Part shown: in pieces, positions 1 through 63,726 of the stretch
Layout: each line of letters opens with the position of its first letter
How positions within the stretch are numbered: the first letter of the stretch is position 1
Source of the DNA: Candidatus Kaiserbacteria bacterium
Lineage (GTDB): Bacteria > Patescibacteriota > Minisyncoccia > Phycocordibacterales > UBA918
DNA: 63,726 nucleotides
Assembly (NCBI GenBank): GCA_020428905.1
Contig: JAGQLY010000002.1
Span: 1 to 63,726, forward strand
Direction of reading: 5' to 3'
The notes under the pieces: model-generated
Told to the model about the DNA's origin: nothing
Databases searched by the model: none
Seen by the model: only the letters and a program-made list of their open reading frames with translations
Position numbers and translations under genes: made by a program

Positions 1-381
1 AAGACGCTCCAATTCTGCCGAAGAAATGAGATCAAGCGAGCGTTCCGGCACCTTGGCGAGCTCGATACGCTCCGGGTTGAGCGACGCGACATTCCGCTTG
101 CGGAGGTACTTAAGAAACGCCCGCAGAGCGATGAGGTAGTAGTTTTGTGTTTTACGCTTAAGGGTGTCCGTCTGACGACCTTGCTTGGTACCTGGTTGAC
201 GGTTGAGCCAAAGACGGTACTCTCGCACCATGTTTTCGGTTATTGCTTTGGGGTTGTCGGTCTTTGCATAGTCGAGAAAGCGGGTGAGGTAGTGATCGTA
301 GTTGCTCACCGTATGCAAACTACGCCCCTTTTCTATTTCAAGGTATTCAAGAAATTCTCGTTTGAGGTCTTGGAGTGACAT
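1..381 (-). CDS. Tyrosine recombinase (XerC/XerD-like), N-terminal part; gene continues past the left window edge
   Basis: Minus-strand frame opens at ATG 381..379 and has no stop inside the window, so it is absent from the ORF track. My translation is MSLQDLKREFLEYLEIEKGRSLHTVSNYDHYLTRFLDYAK...KRKTQNYYLIALRAFLKYLRKRN. This fits the SAM-like core-binding domain of phage-integrase-family recombinases. Confidence 0.7.
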   Translation of the reverse strand, partial: MSLQDLKREFLEYLEIEKGRSLHTVSNYDHYLTRFLDYAKTDNPKAITENMVREYRLWLNRQPGTKQGRQTDTLKRKTQNYYLIALRAFLKYLRKRNVASLNPERIELAKVPERSLDLISSAELERL

Positions 382-465
382 AGGACTTCTATAGTGTACC
401 GTATACGTCGCACAATGTTATACGGCGACTCCGTACATACATTCGATCCAGCACTACAGCAGGGG

Positions 466-494
466 TTGCAAAATATGTCAATCTATGGTAGAAT
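466..494 (+). promoter_or_regulatory. Putative sigma70-type promoter upstream of rpsO
   Basis: TTGCAA (466-471), 17-nt spacer, TAGAAT (489-494), about 75 nt upstream of the rpsO ATG. Confidence 0.45.
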
Positions 495-570
495 AGAGTT
501 ACTTCGCTCAATTATTGTAGTGTCCGCTGACGGTGCGTATCTACACCGAACATGCGCGAAATAAGGAATT

Positions 571-837
571 ATGTTAACAAAACGAAAGAAAGAAAACGCA
601 CTTAAGGAGGTGCGCCGACATGATAGCGACACCGGTTCTCCGGAAGCACAGGTGGCACTCCTTACCAAGCAGATTGACGAGCTTTCTAAACACCTCAAGA
701 AGAATAGGAAAGACTTTCACTCACGCCGCGGTCTCTTGCAGATGGTCGCCGACCGACGCAAGCACCTTCGGTATCTTGAACGAAAGGACGCAAAAGCCCA
801 TAGGGCGCTCGTAAAAAAATTCGGACTCAAGGCGTAA
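571..837 (+). CDS. rpsO: 30S ribosomal protein S15
   Basis: 88 aa. DTGSPEAQVALLTKQIDELSKHLKKNRKDFHSRRGLLQMVADRRKHLRYL is a typical S15 sequence. Confidence 0.95.
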   Translation: MLTKRKKENALKEVRRHDSDTGSPEAQVALLTKQIDELSKHLKKNRKDFHSRRGLLQMVADRRKHLRYLERKDAKAHRALVKKFGLKA

Positions 838-1009
838 CGGACAGCATACTGATGCGCGGGCGTTTCTTCTTTGGAAGAAACGCCCGTATCCGTATCGTCA
901 CTAACGTATTCCGCGTGCTGCGGTATACTACTCGGGGGAGCATTGTTTCTATACGCAACACCTCTCTCCCTGGCGAAATTATTTTATACGAATTGTAATT
1001 GTTATTTAC

Positions 1010-1579
1010 ATGTCTGTTATCAAACATGAAGATCAACGTGTTGCTGTATTTATCGACACACAAAACCTCTATCACAGTGCAAAAAACCTCTACAAAGCAA
1101 AGGTGAACTTCGACGCAGTAGTGAAGGCCGCTGTGGGTGGACGCAAACTTATTCGCGCTATTTCCTACGTGGTCACCACCGAAACCGGGGAGGAGCAGTC
1201 CTTTTTCGAGGCGCTCGAAAAAATCGGTATCGAGGTTAAGACCAAAGATCTCCAAATCTTCTTTGGTGGTGCCAAGAAAGCCGATTGGGATGTCGGTATG
1301 GCGATCGACGCAATCAAACATTCCCATAAAGTAGACGCCATTGTGCTCGCAACCGGAGACGGGGACTTCATACCACTTGTTGAGTATGTCAAAAATCACG
1401 GTTGTCAGGTAGAAGCGATTTCTTTTGGTAAATCCTCGTCATCTCGACTTCGAGAAGTTGTAGACGACTTTATCGATATGGACGTCGACCCAAAACAGTT
1501 TCTTATTGGTGCCCGCGGCGGCAATCGCTTCAAGCGCAGTATCAAAAAAGTAGTCGGCACAGATACCGACGAGCTCTAA
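1010..1579 (+). CDS. NYN/LabA-like (DUF88) putative ribonuclease-domain protein
   Basis: 189 aa. VAVFIDTQNLYHS ... WDVGMAIDAI ... IVLATGDGDFIPLVEYVKNHG matches the acidic-residue pattern of the NYN/LabA fold. Confidence 0.8.
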   Translation: MSVIKHEDQRVAVFIDTQNLYHSAKNLYKAKVNFDAVVKAAVGGRKLIRAISYVVTTETGEEQSFFEALEKIGIEVKTKDLQIFFGGAKKADWDVGMAIDAIKHSHKVDAIVLATGDGDFIPLVEYVKNHGCQVEAISFGKSSSSRLREVVDDFIDMDVDPKQFLIGARGGNRFKRSIKKVVGTDTDEL

Positions 1580-1593
1580 GGATCGATCCCAAG

Positions 1594-1630
1594 CCGCCGG
1601 CGCCCTTCGGGCGCCGGCGGTTTTCTTTTC
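1594..1630 (+). terminator. Rho-independent terminator-like hairpin between the NYN gene and pnp
   Basis: CCGCCGGCGCC / GGCGCCGGCGG stem with a CTTCG loop, followed by TTTTCTTTTC. Confidence 0.85.
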
Positions 1631-1735
1631 CTTTAGTTTTGCTACACTCTACTAGCATTACCAACGAGCGATTTGGGTACCAGCTTTTCATGTACTGAAA
1701 ATCTGCAACTCGTATCGCTCACAACAGCACAAACA

Positions 1736-3883
1736 ATGGAGAAAAAAACATACACGACCACGATCGGCGGCGAAACACTGACCGCCGAATTTACCAACCT
1801 CACTAATCAGGCGCATGGATCAGTCATTCTCAAAATGGAGGAGACAGTGGTCTTGGTCACTGCCGTTATGGGCGAGGAGGAGAAAGCGGGCATGCCATAC
1901 TTCCCGCTTTCGGTTGAATTCGAGGAGAAGTACTATGCTGCCGGACAAATTCTTGGGAGTCGCTTTATGCGTCGCGAGGGTCGCCCCAGCGACGGGGCGG
2001 TACTTTCAGCGCGCATCGTCGATCGCACCATTCGGCCTCTGTTCGACCACAGTATTCGCTTTGATGTACAAGTTGTCATCTCGGTACTCGCAATGGGGAA
2101 GCGTGATCCTGATGTTCTTGGTGTGATAGGTGCGTCACTCGCACTTGGTACCTCCAACATTCCATGGGGCGGACCGGTGGGTGCGGTTCGTATTGGCAAA
2201 CGCAATGATACCGGAGATATGGTTGTTAACCCAACATATCAAGAACGGGAAGCGGGTGGGCTCGCGTACGAGGTCCTCGCCTGCGGCAAAGACGGTAACG
2301 TGAATATGATCGAAACAGCAGGACATGAGATACACGAAGAAGATATTGTAGCTGCACTTACTGAGTCGGTTGCACTCAACACCGCACTGGAGACTTGGCA
2401 AAAAGAAATTATTGCCGAGATCGGAAGAGAGAAGCGTGTCCTCGCCCCAACTCCAATCCCCGAAGAAGTACGCACACTCTTTGAGACCGAAATCGCACCC
2501 AAAATCTCGGGCGTGCTTTTCTCAAATCGCTCAGGCAAGGGTCATCTCTATGCGCTCAAAAAAGAGTGGCTCACACTTCTTGGTGAACGCGTTGAAGGCG
2601 CGGACACTGCGCAAGCGGGAGATCTCTTTGAGCATGCGATTGATGCCGAGCTTCACCGAGGAGCTATTGAAGACGGTGTCCGCGCCGACGGTCGTGGTAT
2701 GGATGAAGTGCGTGAGCTCTATGCACAAGCGGGAGGTATTTCGCCCGCACTTCACGGAAGCGGTATCTTCTACCGCGGTGAGACACATATCTTTACCGCA
2801 CTTACCCTCGGCGGCCCCGACGATTCACAAATTCTCGACACCATCGAAGAGGACGGAACGAAGAAGCACTTCATGCACCACTACAATTTCCCACCATTTT
2901 CTGTGGGGGAGGCAGGACGTGTTGGCGGCTTCAATCGACGCATGATCGGCCACGGTGCACTCGCCGAAAAAGCACTCGCTGCGGTGATCCCTCCGAAAGA
3001 GCAGTTCCCGTATACCATTCGTCTCGTTTCTGAAACGATGGCCTCAAACGGCTCGAGCTCAATGGGATCGGTCTGTGCTTCAACACTCGCGCTCCTTGAT
3101 GGTGGTGTGCCGATACTTCGACCGGTTGCGGGTATCGCGTCGGGTCTCATGATGAAAAGTCCAACCGAGTATACACTCCTCACAGATATCCAGGGACCAG
3201 AAGACGAGTATGGCGACATGGACTTCAAGGTCGCAGGAACACGTGAGGGTATCACTGCAATTCAGATGGATATCAAGGTAGACGGCATCCCCGTACCAAT
3301 CCTCGCCGAAGCGCTCGAGAAGGCACGACTCGCGCGACTGCAGATTCTTGATGTGCTTGAGCAGGAGATTGCCACTCCGCGTCCAGACATTTCCCCGCGC
3401 GCACCAAAGATTGTGGTACTCACTATTGACCCCGACCAAATCGGCCTGGTAATCGGCAGTGGCGGCAAAACGATCAACGGCATCAAAGATGACACCGGCG
3501 TCGAAGAAATCACCATCGAAGATGATGGTACTGTCTACATCACCGGCAAAAACGGTACAGCCGAAGCGGCCGAGGTTCGCATTCGCGACCTCACTCGCAT
3601 CTTCGTGGTGGGCGAACGACTTGATGCGACCATCACCCGCATTGCCGACTTCGGCGCATTCGCAAAACTCAATGATCAGAACGAGGGACTCATTCATGTT
3701 TCTGAAATCGCACCATTCCGAATTGAGAAGGTGGGTGCTGTGCTCTCTGTTGGAGAGGTCGTGCCGGTTGTTGTGTCGAAAGTAGAGGATGGAAAAATCG
3801 GTCTCTCGATTAAACGCGCCGATGAGGACTTTCTGGCGCGGAAGGGGATAACACCATCTGCACCAAAGCGACCAACACCGTAG
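1736..3883 (+). CDS. pnp: Polyribonucleotide nucleotidyltransferase (PNPase)
   Basis: Two RNase PH-like halves, then KH (IGLVIGSGGKTINGIKDDTG) and S1 (ADFGAFAKLNDQNEGLIHVSEI) domains. Start placed at the internal ATG (MEKKTYTT); the ORF track opens at 1673. Confidence 0.95.
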   Translation: MEKKTYTTTIGGETLTAEFTNLTNQAHGSVILKMEETVVLVTAVMGEEEKAGMPYFPLSVEFEEKYYAAGQILGSRFMRREGRPSDGAVLSARIVDRTIRPLFDHSIRFDVQVVISVLAMGKRDPDVLGVIGASLALGTSNIPWGGPVGAVRIGKRNDTGDMVVNPTYQEREAGGLAYEVLACGKDGNVNMIETAGHEIHEEDIVAALTESVALNTALETWQKEIIAEIGREKRVLAPTPIPEEVRTLFETEIAPKISGVLFSNRSGKGHLYALKKEWLTLLGERVEGADTAQAGDLFEHAIDAELHRGAIEDGVRADGRGMDEVRELYAQAGGISPALHGSGIFYRGETHIFTALTLGGPDDSQILDTIEEDGTKKHFMHHYNFPPFSVGEAGRVGGFNRRMIGHGALAEKALAAVIPPKEQFPYTIRLVSETMASNGSSSMGSVCASTLALLDGGVPILRPVAGIASGLMMKSPTEYTLLTDIQGPEDEYGDMDFKVAGTREGITAIQMDIKVDGIPVPILAEALEKARLARLQILDVLEQEIATPRPDISPRAPKIVVLTIDPDQIGLVIGSGGKTINGIKDDTGVEEITIEDDGTVYITGKNGTAEAAEVRIRDLTRIFVVGERLDATITRIADFGAFAKLNDQNEGLIHVSEIAPFRIEKVGAVLSVGEVVPVVVSKVEDGKIGLSIKRADEDFLARKGITPSAPKRPTP

Positions 3884-3897
3884 GTGCTCCCTTTTGA

Positions 3898-3935
3898 GAA
3901 ACGCGCGCCCACTGGAGTGGGCGCGCGTTTCTTTT
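3898..3935 (+). terminator. Rho-independent terminator after pnp
   Basis: GAAACGCGCGCCC / GGGCGCGCGTTTC stem followed by a T-run. Confidence 0.85.
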
Positions 3936-3956
3936 CATGCCATACTACACAGCAGT

Positions 3957-5315
3957 ATGTCGGAACCAACACAACACACAGCCAACACCACCTCCGAACC
4001 GCGTGCATATCAGAAACAACACTCGGTCCTTACGAACGAGGGGGATGTGTTTGATATCATTGGTGCCGAAAAAGGGATCGTCGAACAGGGCACCATCGTG
4101 ACCGACAAAAAACGCGAACGTCGATCGATGTGGTCGGTCGTACGTGACGCATCGAAGGAGTGGGCTGGGGGGGCGAGGTCCCGCGTAGAACAGCTACCAA
4201 TTTTTACCAAAGAGCCGGGGCTTACTGTTGCTGATCCCCGCGAGCGCGTCGAGGTCATCACTGAAGCGGCAACCTTCGGCAAACAACGCCCCTCAGATGA
4301 TCACAAATCGGTCATCTCCCGCATCAAAACACTAGAGAGTGACGCCCGTCATATATCGCACCAACCAATCACGCTCAGGGAGGCGCCGAAACCCAGACCA
4401 GCTCAGTGGGGGCACTTTGTGGGAGAAACAGCAACACAACCGAGAACGATTCCTCCCGAGCGTTCCACACCACCGCCGGCCCCGCTACCGACGGCACCCC
4501 CAACACCCAAACCGCTGCCGACAGCTCCATCTGCCCCACAACAAAGCGCCCCAGAAACCACCGCATCAGCAGTGTTCCACGGTGCATCACAGCAAGAAAA
4601 GAGCGTGCCGAGAGTTTCCCGTCGCACAACGAGTATCCTTCACGCATTCTTTGCGCACCGAAAGTCACTTGCTGTCGGGCTCCTTGGCGTGCTCCTCATT
4701 GGCAGCGGAACATCGTGGTATCTTGCTCGTCCAACACAACCGGTCGCCACAGAACCTCCCGCAGCACCGTCGTTTTTCCCAGTAACGCTTCAGACACCAA
4801 TCCTACTGAACCCGTCCACCGGCACGTTCCACGAAAGTCTTGCCGCACATCGAAACATCAATACGAGCGAAATAGAACAACTCTACCCAGTGGTGACCGT
4901 TGGCAGCTCCACCCCAACAACCACGAGTGAGCTGTTGTCGGTACTTGCACCACACCTCAATCCGGCACTCGCGCGTACCGCAGACGAAACCAGTATGGTT
5001 GGGTTTGTGACTGTGGACGAGAAGCGTGAGCCATTCATCATCATATCGGTACCTTCGTTTGATACCACCTTCGGAAGCATGCTTGCCTGGGAAGCACAGC
5101 TCACGACGGACCTGTACCCCTTCTTTTCCGTGACACACACCGCCTCCTTCTCCGACATCCAAATTGAAGGACAGAGTATGCGCGCGCAGTATTTCACACC
5201 GGGTACCACTGCTGCAGTCTACGGATTTGTCGGACGAAACTTTCTTATCATCACAGAAACGCCGAACGCCTTTGTGACACTTTCTCTCCTGATACAACAA
5301 AGCATCGCTCCGTGA
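3957..5315 (+). CDS. Hypothetical single-pass membrane protein with Pro-rich linker
   Basis: The long ORF sits after the pnp terminator. It has a Pro-rich stretch (PPERSTPPPAPLPTAPPTPKPLPTAPSAP) and one TM helix (LAVGLLGVLLIGSGTSWYLA). No family recognised. Start taken at MSEPTQ. Confidence 0.6.
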   Translation: MSEPTQHTANTTSEPRAYQKQHSVLTNEGDVFDIIGAEKGIVEQGTIVTDKKRERRSMWSVVRDASKEWAGGARSRVEQLPIFTKEPGLTVADPRERVEVITEAATFGKQRPSDDHKSVISRIKTLESDARHISHQPITLREAPKPRPAQWGHFVGETATQPRTIPPERSTPPPAPLPTAPPTPKPLPTAPSAPQQSAPETTASAVFHGASQQEKSVPRVSRRTTSILHAFFAHRKSLAVGLLGVLLIGSGTSWYLARPTQPVATEPPAAPSFFPVTLQTPILLNPSTGTFHESLAAHRNINTSEIEQLYPVVTVGSSTPTTTSELLSVLAPHLNPALARTADETSMVGFVTVDEKREPFIIISVPSFDTTFGSMLAWEAQLTTDLYPFFSVTHTASFSDIQIEGQSMRAQYFTPGTTAAVYGFVGRNFLIITETPNAFVTLSLLIQQSIAP

Positions 5316-5351
5316 TACCATACACAAGTATCAACACTTAACCTCACAATC

Positions 5352-5732
5352 ATGTCCATCGATACTGCCGCATATAAGACAAAGTTGCTCGCGATGCAAG
5401 ACGAACTTACTACAGAACTCTCGACGGTCGGTATTCACAACCCTGAGGTCGAAAGCGACTGGATCGCCATACCGGAAGAAATGAACGAGACACTTCCTGA
5501 CCTAAACGATGCTGCCGACCGTGTCGAGGAATGGGACGAGCGTCGGGCGCTCGTAGCAACACTCGAGAACCGTTACAACGCGATCAAGCGTGCACTCAAA
5601 AAAATCGAAGACGGTGGGTACGGTGTCTGTGAACTCGGCGGAGAAACGATCGAGGAGGCGCGCCTTGCAGCAAACCCAGCCGCACGCACCTGCATGACAC
5701 ACAAAGAATCCGAATCTGAACTTCCTGCATAA
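5352..5732 (+). CDS. DksA/TraR-family protein with only two Cys at the zinc-finger positions
   Basis: 126 aa. A coiled-coil N-terminal half is followed by GGYGVCELGGETIEEARLAANPAARTCMTH. This has the DksA C-terminal layout, but reads CxxG...CxxH instead of CxxC...CxxC. Confidence 0.7.
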   Translation: MSIDTAAYKTKLLAMQDELTTELSTVGIHNPEVESDWIAIPEEMNETLPDLNDAADRVEEWDERRALVATLENRYNAIKRALKKIEDGGYGVCELGGETIEEARLAANPAARTCMTHKESESELPA

Positions 5733-5738
5733 CACTCT

Positions 5739-7259
5739 ATGGCAATAGCACGTGCAGTTTCCATACAACCCTCAGTTACTCGCGGCGATGTGGTCACGAT
5801 AGAAACAGACCTTTCTCGGGGTCTGTATTCGTTTGCTGTTGTTGGTCTTCCCGGTAAGGCGGTCGAGGAGGCGCGCGATCGTGTCGGTAGCGCAATTAAA
5901 AATTCTGGCTTTACCTCACCAAAGAGTGAAAATCAAAAGGTGGTCGTCTCGCTCGCGCCAGCTGATCTCAAGAAGGAGGGGTCGTTGTTCGACCTCCCGA
6001 TTGCACTCTCATATTTGGTCGCTGCACAAAAGGTGCACGCCGACCTGACCCACACCATCTTGGTCGGTGAGCTCGGTCTTGACGGTACACTGCGTCCGGT
6101 CCGTGGTGTGTTGCAGATTGCGCAAGCGGCGGCACAAAAAGGCTTCGTGGAAGTGGTCGTCCCGAAAGAGAACGAACGTGAAGCGGCACTCATTCCGAAC
6201 ATTCGTGTCATTGGATCAACAACACTCATTGAAGTCGTTAGGCACCTCGATCACACTCGCGACGATCACGCCCGTATCGCTACAACTCCACCTACCGATA
6301 TACCCGACGGCTGGCATGAAGGGACCGTACGTCTTGAGGATATCCGCGGACAAGAGAGTGCTAAACGCGGACTCATCATTGGTGCAGCCGGACGACACAA
6401 CAGTCTCATGGTCGGTCCGCCTGGCACCGGTAAGACCATGCTCGCCCGCACCTTTCAGTCGCTCTTGCCGCCGCTTTCAACCGACGAGGCACTCGAAGTG
6501 TGTGCGATTCATTCTATCGCTGGCGAACCGGGAACCATTTCCTCCCAACCACCATTCCGAGCACCCCATCATACCGCCTCACACACCTCGCTCGTAGGTG
6601 GCGGTGCCAACCCACGCCCCGGAGAGGTCACTTTGGCGCACCGCGGCGTACTCTTTCTCGACGAACTACCTGAATTTGAACGAAGAAGCATCGACGCACT
6701 GCGCCAGCCGCTTGAGGATAGGGTGGTATCAATTTCCCGAGTTCAGTCATCGGCGCTCTTTCCTGCGGACTTCATTCTTGTCGCCGCACTCAACCCCTCT
6801 CGTGGCGGAGATGCGGGCGCCGACTATGCATCCCAGATGCTAGAAACCTACAAAAACAAAATCTCCGGCCCCATACTCGACCGTATTGATTTGTGGCTTC
6901 CGGTACCGCACGTTGACTACAATACGCTGACAGCAAAGCGCGAACGTTCTGCTGTCTCAGATGAAACGACACGCGCTCGCGCACAGATAGCGGCGGCACG
7001 ACGACGTCAGGCAGAACGATTTAAAAGTGTCGGTATCACTACGAACGCCGAAATGTCGGCTCGCGATATTGAGACATTCATTGAGCTTTCTAATGAAGTA
7101 CGCGATCTCCTTAAAACATCCGCACAAAAACTGAAACTTTCTCCGCGCAGTTACCATCGGCTTATTAAGGTCGCCCGGACAATCGCAGACCTCGGTGGGG
7201 AAGACACACTTGCCCCCACCCACGTACTCGAGGCGCTCCAGTACCGAGTGAACATGTAG
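5739..7259 (+). CDS. comM: Mg-chelatase-like AAA+ protein YifB/ComM
   Basis: 506 aa. Lon-like N-domain (VVGLPGKAVEEARDRV), Walker A (GPPGTGKTM), GVLFLDELPEF, and a C-terminal RSYHRLIKVARTIADL. Confidence 0.9.
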   Translation: MAIARAVSIQPSVTRGDVVTIETDLSRGLYSFAVVGLPGKAVEEARDRVGSAIKNSGFTSPKSENQKVVVSLAPADLKKEGSLFDLPIALSYLVAAQKVHADLTHTILVGELGLDGTLRPVRGVLQIAQAAAQKGFVEVVVPKENEREAALIPNIRVIGSTTLIEVVRHLDHTRDDHARIATTPPTDIPDGWHEGTVRLEDIRGQESAKRGLIIGAAGRHNSLMVGPPGTGKTMLARTFQSLLPPLSTDEALEVCAIHSIAGEPGTISSQPPFRAPHHTASHTSLVGGGANPRPGEVTLAHRGVLFLDELPEFERRSIDALRQPLEDRVVSISRVQSSALFPADFILVAALNPSRGGDAGADYASQMLETYKNKISGPILDRIDLWLPVPHVDYNTLTAKRERSAVSDETTRARAQIAAARRRQAERFKSVGITTNAEMSARDIETFIELSNEVRDLLKTSAQKLKLSPRSYHRLIKVARTIADLGGEDTLAPTHVLEALQYRVNM

Positions 7260-7307
7260 CCCGACTTGAACTAGGCGCCGATCGGCGTATAGTACAGAGG
7301 TACTCCT

Positions 7308-8255
7308 ATGCGCTTTAATGTCTTTCTTATTCTTATACTAGTCGGTGTCGGTGGCATCATTTACTACAAAGACGGCGGTCATGTGCCGGAAGGGATGGTC
7401 GGTTGGTTTGAGAAATCTGAAGACATTGCCGAGGACGAGCCGGAGACCGCAGCGACATCCGGCAGCTCGCAGACAGCTACCCCAAACACGCCAATCCTTT
7501 CGGGGGAACCGAATTCCGAACCAGTCGGAACCTTCACTCCTAGTCCGCCTCTCGCTGAATACTATGAACCGCTGTCTCCCTATGCGGGTAGGGTAACTCT
7601 TAAGAAGGGTGGTGCCTCGGCAACTGATGTTGACAAAGAGTACATCGAGCTCGTTGCCGCTTCGAGCAACGACGCCGCTCTCACTATTTCTGATTGGACA
7701 ATCGAAAGCGTACCGACGCAACGCACCGAGGAAATTCCTCAGGGGATACGCACACTCGAAAGCACCTACTATCGATCAACAAAGCCCCTCACTCTTTTAC
7801 CCGGAGAACAAGCATACCTCGTGACCGGTAAATCACCACTCTTCGTATCCTTTAGAGAAAATCGCTGCACTGGCTATCTCACCAACACACGGACTTTCAC
7901 ACCAAATCTTGGGAAGCGCTGTCCGCTCCCTACCGACGAACTCCTGCGCTATGGAGAGAATATTCGTGACGACGATGACCGCTGTTATACCTTCGTCTCC
8001 GACATACGTCAGTGCGAAACGACGAGTGATGCTGAGCTCGATGCGGCCCGACTCCCCATGAGCTGTGACCAATTTATTGAAAACACCCTGAGCTACGATG
8101 GTTGTGTTGACACACACAAGACAGACACTGATTTCTTTACGTCAGGCGGTTGGCGTATCTATTTGGGTGCATCACGCGAATTGTGGTTGAGCACACATGA
8201 GACCATTCGACTACGCGACGCCGATGGCGGCGTGGTTGCTGTGCTACAGTACTAA
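7308..8255 (+). CDS. Membrane-anchored lamin-tail-domain (LTD)-like protein with a conserved 6-Cys C-terminal module (paralogue of 44159-45070)
   Basis: N-terminal TM helix. An LTD-like segment reads KEYIELVAASSNDAALTISDWTIES. The following module, FRENRCTGYL..RCP..DRCY..QCE..SCDQF..DGCV..IRLRDADGGVVAVLQY, aligns residue-for-residue with the other copy. Confidence 0.6.
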   Translation: MRFNVFLILILVGVGGIIYYKDGGHVPEGMVGWFEKSEDIAEDEPETAATSGSSQTATPNTPILSGEPNSEPVGTFTPSPPLAEYYEPLSPYAGRVTLKKGGASATDVDKEYIELVAASSNDAALTISDWTIESVPTQRTEEIPQGIRTLESTYYRSTKPLTLLPGEQAYLVTGKSPLFVSFRENRCTGYLTNTRTFTPNLGKRCPLPTDELLRYGENIRDDDDRCYTFVSDIRQCETTSDAELDAARLPMSCDQFIENTLSYDGCVDTHKTDTDFFTSGGWRIYLGASRELWLSTHETIRLRDADGGVVAVLQY

Positions 8256-8258
8256 CAT

Positions 8259-8966
8259 ATGAATCTTTCAGTGCTTTGGGACCTGCGCGGCATCATGCGA
8301 AGGCACACTCTTTCGCTTATAGGTTCGTATACCGACGACGATGCCATCATCTTTGAGTTTACCCTCCCCAAAGGCCTGCGCTGGGAAGCGGGACAACACG
8401 GCCTGTTCACACTCCCGCGAAAAAAGGTGCACGGCCAGCGGTGGCGCGCCTTTAGTATCGCCTCTGTACCAGAAGAAGGTTGTGTTCGTATTGCCACAAA
8501 GATACCCGAAACACCAAGCAGCTTCAAGCAGGTACTCCGGTCATTCGTGCCCGGAGACACTATTACTCTCTACGGACCGTATGGGTGGCTTCGTCTTCAG
8601 GATACCACCACCCCAGTGATATGCGTCGCAGGCGGCATTGGCATCACACCATTTCGTGCCCTCTTTAAATCATTCGAGCAAACGAACACACGAATTGTGG
8701 AACTTGTATACGCATGTCCGCAGACATACTACTTCAAAGAATTTCTCGATGAGGTGGCACAGAAAGACCCTCACATACGCATCACCTATACACGTACCGT
8801 AGAGGAGACCAACGCGGCAATAACACAGGCAGTCCATGCGCACGGAACAGAAAGTTATTACCTGATTTCAGGAGCCCCCGGCATGATCAAAGGTGTGGGC
8901 GCACTACTTCGTGCACAAAGGGTGCCTCGACAGCGTATTCTCTCAGATTCTTTCCGTGGGTACTAA
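8259..8966 (+). CDS. Ferredoxin-NADP reductase-like FAD/NAD(P)-binding oxidoreductase module
   Basis: RWRAFSIASVP (RxYS-type FAD motif) and VICVAGGIGITPFRALF (NAD-binding GGxGxxP). Confidence 0.75.
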   Translation: MNLSVLWDLRGIMRRHTLSLIGSYTDDDAIIFEFTLPKGLRWEAGQHGLFTLPRKKVHGQRWRAFSIASVPEEGCVRIATKIPETPSSFKQVLRSFVPGDTITLYGPYGWLRLQDTTTPVICVAGGIGITPFRALFKSFEQTNTRIVELVYACPQTYYFKEFLDEVAQKDPHIRITYTRTVEETNAAITQAVHAHGTESYYLISGAPGMIKGVGALLRAQRVPRQRILSDSFRGY

Positions 8967-9020
8967 CGATGCAACGATAAAACCACGGGGGCCAACGGCT
9001 CCCGCGGTTTTATCGTGTCC

Positions 9021-10040
9021 TTAAAACGGATTGCTGGCGCCACGAACCTCGAAGTGGAGGTGTGGTCCGGTTGACCGTCCGGTATTACCCACATATCCAA
9101 TAGTCTCTCCTTGCGATACCGAATCGCCTAACGCTACCGCTAGGGAGCTCATGTGCGCATAGAGCGTTTGGGTGCCATTTGCATGATGCACCACCACGTA
9201 GAGACCGTACCCACCGTTGTAGCCAGAACCTTTTGCGACGATCACATCGCCTGCCGCAGCCGCGCGTATTGGCGCTCCGACCGATGCACCAAGGTCAACC
9301 GCGTTATATCCGTGAATACCTTGGGTGCGGACCGATCCGGGAAGTGGGTTAATGTATCCGGCACTACCACTTCCTGTCGCTACCACGCGCTGTCCGCCGC
9401 CGGCACCACTTGTCTGTACCGTCGTGTGCATCGCACCGCCCGGAATAACCACCGTGTCGCCGACACTGATGTCATTGGCTGAAGCAAGTTGGTTATATGC
9501 AAGAATGTCTTCAACATCGCCATCGTACTTCTTTGCAATAGAAGAAACAGTGTCTCCCGCCTTCACCACATGCTGTACGCCAGTAATAGGAAGAATAATG
9601 AGCGTATCTCCTGGCTGAATAATTTCTGGGTCTCTAATATCGTTGGCCCACAGCACCGTCTTCGCACTCACGTCAAACATTTCTGCGATTTGAGAAAGTG
9701 TGTCGGCGGGGCGTACTACGTACAAACTAATCTCTCCTCCCGAGGTGCGCGACTTGGCATCTGTATCATTCGTATCAATATCACCACTTGGCACTAACGC
9801 ACCATCTTCAACTAAAACATCACCGCCCCCTGCCGCTGAATCACGATCAATTGCACGCGTTGCCTTAAGTAGCGCCACCGTCTGTGCCCCCGCAACTTGC
9901 GGCTGCGATACCGCAACAGCGGTCTCGTTTTGCAAAAAGAGGGAAGAAAAAACACCTGCGTGGACGGACACAGGAACAGCAACTATCAAAAAGAGCGGCA
10001 CGAACTCAAGAATGAGACGACTCGCTCGTTGGTATACCAT
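9021..10040 (-). CDS. Secreted LysM-repeat / M23 metallopeptidase
   Basis: Signal-anchor, two LysM-like repeats (DTLSQIAEMFDVSAKTVLWAN; DTVSSIAKKYDGDVEDILAYN), and an M23 core (LYAHMSS ... GNTGRSTGPHLHFEV). Confidence 0.9.
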   Translation of the reverse strand: MVYQRASRLILEFVPLFLIVAVPVSVHAGVFSSLFLQNETAVAVSQPQVAGAQTVALLKATRAIDRDSAAGGGDVLVEDGALVPSGDIDTNDTDAKSRTSGGEISLYVVRPADTLSQIAEMFDVSAKTVLWANDIRDPEIIQPGDTLIILPITGVQHVVKAGDTVSSIAKKYDGDVEDILAYNQLASANDISVGDTVVIPGGAMHTTVQTSGAGGGQRVVATGSGSAGYINPLPGSVRTQGIHGYNAVDLGASVGAPIRAAAAGDVIVAKGSGYNGGYGLYVVVHHANGTQTLYAHMSSLAVALGDSVSQGETIGYVGNTGRSTGPHLHFEVRGASNPF

Positions 10041-10409
10041 CCGACCCAGAGATACCGTATATGAGGGTTCGGAATCTTGATTACTTGGTTTAATACGCGT
10101 CTATTAGTGGCCTCGCCGCACTGCTGTCGCTACGGAAATAGTCCTCCCAAAACAAAAAAGCATACATGCTGCTCTTTTCATACCACGCTGGTATAAAACA
10201 ATGATACCGAAGCGGGTGCGGTCTGCAACCTTGCCAGATTTTGTTGTCCACAGTGTGCTGCGAATGTTATATCGGTGGCTTACCCACAGTCTTTTTTTGG
10301 TATTGACAGCGGTGTATATCAACGATGTAACGGTCTATCCCTCTGTGTTCTGGGGTTTCTCACTAGGCGCTTCTTCTGCTCCACGATATAGTGTGAGACA
10401 CACCGTTCT

Positions 10410-12371
10410 ATGGATCAACATTCGTATCTTGATGGACTTAATACCGAGCAGCGTGCCGCGGTAGAACATATCGAGGGACCGCTCTTGGTGCTTGCGGGAG
10501 CTGGCTCGGGGAAGACACGAGTGATCACCTATCGCATCATTCACCTCATAGAAAAAGGGGTTGCTCCACAGAATATCCTTGCTGTAACCTTCACCAACAA
10601 AGCCGCTGCCGAGATGCGTGAGCGGGTGCGTGAGCTTCTTGTACAGCACGCGCCTGCGGCGCGTGCTGTACAAGAAGCACTTCCTACCATTTCTACCTTC
10701 CACGCCCTTGGAGTACGCATGCTGCGCGAACAACATCATGCCCTCGGCCTCAAGAAACACTTCTCAATTTTTGATAAAAGTGACTCGTCGCGAACGGTGA
10801 AGCGTGCCCTCGAGGCAGCGGGATACAGCCCCAAACAATTTGAGCCGCGTAAAATCCTATCTCTTATCAGTCGCGCAAAAGGTGGCGGCCTCTCTCAAAC
10901 AGAGTACGCGGGGGGCACTCGTTCATATGTCGAACGTGTTGCTGCTGAGGTCTGGAAGCACTACGAACAGGCCCTCCGCGCAGAAGACGCGCTCGATTTT
11001 GACGACCTGTTGCTTAAAACATTTGATATGTTGCGCAGCCGCCCGAACATACTGGCACAGTATCGGGAGCGCTTCGCCTACGTACATATTGATGAGTACC
11101 AGGACACCAACACTGTGCAGTACGACATCGCGCGCCTTCTCGCGGGAGAAAAGCAAAACCTCTGTGTCGTTGGTGATGTCGATCAAAACATCTACTCGTG
11201 GCGTGGCGCTGACATCAAGAACATTTTGCAGTTCGAACGACATTTCCCGGGGGCTAAAATTGTTCTTCTGGAAGAAAATTATCGTTCGACACAGACCATC
11301 ATCGCGGCCTCAAATGACATAATTGAGAAAAATGTGAACCGTCCGGCAAAAACCGTCTTCACCAAAAACCAAGAAGGGGAACCACTATCGCTCTATGCTG
11401 CACTTGGGGGACAGGAGGAAGCTGAGCATGTCGCGCTTACCGCAAAAGACCTTATGAGAAGTGGTGCGTCCGCCTCGGATATTGCGGTACTGTTTCGAAC
11501 AAACTTCCAATCGCGTGCGCTCGAGGAGGCGTTCATCAACTTTGGTGTACCGTATCAGGTTTTGGGAACCCGATTTTTTGAGCGGAAAGAGATTAAGGAT
11601 ACTATTTCTTTTTTGCGCCTTGCACTCAACCCCCAGAGTGTCTCAGACCTCGTACGTGTCGTAAATATGCCACCGCGCGGTATCGGGAAGGTGACTGTAC
11701 TGAAACTTGTCGAGGGAAAGCGTGAGCTCATCACTGGAAAGACTGCAGAGAAAGTGGCGGTCTTTGAATCCTTAATGCGTGACATTGGCGAGATTGCCGT
11801 GACCAAGACCCTGGCCGAGACATTGAAATTCATCCTCACACGGAGCGGCCTTGAAGAACATCTCCGCAAAGATGGTGGGGAGGGCCTTGAACGCCTTGAG
11901 AACATTCGGGAATTGGTGACGCTTGCCTCACGTTATGCTGAGTACGATCACGAAGAGGCGCTGGAACGATTTCTTGAGGATGTTGCACTTCAAAGTGACC
12001 AGGACGAACTCAAAAGTAAGGAAGATCAAGACGCAGTCCGTCTCATGACAGTGCACGCCGCCAAAGGGCTCGAGTTTCCGTATGTATTCATCACCGGCCT
12101 TGAGGAAGGACTCTTTCCACACGAACGATTATCCGACCCGTCCGCCGGTCCAGCTGGAGACGTCGACACTGAGGAAGAGCGCCGACTCTTTTACGTCGCA
12201 CTCACCAGAGCCAAGAAAAAAGTCTTTCTTTCATTTGCACACATGCGTACCATTTTTGGCAGTCAGCGAGTCAATGTTCCCTCTTCTTTCTTGGGAGATA
12301 TCAGTGGTGATCTCATCCAGCACAACAATCCCTCCGAATCCGGATATGAAACTGCCATTTACCTCGACTAG
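10410..12371 (+). CDS. pcrA: UvrD/PcrA/Rep-family ATP-dependent DNA helicase
   Basis: LNTEQRAAVEH..LLVLAGAGSGKTRVIT, DEYQDTN, VGDVDQNIYSWRGA, TVHAAKGLEF, EEERRLFYVALTRAK. Confidence 0.9.
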   Translation: MDQHSYLDGLNTEQRAAVEHIEGPLLVLAGAGSGKTRVITYRIIHLIEKGVAPQNILAVTFTNKAAAEMRERVRELLVQHAPAARAVQEALPTISTFHALGVRMLREQHHALGLKKHFSIFDKSDSSRTVKRALEAAGYSPKQFEPRKILSLISRAKGGGLSQTEYAGGTRSYVERVAAEVWKHYEQALRAEDALDFDDLLLKTFDMLRSRPNILAQYRERFAYVHIDEYQDTNTVQYDIARLLAGEKQNLCVVGDVDQNIYSWRGADIKNILQFERHFPGAKIVLLEENYRSTQTIIAASNDIIEKNVNRPAKTVFTKNQEGEPLSLYAALGGQEEAEHVALTAKDLMRSGASASDIAVLFRTNFQSRALEEAFINFGVPYQVLGTRFFERKEIKDTISFLRLALNPQSVSDLVRVVNMPPRGIGKVTVLKLVEGKRELITGKTAEKVAVFESLMRDIGEIAVTKTLAETLKFILTRSGLEEHLRKDGGEGLERLENIRELVTLASRYAEYDHEEALERFLEDVALQSDQDELKSKEDQDAVRLMTVHAAKGLEFPYVFITGLEEGLFPHERLSDPSAGPAGDVDTEEERRLFYVALTRAKKKVFLSFAHMRTIFGSQRVNVPSSFLGDISGDLIQHNNPSESGYETAIYLD

Positions 12372-12779
12372 CTTTTACATCCGACCATTTTATCCGCGCT
12401 ACCCCACGCACACTGTTCCTGTACAATGCCGACGCACTGTTCTCAGTATACAAACCTCTTCATGGTCTATAACAGACACATTCTTGATCTTGATACTTAA
12501 TTGATACTTAATTTCTATTTTGTATTTCCTGTGTCGTACCGTGGCATCACAAAGTCAGACCTATAGGTCTGACGTTATGGTGCCACCTTTTCTATTTTTT
12601 ACTGATACAGCTGATCGAGGGACGGACAGTGTAGCCGTTCAGTGCTGTGAGGTCCGGTGGGGTGGGGTACCTAGTAGTATGGTTGGTCGGTGGCGTGGTT
12701 GATCGTGCTGAACAGTACTTACGCATCACTGCAGAACCGCTGCGCGGCGCAGAAAAATGCTATATAGTATCTCTGTTGT

Positions 12780-13595
12780 ATGGAAGAACGAGGCCGTATA
12801 CAAGCAAAGAAGTCTTTGGGGCAACACTTTCTTAACAATCCCCGTGTACCCGGGCGGATGGCTGATGCTGTCTCTGTAACCGCAGGTGACGTGGTGGTGG
12901 AAATAGGACCCGGGACTGGTGTACTCACCCGAACACTCCTTGACCGTGGCGCAACCGTTATCGCCATTGAGGCAGACGCTCGAGCTATTTCTATACTTGA
13001 GGAAGCGTTCCCTGTAGAGTGCAAAAACAAACAACTAACACTTATCCACGGCGATATTACCGACTACAATATCACCACGCTTCCTATAGCCGATCATCAC
13101 TACAAGGTGGTAGCGAACATTCCGTACTACCTCTCAGGGCTTTTATTTCGGAAATTCCTCGAAACGACTGTTCAGCCCTCTGATTTGGTGTTTTTGGTAC
13201 AAAAGGAGGTCGCCGAGCGGATAGTGCACGATCCTAAAGAGTCTCTCCTTTCTCTTTCAGTAAAAGTCTACGGCGCGCCGCGGTATGTGGAGAAAGTGGG
13301 AAAGGGGAATTTTTCTCCCGCCCCCAAGGTGGACTCAGCCATCATTGCCATATCTCACATTTCTCGAGACGCTTTTGCGAGTCGTAATCTCTCCGAGGAG
13401 GTCTTTTTTGACCTCCTGCACGTTGGTTTTGCCGCGCGCCGCAAGCAACTCCTCGGCAATCTTGCCGCTCGTTTTGATAGAGCAGTACTTATCCAGATCT
13501 TTTCCACACTCGACTTACCCACCGACATTCGCGGAGAAGATGTCTCGCCAGAAGCATGGCTTGATCTCGTTCGCCTTCTCACCACGCCGAACTAG
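12780..13595 (+). CDS. rsmA: 16S rRNA dimethyladenosine transferase RsmA/KsgA
   Basis: LGQHFLNNPRV, VVEIGPGTGVLT, VANIPYYLS. Confidence 0.9.
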   Translation: MEERGRIQAKKSLGQHFLNNPRVPGRMADAVSVTAGDVVVEIGPGTGVLTRTLLDRGATVIAIEADARAISILEEAFPVECKNKQLTLIHGDITDYNITTLPIADHHYKVVANIPYYLSGLLFRKFLETTVQPSDLVFLVQKEVAERIVHDPKESLLSLSVKVYGAPRYVEKVGKGNFSPAPKVDSAIIAISHISRDAFASRNLSEEVFFDLLHVGFAARRKQLLGNLAARFDRAVLIQIFSTLDLPTDIRGEDVSPEAWLDLVRLLTTPN

Positions 13596-13744
13596 TCCTC
13601 ACGTTGTCACCACTCCATCCACACATTCGCCACATGTTTTGAACAGGGCTACCCACTTTATACGCATATGACTGTTATACTGAAGATGTGCGGTGCTTGC
13701 CCGTCGTGTAGAGTGGCTCGCCCTCGCACTAACAGACCTTTGTT

Positions 13745-14644
13745 GTGAAAGGGACCTTTAGTATAGGGGTAACAGCGTGTATGGCCGTACTTATTATCGG
13801 CGGAGCTTTTTATGTGAGTCGCAAATCCACCGAACATCTTACAGGGGTAGGCAGCAACACCACCCTAGTTTCGATTAAAAATGTTCCCTATACGGGCGAG
13901 CTTGATGCAAATGGCAACGGTACTCCTGACTGGGAAGAAGAGCTTTCAAAAAATGTCTTCGAAAAAATCGCCACCCCGGAGGAGTTAGTGAGTACCAGCA
14001 CCACCGACACCAGTTCACTTACCTATACCGACCGTTTCGCACGTTCGTTCTTTGAAGATTATTTCAATACCCAAACCGGAAACGCCATTCCACAGACGCA
14101 GGAGGAGTTTGTAAATCGGGCAGTAACAACGGTGGAGCGCGAGACTTCTGCACTTCGGTACACCCGCGCCGATGTGATAACGACCGACGACTCAGACGTA
14201 GCGATTCGTGCTTATGGAAACGCGGTGGGGGAGATTGTTCTCCGCAATTCCGCGGGTGGCAGTGATCACGAGCTCTTGATACTGCAGCGCGCAATGGAAG
14301 AACGAAATGCAGCAGTGCTTACTGAACTTCTCCCAATCCAGGGTGCCTATGAGGGGCTCGTTGCAGACGCCCGCGCACTCCCTGCGCCAGTATCGCTTGC
14401 CAACCAACACCGCGACCTCATTAATGCATTCGAAGCTCTTCGTGCCGATATTACGGCCATGCAACTCATATTTGACGATCCGCTCTATGCCTATGCGCGC
14501 CTCAAGCGCTATGACGCAGACGCAACAAATCTCTACACCGCGTTCTATACACTCTACTCTGCACTGACGGCACGGGGAGTCGTTTATGCGAGCGATGAGC
14601 CGGCGTACTTTTTATACATTTTTGATACTCCCTATACACCATGA
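13745..14644 (+). CDS. Hypothetical membrane-anchored protein; first gene of the T4SS-like operon
   Basis: GTG start and an N-terminal TM helix (ACMAVLIIGGAFYV). The stop overlaps the next gene's ATG (ATGA). No family recognised. Confidence 0.6.
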   Translation: MKGTFSIGVTACMAVLIIGGAFYVSRKSTEHLTGVGSNTTLVSIKNVPYTGELDANGNGTPDWEEELSKNVFEKIATPEELVSTSTTDTSSLTYTDRFARSFFEDYFNTQTGNAIPQTQEEFVNRAVTTVERETSALRYTRADVITTDDSDVAIRAYGNAVGEIVLRNSAGGSDHELLILQRAMEERNAAVLTELLPIQGAYEGLVADARALPAPVSLANQHRDLINAFEALRADITAMQLIFDDPLYAYARLKRYDADATNLYTAFYTLYSALTARGVVYASDEPAYFLYIFDTPYTP

Positions 14645-16128
14645 TGCAGTACCTTCGTACAACTGTTCTCAAATCCCTTCTTGCTTCCTTTATGGTTCTT
14701 GCCATGGTCATGGTGGTGTACAGCCCTTCAGCGCCGACAACACGTCATGCACAAGCAAAGTATCCAGTAATTGATGTTACCAACCTGAGTCAAAACATCA
14801 TCACCGCCATACAGACCGCCGGCAGCTACATTCTCGACGTGGCGAGAAATGTCTGGGCGTATGCAGATTACATCAAAGAATACCTCCTTGACCTCCTCAA
14901 CTGGGGACTGGTGAATCTCATCCTGGAAAAAATGATCGCCAGTGTGACCGATTGGGTCAACTCGGGATTTAATGGTAGCCCAGCCTTCGTGACCGACCTC
15001 AAACAATTTTTGGTTGATATCGCCGACGAAGAGTTTGGTAGGTTTATCGACGAGGAGCTGGGGCTGGGGATTCTCTGTTCGCCGTTTTCTATTGATGTGC
15101 GCCTTGCGCTTGAGATTGGTTACCAAGAGACCTTCCGCGAGAAAGCACAGTGTACACTCTCGGGCGTTATCGACAACGTACAAGGGTTCTTCGACGGCGA
15201 CTTCGCCTCAGGCGGCTGGGATGGATGGTTTAATGTCGTCACCAAGCCGCAAAACAACCCCTATGGCATACTTCTCACCGCGCAGAGCGAGGCCTCTATC
15301 CGCATCAAGAACGCAGAAGGGCGTGAGGTAAAGCTGCTTGACTTTGGTAAAGGGTTCCTCTCATTCAAAGATGAAAATGGCCAAATATCCACCCCGGGTA
15401 CCGTCGTCGAGGGCGTTCTTGAGACCCACCTCGGCATCCCTCCGGGACGGCTCACGGTCGCAGACGAAATTGACGAGCTTGTGGGAGCGCTCCTTGGGCA
15501 GCTCGTGAACGCTGTCTTTGGTACCGGCGGACTCCGCGGACTCTCATCGTCCGGCTACACCAACCGGCTCTACAACGACACGGGCGAACTGCCGCCAAGC
15601 CTCGTTGAGGGTGGGAATCTTGCGACCCAAATTGAAGTAAGTGTCTCCGATGAGGAAAACTACCGCACAGAACTATACCAGCTTATTGCAGTCGTTGAGG
15701 AGGCAGAAGTAGAGCTTCAAGAGTGGATCGATGAACGATGCGACATTGAGATACCTGAGTACTTCACAGAACTCAAGACCGACGCTGAGACAACTATCGC
15801 CGAGATAGACACACTCCTCGTGCGGCTCAACGACATACTTGCGCGCACCACATCACCCGACTCCGATATAGCAAAGCAGGCCTTCCAAGAGTACGGCAAC
15901 ATGCTTGCCCGACGCGAACTGCACCAAGAAGCGGCTGGTTTTAACATCAAATTCACCAACGAGATCTTGCCGAAGATATATGAAATCGTGGGAGAAGCCG
16001 GAGCAAGAGCACAAGACCGCCTGTATGTGCCGGAGCCGCAGCAAATAAATCTTATTCCGTACTGTGAGTGTGTAGCGAGCAATCCGGACGATAACCAGTG
16101 GCAGTGTGAGGCAATTCGCGCACGCTAG
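14641..16128 (+). CDS. Hypothetical exported protein of the T4SS-like operon; N-terminus reminiscent of TrbJ/VirB5
   Basis: Signal/anchor, then KYPVIDVTNLSQNIITAIQTAGS followed by helical sequence. The family link is from my recollection of the motif only. Confidence 0.65.
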   Translation: MMQYLRTTVLKSLLASFMVLAMVMVVYSPSAPTTRHAQAKYPVIDVTNLSQNIITAIQTAGSYILDVARNVWAYADYIKEYLLDLLNWGLVNLILEKMIASVTDWVNSGFNGSPAFVTDLKQFLVDIADEEFGRFIDEELGLGILCSPFSIDVRLALEIGYQETFREKAQCTLSGVIDNVQGFFDGDFASGGWDGWFNVVTKPQNNPYGILLTAQSEASIRIKNAEGREVKLLDFGKGFLSFKDENGQISTPGTVVEGVLETHLGIPPGRLTVADEIDELVGALLGQLVNAVFGTGGLRGLSSSGYTNRLYNDTGELPPSLVEGGNLATQIEVSVSDEENYRTELYQLIAVVEEAEVELQEWIDERCDIEIPEYFTELKTDAETTIAEIDTLLVRLNDILARTTSPDSDIAKQAFQEYGNMLARRELHQEAAGFNIKFTNEILPKIYEIVGEAGARAQDRLYVPEPQQINLIPYCECVASNPDDNQWQCEAIRAR

Positions 16129-16193
16129 TCGAGCTCCGCACGGCCACACGCACCGTATACGGGCAGCCCCGCAACAACACAGGAAATAGCACC

Positions 16194-18410
16194 ATGAATC
16201 CATCACACACACAACCACACACTAAACCATTCCTTGCGAGGGTGTGTGCGGCTGTGTTTGTGTCGCTTGTATTTTTGGGAGCCGCCGCCATACCGCTTCA
16301 CGCAAAGGCAGAGCTTACCGCAAGCGATGTAATTGCTGGCGCGGCGACAGGACTGGGAGCAACCCCTGTAGGCATAGCCCTCAAAGTGTTGTCCGACGGA
16401 AGCGGTGGTGCACCATCCTTCTGGTCCGATCCTGTAACCTGGTTTGGGTACCGTCTACTCACTCTCGGCGCAGTCATTGCCGGGCTTGGGGGTCAGTTGC
16501 TTGATATCACAATCTCCAAACTCATCCTAGAAATGCATAGCTATGTGGGCGACTCGTCAAGCGGAGTTGGGGGAGCAATCATCCAGGGATGGACTATCGT
16601 GAGAGACATTGCAAACCTTCTCTTTATATTTGGTTTTGTGTACATCGGTATCATGACCATCTTTGATTATGAGAGCGCTCAAACCAAAAAAACACTAGCG
16701 TCTATCATTATCGGCGCCATCCTCATCAATTTCAGTCTCTTCTTCACAAAGGTAATCATTGATGCCTCAAATATTCTGGCTGTAGAACTCCACCAAAAGA
16801 TGACCAACGATTCATCGATAAACATTGGTGAACAGCTCGCCCAGTTTCTTGGTATCAGCACCCTGTACCAAACACCACAGGACACGAACAAAATGATCGA
16901 GTACGCCAAGCCAGACGGGTTTTGGTTTTATGTTGTCGGGATGATCTTTCTTATGATTGCGGGGTACGTGCTCGCAGCCGGCGGCATTCTTATAATCATT
17001 CGCTTTGTTGCACTGGTGTTACTCATGATACTCTCGCCACTTCTGTTTGCTGCCGGCGTGTTCTCATTCTCCAAAAACGCCGCGCAGGACTTGTGGGGAA
17101 AGTTGATCAGTTATTCCTTCTTTGCTCCAGCGTACATGTTCATGTTGTATGCCACCATCCTGGTACTCACCGGCCTTCAAACAAGTATGGGTATCAGCGC
17201 AACAAATAATCTCGGACAAACGATGGCGGGGCTTGGGGAAGCGAACAATGGTTACAGTCCAGTACTCAATCTGTTTCTTGCATCGGGCTTTATCATTGCA
17301 GCACTTGCCATCGCTAAAAAATTGAGCATATACGGTGGAGACAAGTCTGTCTCGATGCTCCGAAATGGGGCCAGTAGTACCGGGAAGTTCCTTCGTAATG
17401 CGACTCTTGGAAACGCCAACAAATTGCGTCGTTCACTACAAAGCTATGCGGGGCGTAACACTATCGGCCGTGCCTCGGAAGCTCTTACAAAGAAAATCGA
17501 CGCCTTCGTTGCAAGCAATACCAAGGAGGGAACCAAGCCTTTTAAACGCGGCCTCGCTGCTGTCGCAGGAAGCAGGACCGTTCGTGGCACTGTAGCAAGC
17601 GGACAAAATGCAAAATTTGGCGGTTCATACTCGCACGCTGACAACCAAGCGTACGAGCGAGACCAGCGTAGTCGCAGTGCACGCATTCGCGAACAACAGG
17701 ACTTCGAACAAGCACTCGCTACTCACTCTGCAGCAATTGCAAGCGGGGACGCCGCCGCCATACAGGCAGCGGAGCGAGAGGTGCAGCGCATGGCCGAAAA
17801 GGCGTCGGTCGCTATGCTCTCCGAGCTTTCTACCGAGCAACTTAAACAGGCTGCAGGATTTCTTTCTGATGCACAAATCGAGGGTGTAGCAAAGGCAGCG
17901 AGTAATGACGCTCAAACACGTGAGGTTAAGGAGGCTCGCAGCAAAAAGCTCCAAGAAATTTACCGGAACGACTCTAAAGCTCTTGGGAAAGCGAGCGTGG
18001 AGCATCTCGCTGCTCTTGGTAACGAATTTCTTAGGGCTAATGCGCAGCACTTGAATTCGAAGCAAATGGAGGGCTTGCAAGCAAGGCTACCGTCTGGTGA
18101 ATTTGGTGATCTTGATACAGAAAGAACCCGTCGACTTACCCGTGAAACTCGTGATTTCCTTCTGGACCGTAAGGAGTCGGAGGTGGCAAAACTTCCATTT
18201 GACGTCCTTAAAAAGCTTGGTGTCGGAGGCATCTCTACCGGCGTACTTTCTCAAATCGCCGCCGGCGGCAACCTTAATCAAAAACAACAAAAAGAACTCA
18301 AAGATATGGTCATGCGACATGTTCAGGCCACCGGCACCGCCGAAGAACAGCAACGTTACGACGACTGGTTCAAAACTGATCGTGTTGGCCAACATTTCGG
18401 AAGAGGCTAG
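16194..18410 (+). CDS. TrbL/VirB6-like polytopic membrane protein with a roughly 330-aa hydrophilic C-terminal tail
   Basis: Signal peptide, then at least six hydrophobic helices (e.g. IANLLFIFGFVYIGIMTIF, IIIRFVALVLLMILSPLLFAAGVF, FFAPAYMFMLYATILVLTGL). The tail is rich in Ala, Gln, Lys, Glu and Arg. Confidence 0.65.
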   Translation: MNPSHTQPHTKPFLARVCAAVFVSLVFLGAAAIPLHAKAELTASDVIAGAATGLGATPVGIALKVLSDGSGGAPSFWSDPVTWFGYRLLTLGAVIAGLGGQLLDITISKLILEMHSYVGDSSSGVGGAIIQGWTIVRDIANLLFIFGFVYIGIMTIFDYESAQTKKTLASIIIGAILINFSLFFTKVIIDASNILAVELHQKMTNDSSINIGEQLAQFLGISTLYQTPQDTNKMIEYAKPDGFWFYVVGMIFLMIAGYVLAAGGILIIIRFVALVLLMILSPLLFAAGVFSFSKNAAQDLWGKLISYSFFAPAYMFMLYATILVLTGLQTSMGISATNNLGQTMAGLGEANNGYSPVLNLFLASGFIIAALAIAKKLSIYGGDKSVSMLRNGASSTGKFLRNATLGNANKLRRSLQSYAGRNTIGRASEALTKKIDAFVASNTKEGTKPFKRGLAAVAGSRTVRGTVASGQNAKFGGSYSHADNQAYERDQRSRSARIREQQDFEQALATHSAAIASGDAAAIQAAEREVQRMAEKASVAMLSELSTEQLKQAAGFLSDAQIEGVAKAASNDAQTREVKEARSKKLQEIYRNDSKALGKASVEHLAALGNEFLRANAQHLNSKQMEGLQARLPSGEFGDLDTERTRRLTRETRDFLLDRKESEVAKLPFDVLKKLGVGGISTGVLSQIAAGGNLNQKQQKELKDMVMRHVQATGTAEEQQRYDDWFKTDRVGQHFGRG

Positions 18411-18438
18411 CTTGATATAAAATAGTTTATATTTGCAT

Positions 18439-19122
18439 ATGTATACTTTCGAAGAACGAATGGAGCGATACTTGCAGTTGGATCCCGCATTTCAACATCT
18501 TTATTCGTCTGTCGAAAGTGCCGCCTTTAATGCACGTCTCATTGAGATGTATGACATTCAGGACTTCGGCCCCTTCATCGACGCTATTGGAGACGTGATA
18601 CTCGGCTTTTATCGAAAAAGCGAGTTGTCAAAGCTGCTTACACAAACGGTTGGACTGTCAGAAGAGGTGGTTGCACGTATGTTGCCTGAGATCGACACCT
18701 TCCTCAGACCAATCCCCGGGACACTGTCGAAAATGGAGGTGTTGCAACAAGAACGGGGGTCGGAGAGTGTGGTGCGACAACCGCTCGAAGGAATTGCCAC
18801 TCCCGCGTATACACCACAGGCGGTCGAAGTTTCGCCTATACCCCCAACACCCCCCCCAGCCACCGCGCCACACACACCGACACCTGCCGCAAAAGAGGTG
18901 GTGGTGCCGCGTCAGCCAGCTGCCGCGCCGAAAGAACGACTCGCTTTTTGGCCGGACGGCACTCCCAAGCAGCCGCCACGTACGGTACCGCCGCCACAGT
19001 CGCCGAACACGGACACTGCCCGCCCACTCACCCGCAATGAACTTATGGCCTCGCTCTCTCCACGACGCACCATGGCAGAAGATGTTGCTCGCGCACAACA
19101 CACCACACAGCAAGACTCCTAG
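18439..19122 (+). CDS. Hypothetical protein with Pro-rich C-terminal half (T4SS-like operon)
   Basis: In-operon ORF. The ORF track opens at TTG 18433, and the first ATG is at 18439. PIPPTPPPATAPHTPTPAAKEVVVPRQPAAAP. No family recognised. Confidence 0.55.
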   Translation: MYTFEERMERYLQLDPAFQHLYSSVESAAFNARLIEMYDIQDFGPFIDAIGDVILGFYRKSELSKLLTQTVGLSEEVVARMLPEIDTFLRPIPGTLSKMEVLQQERGSESVVRQPLEGIATPAYTPQAVEVSPIPPTPPPATAPHTPTPAAKEVVVPRQPAAAPKERLAFWPDGTPKQPPRTVPPPQSPNTDTARPLTRNELMASLSPRRTMAEDVARAQHTTQQDS

Positions 19123-19182
19123 CCCGCACTAATCCGCACCATACGGGTTGGGATTCTCACATATGCGGTACAATAGAAGTGT

Positions 19183-19605
19183 ATGCGATTTGAAGTGCCG
19201 CAGTTCATTGATGTGGAGGACAAGATCTTCGGACCCTTCACTTGGAAGCAGTTCGTGTACCTCGCCGGAGGCGCAGGAGCCGCGGTAATGCTCTTTATCG
19301 TGCTCCCGTTTTTCTTTTTTCTTCTCATTGGCGGACCGATTATCGCGCTCGCGGTTTTCCTGGCATTTCATCAAGTAAATAACCGACCCTTTTCCGCCTT
19401 TCTGGAATCATTTGTACACTATACGACACGGAAGAAACTCTATCTTTGGAAACGTGCCGAGGTGCAGCGGGTGACAGGGGAGGAGCGCGTGGTGGTACCT
19501 GAACAATCATACCAACCGGAATCTATCCCGACCGGAACCGGCGGCATCACCGCACTTTCAAGTAAACTGGAGCTTAATACTCTCGAACCCGAAACACCCG
19601 AATAA
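19183..19605 (+). CDS. PrgI-family (VirB3-like) small membrane protein
   Basis: MRFEVPQFIDVEDKIFGPFTWKQFVYLAGGAGAAVMLFIVLPFFFFLL is the characteristic PrgI N-terminus followed by two TM helices. It lies directly upstream of the VirB4 module. Confidence 0.75.
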   Translation: MRFEVPQFIDVEDKIFGPFTWKQFVYLAGGAGAAVMLFIVLPFFFFLLIGGPIIALAVFLAFHQVNNRPFSAFLESFVHYTTRKKLYLWKRAEVQRVTGEERVVVPEQSYQPESIPTGTGGITALSSKLELNTLEPETPE

Positions 19606-19608
19606 TAT

Positions 19609-20229
19609 ATGCCTGCAAAAAACGCCACACAAGATTTTGTTCAAATACGAGATATCAAAGATGGTATCGCGATTTTGGACAGTGGCCAGCTCTGTGCAAT
19701 TTTACTTGCAACCTCGGTCAACTTCACCTTGAAATCTGTCGAGGAGCAGCAAGCAATTCTCGCGCAGTTCCAGGCCTTTCTCAATACACTCGACTTTTCC
19801 CTCCAAATATACGTGCAGTCACGCCGGCTCGATATCCGTCCCTACATAGAGATGCTCCGCACCAAAGAAGCGGACCAGTACAACGACCTCATGAAAATCC
19901 AGCTCCGTGAATATATGGAGTTTATCGAGACGTTTACAAATGAGGTCGATATCATGTCGAAAAACTTTTTCGTAGTTGTACCATATACACCCGGAGTAAC
20001 CGTCAGCGGTATCACCAAATTCTTAGGCGCAAACAAGACCAAGGCGGGCGCCTTCGACTCAAAAAAGTTTGCCGAGGACCGCAGCCAGTTGGAGCAGCGC
20101 ATCACGTTGGTCGAGGAAGGGCTTGCTCGTACCGGCATCCGCACAACCATGTTGGGGAACGATGAAGTAATTGAGCTCTTTTATCATATCTTTAACCCTG
20201 AGGACCTTTCCAAGGCACCGAAACAATAG
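19609..20229 (+). CDS. Hypothetical protein resembling a stand-alone VirB4 N-terminal domain
   Basis: 206 aa, 3 nt after the PrgI-like gene and 5 nt before virB4. Its block pattern (IKDGIAILDSGQLCAILLATSVNF ... LDFSLQIYVQSRRLD ... KNFFVVVPY) parallels residues about 40-170 of the next ORF. Confidence 0.6.
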   Translation: MPAKNATQDFVQIRDIKDGIAILDSGQLCAILLATSVNFTLKSVEEQQAILAQFQAFLNTLDFSLQIYVQSRRLDIRPYIEMLRTKEADQYNDLMKIQLREYMEFIETFTNEVDIMSKNFFVVVPYTPGVTVSGITKFLGANKTKAGAFDSKKFAEDRSQLEQRITLVEEGLARTGIRTTMLGNDEVIELFYHIFNPEDLSKAPKQ

Positions 20230-20234
20230 TACGT

Positions 20235-22040
20235 ATGGGACTTCTTGATTTACTCAAACGCAAAAAAGCTGCTGCCGAAAAACAATCCGAGCAGACAGCA
20301 GCCGACCAAGCGGGAATGTCGCTTCCTGACGTTATTGCTCCATCGGCAATCAATATCACCCCGCGCAGTATCAATGTAAGCGGGAAGCTTTCTCGTGTCC
20401 TCTTTGCAGTTTCGTATCCGCGCTATCTCAACGATGGCTGGCTGGAGCCCATCCTCAATATTGAAAAAGAAATCGACGTCTCGATTGTGGTACATCCCAT
20501 CGATACCAAAGACACGCTCAAAAAATTCCAAAAAAAGGTGGCTGAGGTGCAGAGCCAGATCAATATCAGGGACGAAAAGGGTATGGTGCGCGACCCTCAA
20601 CTTGATGCCGCCTACCGCAACCTCGAAGACTTGCGCGACAAGCTTCAGCAAGCGGAAGAGCGGCTCTTCAATGTGGGGCTGTATATCGCCATTTACGGTG
20701 ATACCGAGGCCGACATCAACAAAACCGAGGCGGAAATTAAAGGGGTGCTCGACGCACGACTCATTTACCTTAAGCCGGCAACCTTCCAACAAGAGCAGGG
20801 TTTTCAAAGTGTCCTCCCCATAAACACAGATGAGCTTTTGGTACACAGCAAGTTCAACTCGTCACCTCTCTCAAGCTTCTTTCCATTCACCTCCTTCGAC
20901 CTCACTTCAAACAACGGTATCCTCTACGGCATTAACCGACACAATTCTTCACTTATTCTTTTTGACCGCTTCTCCCTTCCCAACTATAACTCCGTAACCT
21001 TCGCAACCTCGGGTGCAGGCAAGTCATACATGGCGAAGCTCGAGATTCTGCGGTCGCTCATGTTTGGTACGGAGGTGATCGTCATTGACCCAGAACGGGA
21101 ATTCGAGTATCTCGCCGAGGCCACCGGTGGTCGCTTCTTCAACATTTCACTTTCTTCAAACCACCACATCAACCCATTTGACCTTCCTATGCCACAAGCA
21201 GACGAGGATCCGGCCGACCTACTCCGCTCACACATCACCGAGCTTGTGGGATTGTTTCGTCTTATGCTCAAAGGACTTACCCCGGAGGAAGACTCCATCG
21301 TCGACCAAGCACTCCGAGAAACATACGCCCTCAAGGACATCACCGGAGAAACCGACTACTCCGGCCTTGAGCCGCCACTCCTTTCTGACTTCGAAATGGT
21401 ACTCGCGGGTATGGAGGGAAGCGAGTCGTTGGTTCAGCGACTTACCAAATACACCAGCGGAACGTGGTCAGGATTTCTTAACGAGCCCTCCAATGTCGAT
21501 ATCAACCAACGCTTTGTAGTGTTCTCACTTCGCGACATGGAGGATGAGCTCAAGACTATCGCGATGTATATCGTCACCAAACACATCTGGAGTTCGATAC
21601 GCCGAGAACTCAAGCGGCGCCTCCTCGTTATTGACGAGGCGTGGGTCATGATGAAATACGAAGAAACCGGAAATTTCCTCCACGGACTCGCAAAACGCGG
21701 CCGTAAATACTACCTAGGAATTGCAACCATTACCCAGGATGTGGACGACTTCTTGCGCTCACCCTATGGCGTACCGATGATTACCAACTCCTCGATACAG
21801 ATTTTGATGAAACAATCGAAGACGTCCGTTGATACCCTACAAGAAGTTTTTGGTCTTACCAATGAAGAGAAGATGGTGTTGCTACAATCAGGGGTGGGGG
21901 AGGGGATCTTCTTCGCGGGCCTCAAACACGTTGCAGTCAAAGTCATCGCGTCCTATACCGAGGATCAGATTATCACTTCAGACCCCTCACAACTTCTTCA
22001 GATCAAACAAAACCGTGAGGCACTTAAGAGTGGTGGGTAG
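20235..22040 (+). CDS. virB4: VirB4/TrbE/TraC-type T4SS ATPase
   Basis: 601 aa. Walker A (FATSGAGKSYMAK), Walker B (RRLLVIDEAWVMM), and GRKYYLGIATITQDVDDF. Confidence 0.9.
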   Translation: MGLLDLLKRKKAAAEKQSEQTAADQAGMSLPDVIAPSAINITPRSINVSGKLSRVLFAVSYPRYLNDGWLEPILNIEKEIDVSIVVHPIDTKDTLKKFQKKVAEVQSQINIRDEKGMVRDPQLDAAYRNLEDLRDKLQQAEERLFNVGLYIAIYGDTEADINKTEAEIKGVLDARLIYLKPATFQQEQGFQSVLPINTDELLVHSKFNSSPLSSFFPFTSFDLTSNNGILYGINRHNSSLILFDRFSLPNYNSVTFATSGAGKSYMAKLEILRSLMFGTEVIVIDPEREFEYLAEATGGRFFNISLSSNHHINPFDLPMPQADEDPADLLRSHITELVGLFRLMLKGLTPEEDSIVDQALRETYALKDITGETDYSGLEPPLLSDFEMVLAGMEGSESLVQRLTKYTSGTWSGFLNEPSNVDINQRFVVFSLRDMEDELKTIAMYIVTKHIWSSIRRELKRRLLVIDEAWVMMKYEETGNFLHGLAKRGRKYYLGIATITQDVDDFLRSPYGVPMITNSSIQILMKQSKTSVDTLQEVFGLTNEEKMVLLQSGVGEGIFFAGLKHVAVKVIASYTEDQIITSDPSQLLQIKQNREALKSGG

Positions 22041-22045
22041 CATCT

Positions 22046-22816
22046 ATGACATACAATACCGCACAAAAAGCCAAACGTGATTCGAACCACTCTGGAGTTC
22101 GAAATACGCGCATGCACAGAACACAACCGGAACAGGAAGGGGGTATTTTTTCAGCATTTGCCGCAAATGATCCGGGATATATCGATGCGCCCCTAGAAAC
22201 AAATATCGAACGGGGTATTCGAAACACAAACATTCGTTTTGCTAAAGCAGCACAGGGCAGACTTTTACAAGAGCACCTCCAAAATACCCACAAGAGACTC
22301 CTGCAAGACCAGGCGGCTGAACAAATTACACAATACGCCGCATCAGAAGACATTGCCCGAACAGCAGAACAAATGGTGAGTGTCACCGCAAGGACGAGTG
22401 TGGCACGGCAGGCGACGGCAGTCCGCCAAAAGGAGAACAACAAAGCAGCAACACGAAGTCACCTGTCGGGGCCTGTGTTCTGGTTTATTGTTGCCTTAGC
22501 GGTGCTCAAAGACCTCCTTGACGTAATTTTTACTCTTACGATTCTGCTCTCTATATTTTCTTCTGTGTTCGCGGTTTTGGTCTCCCTCATCATACTTCTC
22601 TACCTTAGCTTCAGTGGGGTACCTTTGACCATACGTAAGGCGGTGTCCTTTTTTGTCACACTCCTGATTGAGTTCATACCTTTTATTTCATTTCTCCCGC
22701 TCGCAACGATCAACCTCTTTCTAATCCGTCACTTTGATAGGATGGAAAAGGGCCAAAAGAGTATAGTGCCTAAATTCATGCCACAACAACTCAGGGCGCC
22801 TATGCAACGACTATAA
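22046..22816 (+). CDS. Hypothetical membrane protein (T4SS-like operon)
   Basis: Hydrophilic, Gln/Arg-rich N-terminal half, then three or four TM helices (VFWFIVALAVL, LLSIFSSVFAVLVSLIILLYL, FFVTLLIEFIPFISFLPLATI). Confidence 0.6.
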   Translation: MTYNTAQKAKRDSNHSGVRNTRMHRTQPEQEGGIFSAFAANDPGYIDAPLETNIERGIRNTNIRFAKAAQGRLLQEHLQNTHKRLLQDQAAEQITQYAASEDIARTAEQMVSVTARTSVARQATAVRQKENNKAATRSHLSGPVFWFIVALAVLKDLLDVIFTLTILLSIFSSVFAVLVSLIILLYLSFSGVPLTIRKAVSFFVTLLIEFIPFISFLPLATINLFLIRHFDRMEKGQKSIVPKFMPQQLRAPMQRL

Positions 22817-22849
22817 CTTTTCGCTTAGAACCTATGCTAAGCTAATAGT

Positions 22850-23845
22850 ATGCGGGTTGTGACCTCATTACAGTTTGATATTTCGTTTTTTTGTGTCTTT
22901 TTGTTCCTATTTTTCTGCCTTACCCCCCCTGCAGACGCACAAACTATCAATCCCACCTCGTTTTCTAACACGAGCTTGAGTATTTCACCTTCCGCACCAG
23001 CACCCTACCAAGACGTGGCAGCAAAGCTGCAGCTCTTCGCACTCGACACCACAAACGCAACGATTGAGTGGTTTGTGGACGGAGTCAAACAACCAGAACA
23101 CACTAACGATCGCAGTCTGCCCCTCACAACAGGGCCGCTTGGCTCCTCGCAGGTCGTTACCGCCACCATTACACGACCGGACTCACTTTTTCCACAAGAA
23201 CTCACCACAACAGTCACCCCCTCAATTGTTGATCTCATTGTAGAAGGAGAGACACGTACTCCACACTTTTATACTGGGCGAGCGCTACCGAGTGCGGGCA
23301 GTACTGTGCGCGTGAGTGCCATACCCTTTGTGGGGGAAATAACGCATCCTGAAAACTACACCTACAAGTGGACATTGGGCACCACGGTACTTCTTGGCGG
23401 ACCGGCTCGCGGGAAAAATTCCGTCGAAATCGAGATGCCAAAATACTCAGCAACCAATCTCATCGTTGAGGTCTTCGACCAAAACAACACTCTGGTAGGG
23501 AAAAACAAAACCACACTCAAAGCCACAAACCCTGAGGTCCACTTCTATTCATACTCATTTCTTGGTGGCCCTCATTCAGTAGCGTTAGACGCAGGACTTA
23601 TGCTCACTTCGGATGAAACACCTGTTGTGGCCGAACCTTATTTCTTTTCAAACACCCTCGCTCGTACCAACACAACGATCGAGTGGAAAGTCAATGGGTC
23701 CCCGATAGCCCCCAACACGGAACACCCGCTTCGGGTTACCATCGCTCGTACCGGAGGTTCGGGGGAAAGTACGCTTAGTATACGAATTATCAACATGGAA
23801 ACATTACTTCAAAATGCCCAGTCGTTAGTTACGGTATCATTTTAA
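22850..23845 (+). CDS. Hypothetical secreted protein (T4SS-like operon)
   Basis: Signal peptide (FFCVFLFLFFCLTPPADA), then a beta-rich sequence. No family recognised. Confidence 0.6.
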   Translation: MRVVTSLQFDISFFCVFLFLFFCLTPPADAQTINPTSFSNTSLSISPSAPAPYQDVAAKLQLFALDTTNATIEWFVDGVKQPEHTNDRSLPLTTGPLGSSQVVTATITRPDSLFPQELTTTVTPSIVDLIVEGETRTPHFYTGRALPSAGSTVRVSAIPFVGEITHPENYTYKWTLGTTVLLGGPARGKNSVEIEMPKYSATNLIVEVFDQNNTLVGKNKTTLKATNPEVHFYSYSFLGGPHSVALDAGLMLTSDETPVVAEPYFFSNTLARTNTTIEWKVNGSPIAPNTEHPLRVTIARTGGSGESTLSIRIINMETLLQNAQSLVTVSF

Positions 23846-23852
23846 AGAACCT

Positions 23853-24563
23853 ATGACACAAAACACCTTAGTGAGAAGCGCTACACACACCCTCTGGTGT
23901 CTCTTCGTTGTGGGGGTCCTCCTATCCTTTGCAACCACCGCAGCAGCACAAGGATCGGGCGGATACGTACCCCTCGCAGGCATCCCCGGGGTGACCGACC
24001 AGCCGGATCTGGTTTCATATATAAACGCGCTCTATATGCTCACCATCAGTGTGGGTGGGCTCTATGGAGTTATTAAAATAGCAATCGCGGGGATTAAGTG
24101 GTCGGTGAGTGATGTGGTAACCGATAAATCAGATGCAAAAAAAGGCGTGTACGGGGCACTCCTCGGACTTGCAATCTTACTCTCTACGTATGTGGTACTT
24201 AACACTATCAACCCACAACTAACGAATTTGAATATTTTCGGTCGTGCGACAGAGATTCCACCACCCGCGCCGGTGGCAGGGGCCAATCTCCAACCTGGGC
24301 AGACATGCCTCAATCAGGCATGTACTGGTGTCACTAAGGACACCTCGAACTTTGACTTTGCCTCGGGACAACGCACAGAGTCCTTTAGTGCAGCGGACTT
24401 TGGTGCTGGTGGTACTGCACCAGCACGGACCGCCACATTTATAGAAAACTGCAAAAACTGGGATGGTTCTCGCGGCTCGATCAAAACCACAACAACCGGT
24501 GGTACCATAAGCTATACCTGTACATTCGAGGGATCCACCCCCAAAACCAAAACTGGTTCATGA
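23853..24563 (+). CDS. VirB2/TrbC-like T4SS pilin with a C-terminal 4-Cys extension
   Basis: Signal peptide ending AAAQG, then two hydrophobic helices separated by a short charged loop (LYMLTISVGGLYGVIKIAIAGI ... KKGVYGALLGLAILLSTYVVLNTI). About 100 extra residues follow, containing four Cys. Confidence 0.5.
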   Translation: MTQNTLVRSATHTLWCLFVVGVLLSFATTAAAQGSGGYVPLAGIPGVTDQPDLVSYINALYMLTISVGGLYGVIKIAIAGIKWSVSDVVTDKSDAKKGVYGALLGLAILLSTYVVLNTINPQLTNLNIFGRATEIPPPAPVAGANLQPGQTCLNQACTGVTKDTSNFDFASGQRTESFSAADFGAGGTAPARTATFIENCKNWDGSRGSIKTTTTGGTISYTCTFEGSTPKTKTGS

Positions 24564-25792
24564 AAAAAAAGATATTCATCAGCATTGCAATTGTTCTCCT
24601 CCTCGTCGCTGTCGCGTTGTGGGGATACCTTTTCTTCGTAAAGCCGCCGGCTGGGAACGGCGACCTCTCGGGGCTTCCTATCGGTGGTAGTTCGGGTGCG
24701 TCCTCGGAACAGGACGCCAATAGAGCCGGTGGGAATGAACAAAGCACCACAACTATTCTCCCCAAGCCGCTCCGCCAACTCACCACCCGCGCGGTTGCTG
24801 GAGCAACTTTTACCGAAAGTGGTGTCCGCTTCATGGAGCGGGGCACCGGACACATTTTCGATATTAACCTCCTTACTGGAGCTGAAACACAAGTGACTAA
24901 TACGACTCTCGCCGGTGTGGTGACCGCAGATTTTTCTCCGAGTACCAACCGAGTCCTCTTTGGTGTCCCGCAAGACGACACCGCCTCTTTCTCCGTTGGC
25001 ACCATTACTCGTGGAGACGACGGTGGAGGTACTGTGACCGGTTTTGGACTTCCTACAGGAGCACACGAGGTGGCCTTTACCCCGTCTGGGGAAGCAGTAT
25101 TTTATGTGCTTGATGGCGCAAACGGTGCGGTGGGATACCAGTACACCATAGCGAGCGAGGCAAGTGAGCAGCTCTTCTCGGTACCGATACGAGATATACG
25201 TGTTCTGTGGGGAAACGCTATCTACGTATATCCAGCACCAACTGCTGCACAACCGGGGTCTGTGTACCGAGCGCGAGGAGACACACTCGAATACGTGACC
25301 GGCAGTGCATACGGCCTTACTGCTACTGCATTTACTGGTGGGCTTGTGGTCTCATACACTGACAGTGCCTCACAGTGGGGTGTCGGTACATATATAAAAA
25401 TTGGTACAAGCACCCAACCACTTGGGATCCCACTTCTTGCTGACAAGTGTGCACAACAAGCTTTGGGAGATTCTGTGCTCTACTGTGCAGCAACACCCTC
25501 CCCCGAGAGGGGTACCTACCCGGACGACTGGTATAAAGGCCTCGTTTCCTTCGACGACGCCCTTTGGGAACTCGCACCCTCCGCGGGAAGTGCGCTCTTG
25601 TTGAGTAATTTTAAAGAAGAGAGTGGGCGACAAATCGATGCAACAAAACTAGTCACCGACAGAGCAGGAGAACGCATCTCCTTCATAAACAAAATCGATA
25701 CTACTTTGTGGATATTTGATACCACACTGGTAGTACAACCAACAACCGATACAGGGAACGCTGCAAGCTCGACAGAATCAGCAACAAACTAA
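24560..25792 (+). CDS. Hypothetical membrane-anchored extracytoplasmic protein; last gene of the T4SS-like operon
   Basis: The ATG overlaps the preceding stop. N-terminal TM helix (IFISIAIVLLLVAVALWGYLFF), followed by a Gly/Thr/Ser-rich, beta-like sequence. Confidence 0.6.
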   Translation: MKKKIFISIAIVLLLVAVALWGYLFFVKPPAGNGDLSGLPIGGSSGASSEQDANRAGGNEQSTTTILPKPLRQLTTRAVAGATFTESGVRFMERGTGHIFDINLLTGAETQVTNTTLAGVVTADFSPSTNRVLFGVPQDDTASFSVGTITRGDDGGGTVTGFGLPTGAHEVAFTPSGEAVFYVLDGANGAVGYQYTIASEASEQLFSVPIRDIRVLWGNAIYVYPAPTAAQPGSVYRARGDTLEYVTGSAYGLTATAFTGGLVVSYTDSASQWGVGTYIKIGTSTQPLGIPLLADKCAQQALGDSVLYCAATPSPERGTYPDDWYKGLVSFDDALWELAPSAGSALLLSNFKEESGRQIDATKLVTDRAGERISFINKIDTTLWIFDTTLVVQPTTDTGNAASSTESATN

Positions 25793-26538
25793 TTTCGTGT
25801 TGGGGTCTTAAGGCCTTTATGACGCACAAGGTATTCCTGTCCGATTGCCACAAGATTACTCACCGCAAAATAAAGTGCAATCGCTGCCGAAATACTATAC
25901 GCCACCATAAAGACAATCACCGGCATGACATAGCGCATCTGGAGGTTCATACTGCGGGCAAGGTCTTCTTTGAAGTTTTGCCCCGCATTTGGATCGCGCG
26001 GGGTGTGCTTGGGAAGCGTAAGGTTGGTGTGTATATACTGGGTAACTCCTGCAAGTAGTGCGAGTGGGATGCTGCGCGTAGTGATATCGAGGAGACCAAG
26101 AAAAAGGAGATTGATGGTCTCAGGAGAAGGGATGAACGAGTAGAGGAGGGCAACATTTACATCTGGGAGTGGTACGCCACCGCCACGATATACCGCAAGA
26201 TAGAGTGCTATCACAACGGGAATTTGTATAAAGAGAAGTAGGATGCTTGAAAAAGGATTCACCCCCGCATCTTTATACAAAGCAAGCATGTGTTGTGCCA
26301 TTTCCTCTCGTTTGTCTTTGTATTTTTCACGGATCTCTTTGAGCTTCGGTTCGATCATACGCATCGCAAGCTGAGTACGAGCCGCTTTAAATGAGAGGGG
26401 GAGTAGTACCAACTTCACCAACACCACCGTACACACAATCGCGAGTCCCACATCACCCCCGGGAAGTGCGTCAATAAAAAAAATAAGACTGTTGTAAATT
26501 GGATCAAAAAAAATGGTGTGCCAGAGTGAATTAAACAT
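25789..26538 (-). CDS. yidC: Membrane protein insertase YidC (short form)
   Basis: GLAIVCTVVLVKLVLLPLSFKAARTQLAMRMIEPKLKEIREKYKD...MLALYKDAGVNPF. Confidence 0.9.
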   Translation of the reverse strand: MFNSLWHTIFFDPIYNSLIFFIDALPGGDVGLAIVCTVVLVKLVLLPLSFKAARTQLAMRMIEPKLKEIREKYKDKREEMAQHMLALYKDAGVNPFSSILLLFIQIPVVIALYLAVYRGGGVPLPDVNVALLYSFIPSPETINLLFLGLLDITTRSIPLALLAGVTQYIHTNLTLPKHTPRDPNAGQNFKEDLARSMNLQMRYVMPVIVFMVAYSISAAIALYFAVSNLVAIGQEYLVRHKGLKTPTRN

Positions 26539-26550
26539 AATGGGATCATT

Positions 26551-26874
26551 TTACCGTGCCTTTGCGGCACTTCCAAGTAATTGTTGTACTTCGGATGCGA
26601 GTTCCAAAAAGGTGTGTGTCGCGCTCTGTGGTTTCGCTATAACGATATACACTCCACCTGTTGGTTGGAATGTTTGTATTAGGGAGTAGAGGCGTCTCCG
26701 CAGATGATTACGCATCACTGCCGATCGAGCAACTTTTTTTGATACCACAACCGCAACGCTGAGCCCAATCGCCTTTGTGTATACAAGTGTGAGTGAGGGT
26801 GAGTGAAGTCGCTTTCCTAAAGAAAAAAAGCGACTGAACTCTTTCGTACTCAATCGTTCTTTTTTCCGCACCAT
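26551..26874 (-). CDS. rnpA: RNase P protein component
   Basis: 107 aa, basic. VVVSKKVARSAVMRNHLRRRL. Lies between rpmH and yidC as in the canonical cluster. Confidence 0.85.
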   Translation of the reverse strand: MVRKKERLSTKEFSRFFSLGKRLHSPSLTLVYTKAIGLSVAVVVSKKVARSAVMRNHLRRRLYSLIQTFQPTGGVYIVIAKPQSATHTFLELASEVQQLLGSAAKAR

Positions 26875-26880
26875 AGTGTC

Positions 26881-27018
26881 TTATACACTCAACTTTGCAC
26901 GACCCTTTCGGCGACGAGCCTGTACCACACGAGCACCTGTCTTTGTTTTTGTGCGCGCAAGAAAACCGTGTGTGGTTGCTCGTTTCTTTTTCTTTGGTTG
27001 ATATGTTCGCTTTGGCAT
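26881..27018 (-). CDS. rpmH: 50S ribosomal protein L34
   Basis: [45 protein letters not shown]. The ORF track's 91-aa frame extends upstream of this Met. Confidence 0.95.
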
Positions 27019-27132
27019 GATTTCTAGATATTCTAAGCTACCTTGAGCACAACTGTACACTAAATACCCATATTGATCAAATATTTGTTCGTTTGGTTGT
27101 AGGGTGCTCTTGACGTTTTTGTATATACACCG

Positions 27133-27214
27133 TTTTCCACAGACTATACACAACACTCTTGTGTAATCCGCTTATTTTTTGCCGTGCTGTGTGTGTTGTT
27201 TACAGTTTTCCACA
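27133..27214. promoter_or_regulatory. DnaA-box-like 9-mers in the rpmH-dnaA intergenic region
   Basis: TTTTCCACA occurs at 27133-27141 and 27206-27214, and CTATACACA at 27144-27152. Each differs from the TTATCCACA/TTATACACA box by one position. Confidence 0.55.
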
Positions 27215-27257
27215 GGTCGGTATAATTCTTGCTATTGTGCGTAATGATCTTCATTCT

Positions 27258-28637
27258 ATGAATCCAACATCACATTCACCCGCGAGTATTGTTCGAACCG
27301 AGCAGGTTGATGTGAAGCAGATGTGGGATGATGCGCTGGTACACATAGAACTCTCTATCACGCCAGCGAATTTTAAAACATGGTTTCGAGATACACACAT
27401 TGTTTCGCTTGAGGGAGGGACAGTGACTCTTGGAGTGCCGAGTGTATTTGTCCGTGATTGGATAGCTGATAAGTTTCAAGCGCTCATACTTAAAACACTT
27501 CGTGAACTTACTCCATATGCACGCAGTATTGAATATGCTGTCGTGCAGCGTAGTGACCGTAGGCAAGGGTCCTCAAAGAAGCAAACAGTGAACGCCGCCC
27601 TTCCTCTTGAGGAGTACTATATCAACAAGAGTGACAACCTTAACCCCAAATACACTTTTGAGACATTTGTAGTGGGTTCCTTCAATGAACTCGCGCACGC
27701 AGCTGCAAAGACGGTTGTGGAGAAACCAGGGATTGCGTATAACCCCCTCTTTATTTACGGAAAGACCGGCCACGGAAAGACGCACCTCATACAAGCAGTG
27801 GGAAATCAACTCAAACGAGTGGGTAAAAAGGTTTTCTACGTTACCAGTGAGCGTTTTGCGGTTGACTATATGAACTCACTGCAGAGTGGTACCGCAAATA
27901 ATTTCAAAGATCGTTATCGTCAATACGATGTGTTGATTATGGATGATGTGCAATTTTTGGCGAATAAAGAAAAAACTCAGGAAGAACTTTTTCACCTCTT
28001 TAACGCGATGCATGATACAAACAAACAGATTGTGTTCTCGAGTGATGTACACCCTGCGCTTATGTTGAATATGGAGGAGCGTCTTCGTTCCCGCTTTGCA
28101 CAAGGAATGATTGTTGATATTCCCGCGCCAGACTCGGAGTCTCGGGGTGCTATTTTGAAGGCAAAGGCCGCGCAAAACACCATCACCCTTAGTGATGACG
28201 TTGTTAACCACCTATCAAGCACTATTGAGGGTAATGTGCGTGAACTTGAGGGGGCACTCAACACTATTTTGTGTCAATCACAACTTCTTGGTCGCACCTT
28301 AAGTCTTGATGAGGTGCGTGTACTTATTAAAAATAGTACACGACCACGTAAATCGCTTGCAGTTGTAGATGTAGTTGAAAAAATATCACAATACTTCGAT
28401 ATTGAACCAACCAGTATCTACGAAAAAACGCGACGAAAAGAGGTGGTACGGCCACGCCAACTTATTATGTATATCCTCCGTGAGGATTTTCAGGTGTCAT
28501 ACCCCGCCATTGGGCAGAAACTCGGTGGCCGTGACCACACCACCGTCATTCACTCATGTGAAAAGATAAAGCGTGAACTTATTGACGATCGTGACCTTGA
28601 GGAGGAGATTGCTCAGATACGCTCACTACTTAAGTAG
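27258..28637 (+). CDS. dnaA: Chromosomal replication initiator DnaA
   Basis: NPLFIYGKTGHGKTHL, LIMDDVQFL, and a C-terminal VRPRQLIMYILRE...YPAIGQKLGGRDHTTVIHSCEKI. Start taken at MNPTSH. Confidence 0.95.
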   Translation: MNPTSHSPASIVRTEQVDVKQMWDDALVHIELSITPANFKTWFRDTHIVSLEGGTVTLGVPSVFVRDWIADKFQALILKTLRELTPYARSIEYAVVQRSDRRQGSSKKQTVNAALPLEEYYINKSDNLNPKYTFETFVVGSFNELAHAAAKTVVEKPGIAYNPLFIYGKTGHGKTHLIQAVGNQLKRVGKKVFYVTSERFAVDYMNSLQSGTANNFKDRYRQYDVLIMDDVQFLANKEKTQEELFHLFNAMHDTNKQIVFSSDVHPALMLNMEERLRSRFAQGMIVDIPAPDSESRGAILKAKAAQNTITLSDDVVNHLSSTIEGNVRELEGALNTILCQSQLLGRTLSLDEVRVLIKNSTRPRKSLAVVDVVEKISQYFDIEPTSIYEKTRRKEVVRPRQLIMYILREDFQVSYPAIGQKLGGRDHTTVIHSCEKIKRELIDDRDLEEEIAQIRSLLK

Positions 28638-28722
28638 TGGGGATAGGGTGTGAGTAGTGGTGGTTATTGAGTGGGGTTTGTTCTTAAGAAGCTGTGTGAG
28701 TAGAATGTGTGTAGACATAAGA

Positions 28723-28847
28723 CTATACACACCTCTACATACACCAACAGTTATCACCACACTTAAGCATTATTGTTACACAGGTGATTGTGTATAAAGA
28801 AACATAAAAATATATTGGTTTTAAGCCATATAAAACGTTTATACACA
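28723..28847. promoter_or_regulatory. DnaA boxes plus AT-rich stretch in the dnaA-dnaN spacer (oriC candidate)
   Basis: CTATACACA at 28723-28731, TGTGTATAA (inverted box) at 28789-28797, and TTATACACA at 28839-28847. They flank the AT-rich run AAAGAAACATAAAAATATATTGGTTTTAAG. Confidence 0.55.
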
Positions 28848-28892
28848 CATACACAGGGCTATTAATAAAGGGGTTGGTTATAAAAAATTATC

Positions 28893-29987
28893 ATGATGCA
28901 TGTAACAGCAGACACACAGGGGCTTAGGAAGGTTCTTGAGATTGCTTCCCGAGTGAGCACAAAACACCTCACACTCCCAGTACTTCAGTGTGTTCTTCTT
29001 AAGGTGGTTGGTTCAACACTAACTATAAGTGCAACTAATCTTGAGATAGGTGTTGTAGGGTCACTTTCGGTAGAAGTTGGAGGTGATGGTGAAGTGGCTG
29101 TCCCCACACAAACACTTCTACAAACAATAAATCTTAATACACAAAAACACACCACACTATCACTTGAGGGAGAGGTGTTACATGTTGAAACAAAAACATC
29201 AAAAACAGCAATAAAAAGTGTCTCTACTGAGGAATTTCCACATATTCCACAAGTCACAGAAAACACCCAGTCAATAAATGGGGTGTTGTTTGCACAAGGT
29301 ATCAAGACCACTGTGTTTGCTGCATCTCAGTCGTCTATTAAACCTGAGTTGGGATGTGTGTATGTCTTTCAAAAAAAAGAGCATACACTCACCTTCACCA
29401 CAACAGACTCATTTCGTTTGATTGAAAAAACTGCTCCACAGCACGGATTTATACTCCAAGACTCTCTTCTTATTCCATATAAAAATGCTCTAGAGATTGC
29501 CCGAGTCGCTGAACTTGCTGAAGATGTGGTTATGTTTTCTACCAACGAAAACCAATGTGCACTCACGGTGGGAAATATATACATCACCTCACGACTCACC
29601 AACGGTTCGTTTCCGGATTATGAACAAATTATCCCTAAGGAATATGTGACACATAGTACAGTGCTTACCAGTGATTTCCTTCACGCTCTTAAAAAAACAA
29701 ATATCTTTCTAAATAAATTTATGCAACTTACTGTGGTGGTAGATACAGAATCACTCACACTCTCTGCACAGAGTGGTGAAGTGGGCACCACCACTGAGTC
29801 ACTGCATGCTGCAACTGAAGGAGATGCTATTACACTCAACTTCAATCAGCGGTATATAGCAGAGGTACTCCCACACATTACCGATGATAGTATCACCCTT
29901 CATTTTGCTGGTGTGGGGAGACCAATGGTGATTGAGAGTGTGCATGATAAATCTATGCGATATTTGGTAATGCCGATGAATAAGTAG
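28893..29987 (+). CDS. dnaN: DNA polymerase III beta sliding clamp
   Basis: 364 aa. LPVLQCVLLKVVGSTLTISATNLEIG ... FTTTDSFRL ... YLVMPM, directly after dnaA. Confidence 0.9.
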   Translation: MMHVTADTQGLRKVLEIASRVSTKHLTLPVLQCVLLKVVGSTLTISATNLEIGVVGSLSVEVGGDGEVAVPTQTLLQTINLNTQKHTTLSLEGEVLHVETKTSKTAIKSVSTEEFPHIPQVTENTQSINGVLFAQGIKTTVFAASQSSIKPELGCVYVFQKKEHTLTFTTTDSFRLIEKTAPQHGFILQDSLLIPYKNALEIARVAELAEDVVMFSTNENQCALTVGNIYITSRLTNGSFPDYEQIIPKEYVTHSTVLTSDFLHALKKTNIFLNKFMQLTVVVDTESLTLSAQSGEVGTTTESLHAATEGDAITLNFNQRYIAEVLPHITDDSITLHFAGVGRPMVIESVHDKSMRYLVMPMNK

Positions 29988-30019
29988 TTTTTGGTGTAAT
30001 TATATAGAGAGGTATAGTT

Positions 30020-30307
30020 ATGGCACGTGGGGAAGGAATTAAAAAAATCAAAGATCTCTTTTTTGTATATACACAGCGATTACAAGCACCACAACGGACC
30101 GTTATTCAATCATTTTGTGAGGTTGTGGAGGAGCTTCTGGGTGTGCCTCTAGAAACAAATACATGCCGATACGCTCCACATACCCGCACCATTACCTGCA
30201 CACTACCTGGACCGATCAAAACAGAGATATTACTTCGAAAGAAAGAAATACTCACACATATTACCGGTAGACTTGGGGTACAAAATGCTCCTAAAGATAT
30301 ACTCTAA
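30020..30307 (+). CDS. Small protein after dnaN, possibly DUF721/DciA-like
   Basis: 95 aa. The C-terminal pattern TITCTLPGPIKTEILLRKKEILTHITGRLG resembles the 'L.V.v.s...a.EL......il..in..lG' end of DUF721. The position next to dnaN is typical for that family. Weak, by eye only. Confidence 0.35.
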   Translation: MARGEGIKKIKDLFFVYTQRLQAPQRTVIQSFCEVVEELLGVPLETNTCRYAPHTRTITCTLPGPIKTEILLRKKEILTHITGRLGVQNAPKDIL

Positions 30308-30342
30308 AAATCCACCCAAAAGATAGTATACAGAAAAGGAGA

Positions 30343-32529
30343 TTATTCATTACCAGATGCTGTGTTGGTGAGAAGTTGCGATTTCCACACAGACACCGGG
30401 TACTCCCACAAAACAAACTGCGGATCTTGGGCTGGATTTTTGGGAGAGGGCCCTGTTGGGTCGTTTTTGTTTATGTAATAGAGAATAGAGTGTGCACTTG
30501 CGATGGTGTCTTCAACACTAATACTAGGGACACCTCGCCGACTGTTTTTTTCAGAAATAAGCCCTGAAGGATCAAACCAAATTCCTGAGAGGATTGGTTT
30601 TTCGTCCGGATTTGGTGTGGGCGGCTCAGGGAAGGTGTCTGCAGGATATTTTTCCAACGCAATATCCATGAACGCACGCCAGAGTGGAGTAATGATAAGA
30701 CCGGACAACTCGTTCATCGAAGAGTTATCATTATTTCCTGCCCACGCACCAACCGCAAGATGGGTGGTGTAGCCGAGCACCCACGCATCGCGCTTGTCGT
30801 TTGTGGTACCAGTCTTTGCTGCAACAGCATCGCCGCCAAAGTAGAGTGGTGAGTTTGCACCATAGAGCGGTGTACGGGCAGTATTATCTGAAAGCACACT
30901 AGAGATTTGAAGAGCCACCTCTCGATCGAGAACTGGTTGGGGTGTTGGACTGAACTCCTCAATAGTATTTCCTTCACTATCTTCAATACGAAGTACCCCA
31001 ACTGGAGTATTTTTTACTCCCTCGTTTGCGAAGACGCTATATGCACCAACCATATCAATAAGACGCACTTCACCGCCACCAAGTACTAATGTAAGGCCGT
31101 ATTGGTCTGGGTTGGTGAGCGTAGTAATACCCAAATCTCGTGCAAGTCGAATTGATGGCGCGATACCTGCAAGGTAAAGCACTTTTACTGCGGGAATGTT
31201 GAGGGATTGTGCAAGTGCGTTGCGAAGTGACACAGGACCGCGGAATTGGTTGTCATAGTTGTGTGGCGAGTAACATCCACCTTCGGAGGTGAAGACATTT
31301 GGTGCGCAGGTGGTTGAAAATTGTGTTTCGAGGTCGAACACCGCTGTTTCAGGTGTGTATCCCCTACGAAATGCTTCTGCATACACAAATGGCTTGAAAG
31401 CAGATCCCGGCTGTCGTTCGGCGAGGGCAACATTGAAGTTTCCATCAATTTCTTCATCAAAGTAATCTCGCGACCCAACCATAGTGAGCACTTGGCCGGT
31501 GGTTGGGTCTAGAGCAACTAGCGCAGCGTTTGAGGCGTTAAACTTTGTTTCGTTTTCGTGCGCTTTTTGATTTACGATTTCCTCAGCAGCTTCTTGGAGA
31601 TCCCAATCGAGGGTGGTGATCACCTTAAAACCACGTTCGGCAAGTGCTTCCTCACCATATTTTTCTGCGAGATAGTCTCGGATATAGAACACAAAATGGG
31701 GCGCACGAATTCCGGTCGCAACCTGGGGCAGAAAAGCAACCACTTCTGCGCGGGCGTCGTCGTACTCTTCTTTGGTGATAAACCCGTTGAGAAGCATACG
31801 CTCCAACACCAGGTCTTTTCGTGCATCAAGTTCATCGCGGTGAGATCCATATGGGGAGTAGTAGGTCGGTAGTTGCGGCAAAGATGCAAGATACGCCGCC
31901 TCGGCGAGTGTGACATCAGCAGGAGATTTACCAAAAAATGCCTGACTCGCTTCAGCGACGCCGTAAATAGTTCCCCCATAGGGAGATTCGTTGAGATAGT
32001 ACCCAAGAATTTCATCTTTAGTCAGCACCTGCTCAAGTCGAACAGCAAGAATGGCCTCCTTTATCTTTCGGGTGAGCGTCTTTTCGGGCTCAAGGATTGA
32101 GTTCTTAATCACTTGTTGGGTTATGGTTGAACCACCTGCGCCACTAAAAGGACTGCCGCCGGAGAGAACATTGCTCCACATAGAGCGAAGTATGGCGAGC
32201 GGACGCACTCCCCAGTGTTCAAAAAACGTGTCGTCCTCAATGGCGACTGTTGCGTTTTTTATATGACGAGAGATGGATTCATACGGAACAATAGTGCGGC
32301 GCACATCTTGGTGGAGGTCGTAGAGGAGTATTTCGCCAGTACGGTCGTATATTTTGGTCGACTGAAGTACTCGGCGCTCGTCAAACGAAGAAAGGTCGGG
32401 AATATCAAGTGTTGAGATCCAAAGTAGGCCGGCACCAAAGAGAACACATCCGAGTACTAAAAAGCCGGTAACGAGGTCTGCAGCTAGGTCGCGACCTCGC
32501 TTTTTACGCAGTTTTTGTATAAATCGCAT
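30343..32529 (-). CDS. Class A penicillin-binding protein (glycosyltransferase + transpeptidase)
   Basis: GT51 motifs (AIEDDTFFEHWGV, GGSTITQQVIKN) and transpeptidase motifs (PGSAFKPFVY, KTGTTND). N-terminal TM anchor. Confidence 0.9.
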   Translation of the reverse strand: MRFIQKLRKKRGRDLAADLVTGFLVLGCVLFGAGLLWISTLDIPDLSSFDERRVLQSTKIYDRTGEILLYDLHQDVRRTIVPYESISRHIKNATVAIEDDTFFEHWGVRPLAILRSMWSNVLSGGSPFSGAGGSTITQQVIKNSILEPEKTLTRKIKEAILAVRLEQVLTKDEILGYYLNESPYGGTIYGVAEASQAFFGKSPADVTLAEAAYLASLPQLPTYYSPYGSHRDELDARKDLVLERMLLNGFITKEEYDDARAEVVAFLPQVATGIRAPHFVFYIRDYLAEKYGEEALAERGFKVITTLDWDLQEAAEEIVNQKAHENETKFNASNAALVALDPTTGQVLTMVGSRDYFDEEIDGNFNVALAERQPGSAFKPFVYAEAFRRGYTPETAVFDLETQFSTTCAPNVFTSEGGCYSPHNYDNQFRGPVSLRNALAQSLNIPAVKVLYLAGIAPSIRLARDLGITTLTNPDQYGLTLVLGGGEVRLIDMVGAYSVFANEGVKNTPVGVLRIEDSEGNTIEEFSPTPQPVLDREVALQISSVLSDNTARTPLYGANSPLYFGGDAVAAKTGTTNDKRDAWVLGYTTHLAVGAWAGNNDNSSMNELSGLIITPLWRAFMDIALEKYPADTFPEPPTPNPDEKPILSGIWFDPSGLISEKNSRRGVPSISVEDTIASAHSILYYINKNDPTGPSPKNPAQDPQFVLWEYPVSVWKSQLLTNTASGNE

Positions 32530-32597
32530 ATGGGAATAGTAGCACTGTATTGTCTATATATGAATACAGAATGGGTGTGGTAGAGTTATCCATAATC

Positions 32598-33779
32598 ATG
32601 AAAGTTAATACTGACAGTCAAAAAATAGAAGAGCTGCTTACTCGTGGTGTTGTTGAGACTATTCATAGAGATTCTCTGCAAAGCAAACTCAAAAACGGCT
32701 CCCAACTTCGAGTGAAGCTCGGTATTGATCCGACAAGCCCCGATCTCCATCTTGGGCGGGCTATCCCACTCCTCAAATTACGTGATTTCCAAGAGTTGGG
32801 GCATCAGATAGTGCTCATTGTCGGGGACTTTACTGGCATTATTGGCGATACATCGGACAAAGAGAGTGAACGACCCATGCTCACTCACGAAGTAATCGAG
32901 CACAACATGGAGACATACAAAGAACAGGCGGGGAAACTACTCGATATGGAGAAGGTTGAGTTTCACCACAACTCCGAGTGGCTTGAGAAGCTTACTTACC
33001 GAGAGATTGGTGAACACGCCAACCTCTTTTCCGTTGCTGATTTTATTGCACGAGACAACATCAAACGACGTTTAGACGCCGGTACACGGGTGTCGCTCCG
33101 GGAAGTCTTATACCCTCTCATGCAAGGATATGACAGTGTGGCGGTGTGTGCAGATGTAGAGCTTGGGGGCACCGACCAAAGATTCAACCTTCTTGCTGGG
33201 CGCGCTCTACAACCCCACTATGATCAAGAGCCGCAAAATATTGTTATGACCACCCTCATCAACGGTACCGATGGACGAAAGATGAGCTCAAGTTGGGGTA
33301 ATACCATCACACTCACAATGTCGGCGGATGATATGTACGGCAAGATAATGAGTATGAACGACACCGAGATTGTACCCTACTTCACACTCTGTACGCGCGT
33401 ACCACTTTCTAAAATTGCTGATACGGAAGCCACACTTCTCGCTGACGGAAATCCGCGCGATATAAAGATGGGCCTTGCGCGTGAAATCGTGGGTATGTAT
33501 CACGGTGTTGAGGCCGCTCGGGCAGCCGAAGAAGTGTTTGTGGCGACGTTCCAGCAGGGTGGGATCCCTGAGGACCTTGTTGAGATTGTTGCACCATACA
33601 CCGAAACACTTGTTGCTGCCGGAGTTGTGACATCAAAGTCAGAACTCAGGCGTCTCTTTGATGCGGGGGGTATTCGTAATGCAGAAACCGGAGAAAAGTA
33701 TACTGAATTTCCAAAGTCTCTCGATGCGCCCCTTGTGCTTAAGGTGGGAAAGCGTCGGTTTGTGAAATTGCTCCCATAA
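32598..33779 (+). CDS. tyrS: Tyrosyl-tRNA synthetase
   Basis: GIDPTSPDLHLGRAIPL (HIGH), GTDGRKMSSSWGN (KMSKS-like), C-terminal S4-like tail. Start taken at MKVNTD. Confidence 0.85.
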   Translation: MKVNTDSQKIEELLTRGVVETIHRDSLQSKLKNGSQLRVKLGIDPTSPDLHLGRAIPLLKLRDFQELGHQIVLIVGDFTGIIGDTSDKESERPMLTHEVIEHNMETYKEQAGKLLDMEKVEFHHNSEWLEKLTYREIGEHANLFSVADFIARDNIKRRLDAGTRVSLREVLYPLMQGYDSVAVCADVELGGTDQRFNLLAGRALQPHYDQEPQNIVMTTLINGTDGRKMSSSWGNTITLTMSADDMYGKIMSMNDTEIVPYFTLCTRVPLSKIADTEATLLADGNPRDIKMGLAREIVGMYHGVEAARAAEEVFVATFQQGGIPEDLVEIVAPYTETLVAAGVVTSKSELRRLFDAGGIRNAETGEKYTEFPKSLDAPLVLKVGKRRFVKLLP

Positions 33780-33806
33780 AAAACGCGGCAAGGGCCGCGT
33801 TTTTTA
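33778..33806. terminator. Bidirectional terminator between tyrS and the ruv-operon tail
   Basis: AAAAAACGCGGC-AAGG-GCCGCGTTTTTT. Confidence 0.85.
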
Positions 33807-33828
33807 ACCTGGCAGTGCAACAACCACA

Positions 33829-34164
33829 CTATCCCCACAGAGTGACGAATCCGAAAAAGAGTACAAACTCAATAAAGAAAACCCATAGAGACAACTGGTT
33901 TGCTTGGTGTGCCTTTTTGGGGAGATGTTTTTTCCATCCGTAGTAGAATACTCCACCAGCAATAAGAGGATCGATCGCACAAAGGATAAACACAGCCCAC
34001 CACTCCGCTTTTTTGAGACCGGTATCCGATGTTGGTGTTTGTGTTGTGTTGTGACGGATCCGAATCATATAAGCAGCAGTAAGAATGGTAACAACAATTA
34101 GAAACAACTCCACCAAAGCGTCTACACTTTCCCAAAACAACGACAAATTTGTATCCACATACAT
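33829..34164 (-). CDS. Hypothetical small membrane protein
   Basis: 111 aa with three hydrophobic helices (VELFLIVVTILTAAYMI, WWAVFILCAIDPLIAGGVFYY, LWVFFIEFVLFFGFVTLW). Confidence 0.55.
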   Translation of the reverse strand: MYVDTNLSLFWESVDALVELFLIVVTILTAAYMIRIRHNTTQTPTSDTGLKKAEWWAVFILCAIDPLIAGGVFYYGWKKHLPKKAHQANQLSLWVFFIEFVLFFGFVTLWG

Positions 34165-34204
34165 TTTTTATAGTAGTACTGCGGTTAGTCTAGCACGGCC
34201 AAAA

Positions 34205-34456
34205 CTAGAACTCATCACGATCGTCAAAGGAGTCGTAGTCCATATCCTCTTCGTCTGCGTCATACTCATCGTCTTCGTCGAGGTCGGCATCAAGCGGGTC
34301 GTCGGTATGATCATCTCCGTGTGAGATGTTGTGTTCCGGTGTGTCGTCATCTTCCTCCGCATCTTCATCGAAACCATCATCCGTCAGGGCTTCATCGAGG
34401 TCGTTTTCTTCCTCGTCAGGGTCGTGTGTGAAATTGGTGTGTGCTGAAAAGAGCAT
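34205..34456 (-). CDS. Hyper-acidic 83-aa protein
   Basis: MLFSAHTNFTHDPDEEENDLDEALTDDGFDEDAEEDDDTPEHNISHGDDHTDDPLDADLDEDDEYDADEEDMDYDSFDDRDEF. By my count it has 41 Asp+Glu, one Arg and no Lys. Co-directional with, and downstream of, ruvC. Confidence 0.5.
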   Translation of the reverse strand: MLFSAHTNFTHDPDEEENDLDEALTDDGFDEDAEEDDDTPEHNISHGDDHTDDPLDADLDEDDEYDADEEDMDYDSFDDRDEF

Positions 34457-34557
34457 ACAGTACTAATTACGATTATATATGCACATGTTTCTATCAAAAG
34501 TTTTACCATCCTGCAACTGGGCGATTTCCACAGATGTCGCGGGGTGCAAGAAGGGAT

Positions 34558-35028
34558 CTAGCGAAAGTGAGCAAGGCAAGTGATGCCGACGGCGATGGCG
34601 TCGTATTCGTCATCATGGGCCGTATCTGGGGCGTTGGGGAGAAGTTTGTGCACCATACTAATCACTGCTGCCTTATCACTCTTTCCATAGCCAGTGACTG
34701 CCACCTTGACTTCTTGTGGACCAAATTCGCGCACGGCGCAGCTATGTTGTTTTCCCAAAAAGAGTATGACGCCGCGAGCTTGCGCTACACCAATTGCGGT
34801 TTTTTGATTCCTATTAAAAAATAACGTTTCCACCGCAAGTGCGTCGGGGGTGTGTTTTTTGAGTAATGCCACAAATGCTTCTCCGAGAAACAAAAGTCGA
34901 TCAATGAACGCTGCGCTCTTGGGTGGTTCAATACAACCAGAATACAACAAGACATCGACACCACCAGACCGTTCGAGCACAGCAACACCAAGACGGTCGT
35001 ACCCCGGGTCTACTGCGAGGACTTTCAT
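34558..35028 (-). CDS. ruvC: Holliday junction resolvase RuvC
   Basis: MKVLAVDPGYDRLGVAVLE ... AVETLFF ... DEYDAIAVGITC. Start taken at the internal Met. Confidence 0.9.
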   Translation of the reverse strand: MKVLAVDPGYDRLGVAVLERSGGVDVLLYSGCIEPPKSAAFIDRLLFLGEAFVALLKKHTPDALAVETLFFNRNQKTAIGVAQARGVILFLGKQHSCAVREFGPQEVKVAVTGYGKSDKAAVISMVHKLLPNAPDTAHDDEYDAIAVGITCLAHFR

Positions 35029-35055
35029 AACATCATCATACACAACAAGCACCGG

Positions 35056-35598
35056 TTACGCGTCGGGGGTGTCTGCAGTAGTGTAAATATCCTGCACGTC
35101 GTCCTGTTCTTCGAGTGCTTCAACAAGCGTGGCGAGTTTCTCACCGTCCTCATCGGCAAGATCAAGAGGAGCGGTCGGCACATAGCCATCAGTGGTCTTG
35201 GTAAACGCCCATAGTGCCGAACCGGCAGCACCGAGTTGGTAGCCCGCCTTTGAAAGGATGTGGCGTATCTCGGGGGTGGTACGGTTTGAGTTGTCGGTCA
35301 CTGCGGTGATCACTAATGCAGTTCCGCCTGGTCCGAACGTTTCATAAAGCACCTCTTCCATACTGTCGGCACCACCACCCGCGGCCTTTTGAATGGCACG
35401 ATCAATGTTGTCGTTAGGCATAGACTCTTTACGTGCACGCTCGATGACAGCAAGTACACCCGGAGCGTTCTTATCACCGTTTGCTTTCTTTGCTTCGAGT
35501 GTGATGAGTCGTGCGTACTTGCTGAAGATTTTGCTTTTCTTTGCATCCCCCGCCGCTTTCTTATGTTTTATCTTTGACCACTTATTATGTCCGGACAT
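35056..35598 (-). CDS. YebC/PmpR-family transcriptional regulator
   Basis: MSGHNKWSKIKHKKAAGDAKKSKIFSKYARLITLEAK... The ORF-track frame extends 40 codons upstream. Confidence 0.9.
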   Translation of the reverse strand: MSGHNKWSKIKHKKAAGDAKKSKIFSKYARLITLEAKKANGDKNAPGVLAVIERARKESMPNDNIDRAIQKAAGGGADSMEEVLYETFGPGGTALVITAVTDNSNRTTPEIRHILSKAGYQLGAAGSALWAFTKTTDGYVPTAPLDLADEDGEKLATLVEALEEQDDVQDIYTTADTPDA

Positions 35599-35611
35599 AC
35601 AGTTTATTGTA

Positions 35612-36616
35612 TTAATTGGCGTGTAAGTGTGCGTGCGCGTGTGCGGTTGCGACCCGTCCGCGTGGGGTACGTTCGAGAAGTCCTTGGCGTATGAGATAGG
35701 GTTCGAGCACGCCCTCAATGGTGGACATTTCTTCTCCTGTTGCTGCTGCTATGGTGTTGAGTCCCACCGGACCACCACCAAATTTAGAGATGATGACATC
35801 GAGCACCGCACGATCGGGAGCGCCAAGTCCTAGAGTGTCAATGTCGAGAAGTGTAAAGGTGCGATGTACGATATCCGCGGTCAGTGCTGTTTGTTCGAGT
35901 TGGGCAAGGTCACGGCAACGCTTCAGGAGGTAGTTGGCGGTTCGCGGCGTCGCCCGACAGCGAGACGCAATCGTACGAAGTACGGCCGTGTCGGCACTCA
36001 TTGAGAGGAGTTGCGCCGAACGGGTGAGAATCTCTACGATTTCTTCGTCGGTGTAAAACTCGAGGCGGAAGGTTCCTCCAGAAAAACGAGAACGGAGTGG
36101 TGCAGAGAGAAGAGAGATACGTGTTGTTGCGGCAACGAGCGTGAAGGGGGGGAGCTCAAGTTGCACCGTCCGCGCAGACGGCCCCTTACCAATGATGATG
36201 TCGAGTACCCCGGATTCCATGGCGGGGTAGAGCACCTCCTCGATTGCCTTTGAGAGGCGATGGATTTCGTCGATAAATAGTACGTCCCCGGGGGATAGGT
36301 TTGTGAGGATTGCCGCAAGGTCACCGACGCGCTCAATCGCGGGACCGGATGTGGTGCGCATGTTGGTTCCAAGTGTCTTTGAGATGAGGTGTGCGAGGGT
36401 CGTCTTACCAAGTCCTGGTGGCCCGTAGAGGAGCACATGCTCTGCTGCGTGACCGCGCTCTTTGGCGGCGGTGAGCAAAATACGCAGATTTTCTTTCGTT
36501 TTTGCCTGCCCAACATACTCATCCCAATGTTCAGGACGCAGTGTCTGATCGAGGTTGCCCGCACCGTCTCGCTTAAATTGCGGGCTGTCGTTCTGTGTTG
36601 GTGTGGTGGTGCTCAT
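35612..36616 (-). CDS. ruvB: Holliday junction branch-migration helicase RuvB
   Basis: [51 protein letters not shown]. Start taken at MSTTTP. Confidence 0.9.
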
Positions 36617-36679
36617 AATGGCAGAATAGTATCTATTGTACACCAGAACAGCATCCTCGTACGCGGGAAGGAGTCGGGG

Positions 36680-36708
36680 TTGACAAAATAAAACAGGTAT
36701 GCTAAAAT
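36680..36708 (+). promoter_or_regulatory. Consensus-like sigma70 promoter divergent from ruvB
   Basis: TTGACA (36680-36685), 17-nt spacer, TAAAAT (36703-36708). No ORF of 60 aa or more lies downstream on this strand. Confidence 0.55.
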
Positions 36709-36773
36709 TGTACTCGAAATGCTCGTTTGCTCTCTCGTCCGGAAAGAGCGCGTTCCACTGCACCAATTCCTAA

Positions 36774-36921
36774 TATCCAGGCGATAACCCTCTAAGCAAC
36801 ATTGGTTGCCGTTGCGAGGGTGGTTCGGTACTCGCCATGAGCGTGACCACGGGACTATTTCTTAGTCGCGGAGGCCACTTTCATACCTGAAAGCTTTGCT
36901 TAGAGGGTTATCTACTGGATA
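36774..36921 (+). ncRNA. Candidate structured non-coding RNA of unknown class
   Basis: 36783-36799 is the exact reverse complement of 36896-36912 (17 bp), and 36774-36780 of 36915-36921 (7 bp). The enclosed 96 nt contain three local hairpins. Strand is assigned only from the upstream promoter. Confidence 0.35.
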
Positions 36922-37005
36922 CTTCTAAAGACCATTTTTGGAATATAGCACACCAGATGCGCATCGTCTCTTGACCTGTAGGCAGCAGCGTGTGCGGATG
37001 CGCCC

Positions 37006-37050
37006 AAAAACAAAAGCCGTCGGTTGCACCTGCAACCGACGGCTTTTGTT
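37006..37050. terminator. Bidirectional terminator at the pilB 3' end
   Basis: A-run, GCCGTCGGTTGC-ACCT-GCAACCGACGGC, then a T-run. Confidence 0.85.
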
Positions 37051-38761
37051 ATGACACAATATGGTCTTCGAATGCAGTATCGCTTGCTTCGGGTGTCGTG
37101 GTTTCCACGGCCTCTTTCTTACTGAGATCAACTACACGCTCGAGTTCGTCGAGTGAAGTGATACCGGCAAGCACCTTCATGATACCGTCTTGTTGCATAT
37201 TCGGAATGTTCTGCGGGGCAGCTGCTTCATTAATGTTGTGTTCACGGGGATCGGCAATGATTGCGGCTTCGACGGCCTCAGTAATAACAATCGCCTCGTA
37301 GATACCGGTACGCCCCTTATATCCGCTGTTGCCACACTGGTCGCATCCCTTCGCGTCGAAGATAGTATGCAGTGCAACTGGTTGGTCCATGATACGCGCA
37401 ATCAATTTTTGTTCTTCGGTAGTGGTCTCGCGCGAAACACGACAGTGCTCGCAGAGTCGGCGCACCAGGCGCTGCCCAAGCACCACGTTGAAGCCGCTTC
37501 CGATCATGCGTGGATCGATACCGAGGTTAATGAGGCGGGGAAAGGCACCGGCGGCGCTATTGGTGTGGAGTGTTGAGAATACGAGGTGTCCGGTGAGTGC
37601 TGCGTGCAGCGCGGTCTCAGCAACTTCGCGATCGCGAATCTCACCCACCATGATGATATCTGGGTCTTGGCGCACCACGGCACGGAGTCCCGAGGCAAAG
37701 GTATAGCCGTCGCTTACTTGTGTCTGCACAATGCCGGGCAGTTTGTATTCAACCGGGTCTTCAATGGTTACAATCTTTACTTCAGGACTGTGTACACTCT
37801 GCAAGAATGCGTAGAGCGCGGTGGTCTTTCCGCTTCCGGTCGGGCCGGTCGTGATAATGGCTCCATGCGGCCGCTTCAGTTCTTCTTGCATTACCTCGTC
37901 GAGTCGCGCATTGAGGCCGAGACGGTCAAGCTTGAAGGCTGACGCATCGGGATCGAGAAGTCGCATCACAATCGATTCACCAAACGATCCGGGAATAATC
38001 GACGAACGAACCTCAACTTTGCGGCTCCCGACGTCGAAGGTGAAACGGCCATCTTGCGCTTCGTCGTGTATGTTGAGTTTTAGACCCGAGAGCAACTTAA
38101 GGCGGGAGAGGATTTTTTGGTAGGGGTGCGGTTCAAAGTCCACAATATCCCAGAGCACACCATCAAGGCGGTACCGCACGCGTACCGCCGCAGACTCAGG
38201 TTCGATGTGTACGTCGGATGCCTTAAGTGCAAGTGCACCACCAAAGATAACCTCAAGGGCGCGTGAGGTGCTGTCCGCTTTGTTCTCACTACTAATGGCA
38301 CGAATAAGCTCGGGTACGTCAAGCGGTGCGTGGATTTTGTTTGCAAGCTCCGCAATGCGTTCGGTATCAACATCCAAAACACCATGAGCGCTCGCTGCCG
38401 TGTGTTTGATGTCCTTATAGCGTTCCCAGGCGTGTTCGAGGCTGCTTAGAGAGACGACGTACACAATGGGCTCGAGGGATTGTTTTTGAAATGATTCGAG
38501 AATCTCTTGTGTTGTCGGAGAAAGGGGATTGCGTACGGCGACAGAGACGGATTGGTTGCCATGTTTAAACACCACAAGCTCAGCACGACGTGCCGCTGCC
38601 TCAGTCACCAGCTGGAGCGCTTCGGGGTCGATGCTCACGTCTCCGAGGTCGGCATACTGGTAACCCTGTTGTGTAGCGGTGCGCTGGATAAGCGCCTCCT
38701 CCTCGCGGTGGTGGAGTTCGGCTACTTTTGCATCCTCACGAGTGCTATCAAACTGGGCCAT
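37049..38761 (-). CDS. pilB: Type IV pilus assembly ATPase PilB (GspE/T2SSE family)
   Basis: 570 aa. Walker A (TGPTGSGKTT), GEIRD, TGHLVFSTLHTN, and the CxxC...CxxC tetracysteine (CEHCR...CDQCGNSGYKGR). Confidence 0.9.
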   Translation of the reverse strand: MAQFDSTREDAKVAELHHREEEALIQRTATQQGYQYADLGDVSIDPEALQLVTEAAARRAELVVFKHGNQSVSVAVRNPLSPTTQEILESFQKQSLEPIVYVVSLSSLEHAWERYKDIKHTAASAHGVLDVDTERIAELANKIHAPLDVPELIRAISSENKADSTSRALEVIFGGALALKASDVHIEPESAAVRVRYRLDGVLWDIVDFEPHPYQKILSRLKLLSGLKLNIHDEAQDGRFTFDVGSRKVEVRSSIIPGSFGESIVMRLLDPDASAFKLDRLGLNARLDEVMQEELKRPHGAIITTGPTGSGKTTALYAFLQSVHSPEVKIVTIEDPVEYKLPGIVQTQVSDGYTFASGLRAVVRQDPDIIMVGEIRDREVAETALHAALTGHLVFSTLHTNSAAGAFPRLINLGIDPRMIGSGFNVVLGQRLVRRLCEHCRVSRETTTEEQKLIARIMDQPVALHTIFDAKGCDQCGNSGYKGRTGIYEAIVITEAVEAAIIADPREHNINEAAAPQNIPNMQQDGIMKVLAGITSLDELERVVDLSKKEAVETTTPEASDTAFEDHIVS

Positions 38762-38819
38762 ACGTACCCACCTATCGTACCATGCACACCCCCTCGAAAG
38801 GGGTGTGTGTGGGAAATAC

Positions 38820-38848
38820 TTGATTTTTTATATAAAATATGATATAAT
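38820..38848 (+). promoter_or_regulatory. Putative promoter of the GC-rich lipoprotein gene
   Basis: TTGATT (38820-38825), 17-nt spacer, TATAAT (38843-38848). An AAAGGAGGTG Shine-Dalgarno follows, ahead of the ATG at 38891. Confidence 0.5.
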
Positions 38849-38890
38849 TAAATATAGAGGCCCTTCCCCACCACCAAAGGAGGTGCGGCA

Positions 38891-39388
38891 ATGAACAGGC
38901 AGATTTTATTCCTCCTGGCGGCAGCGAGTCTACTGCCAGGGTGTGGCAGTATCGCCATGTACGGTGGCCACCATACGGTGACCACCTCGAGCGGCGGGTA
39001 CGGCCGCGCGGCACCAGCGTTGCTGCAGGCGGATTGCCCACTGCGGTACGACGCGTGCCGCGACAGCCATAATCGGGTACGGGACATGGCCGCCCCGTAC
39101 CCGAAGCGTATCGTGTTGACGCGCGATATGCTGCTCCGGGCTCCGGGACATCTCCGTACCGGCAACTGGAGTTGCTGGTACCCGGGGATCGAAAACGGCC
39201 GGGTCACCCTGGACCCGGTGCCGGTCTGTTATGACCGGACGGAGCGGTTTTCATCCCGCCCACCGGAGGCAATGGAGTGCTTTCTTGTGGTTTCGGGAAG
39301 AAACCGCACCCAAGGAGGTGGTGGTCTCGACATCCCGGGACCTATGGCGTATCAATGCGGCCAGTATGTGCCGCGCAATACGTGGTAG
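38891..39388 (+). CDS. Hypothetical lipoprotein, compositionally atypical (GC-rich)
   Basis: The lipobox is in MNRQILFLLAAASLLPGC. There is a strong Shine-Dalgarno, a dedicated promoter and a terminator. Two 60-nt samples inside the ORF that I counted gave 38 and 37 G+C. Confidence 0.6.
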   Translation: MNRQILFLLAAASLLPGCGSIAMYGGHHTVTTSSGGYGRAAPALLQADCPLRYDACRDSHNRVRDMAAPYPKRIVLTRDMLLRAPGHLRTGNWSCWYPGIENGRVTLDPVPVCYDRTERFSSRPPEAMECFLVVSGRNRTQGGGGLDIPGPMAYQCGQYVPRNTW

Positions 39389-39399
39389 GCCCCCCTCAC

Positions 39400-39434
39400 A
39401 GTCCCTAACGCATGGAATGCGTTGGGGACTTTTT
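39400..39434 (+). terminator. Rho-independent terminator after the lipoprotein gene
   Basis: AGTCCCTAACGCA-TGGAA-TGCGTTGGGGACT (13 bp with one G-U pair), followed by TTTT. Confidence 0.85.
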
Positions 39435-39498
39435 CATTTGTGTTCTAATACACCACGTGCGTTCGGTCGGTGGTAGAATGTCCGAAAGCAAATGCAAT

Positions 39499-39936
39499 AT
39501 GAAGACCACCACTGTTCGTACACCAGAAGAAATGGAGCCGATTGCCCGCGAGGTGCTTGAGCGCTTCGGGGCAGGTAGTGTTGCAGCGGTGATCGCGCTC
39601 TCAGGAGAGCTTGGTGTTGGCAAAACCATATTTACCAAAGCACTCGCACAAGTGCTTGGTGTTACCGAACACATCACCAGCCCAACATTTGTGGTCATGA
39701 AGCAGTACGCGACGACGCATCCGGTGTTTAAAAAACTCATACACATTGATGCGTACCGCGTCGAAGATCTTGAGGAGATGCGAGTCATCGATCTTCCGCG
39801 ACTGCTTGAAGAGGAGGGAAGTGTGCTTTGTATTGAGTGGCCGGAACGTATTGCCGCGATGATTCCCGAGCGCGCATGCAGGGTCACCATCGCATCTCTT
39901 GATGAACATACACGGACAGTAACTTATGGCGACTAA
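39499..39936 (+). CDS. tsaE: tRNA t6A37 threonylcarbamoyl-transfer ATPase TsaE
   Basis: VIALSGELGVGKTIFTKALAQVLG...ITSPTFVVMKQY...HIDAYRV. The start is uncertain. The ATG at 39478 is also possible, but it overlaps a TAGAAT -10-like hexamer. Confidence 0.8.
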   Translation: MKTTTVRTPEEMEPIAREVLERFGAGSVAAVIALSGELGVGKTIFTKALAQVLGVTEHITSPTFVVMKQYATTHPVFKKLIHIDAYRVEDLEEMRVIDLPRLLEEEGSVLCIEWPERIAAMIPERACRVTIASLDEHTRTVTYGD

Positions 39937-42331
39937 CACACCAACAAAGAAGAAAGCAGTGCCAACACGCACCCTCGTGTTGCTTGACGCGCATGCTATT
40001 TTGCACCGAGCATACCACGCACTTCCTGATTTCACCTCACCCAGCGGAGAGCCCACCGGTGCGCTCTACGGCGTGGTGGCGATGTTGTTGAAAATTCTTG
40101 AAGAACTGAAACCAGACTACCTTGCTGCCTGTTATGATCTTCCCGAGCCGACGTATCGTCACGAGGTCTATAAAGAATATAAGGCGGGCCGTGCCAAAAC
40201 CGAGGACGCACTTGTTGAACAGATCGGTCGTTCGCGGGATATTTTTACCGCATTTGGTATTCCTATCTTTGAACACCCAGGGTTTGAGGCAGACGATATT
40301 TTGGGTACGATCGTCGCAGAAACAAGAAAAGAAAAAGACCTTAAGGTCGTTATCGCGTCAGGTGACATGGACACACTCCAGTTGGTCGAGGGTACACGCG
40401 TGTCCGTATACACTCTTCGAAAGGGTATTAAGGACACAGTGCTGTATGACGAGAAGGCAGTTGAGAAACGGTTTGGGTTTGGACCAACACTGGTCCCCGA
40501 CTACAAAGGACTTCGCGGCGATCCGTCAGACAATATTCCTGGGGTGCGCGGCATCGGCGAGAAAACAGCCATTGAACTCATCACTGGTTTTGGTGATCTC
40601 GACGCCATCTATGCAAAACTCAAAAAGACACCGACCGCCTTTGAAAAGAAGGGTATTCGCACGCGGGTACTGACGCTACTCACTGAGCAAGAAGAGGACG
40701 CACAATTTTCAAAAATGCTTGCCACCATTCGCACCGACGCCCCGATACAGTTTAGTCTGCCGACACAAACCTGGCGCGAGAAGCTCTCGACAGAGACGGT
40801 GCTTACGCTTTTTGATGAGCTCGGGTTTCGCACACTTGCGGCACGGGTGCAGATGCTCTTTGGCGGCGGAGTAAGCGCACTGCCCGCGTCGGTGGATGAG
40901 CGTGCACTCAAGGAGGCAGTCATTGGTCTTTGGCTCCTTGAGTCAGACACCACAAATCCAACACTGGAAGACGTACTCTCCTATGGGCGGCAGGTGTGCA
41001 AAGCAACGACGTTTGAAGACGCGCGCGCCTGCATTGCCGAAGGTCTCAAGAAAGAAAAGCTCGAGGAACTCTTTCGTACCGTGGAGCTTCCGCTTATCGC
41101 AGTGCTTGAGGCAATGCAGGCGCGCGGGATTACCCTCAACACCGCGTACCTTAAGGACCTTTCACACACCATGCACGCTGAGCTCATGGCGCTCGAGAAG
41201 GACATTTACAAACTTGCGGGCACTGAATTCAATATCAACTCACCCAAACAACTTGGCGAGATTCTCTACGATACTCTCGGGCTCAAACCGAAAAACCAAA
41301 AGAAAACGGCAACCGGGCAGCGTTCAACGCGAGAGTCAGAGCTTGGGAAGTTGCGTGAAGAGCACACAATCATCCCCGCAGTGCTCCGTTATCGCGAACT
41401 TCAAAAGCTTGTCTCCACATACATCGACACGCTGCCGACGATGGTTGGGAAAGATGGTCGCCTCCACACCACCTTTCTTCAGGCAGGGACAACCACGGGG
41501 CGCATGGCGTCGAAAGACCCCAATATCCAAAACATTCCTATCCGTACCGAAGAGGGGCGTGCAATACGGCAGGCCTTTACTGCAACGAAAGGTATGCAGC
41601 TGGTGGCAATAGATTATTCGCAGGTCGAACTTCGTGTTGCGGCGTTTCTCTCGGGAGACCAAAAAATGATTGAGATTTTTAAGGCGGGCGAGGACGTTCA
41701 CCGCGGTGTTGCTTCGCGGGTATTTGGGGTGCCGCAGGATGGGGTAACTGCCGACATGCGCCGTCGCGCAAAGGTCATTAATTTCGGCATTCTCTATGGT
41801 ATGGGGGTCAATGCGCTTCGTGTCAATCTTGGGGAGGATACTACGCGCGGGGAGGCGCAGGAATTTCTTAACGCCTATTTCTCTACCTTTACACGCCTCG
41901 CTGAGTACCTTGAAGAAACTAAAGCACATGCGCGCCTGCATGGCTACACGAAGACCTATTTTGGACGCAAGCGGCATTTTCCCGGGAGCACCTCGAGTGT
42001 GCCGTTTATTCGAGCACAGGCGGAACGTATGGCCATCAATGCTCCGGTGCAGGGTACGGCTGCTGACATCACCCGCATTGCTATGGTGCGTGCGCACGAG
42101 TACCTCGCGACACAAAAAGACGCTGCCTACATGTTACTCCAAGTACACGACGAATTAGTATTTGAGGTTGAGAAAGAGAGACTTGCCGAAATTGTCCCAA
42201 AGCTCGTCTCAAGTATGGAGGACGCCTTGAGCCTTAAAGAAACAAGTGGCGTGCCACTCCGAGTTGAAGTGAAGGTGGGAGATGATTGGAATAATATGAA
42301 TGCATACAAGGTAATGAAAAAGAACGGATAG
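39926..42331 (+). CDS. polA: DNA polymerase I (5' nuclease + polymerase domains)
   Basis: LLDAHAILHRAYHAL, DNIPGVRGIGEKTA, DYSQVELRV, RRRAKVINFGILYGM, QVHDELVFE. At 801 aa it is shorter than E. coli Pol I. Confidence 0.9.
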   Translation: MATNTPTKKKAVPTRTLVLLDAHAILHRAYHALPDFTSPSGEPTGALYGVVAMLLKILEELKPDYLAACYDLPEPTYRHEVYKEYKAGRAKTEDALVEQIGRSRDIFTAFGIPIFEHPGFEADDILGTIVAETRKEKDLKVVIASGDMDTLQLVEGTRVSVYTLRKGIKDTVLYDEKAVEKRFGFGPTLVPDYKGLRGDPSDNIPGVRGIGEKTAIELITGFGDLDAIYAKLKKTPTAFEKKGIRTRVLTLLTEQEEDAQFSKMLATIRTDAPIQFSLPTQTWREKLSTETVLTLFDELGFRTLAARVQMLFGGGVSALPASVDERALKEAVIGLWLLESDTTNPTLEDVLSYGRQVCKATTFEDARACIAEGLKKEKLEELFRTVELPLIAVLEAMQARGITLNTAYLKDLSHTMHAELMALEKDIYKLAGTEFNINSPKQLGEILYDTLGLKPKNQKKTATGQRSTRESELGKLREEHTIIPAVLRYRELQKLVSTYIDTLPTMVGKDGRLHTTFLQAGTTTGRMASKDPNIQNIPIRTEEGRAIRQAFTATKGMQLVAIDYSQVELRVAAFLSGDQKMIEIFKAGEDVHRGVASRVFGVPQDGVTADMRRRAKVINFGILYGMGVNALRVNLGEDTTRGEAQEFLNAYFSTFTRLAEYLEETKAHARLHGYTKTYFGRKRHFPGSTSSVPFIRAQAERMAINAPVQGTAADITRIAMVRAHEYLATQKDAAYMLLQVHDELVFEVEKERLAEIVPKLVSSMEDALSLKETSGVPLRVEVKVGDDWNNMNAYKVMKKNG

Positions 42332-42333
42332 AT

Positions 42334-43038
42334 ATGCTTATCGCATTTTATGGAACAGACACGTCACGCGTGCGCCAGGAAGCGCAGGCATATAGTGCTG
42401 CTCACACTACTGAAGAGACGGTGGCCGAGCAGTTCTCTCCTGATACGTACGTTGTGGGGAGTGTCTCCGGTGCTGTTGGTGCGACGTCACTCTTTGGAAA
42501 CTCGCGCCTCATCGTTATTGATACTCCATCCGAAGACCCCGACATGTTCGCAGAAGTGTGGCAGGCACTGTCGATGTGTGCAGCGTCTCCCCATACAGTT
42601 GTACTTATCGAGTCTGGGCTCGACGCACCGGAACGAAAGGCGCTCGAGAAACATGCAGATGAGTGTACTGCGTACGCGTTGCCGGCAAAGAAGGAGGCGA
42701 GTAACATCTTTAGTCTTGCTGATGCGCTCACCGCTCGGAACAAGAGAGCGCTCTGGACGGGGGTGGTATCGGCACTTCGCAACGGCTCCTCGGGCGAAGA
42801 AATTATCGGTACACTGCTGTGGCAACTGAAGGTGCTTCGCCTTGCACGACAAACGGAAGGTCCCGATGAAGCAGGACAAAAACCATTTGTATACAACAAA
42901 GCTAAGCGCACGCTTCAGAACTTTAAAGAGGGAGAGCTTGAGAAGTTTTCACGTGAACTTCTATCGATTTACCATGACGGACATCGCGGAAAGCGAGATA
43001 TTGAGGTGGCGTTGGAGCGATGGATGCTTTCGATATAA
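42334..43038 (+). CDS. holA: DNA polymerase III delta subunit-like (short HolA)
   Basis: 234 aa. LFGNSRLIVI ... IFSLADALTARNKRALW ... LLWQLKVLRLA resembles delta-subunit domains I-III. Lies directly after polA. Confidence 0.55.
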   Translation: MLIAFYGTDTSRVRQEAQAYSAAHTTEETVAEQFSPDTYVVGSVSGAVGATSLFGNSRLIVIDTPSEDPDMFAEVWQALSMCAASPHTVVLIESGLDAPERKALEKHADECTAYALPAKKEASNIFSLADALTARNKRALWTGVVSALRNGSSGEEIIGTLLWQLKVLRLARQTEGPDEAGQKPFVYNKAKRTLQNFKEGELEKFSRELLSIYHDGHRGKRDIEVALERWMLSI

Positions 43039-43119
43039 ACGAAACGCCCGACGAATCGGGTGATTCATCGGGTGTCACTGCTTGGTGACCTGAACGCCCT
43101 CGCCAAGCGGTTTTTATGC

Positions 43120-43195
43120 TGGTCCGCCCACCAGGGATCGAACCTGGGACCCTCAGCTTAAAAGGCTGCTGCTCTACCGGCTGAGCTATGGGCGG
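43120..43195 (-). tRNA. tRNA-Lys (anticodon UUU), CCA encoded
   Basis: Manual cloverleaf: acceptor CCGCCCA/UGGGCGG, U8, A14, G18G19, anticodon arm GCAGC-CUUUUAA-GCUGA, T arm CCAGG-UUCGAUC-CCUGG, then ACCA. Confidence 0.85.
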
Positions 43196-43259
43196 ATGAT
43201 GATTACGTGTGCGCAAGCAAAAAGACTATACCACAGCGAAGGGTAAAGTCGAGAATTTT

Positions 43260-43658
43260 TTAAATCGGTAGGTCAAATGCGAAGATGCCGGCGCCGGTGA
43301 TAAAAAGTGAAAGTGATGCCGCAAGAAGCAGAATATAAAAGGTGCGGTCGGGGATATGTGGTGATGGAAAGCGGGTGTAGCGGATGAGCATATATAGTGA
43401 AAGGACAATCCCCGCGAGCGCGGCTGCTTGGGTGTAGAGACCAACAACAAAGAGTGTACCGATAACAACCTCAAGGTAGCCAAAGAGCAGTACGAGCATG
43501 GTGCTGTATCGTCCAAAGGAGAAGCCGCGGAGGGGGAGTAAATCGACGCGACGCACGATGTGTGTGTACCCGATCCGAACCAAAAGGGCGCCCACGATAA
43601 TACGAAGTATTGCGTACGCGATAAGCGACAAAAACTGAATAGGGAATAGATTCAACAT
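43260..43658 (-). CDS. DoxX-like small membrane protein
   Basis: 132 aa counting from MLNLFPIQF. Four hydrophobic helices (ILRIIVGALLV, LVLLFGYLEVVIGTLFVVGLYTQ, ...). Confidence 0.5.
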   Translation of the reverse strand: MLNLFPIQFLSLIAYAILRIIVGALLVRIGYTHIVRRVDLLPLRGFSFGRYSTMLVLLFGYLEVVIGTLFVVGLYTQAAALAGIVLSLYMLIRYTRFPSPHIPDRTFYILLLAASLSLFITGAGIFAFDLPI

Positions 43659-43682
43659 AGGATTTCTGCTAGTGTAGCACAC

Positions 43683-44162
43683 ATGCAGTACGTGATTCTT
43701 GAAGATATTAGAAGCGCTCACAATGTCGGGGCAATATTCCGCACGGCAGATGGTGCGGGAGTAGCCAAGATATGTCTCGTCGGGTACACACCCTTGCCCA
43801 CCGACCGTTTTGGTCGGGTGCAGTCGGATATTCACAAGACGTCACTTGGTGCCGCGGACACGGTTCCGTGGGAGTGGTACATCGACAGCGTTTCCTGTAT
43901 CGCATCACTCAAGAAAGAGGGGGTCGCTGTTGTTGCGGTGGAACAGGCCTCCGAAGCTATTCCGTACTATACCTACAAACCTTCCGAGCACACAGCGTAT
44001 GTTTTTGGGAATGAAGTGACCGGTGTGGCGAAGGAGACGCTCCGTGTCACTGATGCGATTATCGATATACCGATGTATGGTGCAAAGGAATCCCTTAATG
44101 TAGCGACCGCGACAGGCATTGTTCTATTTAACGCAAAAGCACAGACGCTCCCACGGAGCTAA
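43683..44162 (+). CDS. SpoU/TrmH-family RNA 2'-O-methyltransferase
   Basis: IRSAHNVGAIFRTADGAGV ... YVFGNEVTGV ... IPMYGAKESLNVATATGIVLF. Confidence 0.85.
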   Translation: MQYVILEDIRSAHNVGAIFRTADGAGVAKICLVGYTPLPTDRFGRVQSDIHKTSLGAADTVPWEWYIDSVSCIASLKKEGVAVVAVEQASEAIPYYTYKPSEHTAYVFGNEVTGVAKETLRVTDAIIDIPMYGAKESLNVATATGIVLFNAKAQTLPRS

Positions 44163-45070
44163 TACTCCAAAATTGCGACGACTCGGTCGTGTTCATCTAT
44201 GAGACGAATAATTTCGCGCTTACTCCGCCAAAGCGTTTCATCTTTTTCTAGATAAATATACCAGCTTCCATATTTGGTAAACCCGGGCTCAGAACGGTGG
44301 TTTTCGACACAGCCGACGTAGTTGAGATTGTCTTCAACGAATCGTTCGCAGGCGTGGTTGATGCGGGCCCTACTCATATCACGGTCGTTAGGAAGCTCAC
44401 AGGTGTAGAGACTTTCGATGTAGTCATAGCAGCGATCATTGTCGAGCGCGATGTTGCCATAGAGAACCATATCATTTTTAGCGCTTGGGCAGCTGCGATA
44501 GAGACTGGGGTAAAAAGTGTCTTCCTCAGCGAGGTAGCCGGTACATCGATTTTCTCGAAAGGAACTATGAAGTGGTGACTCACCGGTGATGAGGTACGCC
44601 GTGCTTCCCGGCTCAAGAACGACATTTTCAGAGGCTCGATCGAGCGGTCGTGAAAGCACGCGGACGCCAAGCGGGAGTCCCACTCGTTCGTCAGAGACCA
44701 CGCTTTCAAGATACCAGTCAGAAATAGCAATCGGTACGTTTGCGTCGTGCGCAAGAGTGAGGATGAGGTACTCGTAGTCCGGGTCGGTGCCGCCGATATA
44801 GCCGCGGTGCAAGGTCACGTTTTCAGCGTAGGGTGATGCCGGCTGCCTGAGCTCATAGGAATCAATTTCGTCTTGGAGATCACGTGCGTCGTCATAGAGT
44901 GAGATGAGCTCGTTCTCTATGTCTCTACGCTCACGGGTATCGGCCTGTATCACTACCTCCTGGTTTCCACTGCCCGCGTCTTCCGTTAGGTCGGTGTATT
45001 CAGGAGGATTTGCTTGCAGTGCAAGGACAAGTACGATGATTCCCACTGCGATAGCGATTCCATTAAGCAT
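44159..45070 (-). CDS. Membrane-anchored LTD-like protein with 6-Cys C-terminal module (paralogue of 7308-8255)
   Basis: N-terminal TM helix. YEYLILTLAHDANVPIAISDWYLES, then FRENRCTGYL..RSCP..DRCY..TCE..HACERF..VGCV..IRLIDEHDRVVAILEY. Confidence 0.6.
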   Translation of the reverse strand: MLNGIAIAVGIIVLVLALQANPPEYTDLTEDAGSGNQEVVIQADTRERRDIENELISLYDDARDLQDEIDSYELRQPASPYAENVTLHRGYIGGTDPDYEYLILTLAHDANVPIAISDWYLESVVSDERVGLPLGVRVLSRPLDRASENVVLEPGSTAYLITGESPLHSSFRENRCTGYLAEEDTFYPSLYRSCPSAKNDMVLYGNIALDNDRCYDYIESLYTCELPNDRDMSRARINHACERFVEDNLNYVGCVENHRSEPGFTKYGSWYIYLEKDETLWRSKREIIRLIDEHDRVVAILEY

Positions 45071-45074
45071 AGTG

Positions 45075-46406
45075 TTACTTTTTTATTCCGCCCCCGTAGA
45101 GTGCCGCCATTTCTTGCTGTACCACCTTTGCATCACTCCAGGGCGTCTTGGTGTTGTGTGGACCCATGATGTACGGGTCGGTGCCCTTTCCTGAGATAAG
45201 CACGACGCTCTGATTAGGAGCGCGCTCAAGCGCGCTGCGAATAGCGGTACGACGATCCATTACGGTGGTGAGTTTCGACTCGTCGTCAATGCCGCGCGCC
45301 ATGTCGGCGATAATTTTTTCAGGGTCTTCGTCGTAAGGGTCTTCGTTCGTAAGGAAAACATGCTCACAGTATTGTTCGGCGATGCGTCCCATTTCAGGAC
45401 GCTTCCAGACATCACGACCGCCGCCGGTATTGCCGAGGACACAGATTTTGGTCTCTTTTTCAAAGGCTTGATAGAGCTTCTCGAGTGAGTCGGGCGTATG
45501 TGCATAATCGACAATGGCAGTGATCTTTTTTTCAGCACCTTTTGGCGAGACGAAGCGTTCAACACGTCCGCGGATTGGAGGCAGATGTGCAAGTGCGCCG
45601 ATGGCGGTCTTTAGCGGTACACCAAACGCCTGCGCGCAGGTGAGTGCTGCGAGCGTATTGTATACATTGAATTTTCCCACAAGCGGCACGCGGATTGTGG
45701 TGCCGTCGATGACGAGACTGATGTCGTCTTTGTTTAGGGTGTAGAGTTCGAGATCGTCAAGACCGTATCCAATAGCGCGCTCGACAGCCGCTGAGAGGAA
45801 TGCTGCTCCGTGGTCGTCGTCTCGATTGGCGATCATGTAGCGTGGACGCTTCTTCGATTCCTCGAGGGTGGTCTTAAGCTTAAGCTTTGCGGCGACGTAC
45901 TTTTCAAACGATCCATGTGATTCGATGTGTTCGGGTGAGAGGTTGGTAAACACCAGTGCATCAAGGTGAATGTGGCGGTGACGAAACTGCACCACGCCCT
46001 CTGAAGTCATCTCGACAATGGCAACTTCACACCCGGCATTAACTGCATCACGCAAAAACTTTTGCATGAAGAAGCGTCCCGGCATCGTCATTTTATACAA
46101 ATTGCGCTCGCTCTTTTCGCCGATCTTAAAACGGATTGTACTTGCCAGCGCAGTGCGTTTCCCGTCGGCCTCAAAAAGTGCGTTCAAAAGCTCCACCACC
46201 GAGGACTTACCCTTGGTGCCGGTCACACCGATGACGGTGATTTCTTTCGAAGGGAAGCGGTATCGGTAGGCGCCGAATGTAGCGAGAAGAAAGTGGTAGG
46301 GAGGCTGTGCGAGTCGAAAAAGCGAACGAGGAATGAGACGTTTGATGTAGTAAAGCACCGTGTCCATAGGTGAATAGAGCATACCCGAGAACGTGACTAG
46401 ATTCAA
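45075..46406 (-). CDS. Mur ligase family protein (MurE-like)
   Basis: VIGVTGTKGKSSVVELL, VEMTSEG, DYAHTPDSL, LTNEDPYDEDP. The start codon is uncertain: the ORF opens at TTG. Confidence 0.8.
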   Translation of the reverse strand: MNLVTFSGMLYSPMDTVLYYIKRLIPRSLFRLAQPPYHFLLATFGAYRYRFPSKEITVIGVTGTKGKSSVVELLNALFEADGKRTALASTIRFKIGEKSERNLYKMTMPGRFFMQKFLRDAVNAGCEVAIVEMTSEGVVQFRHRHIHLDALVFTNLSPEHIESHGSFEKYVAAKLKLKTTLEESKKRPRYMIANRDDDHGAAFLSAAVERAIGYGLDDLELYTLNKDDISLVIDGTTIRVPLVGKFNVYNTLAALTCAQAFGVPLKTAIGALAHLPPIRGRVERFVSPKGAEKKITAIVDYAHTPDSLEKLYQAFEKETKICVLGNTGGGRDVWKRPEMGRIAEQYCEHVFLTNEDPYDEDPEKIIADMARGIDDESKLTTVMDRRTAIRSALERAPNQSVVLISGKGTDPYIMGPHNTKTPWSDAKVVQQEMAALYGGGIKK

Positions 46407-46436
46407 ACGGGTGTCTGTTGGTGGAGGACGCTGTTG

Positions 46437-47018
46437 CTACGACCCGACCTGCTTGAGCGCTGCGGTGATGCGATCGCGGGTGTCGATAATATCCCTAGGG
46501 ATATTTTTCAGGGCCTCGCGCGCGTCACGCTCGGAGTAGCCAAGTGCAAGGAGTGCATCGATAACATCGGTATCGGCTCCGTGTTCGGGATGGTTCTTGC
46601 CCACAACCGCACCAGGGAAGTGATCAACGAGACCAGAGACGATTTTCTCGGCGCTTTTCTTTCCAATGCCGGACATTTTTGACAGGTGAGTTGCATCCCC
46701 GGTGCAAATCGCATGTTCCAATGTTGTTGCAGACGCCTGAGAGAGGATTGAGAGTGCTGATTTCGGGCCTATTTTAGGGAGAGTGAGAAGAAGTTCGAAC
46801 ATGGTTAGGTCTGCATACTGGAGAAATCCATAGAGATCAAGGGCGTTTTCGCGCACCGCCAAGTGGGTATACAGCGAAAGTTCATCCGATTCCGATATGT
46901 CAGCGAGGGAGGGAAGGGGGAGAAAAAGTTTGTAGCCCACACCATGTACGTCGAGCACTATAGTGGTCTCATGAACAGCAAGAATGGTGCCGGTGAGTCG
47001 AGCGATCATATGTGCCAA
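46437..47018 (-). CDS. ruvA: Holliday junction DNA helicase subunit RuvA
   Basis: MIARLTGTI...VVLDVHGVGYKLF ... LLLTLPKIGPKSALSIL ... MSGIGKKSAEKIV. Confidence 0.9.
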   Translation of the reverse strand: MAHMIARLTGTILAVHETTIVLDVHGVGYKLFLPLPSLADISESDELSLYTHLAVRENALDLYGFLQYADLTMFELLLTLPKIGPKSALSILSQASATTLEHAICTGDATHLSKMSGIGKKSAEKIVSGLVDHFPGAVVGKNHPEHGADTDVIDALLALGYSERDAREALKNIPRDIIDTRDRITAALKQVGS

Positions 47019-47118
47019 TCGTAGCGTTTATTTCAGGGAAAGACAACAGCGCACCGCCGTAGGTGTCGCGCTTTCCACACAATGCACACACCGAAGGGGC
47101 ATATACCGCTATACTAAT

Positions 47119-48567
47119 ATGCATATGTACATACACACACATTTTCGTGCGTGGCTTGCACTCGGTGTCGCGCTTACTCTCCTTTGGGTGAGTGGTGTCG
47201 CAGCGATTGCTACCGCACAGGCTCCGTTAGGAGAGGAAGAGGTCAACACTGAAGGGGCGGTTTCTTGTTTTGATTACTATACGTTTGGCAGCGTCCAGGT
47301 CGATGTTGCACCGTACTTTAGTCGTGTCCTTGCTGCCGACCCGGTCCTTTTTGGCGGGGAGGTAATAAACAACAACCCGTACCCGCTTGTTGATGGTCAG
47401 ATTTGGATGAAGGTGTTCAAGCAAGCACAGACCGACAGTGGTCTCCGCAAGGAAAATGGTGAGCCACTTGTTGATTTTGTCTTGGTGAAAGACGGTATTA
47501 CCCTTACCGCGGGGGAGCGTATGCCGATTGAATTTACCTGGGAAGTACCGGAGTACGCCGCGGCAGGTAATTACACAACCGCGTTCTTCTTCACTACCGC
47601 GCATCGGTACAACCTCCTCGGCCTCTCGTTTACGGACGACGTTACCGGCAACACAGCATCATTCAAGGTCGAACGACTTGATGGTGGCTATACACCGGTC
47701 GTCTTTGATAAAAATGATGTGTATCTCGATGGGGTGCCGGTAAGTTTCGCGCTCCCACCTCGGCATTTTGCGAAGGATACAGCAGTCGCGGCGCGCACGA
47801 CACTCGTAAATGATAGCGATGAGGACCGCCTTGTAGAGCTTACGTGGACCACCTACCAATGGGACGGTATCCTCGCATCACACCAGATGGCGACCGAAAC
47901 GCGCACGGTACATGTGGCGGCACAGAGCCGAAAGGATGTTGTGTATGACACCCCAACCCTCGACACCGCTGTCACCTTCATTGTCGCAGAGGCGAAAGAG
48001 GGAGATGCAAAGTCGCTTCTTAATATTCGCTACGTACGTGATGGTATTGAAGAAACGCGGCTTAACTTCCCGAGCATCACCAGCTATCCACTTACGGAGG
48101 GGCAGCCGGTAGACATGTTCTCGTGCGTCCACGCAACGAATGTCGATGTAGTACGTGGCAACACCCTCACCCTTACTCTCGCCGATGCATTCGGGGAGGT
48201 GCTTGCTGAGCATACGTACGACGGAGATATCACCGGTGCGATGATGGCGGTTGCGGAACGGTACACACCGACACGTGATCACGGTACCGTCTCTCTCACT
48301 GCGACACTCAAGAACGCAGGTGGTGTACTTGAAGAGATTACCACTACGTATGACTGCGCAGCTCTCGCTCCCGACAGTTGTGCTGCAGACGAAGCAGATG
48401 GAGATGGGAGCACTGCGGGTGAACGCGTTATTATTGCAGCACTCAGCGTCCTTGTTGTGCTGGTCGTTCTTATTTCGCTTATTCGGTATGTACGCGGTAG
48501 GCGCGATACGGAAGGTGGTGGTGTGACAAACATGCGCATGCCAAATGATACCGAGCCGCAACCATAA
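47119..48567 (+). CDS. Hypothetical exported protein with C-terminal TM anchor
   Basis: Signal peptide (FRAWLALGVALTLLWVSGVAAIATAQA), a C-terminal helix (VIIAALSVLVVLVVLISLI), then RYVRGRRD. No family recognised. Confidence 0.6.
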   Translation: MHMYIHTHFRAWLALGVALTLLWVSGVAAIATAQAPLGEEEVNTEGAVSCFDYYTFGSVQVDVAPYFSRVLAADPVLFGGEVINNNPYPLVDGQIWMKVFKQAQTDSGLRKENGEPLVDFVLVKDGITLTAGERMPIEFTWEVPEYAAAGNYTTAFFFTTAHRYNLLGLSFTDDVTGNTASFKVERLDGGYTPVVFDKNDVYLDGVPVSFALPPRHFAKDTAVAARTTLVNDSDEDRLVELTWTTYQWDGILASHQMATETRTVHVAAQSRKDVVYDTPTLDTAVTFIVAEAKEGDAKSLLNIRYVRDGIEETRLNFPSITSYPLTEGQPVDMFSCVHATNVDVVRGNTLTLTLADAFGEVLAEHTYDGDITGAMMAVAERYTPTRDHGTVSLTATLKNAGGVLEEITTTYDCAALAPDSCAADEADGDGSTAGERVIIAALSVLVVLVVLISLIRYVRGRRDTEGGGVTNMRMPNDTEPQP

Positions 48568-48573
48568 CTAACT

Positions 48574-51549
48574 ATGCGTATGACTATGAAAAAATATATA
48601 CACCTGTTCGTTCTCACACTGCTCATTGTCGGCGGCGCGACCACCGCAGAAGCGGGGAAGAGTACAACCTGGAGCCTTGAGCATGATGCTGACAATCTTC
48701 CCGACCTCTATGGCTACACCCCAAACCTGTGGTACGAAAACAACAACGTACCGCTTTCTACTGTACCGGAGTGTGACTCTGGTCCCTTAGAAGAGTTGTG
48801 TCAATGGAGCAAAATCATCCGTTCGTGGACCAATGTGTCAGTCACCTACAAAGTAAAGCTTACTGATGTCGATACGGGTGTAGAAATAAGCGATGGGGCG
48901 GAGGTGCCTATCGGCACACGGCTGCGCATTGAGCGCGATACCAGTACGCTTGATACCGACATTTCGTGGTTTGGGTATGGAAAAAATTACGATAGTCCCT
49001 ACGGCCGATGGGTGACAAATGCTGGACCACTTGCGCTTTCGTGTAACACGGAAGACTATGTTGATCCGAAGGGCTACAACTATCCCTACGGTACCTACGT
49101 GCTCCTCAATGTGGCGCCACCGACCACATCAGTAGTGGAGACAAGTGACAATCTTTCGTGTTCAGGAAATACGTGTACTGTAACTGGCGGGGGAGAAATT
49201 ACCATAGGTCTCAATTTTGCAGATACGACGGGTAGATTCTATAGTCGAGAGTACGTGGTACGAGAATATTACGATCCAACATACGACACCTACGCTCCTA
49301 CGGAACTTCATTGTTGGGCTGGTAATGTGCCGCTCAGTACCAGTTCACAAGGTTCGGCATATGATCTCGACGTCCCAACACAGACGCTCACCTACACACT
49401 CAGTGCACTTGCGGATGATGCAGAAAACAGCGCGTCTTGTAGCAGTGTCAGTATTCCATCCAACCTCACTGCGGGGGAGTCCTTTTCAGGAAGTGTGACG
49501 GTGCAAAACACCGGCAATACTACCTGGACCAGTGCCTCGAGCTATCGACTTGCCTCAGTAAATCCAGCCAACAACACTACCTGGGGAACCAATAGGGTAA
49601 ATCTTTCGACCAGTGTTGATCCTGGTGAGAGTACGACCCTCGGTGGCACCTTCACCGCACCGACGACACCCGGCACTTACTCATTTAGTTGGCAGATGAT
49701 CCAAGAGACGGACGGCGTATTCGGTGACTCGTGTACGCAGTCGGTCACAGTTGAAGAAGCAGCAACACCTATCTGTAGCCCAGCGAAAGTTGCAAACAGC
49801 ACCTACTACACCGGCGATGATAGTGGCCTTTCAGTGAACACCACAGCTGCGTACAGCACATCAAATACGTCAGCGAAGTGTGAGTTTGTCTGTAATAGCG
49901 GCTACTCATGGGACGGAAGTGCATGTGTAGTAACGCCGGTTTCTTCTGGCTCCATTCAGGCGTCAGACTGTACCATTGCTGTATACAAGAGTAGCTGTAA
50001 CAATAATGTGACTTGGAGCTCCTCGGGCCTCACGTCGCCGTCAGTGTACCGAGATGGGTACTTTCCTGCGGACGACGAGACCATCTCATATGGTGGCAGT
50101 GGAAACATAACAGACGGTGTGTACTACAGTGGATACGCGGTCGATATAAATGGAAATTACTTCAAGTATCCTGCAACGGTATATACCCTCAAGGACGGCA
50201 ACAATTCAATCTCTTCTGATACTGCAGAGGCGAATTGTGCACCTGGTACCGTGTGGAGTGGACAAATGTGTAGCCCTGTCCAGTCGTATCCTGACCTTCA
50301 GACCAGCGCAAACTCCATCAGTAGTCCTGCATTTGACTCAAGCAAACCTGGCGGTATTCGGGTGTACGACAACCCATCGACCCTAACGTTCAGCGGTACG
50401 GTGCTAAACACTGTTGGAAGTCCAGCCACACCATCAAGTAAAGCCGTCTGGGCAGACCTTGAGTTCATTTGGAACAGCACCAGTCTTTGTGCCGCAAACC
50501 AATCGGCAGACGCAGCCTGGAACATTGGCGGTCCGTGGTATGCGGTGCCGGGCGGCTGGTCGGCGGATGTGAGTATGCAAGTTGCTGCGGTAGATATCCC
50601 ACCAAACACTGGCGAGAATCACGTCCACTGTTACCGCGTCGTTGTCGATCGAGACAACCTCATCACTGAAACCAACGAAGTCAACAATGCGGGAAATTGG
50701 GGATACTTTCAGATTACAAACCGGCCGCAGTGCACTGATGGTGTGGACAACGACGGCGACGGCAAAATAGATCTTGCTGACCTTGATTGTTCCGGACCAA
50801 ATGATGATAATGAGGACGATGTACCACAGTGTTCTGATGGTATAGACAATGATGGTGACGGCCACGCAGATCTTTCTGACCTTGATTGTTCTGACGCAGA
50901 CGATGACAACGAGACAAACGCCCCTGAATGTTCTGATGGCACAGACAACGATGGAGATGGATATATCGACTATCCAAACGACACGAGTTGTGGAGACACC
51001 TCAGGTAGTAGCGAAGGGGGAAGTCCGTCCGAAAGCGGTGACATCTGGGCAAACGGCTTCGGCGGCTCAACGAGTGTTACTGATGGAGAATCAGTAACCA
51101 TTACCTGGGACTCAAATAATGCCGACTACTGCGAGGTGCCACAGGGCGGTTGGAGCGGCCTCTCGGACCTTACCGGAGAAGACACGGGGGCGCTTTCAGC
51201 GGCAAGTAGCCCGTATATCTACACGCTTGAGTGTGGGCCGGATGCGGGAGACACAAGTGTTATGGATGCAGTAACCATCGTTGTTACTCCGGTTTCTGGC
51301 GCACCATCGATCACTGCTGACAGACAGCGTGTTGCGTATGGTGACACCGTGAACCTTGCATGGTCAGTCAGCGACCCATTGACCGACAGTTGTACCGTAT
51401 CTGGCTTCGGCTTTACCGCACAGACGGTGACTGCAGATGGCACGGGTCCGGCAACCATTTATGGCACAACCACATACACCATCGACTGTGGTGTAGACGG
51501 TAGCGACAGCGTGACGGTAGACCTCGATCCTGCCCTCTACGAGTCGTAA
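48574..51549 (+). CDS. Large (991 aa) surface protein with Nbr1-FW-like domain and MopE/thrombospondin-type-3-like metal-binding repeats
   Basis: Signal peptide. GSVTVQNTGNTTWTSASSYRLASVNP..NRVNLSTSVDPGESTTLGGTFTAPTTPGTYSFSWQMIQE..FGD resembles an Nbr1_FW domain. Three C-x-DG-x-DNDGDG-x-x-D repeats are present. Confidence 0.7.
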   Translation: MRMTMKKYIHLFVLTLLIVGGATTAEAGKSTTWSLEHDADNLPDLYGYTPNLWYENNNVPLSTVPECDSGPLEELCQWSKIIRSWTNVSVTYKVKLTDVDTGVEISDGAEVPIGTRLRIERDTSTLDTDISWFGYGKNYDSPYGRWVTNAGPLALSCNTEDYVDPKGYNYPYGTYVLLNVAPPTTSVVETSDNLSCSGNTCTVTGGGEITIGLNFADTTGRFYSREYVVREYYDPTYDTYAPTELHCWAGNVPLSTSSQGSAYDLDVPTQTLTYTLSALADDAENSASCSSVSIPSNLTAGESFSGSVTVQNTGNTTWTSASSYRLASVNPANNTTWGTNRVNLSTSVDPGESTTLGGTFTAPTTPGTYSFSWQMIQETDGVFGDSCTQSVTVEEAATPICSPAKVANSTYYTGDDSGLSVNTTAAYSTSNTSAKCEFVCNSGYSWDGSACVVTPVSSGSIQASDCTIAVYKSSCNNNVTWSSSGLTSPSVYRDGYFPADDETISYGGSGNITDGVYYSGYAVDINGNYFKYPATVYTLKDGNNSISSDTAEANCAPGTVWSGQMCSPVQSYPDLQTSANSISSPAFDSSKPGGIRVYDNPSTLTFSGTVLNTVGSPATPSSKAVWADLEFIWNSTSLCAANQSADAAWNIGGPWYAVPGGWSADVSMQVAAVDIPPNTGENHVHCYRVVVDRDNLITETNEVNNAGNWGYFQITNRPQCTDGVDNDGDGKIDLADLDCSGPNDDNEDDVPQCSDGIDNDGDGHADLSDLDCSDADDDNETNAPECSDGTDNDGDGYIDYPNDTSCGDTSGSSEGGSPSESGDIWANGFGGSTSVTDGESVTITWDSNNADYCEVPQGGWSGLSDLTGEDTGALSAASSPYIYTLECGPDAGDTSVMDAVTIVVTPVSGAPSITADRQRVAYGDTVNLAWSVSDPLTDSCTVSGFGFTAQTVTADGTGPATIYGTTTYTIDCGVDGSDSVTVDLDPALYES
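50728..50997 (+). repeat. Three in-frame tandem repeats, 99-nt period, inside the 991-aa ORF
   Basis: Units start at 50728, 50827 and 50926. They encode QCTDGVDNDGDGKIDLADLDCS, QCSDGIDNDGDGHADLSDLDCS and ECSDGTDNDGDGYIDYPNDTSC. Confidence 0.85.
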
Positions 51550-51562
51550 TAGAGGAATAAAA

Positions 51563-51610
51563 ACACAACCCCCGCCGGGCCCCGAGGGCTAGGCGGGGGT
51601 TGTGTTTTTG
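51563..51610 (+). terminator. Rho-independent terminator after the 991-aa ORF
   Basis: ACACAACCCCCGCC ... GGCGGGGGTTGTGT stem, followed by TTTTT. Confidence 0.8.
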
Positions 51611-51642
51611 AGAAAGAGACGGTATAGTGTCAGCCACTAACT

Positions 51643-51912
51643 ATGGCAATAACCAAAGGAGCAAAAAAGGCGCACCGAGTTTCACTGCGAAAGCAGGTCT
51701 TTAATATGCGCCGAAAGAGCGAGATGCGCTCAATGCTAAAGACGATCGGTAAGCACGTACAGGCGGGGAATATCAAGGAGGCGCAGGCATTGATGCCGAC
51801 TGCATATAAAGCGATCGACAAAGCGGCGAAGCGAGGAGTTATCAAACCAAACACTGCTGCACGCAAGAAATCACGCCTCGTGGGTACTCTCAAACGAGCA
51901 ACTGCTAAGTAA
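51643..51912 (+). CDS. rpsT: 30S ribosomal protein S20
   Basis: MAITKGAKKAHRVSLRKQVFNMRRKSEMRSMLKT...AIDKAAKRGVIKPNTAARKKSRL. Confidence 0.95.
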   Translation: MAITKGAKKAHRVSLRKQVFNMRRKSEMRSMLKTIGKHVQAGNIKEAQALMPTAYKAIDKAAKRGVIKPNTAARKKSRLVGTLKRATAK

Positions 51913-51915
51913 CGA

Positions 51916-51938
51916 AAAACCGCCGCAGGCGGTTTTTC
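51916..51938 (+). terminator. Rho-independent terminator after rpsT
   Basis: AAAAACCGCC-GCA-GGCGGTTTTT. Confidence 0.8.
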
Positions 51939-52151
51939 GGTTGGGGCACAAGAATCAAAATGTACCGTTTCATTGAAAAAACCCGATACAAGATCGGGCC
52001 TCTTCAACGTGTGCAGGCTACATATGGATTTCAGAACTATATAGTCGTAGAGAAGATATCAGGGTTGCCACTGAAAAGTTGAACTTGTTATTGGCTTAAA
52101 AATAAACATAACAAGTAATTTTCTTACACGATAAAAAAAGCAGACGCAATC

Positions 52152-52186
52152 AAAAAAAGCCCCGAGGCTCGTGAAAGCGCTCGGGG
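52152..52186 (-). terminator. Rho-independent terminator after the SPFH gene
   Basis: On the minus strand: CCCCGAG, 13-nt loop, CTCGGGG, then CTTTTTTT. Confidence 0.7.
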
Positions 52187-52211
52187 ACTTGGTCAGGTTA
52201 GAGGATGAGGG

Positions 52212-53480
52212 TTACTGCTGGACAGATGCACCCTTCTTAACGGTCATGTCGAGACCGAGGTCAGAAAGCGTCTTGGCCGTCAGCAGGTTGATGAGGTTGG
52301 CAGCTTCGTTGCCACCGGCCGCACCATCGCTGGAGCCTTGAGCCATCTGAACTTCGGGTACCCATTTCTGCTTACCGAACTCTGCGGCGAAGCGACCCAT
52401 AACGGTCACATACGCGTCGAGTTTCTGTTGCAGGGCACCGTCCGCTTCGAGCACCAGTCGCTTGTACTCGCCATCACCTTCACCACGCAGGACTTGCTCC
52501 TGCTTGTATTCGGCAGCGGCCAGCTTCTTCTGCTCGGCTTCGAGTTTCTGCTGTTCGGCGACGCCGACGAGCTGCTGTGCTGCGATGATAGCGACTTCCT
52601 TCTCCTTCTGGGCATCAACGACGGCCTTCTCCTTCTCGACTTCCTTTTCGTACTTGGCGGTCATAACGTTCGCCTTACCCTTTTCCTCAGCAGTGATCGC
52701 TTCCTGCTTGGCTTGCTCGGCCTCGGCTTTCGCCGTGATGATGGCCATGGTCGCCTTACGCTTGGTTGCGATCTGTTCGAGGGTCTTGGGTTCAAAGTCC
52801 CAGTCGGTGATCTGGAAGCCTACCAGCTTGATGCCGTAGGTATTGAGGTCACTCGGATAAGACTTCGGCAAGCCATCCTCGCCATAGTCGATAACGGGAA
52901 TGCTCTTCAGTACCCGTTTGCCCGTTCCTTCTTCTTCCTGGTAGACCTCGCTGAGCTTGGTCATGAACTTGCCGCCGGAGATCTGTTGGTGCGCCCAATC
53001 AATGAACGTACCACGCTTGACCGCGTAGGCATCTTCAGAAGTCACCAGACCAGCGGTGAGGTTCATTGCCTCTTCTACCACCGACTTGATCAGTTTCTGC
53101 GCGACGCCGTTATTGGAACGGAAGTCCTTGTGCAGCTTGATCATGGTTACTTCATCACCAGGAAGGGCAAAACGCGCCTTTCCGTAAATGGTACCGGTAC
53201 CACCGTCCTGGTAACGAACCGGGATGCCCATCTGGTCGATGGTGGCATCTTCGGATTCAGCCTTGTCGAAGTCGAAAGTAACGACATCGACGTACTCAGT
53301 TGGTGTACCAAACCATTGCGGGTATACACCCGGACTGAACTTCGTGACCAGGGTACCACTCGGATACTGTACCATCGTCCGATGACCGGCGTCGTTGATA
53401 CCCATGAGCATGGGTACAGAAAACAAAATGGCGACAATGACGACGCCGATGACGATCAGTTTTGCGGGAATACGTAGCAT
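52212..53480 (-). CDS. SPFH/band-7 (flotillin/HflC-like) membrane protein with long coiled-coil tail
   Basis: 422 aa. N-terminal TM helix (LIVIGVVIVAILFSVPMLMG), an SPFH-like core (TMVQYPSGTLVTKFSPGVY ... IPVRYQDGGTGTIYGKARFALP), and a tail of A/E/K/Q heptad-like repeats (AKAEAEQAKQEAITAEEKGK ... LEAEQKKLAAAEYKQEQ). Confidence 0.75.
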   Translation of the reverse strand: MLRIPAKLIVIGVVIVAILFSVPMLMGINDAGHRTMVQYPSGTLVTKFSPGVYPQWFGTPTEYVDVVTFDFDKAESEDATIDQMGIPVRYQDGGTGTIYGKARFALPGDEVTMIKLHKDFRSNNGVAQKLIKSVVEEAMNLTAGLVTSEDAYAVKRGTFIDWAHQQISGGKFMTKLSEVYQEEEGTGKRVLKSIPVIDYGEDGLPKSYPSDLNTYGIKLVGFQITDWDFEPKTLEQIATKRKATMAIITAKAEAEQAKQEAITAEEKGKANVMTAKYEKEVEKEKAVVDAQKEKEVAIIAAQQLVGVAEQQKLEAEQKKLAAAEYKQEQVLRGEGDGEYKRLVLEADGALQQKLDAYVTVMGRFAAEFGKQKWVPEVQMAQGSSDGAAGGNEAANLINLLTAKTLSDLGLDMTVKKGASVQQ

Positions 53481-53483
53481 GGT

Positions 53484-53714
53484 TTATTGCTCCTCATCAG
53501 GGTTGTTGATTGCGTCGATGTCTTCACGACGACGACGCTGGTCTGCTCGTTGGAGAGCGATGTCCTCGTCCATTTCCAGCAGATCACCTTCGACCTCTGT
53601 CATGGAAAGTTCCTCTTCCTTCCGTACACGAGCGCGCCATTTGCGCCACTCGCTCACGAAATAGGCGATGAGGATGACCAGAACGATTCCGATCAGTAAC
53701 CTTGTAAGTGACAT
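53484..53714 (-). CDS. Small single-pass membrane protein with highly charged tail (SPFH operon)
   Basis: 76 aa. LLIGIVLVILIAYFV, then RKWRARVRKEEELSMTEVEGDLLEMDEDIALQRADQRRRREDID. The stop lies 3 nt from the SPFH ATG. Confidence 0.55.
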   Translation of the reverse strand: MSLTRLLIGIVLVILIAYFVSEWRKWRARVRKEEELSMTEVEGDLLEMDEDIALQRADQRRRREDIDAINNPDEEQ

Positions 53715-53747
53715 TGTTTTGTCTACCTCTCAGTCTGTTGTGTGGAG

Positions 53748-54005
53748 TCACAGAAGCGCGACATCCACGGCCTTTTGGACAGGATGCCCGTCTTTTCGGA
53801 AAGAACCGAGCAAAAACTCAACCTCAAGCCCCTTGGCAAGTTGAATACCTCCGTGAACGGAAGCAACTTCAAACTTTCGCCAGTGAAGCTCGTTGGTTTC
53901 GTCGTTGACTCTAACTTTCCAAACCATATCATCGCCAACTGAATCACAGCCGACAACGAAGCCTTTCAGTCTTACGTTTTCAATCGTAATTCCTCCTCTA
54001 ATCAA
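53748..54005 (-). CDS. Small soluble hypothetical protein (first gene of the SPFH operon); start codon uncertain
   Basis: The ORF track opens at TTG. An AGGAGGA Shine-Dalgarno lies inside codons 3-5, which suggests initiation a few codons downstream (ATT, codon 8) or at Met27. No family recognised. Confidence 0.45.
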   Translation of the reverse strand: MIRGGITIENVRLKGFVVGCDSVGDDMVWKVRVNDETNELHWRKFEVASVHGGIQLAKGLEVEFLLGSFRKDGHPVQKAVDVALL

Positions 54006-54055
54006 TGTTAAGGTTCAAAAAAACGGCATGAAATTGCCATTTCTTACTAAAAATT

Positions 54056-54083
54056 AGTATAGCATATTCGGATACTTTGTCAA
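54056..54083 (-). promoter_or_regulatory. Near-consensus sigma70 promoter of the SPFH operon
   Basis: On the minus strand: TTGACA (54083-54078), 16-nt spacer, TGC-TATACT (-10 at 54061-54056). It sits 13 nt inside the IS3 left end. Confidence 0.55.
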
Positions 54084-54145
54084 GCTGCAAAAAACTGACG
54101 AGTACCCCAAAAATTGCACACCCGTTCTAAGTTCATTTCATGGTA

Positions 54146-54925
54146 CTAGACAGCGTGCTTTTGTGCAAACTGTCTCGGTGCCATCCTGAGTGCGGTGTGA
54201 ATACGTTCGGTGTTGTAGTAGTAAATCGCCTCATGGAGTGCTGCCACCAACTCACCGAGCGTCTCGTATCGTCCGGGGTCGCCAAACTCCACTTTAAGCT
54301 TGCCATAGAAACTCTCTTGGAATCCGTTCTACCACGGACACCCTGGTGCCGACATGGAGAGCTGTGCACCTACGAAGTGTACGCACGCACTGTAGTCTGC
54401 CGACGTATACTCACTGCCTTGGTCTGAGTGAATAATTCGTGGTGGTGGGTGAGAGTGGATTGCGTGACACCATGCGTTTAGTACTAACTGGGTGCTGTGA
54501 TTCGTGAGCACTGACCAGCCAACAATCTCTCTCGTGAAGAGATCGAGTATAGTGGCAAGGTATACCCATCGCCCTTGATGCTTCACGATGTGGGTAAAAT
54601 CACTCGCCCATATATCACCTGGGCCCTGCGGTGTCTCGGTGAGGAGTAGGTTTGGGAATATGCTGTCTTTAACCCGTTTTTCATACTTCTTTGCTCTTCT
54701 CCGATACGGCTTGATGCCAAACTTCTTCATGACACGGAGGACTCGCTTTTTGTTGATGCCAAGATGAAGCGCGATCCGTTTGTGACCATAGCCTGGGTGC
54801 TCGCGTAACGCTTTCTCAATGAGTTGCTTCGTGTACCAATCTTTTTCGTCTTGGACGTGGGTGTAGTACAGAAGACGACGGCTCACCCCGAGTTCTCGGG
54901 CAAGCGCACTCTTGTTGTCCATCAC
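54146..54925 (-). pseudogene. IS3-family transposase orfB (DDE/rve core) interrupted by an in-frame TAG
   Basis: DIWASDFTHI...LATILDLFTREIVGW...IIHSDQGSEYTS...GCPW, then TAG (54329-54331). The same frame continues NGFQESFYGKLKVEFGDPGRYETLGELVAALHEAIYYYNTERIHTALRMAPRQFAQKHAV, ending at the stop 54146-54148. Confidence 0.8.
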
Positions 54926-55185
54926 GAGCCCCTTTTTTGCTCTTCCGAGAGCTTGAGGGTGATGTCACCAATGAGTTGTTTTAGGGCGGCGTTCTCCTTC
55001 TTAAGCTTGTTGTGCTCAAGGATACTCACGGTACCCTGTGCTTTCGCCCCAAGCCATGAGTAGACGGTCTTTGGGTTTACCCCGTGTTCAGTAGCTGCAT
55101 CTTGCACACTGACGCCATTGTTTTTAATACGAGCAATGATTTGCTCTTTCACCTCGGGAGAGGTGCGGTACATCTTCTTTCCCAT
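54922..55185 (-). CDS. IS3-family transposase orfA (HTH)
   Basis: 87 aa. RTSPEVKEQIIARIKNNGVSVQDAATEHGVNPKTVYSWL plus a leucine-zipper-like tail. An A6G run (54932-54938, minus strand) lies at the orfA/orfB overlap, with orfB in the -1 frame. Confidence 0.85.
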   Translation of the reverse strand: MGKKMYRTSPEVKEQIIARIKNNGVSVQDAATEHGVNPKTVYSWLGAKAQGTVSILEHNKLKKENAALKQLIGDITLKLSEEQKRGS

Positions 55186-55250
55186 ATGTCTTGAGTATAT
55201 TACGGACTGTTAATACTCAGAATGGTTGTACAAAAATGGGGTACCTTTCA

Positions 55251-55857
55251 GAGTGTAATCGAGTCTATACACCATATACAAAGAAAGGCATTCAATACTT
55301 TAGCTCACGGTGTGTAACTGGATGTGGTAACGCTAAAAAAAGCTGCAATCTTTCTTATATTGAAACTGAGCTAGGCAAACTTATGCCTGAGTTATTCCTT
55401 GAACCACATGAACTTGAAGAATTGGACCAAAAAGCCGATACCGGCATTGCTCACTTAGAAGCTAAGCTCAATAAAGAGAAGGACCAGTCTGACCGGAAGC
55501 AACGGAAGCTCAATGAGGATCTGTCATATTTACGAGAAAACAGACTCGATCTTTTAAAATCTGGTGTGTACTCACCGAGTAGCTATATAGAAGAAGAGCA
55601 ACATTTGATAGCTGAACTAACTGAAATCAAAGAGTCAGAAGTTATTTCTCAGGAAGCGTTACACCAAACTATCAAAGAGGCGATGAAACTTTCCGAACTC
55701 TTAAATAACCTTACGGTGTAGTACGAAGAAGCCAACTCCGAAGAAAGAGAAGAAATTATGCGTTGTATTTTTTCCGAACTCAATATGAGTGACAAAACCT
55801 TTACGTACAGCCTTAAAAATGAATTTAGGGCAATGAAAAAGGATTCCGTCTTGTCTA
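55251..55857 (+). pseudogene. Large serine recombinase, C-terminal remnant (zinc-ribbon/coiled-coil part only), truncated by the IS3 end and frameshifted near its 3' end
   Basis: From the IS boundary: ECNRVYTPYTKKGIQYFSSRCVTGCGNAKKSCNLSYIETELGKL...coiled coil...EALHQTIKEAMKLSELL. The reading continues in another frame after 55721 (EEANSEEREEIMRCIFSELNMSDKTFTYSLKNEF). No resolvase catalytic domain is present. Confidence 0.6.
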
Positions 55858-55858
55858 G

Positions 55859-55930
55859 TGCTCCCACCAGGAATCGAACCTGGATCGCAGGTACCGCAAA
55901 CCTGCATTCTATCCATTAAACTATGGGAGC
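55859..55930 (-). tRNA. tRNA-Arg (anticodon GCG), CCA not encoded
   Basis: Manual cloverleaf: acceptor GCUCCCA/UGGGAGC, D arm GUUU-AAUGGAUA-GAAU, anticodon arm CAGGU-UUGCGGU-ACCUG, T arm CCAGG-UUCGAUU-CCUGG, discriminator A. Confidence 0.8.
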
Positions 55931-56089
55931 ATGTATATACTAGTGTACTCCGAAAACATTTTGTACACGTAGCAGCTTCGGTTTGCTCGCGCCCGTCTTA
56001 CAGACGCTGTTCAGGTCGTGGCCATCTGTGTTCGCATGACTCCACACATGCCTCACAACCTCCCGATACAGTCCCCCAGACTGTATCAG

Positions 56090-56119
56090 CCTGCATTCTA
56101 TCCATTAAACTATGGGAGC
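56090..56119 (-). repeat. Exact 30-nt copy of the tRNA-Arg(GCG) 5' half (tRNA positions 1-30)
   Basis: 56090-56119 is identical to 55901-55930 (CCTGCATTCTATCCATTAAACTATGGGAGC on the + strand). A perfect 9-bp hairpin lies next to it (56065-56073 pairing with 56079-56087). Confidence 0.9.
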
Positions 56120-56138
56120 AAGCACTCCACAGGATACC

Positions 56139-56609
56139 CTAAAAACCAAAAAGTTCCAGTAACTTGTGCGAAAGTGGTTCCTCGAGGTGTTCTTCCGGTA
56201 GGCGGCTTCCTAGAAGGTCGTCGATCTCATCAAGGTATTCCTCTGGGATGGGGAGGATGAGAAGGGGGAGGAGAATCCGATTTGAGCGAACAATAAGTTG
56301 CGGCCCGCCGGGATTTTCATCATCGATATGAAATGATTCGAGCGTACTGTACGGAAAAAGCTCGCTACCCATACGAATGCCGCGTGTCGTGACTGCGAAG
56401 GGAAGAATTTTGGGTTCTCGTTGTGCAAAGAGAATAACGGTCACTGTGCCAAGCAAGATAACAACACCAAAAAGTGTATCGCCAAGAATGATTGCCGCGG
56501 CCGCTGAAGCAACTCCGATAATACCCACGATCCAAAACCAGTTAGCGCCGCGTTCAACGTGCGCGTGTTCGGGTGCTTCCCAGGTGATCGATTGTACAAC
56601 ATCTACCAT
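56139..56609 (-). CDS. Hypothetical two-TM membrane protein
   Basis: 156 aa. WFWIVGIIGVASAAAAIILGDTLFGVVILLGTVTVILFA, then a soluble acidic tail. No family recognised. Confidence 0.55.
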   Translation of the reverse strand: MVDVVQSITWEAPEHAHVERGANWFWIVGIIGVASAAAAIILGDTLFGVVILLGTVTVILFAQREPKILPFAVTTRGIRMGSELFPYSTLESFHIDDENPGGPQLIVRSNRILLPLLILPIPEEYLDEIDDLLGSRLPEEHLEEPLSHKLLELFGF

Positions 56610-56792
56610 AGGGAAATTGTATCATGTCTCCATCCAAGCCGTCGCAAAGCGACTGGTTTTTCTTCCTCTGCACCCTCGAAGAGAGAAGTTTCTTTGTGCG
56701 GGCGGTCTCGAGTTAGAACTGTGTGATGCCAACTTGCTTGACGGAATCAACTCATTTTACACCATACTCTCGAAGCGTCTCGTGCACCCACG

Positions 56793-57161
56793 TTATTTTT
56801 TGTGAGCCGTTTTACTACAAATACCTCTAACTGTTACTTCGATCTCATCAACCTCAAAATCTTCTATACCTAGCAACTTCTTAATTTTTTCATCTGGTGC
56901 GGTGAAATGCAGAACCCCATTACAGTCAGTACACACTGCGTGATGATGAGGTTCACTCTGGTACTCATACTGAGCTTCTTCGGTCCCAAGGTTAATCTTT
57001 TTAATCATTTTCTCTTTAACAAAAAGATCAAGATTCCTATAAATGGTTACCAAGTCAATCTCGGGTAGCTTGTCGTGGAGGTCTGCTGCTGAAAGGGTGC
57101 CTTGATGTTTTTTGAGCACCTCCAAAATCTCATTTCTTTTTGTGGTTAGTTTGATTGTCAT
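56793..57161 (-). CDS. Fur-family metalloregulator (Zur-like by context)
   Basis: KRNEILEVLKKHQGTLSAADLHDKLPEIDLVTIYRNLDLFVKE ... HHHAVCTDCNGVLHF ... RGICSKT. Divergent from a ZIP transporter gene. Start taken at the ATG; the ORF track opens two codons earlier at TTG. Confidence 0.85.
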   Translation of the reverse strand: MTIKLTTKRNEILEVLKKHQGTLSAADLHDKLPEIDLVTIYRNLDLFVKEKMIKKINLGTEEAQYEYQSEPHHHAVCTDCNGVLHFTAPDEKIKKLLGIEDFEVDEIEVTVRGICSKTAHKK

Positions 57162-57162
57162 A

Positions 57163-57177
57163 TGCAAATCACTTGCA
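57163..57177. promoter_or_regulatory. Fur/Zur-box-like 7-1-7 palindrome, copy 1
   Basis: TGCAAAT-C-ACTTGCA, with one arm mismatch. It abuts the regulator's start codon. Confidence 0.5.
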
Positions 57178-57206
57178 TTTTAACAGATTCCTGCTAGACT
57201 AGCAAT

Positions 57207-57221
57207 TGCAAATCATTTGCA
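57207..57221. promoter_or_regulatory. Fur/Zur-box-like 7-1-7 palindrome, copy 2
   Basis: TGCAAAT-C-ATTTGCA, a perfect inverted repeat, 22 nt upstream of the ZIP transporter ATG. Confidence 0.55.
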
Positions 57222-57242
57222 CTTACTTTTAACGAAACTTTT

Positions 57243-58052
57243 ATGATATTTGAATCACTGGTTGCGGCCCTATGTATCGCACTCATTTCCTTGGTCGGTA
57301 TTCTTGTGTTTGGTCAGTCTGGACAACTGAAAGGAATAGAGAAATATTCAGTACCTGTCGCTGTGGGGGTATTCTTGAGCATTTCCCTCTACGAACTTAT
57401 ACCTGAAACACTTGAAGCGTCACACGAATTGGGTGGACTTGTTGTGGCACTAGGCTTTATAGGATTTTATATGCTTGCCAACGTACTCCATAACAAATTG
57501 CACGAACGTTACCATCACTTGGACGCAGAAGACTGTGACCGCAAGGGTGCTGCACTCCTCATACTGATTGGTGATGCAATTCATAACGCTGCAGATGGTG
57601 TCGTGCTTGGAGGAGCATTTCTAATCGATCCAACAGTTGGTATTGCAACCGCTATTGGTTTAGCACTTCACGAGCTGCCACAAGAAATCGTAGAGTTTGG
57701 AATTTTGCTCAGGGCTGGATACAGCAAGACCACGGCAGCGATTTATAACTTCATATCAGCATCAAGCATTGTTTTGGGTCTGTTACTCATGTTTGTGGTT
57801 TCCAGCCACGCTGAAGAATACACGTGGATCTTAACAGGTATTGCAGCAGGTAATCTGCTCTTCTTGGCAGCTAGCGACCTCTTGCCCCGCATTCATGGCA
57901 ACCTCAAAAACTACGGGAGTATTTGGCACTCAACTGTGTCCATTACGTTCGGTTTTCTCATCATGACCAGTGTCCTTATCTGGACACATGAGCACTTTGG
58001 TCACGGTCATGAAGAAGAGTATGGAACAGAATCACACGTTGATGAAGCATAA
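57243..58052 (+). CDS. ZIP-family (ZupT-like) divalent metal transporter
   Basis: 269 aa, polytopic. IGDAIHNAADGVVLG and LALHELPQEIVEFGIL are ZIP signature-like helices. The tail is His-rich (HEHFGHGHEEE). Confidence 0.85.
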   Translation: MIFESLVAALCIALISLVGILVFGQSGQLKGIEKYSVPVAVGVFLSISLYELIPETLEASHELGGLVVALGFIGFYMLANVLHNKLHERYHHLDAEDCDRKGAALLILIGDAIHNAADGVVLGGAFLIDPTVGIATAIGLALHELPQEIVEFGILLRAGYSKTTAAIYNFISASSIVLGLLLMFVVSSHAEEYTWILTGIAAGNLLFLAASDLLPRIHGNLKNYGSIWHSTVSITFGFLIMTSVLIWTHEHFGHGHEEEYGTESHVDEA

Positions 58053-58111
58053 TTTGGTATGATGTACTGGCTATGTTGCCAGTTGCTATCAAATTCACAC
58101 GAATCTTTCTG

Positions 58112-58198
58112 CGGAGAGAGAGGGATTCGAACCCTCGAGGAGCTTTCACCCCTGGCGGTTTTCAAGACCGCTGCTTTCAACCACTCAGCCATCTCTCC
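58112..58198 (-). tRNA. tRNA-Ser (anticodon UGA), long variable arm, CCA not encoded
   Basis: GGAGAGAUGGCUGAGUGGUUGAAAGC..GCGGU-CUUGAAA-ACCGC..long variable arm..GAGGG-UUCGAAU-CCCUC-UCUCUCCG. Confidence 0.85.
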
Positions 58199-58267
58199 AG
58201 GCGTTTTGAAGCACTGTGATAGTAGCAAAAAAAGAAGAAAAAACCAATCGTGGTATGCTTATCGGGT

Positions 58268-58657
58268 ATGCGATTCCTCGGCATTGATTATGGGACGAAG
58301 CGAGTGGGGACGGCACTCTCCGACGCGACAGGGAGTATGGCCTTTCCCCACGAGGTGTTTTTAAATGATGGCGGGTTGGTTGCTGGTCTCGGTGCCCTCA
58401 TTGAAAAAGAGGGTGTTGGGAAAATAGTTATCGGACACTCACTGAATACCGACGGCGAGGTGAACGCGGTGCATCAGGGTGTCGAAAGTCTTATGGCGGA
58501 CCTCACACTCTTGACTGGACTTCCGATTGATCTCGAGCCGGAACAGTACACGACCCAAGAGGCCTTGCGGGTGCAGGGGCGAAACGAGAAGACGGACGCC
58601 TCTGCTGCGGCACTTATTTTAAACAGCTACCTTACCAGAACAAAAAACGCTACCTAA
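58268..58657 (+). CDS. ruvX: Putative pre-16S rRNA nuclease / Holliday junction resolvase-like YqgF
   Basis: MRFLGIDYGTKRVGTALSD ... KIVIGHSLNTDGE ... EQYTTQEA. Confidence 0.85.
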   Translation: MRFLGIDYGTKRVGTALSDATGSMAFPHEVFLNDGGLVAGLGALIEKEGVGKIVIGHSLNTDGEVNAVHQGVESLMADLTLLTGLPIDLEPEQYTTQEALRVQGRNEKTDASAAALILNSYLTRTKNAT

Positions 58658-58688
58658 TGGTGGCAGAAACCAGTAATCACAGCACACC

Positions 58689-59015
58689 ATGATTAGTTAC
58701 GACGATTTTGCAAAACTAGAAATTACCATCGGCGAGATACAGGCAGTCGAGGTGGTAGAAGATGCCGACAAGCTTCTTAGACTCACCGTTGATTTTGGTG
58801 AAGCCGCGCCACGGCAGATTATTTCTGGTATCCGTGAATATTTTGAAGATCCGCAGACGCTCGTGGGCGTGCGGTGTCCTTTTGTGACCAACCTCGAGCC
58901 AAGAGTAATTCGAGGTTTTGAGAGTCAAGGGATGATTGTGGCGGCGCATCAAGACGAGCTTTTTGCGCTCCTTACCCCACACCGGGAGCTCCCTGTTGGC
59001 GCACGTGTTATTTAG
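58689..59015 (+). CDS. tRNA-binding domain protein (CsaA/EMAP-II-like OB fold)
   Basis: FAKLEITIGEIQAVEVVEDADKLLRLTVDFGE..RQIISGIREYF....LVGVRCPFVTNLEPRVIRGFESQGMIVAA. Confidence 0.8.
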   Translation: MISYDDFAKLEITIGEIQAVEVVEDADKLLRLTVDFGEAAPRQIISGIREYFEDPQTLVGVRCPFVTNLEPRVIRGFESQGMIVAAHQDELFALLTPHRELPVGARVI

Positions 59016-59016
59016 T

Positions 59017-59625
59017 ATGCTTGAGACAAACGAGACAATTAAGAATCCAAAACTCCTCGGCGCGGCGCGGCGCGTTGGAACCGTGTTGAACTCGCGGTTT
59101 GGTTTGTGGGGGCTCGGGGTCATTTCGTTTATTGAATCGGCATTGCCGATTCCTATCATCACTGACCCGTTTTTGATTGCGTGTATTGTTGCCAACAAGA
59201 CGACGGCACTTCGTGCGGTTGTGGTGACGACCCTTGCATCCGTACTCGGTGGGGTGGTTGCCTACTTTGTGGCGGTTGGATTTTTTGAAGTGGTGCTCGT
59301 ACCGTATCTGGGAAGCGCCACACAGGAAGTAATACTCTCAACAGCGGCTCAATTTGAAGGGGGTGCCTTTCTCCTCACACTCATTGGTGCAGTTACACCA
59401 ATACCATACACTTTCGTTGCACTTGCGGCTGGACTGGTGCAGGCACCACTTTCGGTTTTTGTCGTCGCGTCTCTCTTGGGGCGGGGGTTTCGGTACGGTT
59501 TTGAGGGGTTTTTGTTCTACCATGTTGGTGAACGTGCAAAGGTCCTTATCAAAAAGGAAATCGGCATATCATCTCTCATTGCGGTCGTACTGGTTGTGTT
59601 GTACCTCTTTTTCAAATTTGGGTGA
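59017..59625 (+). CDS. YqaA/DedA-like (SNARE-associated) membrane protein
   Basis: GLWGLGVISFIESALPIPIITDPFLIACIV ... four or five TM helices. Start taken at MLETNE. Confidence 0.65.
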   Translation: MLETNETIKNPKLLGAARRVGTVLNSRFGLWGLGVISFIESALPIPIITDPFLIACIVANKTTALRAVVVTTLASVLGGVVAYFVAVGFFEVVLVPYLGSATQEVILSTAAQFEGGAFLLTLIGAVTPIPYTFVALAAGLVQAPLSVFVVASLLGRGFRYGFEGFLFYHVGERAKVLIKKEIGISSLIAVVLVVLYLFFKFG

Positions 59626-59684
59626 TACGTGTGAGTTACGTACCTCCATTTCTCAGACATAACAGCGTATACTATTAGAGTATT

Positions 59685-60785
59685 ATGGCGGCTATGTCGT
59701 TCCTGTCACATATTTTTCCCACACCCAAATACCTAACACTTCCGAGTGTGGGTGTTGATGTTTCTGATTCCTCCCTCAAGTATATCCAGTTTGAACAGCC
59801 GCATTCACACGATACAAATCTCCGACTCAAGGCGTGGGGGAGCACCGATATCCCGGAGGGTGTGGTGGAGCGTGGTACGGTGCATGATGTTGACAAACTT
59901 TCCCAGGTGCTTGCACAGGTAAAGAAAAAGACAGGGGCGGAATATGTTCGGGTATCACTTCCGGAAGAGCGCGCATATCTCTTTGAGACGACCATCAAAC
60001 ACGGCACGCCATTTAAGGAAATCCGTGGCCTTCTCGAGTTTAAGCTTGAAGAAAACGTCCCGCTATCGCCGCGCGATGCGTATTTTGATTATGATGTAGT
60101 ACACGCACAGGCGGGGGAGGCTGCTATGGAGGTGGTTGTCGCGGTGTATGCAAAAAACACCATCAACGGCTATTTTGAGGCTTGTCGCAAGGCGGGGTTG
60201 GTGCCACGATCGTTTGAAATTGAGGCGCAGGCCATCGGTCGTGCCGCTATCCCAAAGGACACGACGGCGACGCACATGATTGTTGACCTCGGTAAGACAC
60301 GAACGGGTGTGGGGATTGTCCACAACGGCGCACTCATGTACACCTCGACCATTGAAAGTGGAGGACAGGCATTTAGTACCTTGTTACGAGAAAAGCTCGG
60401 AGATCTTTCTGACGATGAGTGTACCGAAATAAAGAACACGCGCGGACTCACCAACACAAAAGAAAACGCCGATGTGTATGGGGTGCTCAATTCTGCGCTC
60501 ACTACCGTCGTTGAAGAGATACAGACAAGGATTCACTACTGGCATACCCGTGACGTCGATCGCAAAAATCGTAACATCAAAAGAGTTATCCTCTGTGGAG
60601 GGGAATCAAATATGGCCGGACTTCCGCAGTATCTTGCGAGCGCACTCGAAATTCCCACTGAACAAGCGGCGGTGTGGAACCGAGCATTTTCTCTCGATAC
60701 CTTCATACCGCCGATTACTCGCCGATACTCATACGGGTACGCAACAGCCATAGGTCTTGCGCTCGCCGACTTTATTATCGAATAA
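59685..60785 (+). CDS. pilM: Type IV pilus assembly protein PilM (actin-like ATPase fold)
   Basis: VGVDVSDSSLKYIQFE ... MIVDLGKTRTGVGIV ... RVILCGGESNMAGLPQYL. Confidence 0.8.
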   Translation: MAAMSFLSHIFPTPKYLTLPSVGVDVSDSSLKYIQFEQPHSHDTNLRLKAWGSTDIPEGVVERGTVHDVDKLSQVLAQVKKKTGAEYVRVSLPEERAYLFETTIKHGTPFKEIRGLLEFKLEENVPLSPRDAYFDYDVVHAQAGEAAMEVVVAVYAKNTINGYFEACRKAGLVPRSFEIEAQAIGRAAIPKDTTATHMIVDLGKTRTGVGIVHNGALMYTSTIESGGQAFSTLLREKLGDLSDDECTEIKNTRGLTNTKENADVYGVLNSALTTVVEEIQTRIHYWHTRDVDRKNRNIKRVILCGGESNMAGLPQYLASALEIPTEQAAVWNRAFSLDTFIPPITRRYSYGYATAIGLALADFIIE

Positions 60786-60787
60786 CC

Positions 60788-61336
60788 ATGATCAATTTTC
60801 TTCCACCAGAGGGGTTGTCATTAGTAAAGCGTGAATACTGGGTGCGTGTGCTTTCGGTGTGGGGGTTTCTCCTCTTTGCGGTCTGTGTGGTGAGTGTGCT
60901 GTCGTTGTTGCCGACCTACGTACTTCTCAAATCCCAACTCGCTGCAGCGGAAGTACGCATTGTCGGTGGTGAAGACACTACAGAGGAGTACCGTGTTGCA
61001 GCCGAGGCGGTGAAAGACGCGAACGTCGTTATTGGACAGCTCGAAAAGACTCGGCCGTCGGTACGACCGTCAGAAATTGTAGGCGCACTGGTTGCGGCGA
61101 CACCGGCAAATGTCGAGGTAAACAGACTTCTACTTAAGCAAGACGCCGGTGCAGCGGTCAGTGCCGTGCAGGTGCAGGGGGTTGCTGCGACACGGGAGGC
61201 ACTCGTTCGGTTCAAGGAAGTAATTCAGGAGGGAGTTCTTTTCTCTGAGGTCGAGGTCCCGATTTCTGACTTGGCTCGAGAGGTCGAATTGCCCTTCGCG
61301 ATAATGGTCACGCTTAATCCGCTGCTCAAACAGTAG
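60788..61336 (+). CDS. pilN: PilN-like bitopic membrane protein
   Basis: MINFLPPE...REYWVRVLSVWGFLLFAVCVVSVLSLLPTYVLL. Lies directly after pilM. Confidence 0.65.
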   Translation: MINFLPPEGLSLVKREYWVRVLSVWGFLLFAVCVVSVLSLLPTYVLLKSQLAAAEVRIVGGEDTTEEYRVAAEAVKDANVVIGQLEKTRPSVRPSEIVGALVAATPANVEVNRLLLKQDAGAAVSAVQVQGVAATREALVRFKEVIQEGVLFSEVEVPISDLAREVELPFAIMVTLNPLLKQ

Positions 61337-61347
61337 CGCTGTTCTGT

Positions 61348-61866
61348 ATGAATAATCACACCAAAGTCATCGGTATACTCGCACTCATCTTTATGTTTGT
61401 TGGTGCGGGTGCATTGGGCGGCTCGTTGTTCGTCATTTCACACCTTGCGGGGGCGCTGTATGATCAGCAGGTGGAGAATGCAACGATAGAGACGCATGAG
61501 GCAGAACTCGATGCGTTGCTGCGGCTAGTGGAAGAAACTGCTGAGGAGCGTGAGGAGCTTGACGCGTATGTGCTCGCGGAGGAAGACGTTGTGACGTTCT
61601 TGTCACTGCTCGGGACGCTCGGTCGGGAGCAGGGAGTGCTCCTTGAAACGAAGTCCATTAAGTCAAACGATGTGGGTGGCGTATTTGAGGAGTTGAGCAT
61701 AGAGACGACAATGCAGGGCTCGTATGATTCTGTGTTATACACCCTCGCACTACTTGAATCATTGCCGTATCAATCACGACTCGAGTCGGTTGCTCTAGCG
61801 GAAGGGAATGGTGTGTGGCAGTCTACGCTCACACTCTATGTAACGAAACATAAACATGAGCTTTAA
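61348..61866 (+). CDS. pilO: PilO-like bitopic membrane protein
   Basis: N-terminal TM helix, a coiled coil (HEAELDALLRLVEETAEEREELDAY), and a C-terminal alpha/beta domain. Third gene after pilM and pilN. Confidence 0.55.
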   Translation: MNNHTKVIGILALIFMFVGAGALGGSLFVISHLAGALYDQQVENATIETHEAELDALLRLVEETAEEREELDAYVLAEEDVVTFLSLLGTLGREQGVLLETKSIKSNDVGGVFEELSIETTMQGSYDSVLYTLALLESLPYQSRLESVALAEGNGVWQSTLTLYVTKHKHEL

Positions 61867-62215
61867 AAAAGACATTTTAAAAATTGTAAAACACGTTATA
61901 CGCAAAAGTGACGGATATCCAGACCGTCGACTCATGCACCCGGCCCGCGAATGGTCTGTTGGCGTTGGTGTTGCTATCGTTGCCTTTGTTGCAGTTGCCG
62001 CGTTTAGCACCAAGACCTTTCTACAGTACTCTCGTAACACGGACCCAGATATCTTTGTCGATCAGACCATTGAACAGTACAAACAGAAGCGTGCCCAGTC
62101 TATTTTGGAGGAATACAACGAGCGCTCTGATCAGTTTGATGCACTGCGTTCGGCACGACAGACTTCGGCCCTTCTAAGTGAGACAGAAACAGCCACCAGC
62201 ACAGAGGGAGAGTAA
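61856..62215 (+). CDS. Hypothetical bitopic membrane protein (end of the pilMNO operon)
   Basis: 119 aa, overlapping the pilO stop. TM helix WSVGVGVAIVAFVAVAAF. Confidence 0.5.
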   Translation: MSFKKDILKIVKHVIRKSDGYPDRRLMHPAREWSVGVGVAIVAFVAVAAFSTKTFLQYSRNTDPDIFVDQTIEQYKQKRAQSILEEYNERSDQFDALRSARQTSALLSETETATSTEGE

Positions 62216-62252
62216 CTTGCGACAGTCTCAAAAAAACGGTAGCGTGTACGAT

Positions 62253-62327
62253 GCCCCTGTAGTTTAATGGATAAAACTGCGGACTTCTAAGCCGTTAATG
62301 GAGGTTCGATTCCTCCCGGGGGCACCA
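62253..62327 (+). tRNA. tRNA-Arg (anticodon UCU), CCA encoded
   Basis: GCCCCUG-UA-GUUU-AAUGGAUA-AAAC..GCGGA-CUUCUAA-GCCGU..GGAGG-UUCGAUU-CCUCC-CGGGGGC-ACCA. Confidence 0.8.
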
Positions 62328-62336
62328 GAATAGAAC

Positions 62337-62900
62337 TCAACGGTTTTTGACCAACGGACGCATGGGCGGCACACAGCGCCGCCCATGCTGTTTCGCCTGA
62401 TTTTGAAACGCTTTTGAGCGCGCAAGCGCGCACTGTTTTGTTTTGGAGGAGGAGGTTCGAGCCAAAGATTTCTTTGGCTTTGACCTTTTTTCAAAAAGGT
62501 CATCATCAGAAGCAATTTTGTCCAGATTCTGTGCGGTTTTCAACCAATTTTGGAGCGGTTCGAGCCAATCATTCTGCCTGCGTGAAAAAGTTGAGATTTC
62601 TTCTTGGAGCGACTTCTTCTCGGAAAGGAGCTTTGCTTTCTCTACTCGATAAACTTCGCGCTCAATATCCTGTTCTAGATATCCATCAAGGAGCCGCTCC
62701 AGTTTTTGCGAGATAGCAGAAATTCTCGTTTCCTTCCCTTTCACGCAGGCAGTCAAAGACTGGGCGGAGTTTTTGTGTTCCTCTAACGCCATACGATTTA
62801 GTTCTTCCGCCCAGTCTTTGGGCAAAGAAACTTTTTGAATGAGAGATGATAACTGGCGATCTAGTTCCTCTTGGCGAACACAAGGTTCTTCACACTTCAC
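62337..62900 (-). pseudogene. Large serine recombinase, C-terminal remnant, frameshifted near the 3' end
   Basis: CEEPCVRQEELDRQLSSLIQKVSLPKDWAEEL...coiled coil. The conserved tail AKEIFGSNLLLQNKTVRACALKSVSKSGETAWAALCAAHASVGQKPL is readable only in a different frame across 62340-62470. No catalytic domain is present. The remnant ends 10 nt from the tRNA 3' end. Confidence 0.6.
62345..62387. repeat. 43-bp repeat, copy A (inverted partner at 63538-63580)
   Basis: TTTTGACCAACGGACGCATGGGCGGCACACAGCGCCGCCCATG. It contains its own perfect 10-bp hairpin arms, CATGGGCGGC / GCCGCCCATG. Confidence 0.85.
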
Positions 62901-62938
62901 CGTTTTATTTTTCTTGGTGCAGTGATAATAATATAAAA

Positions 62939-63259
62939 GACATAGTTGACGAATTCAGAGTCATTGTGATTGGTGGAAAAGCACTGGGTGTTGCTAAAAA
63001 ACTGAGTAACAACATCGCCAAGAACGCAACACTTGGTGGCTCTTTTGAAAAAGTTGAAGATAAAGAAGTGATTGACTTTGCAGAAAAAGCCGCACATTTT
63101 GAGAAAGCCGACATTTTGGGAACAGATATAGCAAGAACGCCAGACGGTTCTTTGTGGTTGATCGAAAACAACAGGAATCCAAATTTCATTGCTTTCAGAG
63201 AAGCAACCGGAATGATGGTCGAAGAAAATATTTTACAATTTGTCTTAAGCAAAGAATAG
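62939..63259 (+). pseudogene. ATP-grasp (RimK-like) enzyme, C-terminal fragment
   Basis: EFRVIVIGGKALGVAKKLSNNIAKNATLGGSFEKV...ILGTDIARTPDGSLWLIENNRNPNFIAF matches only about the last third of an ATP-grasp fold. The upstream part of the ORF overlaps the recombinase remnant on the other strand. Confidence 0.5.
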
Positions 63260-63537
63260 ACCACCTTTTGTAGTTGGCGAAGCAAACCAAAAATCCCTTT
63301 CAATTTTTTAGCGGCTTCCCCCTGCACCCCCTTCCGCTTTTTCAAGGTAAGGAATTTTTCGGGTTTGCCCGTGCGAGGTATCGAGCGCGGCCTGAGGCGC
63401 AACATACTCGAATGCGTACGCAAAAGGTTAGCATCACCACGCGCGCGGCGCGTGGCAGGTGTTCTGTTCAAAGTGAGTTCGAGCTTGGTACAATAAACAC
63501 ACCAAAATTATACTTTCGGGTTCTAAACCAACTTTGT

Positions 63538-63580
63538 CATGGGCAGCGCTTCGCGCCGCCCATGCGTCCGTCGGTCAAAA
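63538..63580. repeat. 43-bp repeat, copy B (inverted orientation)
   Basis: Its reverse complement, TTTTGACCGACGGACGCATGGGCGGCGCGAAGCGCTGCCCATG, matches copy A at roughly 37 of 43 positions. On the + strand it encodes WAALRAAHASVGQKP, the same recombinase-tail peptide. Confidence 0.8.
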
Positions 63581-63726
63581 GCCAACGAGTCAAATTCTAG
63601 TGAAGTTTTACAACTCCGCTAGAACCTATTTTGAGGAAAACTGCTGAAAAGACAAGCCACGCCGCCTAGCGTGCGACAGGCGCACGCTGCGCACCGACAG
63701 AAACACCCTTTGCATTATTTTTTGAG

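Follow-up and report, generated by a model that had tools for sequence, protein, structure and literature searches.

A T4SS operon of patescibacterial type between rsmA and the dnaA region of Candidatus Kaiserbacteria

What does a T4SS-like operon without recognisable DNA-transfer genes do beside the replication genes of a bacterial chromosome, and does it belong there or to a conjugative element? The stretch of DNA analysed here (63.7 kb, hereafter the window) carries at 13745-25792 eleven ORFs, all on the + strand, between rsmA and yidC/rnpA/dnaA. Consecutive ORFs are spaced by -4, 65, 22, 60, 3, 5, 5, 33, 7 and -4 nt; ORF1 starts 149 nt after the end of rsmA, and 1.37 kb separate the end of ORF11 from the start of dnaA. 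These values agree with the original prediction of eleven co-directional ORFs, overlapping or with gaps of at most 65 nt, lying between rsmA and yidC about 1.3 kb from the dnaA region. DnaA-box-like sites are found at 27133, 27206, 28789 and 28839. The operon and its flanks comprise:

12780..13595, + strand: rsmA/ksgA (PF00398, E 6e-43), conserved left neighbour, context only
13745..14644, + strand: ORF1, 299 aa, putative extracytoplasmic domain behind a single hydrophobic segment at the N-terminus
14641..16128, + strand: ORF2, 495 aa, all-alpha with a helical bundle at the C-terminus, preceded by a signal peptide or anchor
16194..18410, + strand: ORF3, 738 aa, polytopic membrane protein, VirB6/TrbL-like and extended by a hydrophilic tail (~360 aa)
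18433..19122, + strand: ORF4, 229 aa, small N-terminal domain and proline-rich tail
19183..19605, + strand: ORF5, 140 aa, PrgI family, VirB3-like membrane partner of VirB4
19609..20229, + strand: ORF6, 206 aa, TrsD-like, detached N-terminal domain of VirB4
20235..22040, + strand: ORF7, 601 aa, monoderm-type VirB4 ATPase (CD1110 / MPF-FATA-like)
22046..22816, + strand: ORF8, 256 aa, 4-5 hydrophobic segments towards the C-terminus after a charged N-terminal half
22850..23845, + strand: ORF9, 331 aa, signal peptide and repeated Ig-like domains, secreted or surface protein
23853..24563, + strand: ORF10, 236 aa, VirB2-like T4SS pilin domain at residues ~57-118
24560..25792, + strand: ORF11, 410 aa, N-terminal transmembrane helix, disordered linker and beta-propeller
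25789..29987, mixed strands: origin-region block yidC/rnpA/dnaA/dnaN, conserved right neighbour, context only
25789-26538, - strand: yidC
26551-26874, - strand: rnpA
27159-28637, + strand: dnaA
28893-29987, + strand: dnaN

ORF7 carries the Walker A (ATSGAGKS, residues 257-264) and Walker B (LLVIDEAW, residues 463-470) motifs from which a VirB4 ATPase had been proposed, and it scores 371.6 bits against the NCBIfam model conju_CD1110 (cut-off 325) and 92 bits against Pfam P-loop_TraG. Among solved structures, the C-terminal domain of VirB4 (4AG5, E 6e-40) comes closest, and TrwK is second. ORF7 thus profiles as a VirB4 and not as FtsK/HerA, the identity that the original prediction had named among its counter-tests. 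More than 8000 homologues were found, the closest of them being Paceibacteria proteins with 77-83% identity; the nearest VirB4 relatives all come from Paceibacteria/Parcubacteria genomes (60-83% identity). The protein is deposited at NCBI as MCA9363616.1, under the name 'conjugal transfer protein TraC'. The preceding ORF6 matches the N-terminal part of NCBIfam VirB4_plasma (E 5.7e-10), TrsD (2e-6) and positions 2-102 of CD1110. Its equivalent stands as an ORF of its own in 64 loci and is fused to the VirB4 body in two others (P0332 and P0365).

The membrane partners of the ATPase were called by profile as well. ORF5 clears the PF12666 cut-off (39.8 bits versus 27), as expected for the predicted PrgI/VirB3-like protein, and was found in 63 of 69 loci, almost always directly 5' of TrsD and VirB4. 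ORF3, with six hydrophobic segments, passes PF04610 narrowly (26.0 bits for a cut-off of 25.9), and TrbL is also matched by 12 of its 37 orthologues; the TrbL/VirB6-like assignment therefore stands, with a tail longer than the ~330 aa first given. The VirB2-like pilin is backed by its orthologues: ORF10 itself stays below the PF18895 threshold (14.2 versus 26.6 bits), whereas 24 of 30 positional orthologues match this family (best E 1.3e-8). ORF10 bears a Cys-containing C-terminal extension of ~115 aa; its orthologues are also extended, some of them with cell-wall hydrolase domains.

The six other products are of a more varied nature. The ORF1 domain following the hydrophobic segment is probably extracytoplasmic; it holds a conserved DxDxDGxxDWxE-like motif, found no match in Pfam, NCBIfam or PDB searches, and is present at the equivalent position in 25 related loci. 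The central region of ORF2 (NCBI MCA9363611.1) is strongly conserved (WVNSGFxGSPAFVTD...). Its AF2 model has a pLDDT of 67.5, with values above 90 for residues 330-460, and a fold search with this model gave no match; its N-terminus shows weak similarities, far under cut-off, to TrbJ (E 1e-5) and to DUF4141 (E 0.0075), the latter being matched by 7 of 92 ORF2 homologues. ORF4, seen in no more than 6 of 69 loci, is poorly conserved and matches no family in Pfam or NCBIfam. ORF8 is a fast-evolving polytopic membrane protein, conserved mainly by position: tblastn across the related loci gave no match, a multi-TM ORF lies directly 3' of virB4 in many loci, as here, and an iterative search connects 29 of 39 positional equivalents, which is weak evidence. 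ORF9, present in 50 of 69 loci, gave a profile match to the Ig-like domains of Hoc (3SHS, E 1.6e-5). The ORF11 propeller carries an invariant Cys pair and is modelled with a pLDDT of 89.4 and a pTM of 0.80; Foldseek relates this AF2 model to propellers of a generic kind, TolB and tricorn among them (E 1e-7), the profile also matches TolB (E 1e-4), and some homologues carry PG_binding_1. Of the six or seven products originally left without a family, ORF1, ORF2 and ORF4 remain unassigned, whereas ORF6 is TrsD-like.

Neither the operon nor the rest of the window holds a detectable relaxase, VirD4-type coupling protein, VirB11 or VirB8/9/10, as had been predicted; the operon likewise yielded no VirB8-like or VirB1-like component, and the P-loop proteins of the window other than VirB4 are all housekeeping, with no second T4SS-type ATPase. 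The broader wording, that the operon lacks all DNA-transfer components, holds for the window; a distant VirD4-like ATPase may exist, VirD4-profile matches occurring in most Patescibacteria genomes, mostly far from virB4 (PMC12102498). The locus was also correctly described as unbounded by integrase, tRNA or repeats: no integrase lies in the window, the nearest tRNA is at 43120, with none within 17 kb of the operon, repeats around the operon do not exceed chance, and its G+C resembles the surroundings without a compositional break.

Could the operon nevertheless be the mating-pair-formation part of an active or decaying integrative conjugative element (ICE), with relaxase and coupling protein outside the window? 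The conjugal-transfer model cleared by VirB4 and the NCBI name of this protein would agree with it. Against it stands, besides the lack of mobility features, the synteny among related Paceibacteria loci, a comparison that the original prediction had called for: rsmA-T4SS-yidC-rnpA-dnaA-dnaN is found in the same orientation in 38 of the 38 loci that hold virB4 and dnaA, and these span several candidate orders. The order kept across them is rsmA-ORF1-ORF2-VirB6-PrgI-TrsD-VirB4-ORF9-ORF11-yidC-dnaA-dnaN, and rsmA was seen 5' of the operon in 39 loci. VirB4 identity ranges from 60 to 82%, and the median is 66% for VirB4, 56% for DnaA, 44% for YidC and 37% for DnaN, although retrieval of the loci by VirB4 peptide patterns favours conserved VirB4 and inflates its advantage over DnaA. 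Relaxases, moreover, occur in just 103 of 3,035 genomes and seldom near virB4 (PMC12102498). A conjugation module is thus highly improbable. Given the constant gene order and the better conservation of VirB4 than of DnaA, the operon is a vertically inherited core locus and not an ICE, in line with the core-chromosome assignment first made.

Other T4SS-related machines without relaxase or VirD4, namely Helicobacter ComB, archaeal Ced, Bordetella Ptl and Brucella VirB, take up DNA or export proteins. These systems belong to diderms or archaea and have other accessory subunits, and a profile search found no specific sequence relationship to them beyond the common VirB4 fold. A reversed, ComB/Ced-like system importing host DNA, nucleotides or other macromolecules would share with ComB and Ced the absence of relaxase and coupling protein. 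It would also suit Patescibacteria, which are without nucleotide synthesis and for which import is favoured by the authors of PMC12102498, and the viability of a comEC deletion in Southlakia, where the T4SS is essential (PMC10633639; PMC12857230). The weak CedB similarity (38.9 bits, far under the cut-off of 700) is however generic to P-loop proteins, no ComB- or Ced-specific DNA-binding or channel component was found, and T4SS-dependent uptake is without experimental evidence in any patescibacterium; import is regarded as unlikely. Still less likely is the export of effector proteins into or onto the host without a coupling protein, in the manner of Brucella VirB or Bordetella Ptl. Protein-secreting T4SSs without coupling proteins do exist (PMC12857230), Wang et al. 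proposed protein export as an option (PMC10633639), and several proteins with signal peptides are co-encoded (ORF2, ORF9). Profile searches of the operon and its neighbours nevertheless recognised no gene for an effector, toxin or immunity protein, and proteins exported by Sec from a single-membrane cell are already outside, which leaves a second step like that of Ptl without an evident purpose.

In studied systems, VirB2, VirB3, VirB4 and VirB6 form the inner-membrane pilus-assembly module, and the coupling protein is required for substrate transfer and dispensable for pilus biogenesis (Agrobacterium VirB, R388). A VirB2/3/4/6 set without coupling protein therefore fits the building of a pilus or other surface structure better than it fits DNA export. 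Such coupling-protein-independent assembly, serving host contact, is the reading tentatively favoured here, with a probability that falls a little short of even. The TrsD-like N-domain (ORF6) and ATPase body (ORF7), PrgI (ORF5) and the VirB6-like channel or platform (ORF3) make up a cytoplasmic-membrane core, with ORF9, ORF11, ORF8 and the exported or anchored ORF1 and ORF2 as a lineage-specific envelope set. VirB4, seated on PrgI and VirB6, would pull the pilin-domain protein ORF10 out of the membrane to be polymerised, or at least displayed, as a pilus-like surface structure, which the Ig-like and propeller proteins may help to contact, and perhaps breach, the host-cell envelope. Weighing against this reading of the operon are the 115-aa extension of the ORF10 pilin domain, the weak profile scores of ORF10 and ORF3 and the lack of a VirB8-like or VirB1-like component, as well as the source of the functional data, which come from one Saccharibacterium with differing accessory genes and none from Paceibacteria.

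This organism is Southlakia epibionticum, whose T4SS (SEML1_0004-0019) is the sole member with functional data: Tn-seq showed that epibiotic growth requires the cluster, pilin array included (Wang 2023, PMC10633639). It is also origin-proximal, directly after dnaA/dnaN/recF, and has in common with the present operon VirB4, a TrsD-like protein, PrgI, an extended VirB6-like protein and a VirB2-like pilin, with neither coupling protein nor relaxase recognised. Of the two, only Southlakia has a tandem array of six short pilins, a pair of VirB6-like proteins, and NTF2-like (VirB8-like), lysozyme-domain and 1,113-aa proteins, whereas the Kaiserbacteria operon encodes one extended pilin-domain protein and one VirB6, has no NTF2-like or lysozyme gene, and carries the ORF1, ORF2, ORF9 and ORF11 set instead. 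In monoderm bacteria, the MPF-FATA conjugative T4SSs (pGO1/pSK41 Trs, pCF10 Prg, CTn2 CD1110) share the CD1110-family VirB4, PrgI and the absence of an outer-membrane core (VirB7/9/10), and pGO1 also has a separate TrsD-like N-domain. They differ in residing on plasmids or ICEs, as opposed to a chromosomal, vertically inherited locus, and in having a relaxase, a coupling protein, a VirB8-like protein and a dedicated hydrolase; the VirB2-like pilin is lacking in Gram-positive systems.

The closest counterpart is the Paceibacteria arrangement of the Patescibacteria T4SS. Patescibacteria VirB4 proteins form a monophyletic clade inside the MPF-FATA class of mating-pair-formation systems (Quinonero-Coronel 2025, PMC12102498), with TrsD, PrgI/VirB3, VirB6 and VirB2-like pilins nearby and relaxases absent; in Paceibacteria the neighbours are dnaA, dnaN, rnpA, ksgA and rpmH. 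The operon has the same components, with TrsD adjacent to VirB4, and the same chromosomal setting by ksgA (rsmA), rnpA, dnaA and dnaN in a host of the same class. No essential difference was seen; the accessory genes appear there as unannotated neighbours. Identical proteins are deposited as Candidatus Kaiserbacteria, which bears out the earlier guess of a patescibacterial episymbiont. The operon is thus almost certainly the chromosomal T4SS characteristic of Patescibacteria, here of Candidatus Kaiserbacteria (class Paceibacteria), and it derives from the MPF-FATA conjugation machinery of single-membrane bacteria, having since lost its membership of a mobile element. A non-conjugative role is what we infer, as is also done in the literature, and this identity taken together with the pilus/host-contact mechanism is considered probable. 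The feature is real and was correctly read, but it is no discovery, since a chromosomal relaxase-less T4SS by dnaA has already been published (PMC12102498, PMC10633639). What is added here to the picture of this family are fold and family calls for its accessory proteins: the ORF11 propeller, the Ig repeats of ORF9, the polytopic ORF8 recognised by position, and the extended pilin-domain protein ORF10.

The operon consists of eleven + strand ORFs spanning 13745-25792, exactly as in the original prediction, with short gaps or overlaps between them (-4, 65, 22, 60, 3, 5, 5, 33, 7 and -4 nt, in order from ORF1 to ORF11).

Genes of the T4SS-like operon
13745-14644, +, ORF1, 299 aa
14641-16128, +, ORF2, exported protein, 495 aa
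16194-18410, +, ORF3, VirB6/TrbL-like, 738 aa
18433-19122, +, ORF4, 229 aa
19183-19605, +, ORF5, PrgI, 140 aa
19609-20229, +, ORF6, TrsD-like, 206 aa
20235-22040, +, ORF7, VirB4, 601 aa
22046-22816, +, ORF8, polytopic membrane protein, 256 aa
22850-23845, +, ORF9, Ig-like repeats, 331 aa
23853-24563, +, ORF10, pilin-domain protein, 236 aa
24560-25792, +, ORF11, predicted beta-propeller, 410 aa

The NCBI annotation of the identical contig lists the same genes. ORF2 and ORF11 carry the locus tags KC727_00085 and KC727_00130, which leaves room for exactly eight genes in between, since the tags increase by steps of five. The exact operon proteins are deposited under a Candidatus Kaiserbacteria assembly, with the protein records MCA9363611.1 for ORF2 and MCA9363616.1 for ORF7. 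Promoter and terminator scans gave counts not above the shuffled expectation.

ORF7 scores 371.6 bits against the NCBIfam model conju_CD1110 (cut-off 325) and 92 bits against Pfam P-loop_TraG, versus merely 27 bits for DUF87/HerA. Among solved structures, it is closest to the C-terminal domain of VirB4 (4AG5, E 6e-40) and to TrwK of R388. Both the Walker A motif (ATSGAGKS, residue 257) and the Walker B motif (LLVIDEAW, residue 463) are intact. An FtsK/HerA identity, the alternative originally weighed against VirB4, is thus rejected on the profile scores and structural relatives, and the ATPase predicted from the two motifs is borne out. On sequence grounds, ORF7 is a VirB4 ATPase, and a VirB4 with intact motifs marks a T4SS of any class. 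It has thousands of homologues; the nearest ones, at 77-83% identity, all belong to Patescibacteria genomes, and its best-scoring model is that of the monoderm CD1110 family.

The VirB4 protein is divided over two genes. ORF6 is similar to the TrsD family and to the N-terminal portion of models that describe complete VirB4, CD1110 among them, whereas the ORF7 match to CD1110 starts at position 172. Fused versions, in which both parts are found in a single chain, exist in relatives: residues 7-214 of P0332 (797 aa) and residues 11-212 of P0365 (898 aa) align to ORF6, and the rest of either chain corresponds to ORF7 (52% and 47% identity, respectively). In a library-wide search, the ORF6 relatives amount to 2,177 representatives, which are mostly stand-alone proteins of 200-350 aa. 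A frameshifted pseudogene was considered and ruled out, because TrsD is established as a family of its own and the TrsD-like gene is separate from and adjacent to virB4 in 64 related loci. The earlier count of six or seven products without a recognisable family thus does not hold for ORF6.

The other predicted core subunits score with quite different margins against their Pfam models. ORF5 belongs to the PrgI family and is VirB3-like (PF12666, 39.8 bits, cut-off 27). ORF3 lies barely above the threshold of the TrbL/VirB6 model (PF04610, 26.0 bits versus 25.9), which is also matched by 12 of its 37 orthologues; its six hydrophobic segments, followed by a charged tail of about 360 aa, correspond to an "extended VirB6". 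The score of ORF10 itself against the T4SS_pilin model PF18895 is below threshold (14.2 bits), and the VirB2-like pilin call comes from its positional orthologues, 24 of 30 of which match this model (best E 1.3e-8). In the ORF10 clade, the VirB2-like pilin-domain proteins are extended at the C-terminus by 110-280 aa. For three orthologues from related loci (L039:6251-8053, L019:4637-6109 and L065:13719-14672), this added part is a cell-wall hydrolase domain, the matches being to VanY (E 1.6e-9), to Peptidase_M15_4 (E 7.8e-16) and, weakly, to SLT; the N-termini of the two longest of these ORFs were possibly over-extended by the ORF caller.

The accessory proteins are less conserved. ORF11 is predicted to comprise a transmembrane helix, a linker and a beta-propeller (AF2 pLDDT 89.4, pTM 0.80). 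Its Foldseek matches are generic propellers, including TolB and tricorn, and its profile matches TolB with an E of 1e-4. A cysteine pair is invariant, and some homologues bear a peptidoglycan-binding domain. ORF9 has a signal peptide and Ig-like repeats, and its profile matches Hoc Ig-like domains (E 1.6e-5). ORF8 is a polytopic membrane protein whose rapid evolution puts it beyond the reach of tblastn, which returned no match; a multi-TM ORF occupies the equivalent position in many loci, and these positional equivalents are connected by iterative search, a weak link for a hydrophobic protein. ORF2 is exported and predicted to be all-alpha, with a confident C-terminal helical bundle in an AF2 model of medium overall confidence. 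Its similarity to TrbJ, of the VirB5 family (24.7 bits, cut-off 286), and to DUF4141 (16 bits, cut-off 30; matched by 7 of 92 homologues) is weak and confined to the N-terminal part, so that "VirB5-like" is to be taken as a lead rather than a result. The Foldseek search with ORF2 retrieved generic helical bundles only (E > 0.4), and a profile search of the PDB gave nothing relevant. For ORF1, profile searches of the PDB, Pfam and NCBIfam gave no match, and neither ORF1 nor ORF4 could be assigned to a family. Neither a VirB8-like (NTF2-fold) protein nor a VirB1-like cell-wall hydrolase was matched by sequence or profile among the operon proteins. A LysM and Peptidase_M23 protein is encoded 3.7 kb upstream of the operon on the opposite strand (9021-10040, -); it may take the place of the VirB1-type hydrolase that the operon lacks, a role proposed for such proteins in the literature.

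The right flank of the operon comprises yidC (-), rnpA (-), dnaA and dnaN, with DnaA-box-like sites around dnaA, and two genes lie on its left.

Genes left of the operon
10410-12371, UvrD/PcrA helicase
12780-13595, rsmA

The UvrD/PcrA coding region contains a perfect inverted repeat of 21 nt whose loop measures 3 nt (10634-10678). The 400-nt gap between uvrD and rsmA (12371-12780) contains no convincing ORF, matches no Rfam family, and includes a 24-nt palindrome at 12541-12586.

Several other genes of the contig deserve mention. A DksA/TraR-type zinc-finger protein followed by a ComM/YifB-like ATPase of the Mg-chelatase family (5352-7259, +) look like housekeeping or competence-related genes, outside the T4SS. 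Type IV pilus genes encode a PilB-type ATPase (T2SSE and MshEN domains), which is not a VirB11, and PilM (37049-38761, -, and 59685-60785, +). A protein of 991 aa that carries Ig-like (N_BRCA1_IG) and CARDB domains (48574-51549, +) may be a surface adhesin; a 527-aa ORF of no family (46984-48567, +) precedes it.

Features of a mobile element were searched for around the operon. There is no tRNA within 17 kb of it, and the Rfam scan of the window returned four tRNAs and nothing else. One repeat alone flanks the operon, a pair of 17-nt sequences at 12719 and 26708 (16/17 matches), the right copy of which lies inside the rnpA ORF; this is at chance level, about 0.7 such pairs being expected by our own estimate. 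The G+C content of the operon resembles that of its neighbours, with no break. The predicted lack of an integrase, tRNA or repeats bounding the locus was thus confirmed, as was that of a relaxase and a VirD4-type coupling protein: the Pfam/NCBIfam scan of the larger ORFs in the 63.7 kb window detected none of these three kinds of protein, and no P-loop is present in its unexplained proteins.

Related loci were collected by scanning one genome per species, which yielded 69 loci from Kaiser-, Nomura-, Campbell-, Wolfe- and other Paceibacteria; gene order and identity were compared in the 38 loci holding both virB4 and dnaA. The same order and orientation were observed in all 38: rsmA, ORF1, ORF2, VirB6, PrgI, TrsD, VirB4, ORF9, ORF11, yidC (-), dnaA, dnaN, the pilin gene being found on either side of ORF11.

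Median identity of the encoded proteins in the 38 loci
VirB4, 66%
DnaA, 56%
UvrD, 53%
TrsD, 52%
YidC, 44%
RsmA, 44%
PrgI, 42%
DnaN, 37%
Accessory proteins (ORF1, ORF2, VirB6, ORF9, ORF11), 26-33%

VirB4 is far more conserved than DnaN, YidC and RsmA, and exceeds DnaA in 29 of the 38 loci, a comparison biased towards conserved VirB4 since VirB4 peptides served to retrieve the loci. The assignment to the core chromosome rather than to a conjugative element is thus upheld by synteny, and these sequence comparisons show the pattern that marks a core locus of long standing, inherited vertically and strongly constrained. In the window, as in each of the 38 relatives, transcription of the operon runs towards yidC/dnaA. 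The GC skew of the window changes sign near 25.5 kb, which would place the operon head-on to replication; this orientation is not claimed here, because relatives display no consistent skew.

The operon was also compared with known systems. Of 3,035 Patescibacteria genomes surveyed, 2,417 encode VirB4, which falls almost always into a single clade within MPF-FATA; TrsD, PrgI/VirB3, VirB6 and VirB2-like pilins are encoded near virB4, relaxases were detected in only 103 genomes, and dnaA, dnaN, rnpA, ksgA and rpmH are frequent neighbours in Paceibacteria and Microgenomatia (Quinonero-Coronel et al. 2025, PMC12102498). The authors of this survey propose a repurposed, non-conjugative function, possibly import. 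In Southlakia epibionticum, the SEML1_0004-0019 genes, pilin array included, are essential for epibiotic growth by Tn-seq; they adjoin dnaA/dnaN/recF and have no recognisable coupling protein or relaxase (Wang et al. 2023, PMC10633639). Several elements of the survey are recognized here: ORF6 beside virB4, ORF5 and ORF3, a pilin (ORF10, via its orthologues), and a chromosomal location near dnaA, dnaN, rnpA and ksgA, with no relaxase in the window. In contrast, conjugative MPF-FATA systems include a coupling protein (VirD4/TcpA family), a relaxase, a VirB8-like protein and a VirB1-like hydrolase, and integrative conjugative elements have an integrase, attachment repeats or a tRNA target, and a patchy distribution. 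Since no VirB8-like protein or hydrolase was found in the cluster, and no coupling protein, relaxase, integrase or attachment site in the window, and the locus occupies the identical place in 38/38 relatives, the operon lies outside both groups. It belongs to the already known Patescibacteria T4SS kind, which a 2025 review (PMC12857230) lists within the T4SS superfamily as a branch that is new. The finding thus reproduces published work, to which it adds a few details: the division of VirB4 into TrsD and ATPase genes, with fused relatives; the fold assignments of ORF9 and ORF11; and the pilin-domain protein with its extension.

What such a system does can be approached from its composition. 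In studied T4SSs, VirB2, VirB3, VirB4 and VirB6 form the inner-membrane pilus-assembly module, and the coupling protein is required for substrate transfer and not for pilus formation (Agrobacterium VirB, R388). The favoured reading, which we hold tentatively and at somewhat under an even chance, is thus a two-step model, assembly or display of a surface structure plus host contact. VirB4, made of TrsD and the ATPase and docked on PrgI and VirB6, would extract the pilin-domain protein and build it into, or display it as, a structure on the cell surface; in the second step, contact of this structure with the host cell would be aided by the Ig-repeat and propeller proteins. That the operon is a conjugation module with its remaining parts outside the 63.7 kb window is very improbable.

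Two other alternatives concern what is transported. Import of host macromolecules is considered unlikely here, and so, with less weight still, is protein export independent of a coupling protein. A bolder reading, which we regard as a long shot, is that the Paceibacteria T4SS is a host-piercing organelle with a VirB4/VirB6 core that brings macromolecules of the host (DNA, nucleotides or lipids) into the epibiont. The VirB2-like "pilin" would then be a carrier displaying C-terminal functional domains, in some relatives VanY/M15 and SLT hydrolases, and the conserved beta-propeller and Ig-repeat proteins would cooperate with it to open the host envelope. If this were true, the T4SS would serve the epibiont as an essential device for feeding.

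The window provides no new kind of system. Within Paceibacteria it serves as a clean example whose eleven genes stand in a fixed order, and three of its features could help to direct structural or genetic work: the split of VirB4 into TrsD and an ATPase body, with fused versions in relatives, the C-terminal extension of the pilin-domain protein, a cell-wall hydrolase in some relatives, and the membrane-anchored beta-propeller and Ig-repeat proteins as candidate host-contact parts. The patescibacterial T4SS is one of a small number of surface machines that are conserved and apparently essential in this group, which accounts for a large share of uncultivated bacteria.

Follow-up and report, generated by a model that had tools for sequence, protein, structure and literature searches.

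What does the 432-nt spacer (36617-37048) between ruvB and pilB encode, and what is transcribed from the promoter that points away from ruvB within it? To answer this, we examined the spacer in the window, by which we mean the whole stretch of DNA analysed (63,726 nucleotides, or 63.7 kb), together with related loci from other genomes and metagenome contigs. A first-pass annotation of the window had proposed a structured non-coding RNA at this position, possibly a novel one, and had named 6S-like and Y-RNA-like RNAs as candidates. The data presented below demonstrate that the region ~36715-37050 on the plus strand is a stand-alone structured non-coding RNA gene, located head-to-head with ruvB in CPR bacteria of the Paceibacteria type. 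The gene is present once in the window, and its position is the same in all Paceibacteria-type ruvB loci that were fetched. The proposal of a structured RNA is thus borne out by covariation, a conserved promoter, strand-specific G·U pairs, single copy number, the lack of an Rfam family and a transcript-sized contig from a relative.

Layout of the spacer and its transcription signals

Both genes that flank the spacer are encoded on the minus strand. The features of the locus are listed below, P1, P2 and P3 being the three helices of the folded core; subfamily A denotes the relatives that resemble the window.

36616 to 35612, minus strand: ruvB, the divergent neighbour (assigned by Pfam), followed by yebC and ruvC
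36635-36640, minus strand: TACAAT, the likely proximal -10 element of ruvB, 18 nt before the ruvB ATG (36616), as read from the sequence
36680-36708, plus strand: promoter of the RNA gene, with -35 TTGACA (36680-36685), a 17-nt spacer and the extended -10 TGcTAAAAT (36700-36708)
36729-36749, plus strand: 5' leader hairpin GCUCUCUCGUCCGGAAAGAGC (from the MFE fold), variable in sequence but recurring as a hairpin in the leaders of subfamily A relatives; its role is putative
36774-36799, plus strand: 5' strand of P1, with the outer 7 bp (36774-36780), a 2x2 internal loop and the inner 17 bp (36783-36799)
~36803-36877, plus strand: P2, a long irregular arm that contains a GCGAGG / CUUAG(U)C segment and a bulged A and is capped by a variable hairpin
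36878-36893, plus strand: P3, the short hairpin CUUUCA-UACC-UGAAAG, with 5 pairs that are 96.6% paired and mostly invariant
36896-36921, plus strand: 3' strand of P1, UUGCUUAGAGGGUUAUC..CUGGAUA
36923-36943, plus strand: small hairpin of the 3' tail (from the MFE fold), window-specific and not conserved in sequence
36942-36952, minus strand: conserved AATATAGCACA; on the ruvB strand its reverse complement, TGTGCTATATT, resembles an extended -10
36958-37004, plus strand: hairpin with CUUGACC (36970-36976) near its tip, from the 3'-flank alignment and the fold
37009-37050, both strands: bidirectional intrinsic terminator of the RNA (plus) and pilB (minus), a perfect 20-bp hairpin
38761 to 37049, minus strand: gene for a PilB-type T2SSE ATPase, the convergent neighbour (assigned by Pfam)

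The promoter pointing away from ruvB, as drawn in the first-pass annotation, was confirmed. It matches the consensus at 11 of 12 positions and is the sole promoter-like site in 36300-37400; its -10 hexamer TAAAAT (36703-36708) is preceded by TG at 36700-36701, making it an extended -10. Transcription would accordingly be expected to start at about 36714-36717. In the window the leader between promoter and P1 is 58 nt long and contains the hairpin listed above.

The statement that the plus strand lacks an ORF of at least 60 aa also proved correct, the longest ORF on this strand of the spacer being 38 aa. The minus strand of the spacer contains two frames only, neither of them conserved: one extends the ruvB frame upstream, and the other, of 68 aa, overlaps the pilB end. 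A small protein was considered and rejected, as relatives do not conserve the ORFs of 22-38 aa and their leaders share no ORF. The locus thereby shows what is generally found in intrinsically terminated sRNA genes, namely a promoter of its own, no conserved ORF and a terminator.

At the downstream end, the proposed bidirectional terminator was recovered as a perfect 20-bp inverted repeat (37009-37028 / 37031-37050), and since an A-run lies ahead of it and a T-run behind it, the hairpin can terminate transcription in both directions. A simple terminator scanner made no call for 37009-37050. In most subfamily A relatives, the 3'-flank alignment shows the CUUGACC hairpin followed by a U-run, which constitutes the terminator of the RNA. 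The CUUGACC in the loop of this hairpin reads in the same sense as ruvB codons that specify Leu-Asp-Gln.

The 3' flank contains a further conserved motif, AnnnTAnCA, located 33-54 nt past P1 in 22 of 30 subfamily A loci among the matches listed. In its fuller subfamily A form it reads CGACUAUAGCAYA, and its complement resembles an extended -10 on the ruvB strand. Judged by its sequence, the TGTGCTATATT element is possibly an antisense or distal promoter of ruvB, or else a motif of the RNA. The combination GGTCAAG...TGCTATAGT was rejected as a full -35/-10 promoter, given that the spacing is ~23 nt and only the extended -10 part fits. Both CGACUAUAGCAYA and CUUGACC are kept across subfamily A (for instance in loci L001, L084 and L130). 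We also observed a 25-nt direct repeat (36634-36658 / 36944-36968, 76% identical) that flanks the RNA promoter and the core, each copy carrying a -10-like element on the ruvB strand. As an insertion mark or a shared operator the repeat was discarded: it is not general, the identity within loci (0.27) being close to that across loci (0.26) in 20 relatives, and it is probably specific to the window.

Fold, conservation and expression of the RNA

The predicted fold of the transcript has a free energy of -140.5 kcal/mol (z = -7.4 relative to shuffled sequences), and the core alone reaches -69.8 kcal/mol (z = -6.7). The closing helix of 36774-36921 was found just as the first-pass annotation had described it: the arms 36774-36799 and 36896-36921 form 24 bp, as 7 and 17 perfect pairs split by a 2x2 loop, and enclose 96 nt. 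The near-invariant sequence AUAAnnCUCUAAGCAA sits in the 5' strand of P1, and the inner part of the helix, AUAAnnCUCUAAGCAA / UUGCUUAGAGnnUUAU, is almost invariant and kept in both subfamilies described below. With regard to the three interior hairpins that had been predicted, the one at 36878-36893 is supported by comparison and corresponds to P3 (consensus form ACUUUC...GAAAG), while those at 36814-36835 and 36853-36867 did not hold, since this region forms a single arm, P2. The arm contains an invariant GCGAGG / CCUUAGC segment that includes a bulged A, followed by freely covarying helices and a variable tip.

A consensus structure was derived with RNAalifold from a MAFFT alignment of 29 subfamily A sequences. 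It comprises 53 pairs, and 27 of these show compensatory changes among the 29 close relatives, a number of pairs changed on both sides that was reached by none of 500 shuffles. Compensatory changes affect 9 of the 23 consensus pairs of P1, and in P2 18 of 25 pairs are changed on both sides. Moreover, 94.9% of the cells are paired, compared with 85.8% in shuffles and 41-49% when the partners are slid. The alignment contains 194 G·U versus 19 A·C cells, and the proportion of paired cells on the plus strand (94.9%) exceeds that on the other strand (83.5%); this imbalance places the structure on the plus strand of the window and not on the ruvB strand.

In the Kaiserbacteria-type variant (subfamily A), the consensus fold is a closed three-way junction of P1, the long P2 and the short P3, with joining strands of ~5, 2 and 2-4 nt in the 29 sequences. 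Helix P2a is supported by covariation; for example, the pair 43:111 is A-U in 11 sequences and G-C in 11. Two other candidate motifs were set aside. A tandem U·G/G·U in P2 is not an invariant recognition motif, as Watson-Crick pairs replace it in the window, which makes it simply part of the helix, and the hammerhead core motif CUGAUGA is present in L002, a Kaiserbacteria MAG, and is not conserved.

DNA runs that contain the window stretch come from activated sludge and wastewater. By its RuvB protein, the organism belongs to the CPR/Patescibacteria; the best matches are 79% identical and were found in a lake MAG (L001) and in L002; both have the same element upstream of ruvB and the same promoter, with a C-G to U-A change in P1. 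When metagenome contigs were scanned for a pattern of two 10-mers from P1, at least 120 contigs matched. Among the 120 matches listed, ~95 contigs are true relatives with ruvB and/or pilB adjoining and one copy each, and ~28 are unrelated hairpins that share the 10-mers and have neither ruvB nor pilB nearby. The matches listed comprise two homologous subfamilies, A (window-like, 30 distinct sequences) and B (39). For the 69 typed loci among them, ruvB is the divergent neighbour in all 69, the pilB gene is the convergent neighbour in 56, and TTGACA-N17-TGCTAnnnT is kept on the strand opposite ruvB in 68.

A covariance model built on 29 subfamily A relatives matched the window at a single site, with a score of 122.8 bits, and located one site upstream of ruvB in 17 of 17 CPR ruvB loci (L001-L017, labelled Kaiser-, Nomura-, Zambryski- and Ryanbacteria, Minisyncoccia and others), the better-scoring strand being the one opposite ruvB in all except L006. 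The model did not match the ruvB loci of Buchananbacteria or Sungbacteria, nor any of 61 non-CPR loci save for a weak match at chance level in L045 (E = 0.07). All family members in the set L081-L180 were found by the model with one site per contig, and the same number of sites per contig holds across ~110 loci.

Subfamily B retains P1, the base of P2 and P3, and adds a tiny hairpin that turns the centre into a four-way junction. This extra arm consists of 3 bp (columns 35-37/47-49) and is absent from the window's subfamily. In subfamily B the 3' strand of P1 is directly followed by a U-run, so that P1 itself is the terminator there. The leader varies from 20 to 160 nt across members, and the tail is 90-190 nt in subfamily A and absent in subfamily B.

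Eight soil or metagenome contigs (L086, L097, L103, L121, L125, L127, L163 and L166) contain elements of ~120-140 bp that end in perfect terminal inverted repeats of 23 bp (GTCCTCTGCCAACTCTAAGCAAT...) and share the searched 10-mer, with no ruvB or pilB nearby. These GTCCTCTGCCAACTCTAAGCAAT elements may represent a separate MITE-like or hairpin family.

As to expression, no RNA runs containing the window's copy or that of a groundwater relative were found, and a peat metatranscriptome held nothing like the window's own copy. The same metatranscriptome did yield a 152-nt contig lying wholly on positions 2739-2890 of L014, that is, on the RNA core, with 97% identity. L014 is a locus from a peat MAG whose RuvB is 66% identical to that of the window, and the depth of the contig is low (3.9). 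The rest of the 6.9-kb L014 locus was uncovered, save for pieces of 30-40 nt from foreign conserved genes. This single contig shows that a family member exists as a core-sized RNA, far more abundant than the neighbouring mRNAs. Moreover, in the tip of P2 a C-G pair is replaced by G-C in the contig, a compensatory double change. In the predicted fold the two ends of the contig are opposed in P1, at the bulge that separates the inner from the outer helix, where the 5' end pairs with the base located two positions ahead of the 3' end; this geometry equals a 2-nt 3' overhang of the kind that RNase III leaves, although at such a low depth it could be due to chance.

Known RNAs, the neighbouring ruvB gene and rival explanations

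A scan of the whole window with Rfam 15 at gathering thresholds returned 4 tRNAs only. Rfam cmscan of 36600-37100 at E <= 10 produced nothing but chance matches on the terminator hairpin, and no family was found in 20 relatives at E <= 1. ARAGORN likewise reported no tRNA or tmRNA at the locus. Hence, the absence of an SRP RNA, RNase P RNA or tmRNA identity, which the first-pass annotation had based on missing signature motifs, agrees with both the Rfam models and ARAGORN, neither of which gave a match for these RNAs or for a tRNA. The suggestion of a Y-RNA-like molecule found no support, as the Y_RNA/YrlA models matched neither the window nor the 20 relatives. A Ro (Rsr) gene was not seen among the conserved neighbours TyrRS, RuvC, YebC, RuvB, PilB, TsaE-like and PolA-like, few of which were scanned with Pfam. 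A search of full-text literature and preprints found no description of such an RNA.

The RNA resembles the orphan RNAs (raiA motif RNA, OLE, HEARO and ROOL/GOLLD) in being defined by covariation, restricted to a lineage and without an assigned biochemical role. None of these Rfam models matches it, however, and it differs from them in being confined to CPR/Paceibacteria and in having a fixed genomic address; it is also smaller than OLE, ROOL and GOLLD. Another resemblance is to the stalks processed by RNase III in rRNA and other stable-RNA precursors, where sequences flanking the core form a helix of at least 22 bp after a leader of variable length; the relative's contig, with ends inside P1 and a 2-nt 3' overhang, fits this picture. 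In contrast to such stalks, the RNA keeps most of the helix in its apparent mature form, the sequence of the helix is invariant, and the cleavage is putative.

The arrangement of the promoters relative to ruvB differs between the subfamilies. In the window, TACAAT at 36640 to 36635 gives ruvB a very short leader and stands back-to-back with the RNA promoter, and most subfamily A loci have an equivalent TGnTAnnnT 6-18 nt ahead of the ruvB ATG. The two transcripts therefore do not overlap in subfamily A, and because the promoters are non-overlapping in the window's variant, the function of the RNA needs no antisense overlap. In subfamily B (e.g. L007, L008, L014 and L091), the ruvB ATG is embedded in the -35 of the RNA promoter (TTGACAT / ATGTCAA), and a conserved TGCTATAAT is found on the ruvB strand between the RNA start and P1. 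By its sequence, this TGCTATAAT inside the RNA leader is likely the ruvB promoter of subfamily B; in that position it would make the two promoters face each other, with overlapping 5' ends.

The wider neighbourhood forms a conserved block of TyrRS (plus), ruvC-yebC-ruvB (minus), the RNA (plus), pilB (minus), a TsaE-like gene (plus) and a PolA 5'-3' exonuclease-like gene (plus), its outer parts lying at 32550-35052 and 39400-41000 in the window. No ruvA was seen in the block around the RNA gene. The replication origin region lies at 24000-30000, with yidC (25789-26538, minus), dnaA (27159-28637, plus) and dnaN (28893-29987, plus); the cumulative GC skew has its minimum at ~24-26 kb, and the stretch 26-32 kb has a lowered GC content of 0.43-0.44. 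The RNA gene is situated ~10 kb to the right of the origin on the leading strand, with ruvB and pilB on the lagging strand. The stretches 22850-25792 and 38848-39890 contain several ORFs of 119-410 aa with no Pfam match at E <= 0.001.

Perfect inverted repeats upstream of ruvB, a reverse strand that also folds well and the 25-nt direct repeat around the unit in the window might point to an element acting at the DNA level, either a MITE-like insertion, an alternative that the first-pass annotation had itself raised, or a protein-binding palindrome, or to a 5' leader of ruvB on the minus strand. This explanation is close to refuted. There is one copy per window or contig; within the 63.7 kb, neither the 17-mer arm of P1 (3 mismatches allowed) nor the 10-mers are found outside this locus, 0.1 matches to the 17-mer being expected by chance. 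The unit keeps its orthologous position between pilB and ruvB across a class-level clade, the conserved promoter is on the strand opposite ruvB, and the direct repeat is not general among relatives. For a leader, moreover, the G·U pairs become A·C mismatches on the ruvB strand, with the drop in pairing given above, and in subfamily A a -10 element belonging to ruvB itself is found 6-18 nt ahead of the ATG. The main rival is that the locus is a local regulator of ruvB-yebC-ruvC, its very strong promoter being back-to-back with that of ruvB (face-to-face in other lineages). Interference would then come about by occlusion, collision or supercoiling, overlapping 5' ends would pair as antisense RNAs, and the folded core would mainly stabilise or terminate the transcript. 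This would explain the unbroken linkage of the RNA to ruvB, which holds for all loci, including those in which pilB is no longer adjacent, and it is consistent with the ruvB ATG overlapping the RNA -35 in subfamily B, where TGCTATAAT would make the 5' ends overlap, and with the extended -10-like element on the ruvB strand beyond P1 in subfamily A. It does not explain the constraints on the fold: neither interference nor antisense pairing needs an invariant helix, 27 covarying pairs or conserved internal loops. The core is equally conserved in the window's subfamily, where ruvB has its own proximal promoter and a short, non-overlapping leader, and the geometry of the overlap differs between subfamilies. 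All in all, we consider local regulation rather unlikely.

Two further explanations assign a specific partner to the RNA. Like 6S RNA (ssrS; RF00013 and lineage-specific families) and Ms1, it is stand-alone, promoter-driven, highly structured and ~150-200 nt in size, its 5' and 3' ends lie in a long closing helix, it has a second long arm and a small hairpin 3' of the centre, and it is presumably abundant. A functional analogue of 6S/Ms1 would be an abundant RNA that binds RNA polymerase holoenzyme, with the 5' strand of P1 by the junction as template for product RNA. The core of ~150-170 nt with its strong own promoter, the long helices around a central junction and the small hairpin on the 3' side are compatible with this, and templating could account for the invariance of the P1 strand next to the junction. 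The analogy nevertheless has only a slim chance of being right, as no 6S-clan model matched (E <= 10 for 36600-37100, E <= 1 for the 20 relatives) and the covariation-supported P2a closes the three-way junction (four-way in other lineages) at the place where a large open bubble should be. P1 is a perfect, sequence-invariant helix without the regular bulges of 6S stems, the gene is locked to ruvB and not to ygfA, and polymerase binding is hypothetical. The 6S-like label was consequently dropped, and neither a 6S-like form nor the four-way form of other lineages describes the window's variant. The second explanation takes the RNA as a branched nucleic-acid mimic of, or cofactor for, the adjacent motor proteins: it might look like a Holliday junction and titrate or load RuvB or RuvC, or scaffold a hexameric ATPase as in phage phi29. 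The phi29 pRNA is a three-way-junction RNA of ~120-170 nt whose 5'/3' duplex docks a hexameric ATPase. Here too a three-way-junction RNA gene is flanked by two genes for hexameric ATPases, ruvB and pilB. The strict adjacency to ruvB-yebC-ruvC and usually pilB, the architecture of a junction plus a long duplex, and the conserved block without ruvA would agree with such a role. Unlike pRNA, however, the RNA has no phage context and no sign of oligomerising loops, and there is no similarity in sequence or model. Furthermore, the 29 sequences of the window's subfamily form a three-way junction, so a four-way junction is not family-wide; RNA helices are A-form while the substrate of RuvA, RuvB and RuvC is B-form DNA; and a ruvA gene may be present at another place in the genome. 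We therefore regard a motor-protein cofactor as highly improbable.

Proposed role of the RNA and its significance

It is very likely that the locus is a real RNA gene of a new, uncatalogued family. That its product is a trans-acting, protein-bound and processed RNA is a more tentative proposal, to which we give slightly less than even odds; blending the two parts results in an overall probability of roughly 0.6 for this main reading. In this reading, the strong sigma-70 promoter starts the transcript, the core 36774-36921 folds into the 24-bp near-invariant P1, the long P2 and the short P3, and the transcript ends at the hairpins in 36958-37050. Cleavage inside P1, possibly by RNase III, may subsequently remove the variable leader and tail. 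The variation of the leader (20-160 nt), together with that of the tail, suggests that the functional unit is the core closed by P1, possibly released by cleavage inside the helix.

From the strong conserved promoter, the invariant sequence within helices and at internal loops, and the fact that no overlap with ruvB is needed in subfamily A, we infer that the RNA acts in trans as a stable and abundant molecule. It is probably bound by a protein, and if this protein recognises the duplex CUCUAAGCAA/UUGCUUAGAG, which is invariant, together with the GCGAGG/CCUUAGC segment, the RNA would be a subunit of a ribonucleoprotein (RNP) or a decoy. It should be underlined that two points speak against a simple form of this proposal: a purely trans-acting RNA would not require absolute linkage to ruvB, and an invariant sequence within a perfect helix is unusual for recognition by protein. 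A different constraint, for instance an alternative pairing or a role as template, could lie behind the invariance of P1. The most specific version, in which the RNA is the subunit or decoy of a new Paceibacteria RNP, with the duplex and GCGAGG/CCUUAGC read by a protein, RNase III trimming in P1 and a function tied to the recombination module (e.g. titration of RuvB/RuvC or their loading on branched nucleic acids), is quite unlikely to be correct in all its parts.

A large part of bacterial diversity belongs to the CPR bacteria, or Patescibacteria, whose genomes are tiny and of which hardly any have been cultivated. An RNA that is strongly expressed, structurally constrained and found at one address across a whole CPR class, and that matches none of the 4227 Rfam families, likely does something basic. 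If the RNP interpretation is true, the RNA would represent a housekeeping RNA of a new class, in organisms whose genomes are minimal. The rich covariation and the short, well-defined boundaries make the family directly testable, and it provides an added marker gene for the annotation of CPR genomes. A new ribonucleoprotein, or a new control of recombination and repair genes, could come to light once the partner of the RNA is identified.

Follow-up and report, generated by a model that had tools for sequence, protein, structure and literature searches.

Proteins of the SPFH superfamily (stomatin, prohibitin, flotillin as well as HflK/C) are universal membrane organizers whose role is largely set by their partners, and to our knowledge few bacterial partners beyond NfeD and FtsH have been described. 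In the 63,726-nucleotide stretch of DNA analyzed here (the window), an SPFH gene of 422 codons is preceded by two small genes, p85 and p76. The question that this locus raises is which partner the SPFH protein has, and whether the two small proteins stand in for NfeD.

Genomic setting and organization of the operon

The operon belongs to a genome of the Patescibacteria (CPR) that derives from activated sludge; the genes neighboring the operon are of CPR type (RuvX, S20, Fur, and ZIP), and contigs identical to the window DNA occur in wastewater or sludge metagenomes. A close relative of the SPFH gene is represented in one wastewater metatranscriptome by three short contigs of 90 to 95% identity, which indicate expression of the relative rather than of the window operon. 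The operon is flanked by an IS3 element (Pfam HTH_Tnp_1 and rve) with its end 13 nt from the −35 box, on the upstream side, by a recombinase remnant with a tRNA-Arg, and by rpsT; no island-end repeats were found around it.

The three genes, with their promoter and terminator, constitute a real operon, a single transcription unit intact from promoter to terminator, in which the genes are tightly packed and all features together span 54083 to 52152 on the minus strand (Table 1). The sequence-only reading had proposed a near-consensus promoter driving a three-gene operon with the last two genes 3 nt apart, and each element of that proposal holds: the promoter (TTGACA-16-TATACT) matches the sigma-70 consensus at 11 of 12 positions and carries the TG in addition, the three packed minus-strand genes run into an intrinsic terminator, and the p76 stop lies 3 nt from the SPFH start, with the SPFH Shine–Dalgarno sequence (GAGGAG) embedded in the final p76 codons. 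The window promoter aligns with the conserved promoters of p85 homologues found elsewhere in units that we term cassettes (loci L072, L075, L076, and L092). The leader hairpin, with a folding energy of −12.8 kcal/mol (RNAfold), harbors compensatory double changes in four of its eight stem pairs across five cassettes, and the U-run that follows is kept in four of the five; its form resembles that of a terminator or attenuator. The distance from p85 to the gene that follows it, hereafter the cargo, is constant at 32 to 34 nt in the cassette loci compared.

Table 1. Features of the operon in window coordinates
Feature	Coordinates	Strand	Details
Sigma-70-type promoter	54056..54083	-	TTGACA (54083-54078), 16-nt spacer, TATACT (54061-54056), extended TG upstream
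Leader hairpin	54017..54044	-	AAATGGCA...TGCCGTTT, then U-run; between promoter and p85 ribosome-binding site
p85 maximal ORF, 85 aa	54005-53748	-	ORF list
p85 gene, 78 aa, predicted OB-like beta-barrel	53748..53984	-	Probable ATT start 7 nt after AGGAGG (53997-53992)
p85-to-cargo spacer	53715..53747	-	CACACAACAGAC plus GAGG Shine–Dalgarno; alignment of the DNA of seven cassettes
p76 gene, 76 aa	53484..53714	-	ORF list; homologues by profile in 28 other loci
SPFH gene, 422 aa	52212..53480	-	ORF list; Band_7, phrog_11908, AF2 model, Foldseek
Intrinsic terminator	52152..52186	-	CCCCGAG...CTCGGGG stem plus T7; closes the operon

Gene callers applied to identical DNA give p85 as 85 residues, as 59 residues, or not at all. 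The gene most likely starts at the ATT at 53984-53982, giving 78 residues: in the L072 homologue an in-frame TAA eliminates every upstream canonical start, the residues before its first ATG are still conserved with synonymous changes, and the N-termini of the p85 family line up with the ATT start. A mini-ORF, TTGAAAACGTAA, overlaps this start. Substitutions among six homologues fall 159/113/375 at codon positions 1/2/3, a bias from which we conclude that the ORF is coding and which rules out a non-coding reading of the region; an Rfam scan of 53600-54200 (E ≤ 10) returned chance-level matches only, and the region is therefore not a known RNA. The ORF previously given as 85 residues "or shorter" is thus a real gene, probably of 78 codons, whose predicted product has no hydrophobic segment.

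The SPFH protein belongs to a widespread, mobile family

The assignment of the 422-residue product to the SPFH/Band-7 proteins, also made in the sequence-only reading, is borne out by a match to Pfam Band_7 (PF01145; residues 31-261, E 1.2e-11) that scores 45.4 bits, above the Pfam gathering threshold of 23.6, and by an AF2 model of moderate confidence (pLDDT 66). In this model a TM helix (residues 6-25) is followed by an alpha/beta SPFH domain (26-229) and two long helices (234-329 and 338-368), so that the superfamily architecture of N-terminal membrane anchor, SPFH domain, and long coiled coil is present. Foldseek matches of the model comprise HflK/C, erlin, prohibitin, flotillin, stomatin, and QmcA, with E values from 4e-9 to 1e-5, and the protein matches phrog_11908 over its full length (E 9.8e-89; residues 12-411 align with positions 11-426 of the 430-position profile). 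A PDB sequence search at E ≤ 1 gave no match and an NCBIfam search no meaningful one; neither revealed similarity to flotillin/YqiK (SPFH2), and similarity to the YqiK-like protein of L072 is restricted to low-complexity coiled coil. We classify the protein as a divergent SPFH/Band-7 member of the phrog_11908 family, of a type predicted to form cages.

This family is large and moves between lineages. We recovered more than 1000 homologues at 60 to 80% identity from several phyla, and the family tree does not follow taxonomy. Relatives of the SPFH–p76 pair are found in Gammaproteobacteria, in Bacteroidota and Patescibacteria MAGs, and in viral contigs; the SPFH family itself extends to T5-like vibriophages and IMG/VR contigs. 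The 61 SPFH loci that we profiled sit among unrelated housekeeping genes and reveal no conserved neighbor besides p76, NfeD included.

p76 is a conserved partner of the SPFH family

p76 is, as had been described from the sequence, a single-pass protein with a strongly charged tail: one N-terminal TM helix (residues 6-22) precedes a helical tail of which about half the residues (52%) are charged, making it bitopic. It had been left open whether the small ORFs are conserved with the SPFH gene in other genomes, and the two differ in this respect. A profile search places a p76 homologue next to the SPFH gene in 28 of the 61 related loci, in each case touching or overlapping the start of the SPFH gene, and p76 is aligned across 24 loci, whereas p85 is absent from every one of these loci outside the window lineage. 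In L060, a different genomic site, an SPFH gene 80% identical to that of the window keeps its p76 and has no p85. A cultured carrier of the pair is Simiduia aestuariiviva CECT 8571 (L052). p76 is missing from about half of the loci of the SPFH family, among them all 17 of the Methylococcales clade, and is thus dispensable. In the gene pair gp96–gp97 of Vibrio phage pVp-1, the SPFH homologue is preceded at a distance of 1 nt by a gene for a 52-residue protein with a TM helix and a charged tail; this protein is undetected by the p76 profile, and the equivalence of the small gene in T5-like vibriophages is one of position and architecture only. From these co-occurrences we regard p76 and the SPFH gene as a conserved, horizontally mobile pair, and p76 as a conserved partner of the SPFH family.

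In nearly all family members, the SPFH TM helix is flanked by two to four Lys/Arg residues on its N side and one on its C side, and the p76 helix by zero to one on its N side and four to eight on its C side. By the positive-inside rule the SPFH body would face outward, and p76 is predicted to be N-out with its tail in the cytoplasm. Beyond this topology, we infer that p76 contacts the SPFH protein and that the latter forms a cage.

p85 heads cassettes with interchangeable cargo

The p85 gene recurs with its promoter, hairpin, and spacer, at 65 to 89% identity, ahead of five different cargoes, and an alignment of the DNA of seven cassettes shows that the similarity stops at the cargo start codon. 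A cargo of SPFH fold lies directly downstream of close p85 homologues in six of eight distinct loci; these cargoes are of three unrelated kinds, and one homologue occupies the NfeD slot before a YqiK-like flotillin gene. The flotillin-type and 659-residue cargoes lack a p76-like gene. Some p85 cassettes adjoin restriction–modification or toxin–antitoxin genes, and cassettes other than that of the window carry phage-type lipoproteins (e.g., Phage_VG64). More remote relatives fall into 114 clusters, in all of which the domain is N-terminal; some head operons of Mpa-like AAA ATPases, and some form the N-terminal domains of membrane proteins, with the order domain, TM helix, outside domain. When the most conserved 19-mer of p85 was used as an exact pattern, it hit 26 metagenome contigs, of which only L092 holds a true homologue, and no viral contig; phage tblastn with p85 gave no match. 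Since p85 is absent from the loci of this SPFH family outside the window lineage, its link to the family could be a recent recombination accident.

The AF2 model of p85 (pLDDT 80.8) is a barrel made of beta strands only, for which an OB-like fold is predicted; the C-terminal, partner-binding domain of NfeD is a five-stranded OB barrel. Its Foldseek matches are weak (E about 0.1, TM about 0.45-0.57) and are to OB folds of SSB, RPA, and CSD type, the best being Rim1, RPA, cold-shock domains, the phage SSB-like DUF669, and LEF-3. No Pfam model exists for the family, a PDB sequence search with the p85 profile returned noise only, and no DNA- or RNA-binding motif is recognizable in p85. The pI of p85 in the window is 5.9, which is mildly acidic, although the family median is 8.2.

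Alternative readings of the two small proteins

NfeD proteins combine an OB domain with TM helices (PMC2636767, PMC4208085), and the sequence-only reading had suggested that this partner role may here be split between two ORFs, or that these encode unrelated accessory proteins. On the split reading, p85 would be a diverged NfeD C-terminal OB domain and p76 the membrane anchor, together rebuilding the SPFH–NfeD partnership. An NfeD-like arrangement is present, as p85 and p76 adjoin one another and are cotranscribed with the SPFH gene; p85 is predicted to be a small OB-type barrel, and its close homologues fill the NfeD slot before the YqiK-like flotillin and two other SPFH-fold genes (six of eight loci). 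NfeD is also the Pfam family matched by the largest number of p85 relatives, two of 30, with a sub-threshold best E of 0.01, and known NfeD proteins are strongly divergent (YuaF and PH0471 share 21% identity; PMC2636767). The comparisons that the idea called for nevertheless came out negative: Pfam NfeD (PF01957) does not match p85 at E ≤ 1, the p85 profile aligned by hhalign to YbbJ and YqiJ of E. coli gave probabilities below 1% (a weak test, as the templates are single sequences), and the top 50 Foldseek matches, dominated by SSB, RPA, and CSD folds, contain no NfeD structure. Furthermore, p85 relatives also head Mpa-like AAA operons that lack an SPFH gene, p76 and p85 occur together only in the window lineage, no p76-like gene accompanies the flotillin-type or 659-residue cargoes, and p85 and the SPFH body are kept apart in the predicted topology. 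The single NfeD polypeptide of about three TM helices and an OB domain is absent, p85 having no hydrophobic segment and p76 one TM helix and no beta domain. What stands of the split-partner proposal is therefore a conserved SPFH partner, p76, and a putatively OB-like protein encoded upstream of SPFH-fold genes; homology to NfeD was not detected, the idea remains an analogy, and we consider the split-NfeD reading unlikely. The trio is not an ordinary stomatin/NfeD pair.

The fold matches to ssDNA- and RNA-binding OB domains speak for another reading, a nucleic-acid-binding autoregulator (e.g., a protein acting as attenuator or antiterminator, or else a repressor) that would control any cargo and have no physical role at the SPFH protein. 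Consistent with this are the invariable position of p85 as first gene or N-terminal domain, the compensated hairpin and U-run between promoter and p85 start, the conserved noncanonical ATT start, the interchangeable cargo, and the domain/TM helix/outside-domain fusions, which resemble membrane-tethered one-component regulators. However, p85 lacks a recognizable nucleic-acid-binding motif, the window protein is mildly acidic although its family median is not, the hairpin could merely stabilize the mRNA, and the cargo is not random but strongly biased to SPFH and AAA machines, pointing to a functional and not a purely regulatory tie; we view this autoregulator as a possible but doubtful account. 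It had also been speculated that the operon is a membrane-acting stress or defense module. A membrane module that comes from phages or is directed against them, working by superinfection exclusion or abortive infection and carried as cargo of a tRNA-targeting serine-recombinase island, would fit the occurrence of phrog_11908 proteins in T5-like vibriophages and IMG/VR contigs, the position between the IS3 element, the recombinase remnant with tRNA-Arg, and rpsT, the Phage_VG64-type lipoproteins of other cassettes, and the restriction–modification or toxin–antitoxin genes beside some of them. None of the three proteins has a meaningful match in PADLOC-DB v2 (p85 and the SPFH protein no match, p76 chance level only, E 0.035), the 61 loci lack conserved defense or prophage neighbors, the operon lacks island-end repeats, and a toxin-like domain is absent; we judge this reading highly improbable.

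Proposed model

We lean, by a modest measure, toward reading the operon as a fusion of a p76–SPFH module with a p85 cassette head that accepts interchangeable cargo. The first module would be an old, horizontally mobile two-gene unit in which the SPFH protein presumably oligomerizes into a membrane-attached cage like those of HflK/C, prohibitin, or flotillin, its body facing outward as in HflK/C. The translationally coupled p76 would probably place its TM helix in or at the membrane patch bounded by the cage, direct its charged helix into the cytoplasm, and replace the usual NfeD partner in this SPFH family. The second module (promoter, leader hairpin, and 78-residue p85) would be a cassette head specific to the CPR and joined by recombination, precisely at the start codon of the cargo, to differing cargoes, mostly SPFH-fold scaffolds and, in distant relatives, AAA+ unfoldases. 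p85 itself would be cytoplasmic; direct contact with the SPFH protein is disfavored because the predicted topology sets the two across the membrane from one another. The occurrence of the p85 family in both SPFH and AAA operons narrows its possible roles to cassette regulator or shared adaptor, and p85 most likely either is a dedicated regulator that controls the expression of its cassette through the conserved leader or serves as a soluble adaptor on the cytoplasmic side of these machines, which form rings or cages.

A broader proposal, which we hold to be unlikely, is that the small OB-fold proteins of the p85 family make up an undescribed, CPR-centered class that acts as a shared plug-in cofactor or switch in mobile cassettes for large machines forming rings or cages, namely three kinds of SPFH scaffold and Mpa/ARC-like unfoldases. 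If true, p85 would couple the cytoplasmic tail of p76 (or the N-domains of the ATPases) to a shared quality-control or signaling step, p76–SPFH would act as a relay through the membrane, its cage on the outer and its tail on the inner side, and one adaptor system would serve SPFH cages and AAA unfoldases in bacteria with tiny genomes. The locus points to a large SPFH family whose frequent partner, a single-pass protein of about 75 residues, is missed or left unnamed by annotation pipelines. The pair is undescribed though widespread, with an equivalent by position and architecture in lytic phages, and the small OB-like p85 family now spans SPFH operons besides AAA-ATPase operons.

Comparison with known SPFH systems

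The SPFH–NfeD operons (QmcA–YbbJ, PDB 8Z5G; YqiK–YqiJ; FloT–YuaF; PH1511–PH1510) resemble the window in having cotranscribed small accessory gene(s) directly upstream, and the window likewise supplies one predicted OB-type beta-barrel and one TM-helix accessory. It differs in that these features lie on separate polypeptides, in that the membrane accessory has one TM helix against about three in NfeD, and in that the putative OB protein also heads operons without SPFH genes and has no detectable sequence relation to NfeD. In the 8Z5G structure, YbbJ forms a ring beneath the SPFH domains. The best structural match is the E. coli HflK/HflC (SPFH3) cage (PDB 7VHQ/7WI3; Foldseek E 4e-9), with which the window protein shares an N-terminal TM anchor, an SPFH domain, a coiled-coil wall, and a predicted outward (periplasmic-type) orientation; the window, however, has a single SPFH gene and not a paralogue pair, no NCBIfam HflK/C match, and no ftsH linkage, its partner being the 76-residue bitopic protein. 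As far as the available descriptions go, in the stress-related pspA-ydjGHI (samGHI) operon of B. subtilis, the SPFH protein is recruited or partnered by small membrane proteins other than NfeD whose genes lie upstream (PMC13713150, PMC8581546), a likeness by description to the window; there SamI is described as cytosolic, whereas the window SPFH protein has its own TM anchor and its operon lacks pspA. Related in sequence are the uncharacterized phage SPFH proteins of phrog_11908, such as gp97 of Vibrio phage pVp-1, which is 42% identical to the window SPFH protein; the copy in the window lies on the chromosome of a CPR bacterium and is preceded by p85, and its p76 is longer than the small protein of the phage.

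Organization of the operon and its surroundings

The operon is real and compact, and is a composite of two modules: an SPFH gene joined to the gene of a tiny membrane protein, a widespread but undescribed pairing, and a predicted OB-fold cassette head that is specific to Patescibacteria (CPR). The three ORFs, promoter and spacing proposed by the sequence-only reading are borne out on the minus strand (see table), and the Shine-Dalgarno sequence of the SPFH gene sits within the final codons of p76, the 76-aa second protein. Several activated-sludge and wastewater contigs carry identical DNA, and the operon is neighbored by genes for RuvX, tRNA_bind, S20, Fur, ZIP and a large CARDB-type surface protein; these neighbors, together with named relatives, indicate a Patescibacteria origin. 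Its placement in a mobile-element islet likewise holds, with an IS3 copy that stops 13 nt from the −35 box and a serine-recombinase remnant, C-terminal only, that reaches up to tRNA-Arg(GCG). A search for boundary repeats around the operon found none; it is plausible that a mobile element brought the operon in.

Features of the operon, of related loci and of p85-linked cargoes (positions without a locus prefix are those of the window)
Feature	Position or locus	Strand	Remarks
Promoter	54083-54056	minus	TTGACA, 16-nt spacer, TATACT, TG upstream; pattern scan, 11/12 positions
p85 gene	53984-53748	minus	read as 78 aa (maximal ORF, 85 aa, 54005-53748)
AGGAGG and p85 start region	53974-53997	minus
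p76 gene	53714-53484	minus	ends 3 nt ahead of SPFH start
SPFH gene start	53480	minus
Terminator	52186-52152	minus	GC-rich hairpin and T7; closes unit
Region with degenerate IS3 copy	54096-55930		orfA and broken orfB; between operon promoter and serine-recombinase remnant
Copy of tRNA-Arg(GCG) 5′ half	56090-56120		31 nt, exact
Shortened p76 genes	L007:5738-5977; L018:5796-5936
P0015 gene	L061:4687-5973
Cargo: p76 and SPFH-422	window
Cargo: 461-aa YqiK-like flotillin-type protein	L072, L092
Cargo: 659-aa protein	L068-71, L077-79		Pfam Band_7 passed
Cargo: 115-aa TM/coiled-coil protein and 188-aa lipoprotein	L075:1031-1947
Cargo: 144-aa lipoprotein	L076:1517-1951		matches Phage_VG64
Distant p85-family-headed Mpa/ARC-type operons	L108:5001-7809; L109:5001-7186; L110:7200-7589
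P0248 gene	L109:5001-5297

A mobile SPFH gene with a small upstream partner

The 422-aa SPFH protein passes Pfam Band_7 (45.4 bits) and is a full-length match to phage family phrog_11908 (1e-88); it matches no NCBIfam model and, among PDB sequences, nothing even at an E value of 1. With 31 homologues as input, AF2 gives a model (pLDDT 66) in which a TM helix precedes an alpha/beta SPFH domain, a ≈95-residue helix and then shorter helices, and Foldseek relates this model to the cage-forming SPFH proteins HflK/C, erlin, prohibitin, flotillin, stomatin, major vault protein and QmcA-YbbJ. More than 1000 homologues share 60 to 80% identity, chiefly in gammaproteobacterial MAGs; further related loci lie in MAGs of Bacteroidota and Patescibacteria and on three IMG/VR contigs, and T5-like vibriophages carry homologues of 42% identity. 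The family tree disagrees with taxonomy. The window protein clusters with CPR contigs L060, L022 and L061 and with two contigs binned as Thiotrichales (L001 and L002), which fall inside the CPR clade. An all-against-all comparison of neighboring ORFs at 61 SPFH loci reveals the small upstream gene as the only conserved neighbor. Evidence that includes the taxonomy-independent tree and this lack of any other conserved neighbor argues that the SPFH unit is self-contained and horizontally mobile. Near-identical SPFH genes also occur in MAGs of different phyla or families (L014 and L015; L020 and L052; L013 and L025), for example in Cryomorphaceae and Gammaproteobacteria MAGs, which points to very recent transfer or else to mis-binning. 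Patescibacteria homologue P0015 no longer has the N-terminal TM helix, lacks an upstream p76 and may be a decaying copy.

A gene of 65 to 86 aa with the p76 layout (M-x-R-L, TM helix, basic stretch, and an acidic/basic helix with E-L...E-G-D-L-x-D-I-x-x-E-I-A-E-E-K) directly adjoins the SPFH start, or runs into it, at 28 of the 61 related loci; since the p76 profile was made from these same sequences, it is their position that provides independent evidence. The closest SPFH relative (80% identity, L060) retains a 71-aa p76 orthologue at another genomic site, after rpsI. The clades that lack p76 are Methylococcales (17/17 loci), Thiotrichales contigs L001 and L002 (leaving out L042, which is truncated where its contig stops) and Kangiellaceae MAG loci L006, L008 and L019. 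Presence and absence on the SPFH tree require at least six changes of state, and p76 is thus a frequent but dispensable partner. Two Cellvibrionaceae loci encode a shortened p76 (46 aa in L018) in which only a short polar tail follows the TM helix; this may represent a stage in p76 loss. In Vibrio phage pVp-1, a 52-aa gene encoding a TM helix and charged tail lies 1 nt upstream of the SPFH homologue; it is equivalent to p76 in position and architecture but gives no match to the p76 profile.

p85 heads a cassette with variable cargo

Gene callers treat the p85 ORF inconsistently in identical DNA. Nine close homologues share 65 to 83% identity and one more (L092) 89%, and substitutions at codon positions 1/2/3 (159/113/375 in six close homologues) indicate that p85 is translated in its frame. 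Conservation with synonymous changes reaches upstream of the first ATG, and an in-frame TAA in L072 leaves no canonical start. An ATT located 7 nt past AGGAGG is kept in all six close homologues and agrees with N-termini in the wider family, and p85 is therefore read as 78 aa. The same AGGAGG serves an overlapping, equally conserved +1-frame mini-ORF of three codons (TTG AAA ACG TAA); the ≈30 nt around both are nearly invariant in DNA across five cassettes, pointing to an element that controls translation. The AF2 model of p85 is all-beta (pLDDT 80.8), and its best Foldseek matches in PDB and BFVD, with weak scores (E about 0.01-0.1, TM about 0.45-0.65), are OB folds of SSB, RPA, cold-shock and LEF-3 type.

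DNA alignment reveals that p85 contigs share a promoter, a leader hairpin (compensatory double changes in four of eight stem pairs) with a U-run after it, the p85 gene and a 32- to 34-nt spacer. This likeness ends at the start codon of the following gene, which varies by locus. SPFH-fold cargo of three kinds, mutually unrelated in sequence, is found in six of eight distinct p85 loci, with additional cargo conceivable in L075 and L076, whose contigs stop soon after the non-SPFH cargo.

A full HMM search retrieves 114 further, more distant p85 clusters, in which the p85 domain is always N-terminal, either alone, fused to soluble C-terminal domains, or forming the cytoplasmic N-terminus of a single-pass protein whose TM helix leads to a conserved outside domain of ≈270 aa. 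P0178, P0186, P0199, P0205 and P0224 exemplify such fusions, which also include a ≈80-aa Cys/His-rich domain and a ≈110-aa soluble domain. No family member among those scanned reaches a Pfam gathering score, with only sub-threshold matches to DUF6510, NfeD and others, and P0178 and P0205 give no significant match. Two of the distant members, both on long contigs, are the first genes of operons that go on to encode an Mpa/ARC-like AAA ATPase, a Pup-like microprotein and a DUF1360 membrane protein. In the L108, L109 and L110 operons, the ATPase has a coiled-coil/OB/AAA architecture resembling Mpa/ARC, and the Pup-like protein (56-62 aa) harbors the helix DLLSEIDDLLEQ and a C-x-C end; the gene calls in these 10-kb loci include neither a Pup ligase nor proteasome genes. 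The L109 operon adjoins a restriction-modification cluster. The p85-family proteins P0248 and P0155, encoded ahead of the Mpa-like ATPase, have an extended C-terminus that finishes with ...KRSGGQS; this extension recalls the GGQ end of Pup and is absent from the window p85.

Comparison with known SPFH systems

NfeD proteins have approximately three TM helices and a C-terminal OB barrel and are linked in operons to SPFH genes (PMC2636767, PMC4208085). The sequence-only reading allowed that the NfeD partner role may be split between p76 and p85; the SPFH linkage stands and an OB-like fold is plausible, but kinship finds no support. p85 does not match Pfam NfeD, sub-threshold matches arise in just 2 of 30 relatives, hhalign detects no relation to YbbJ or YqiJ, and Foldseek gives no preference for NfeD. 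Moreover, p85 and p76 occur together in the window's lineage only, and p85 relatives also serve non-SPFH cargo. For these reasons we do not file the two as an NfeD pair; a functional analogy has a low probability. The membrane-acting defence module, raised there as a speculation, finds no support, as no PADLOC model matches the three operon proteins and no defence enrichment is seen around the 61 SPFH loci.

Our literature search found no paper on the pairing of SPFH with a tiny membrane protein; according to a 2009 classification, the minor SPFH subfamilies lack recognisable partners (PMC2636767). We propose that the SPFH protein likely forms a membrane cage with bitopic p76, the charged tail of which would extend into the cytoplasm, and that cytoplasmic p85 would serve as a regulator or adaptor. 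Nearly all family members have two to four K/R on the N side of the SPFH TM helix and one on the C side, vs zero to one and four to eight, respectively, for p76. By the positive-inside rule, the p76 tail is predicted to be cytoplasmic and the SPFH body to face outward, as in HflK/C.
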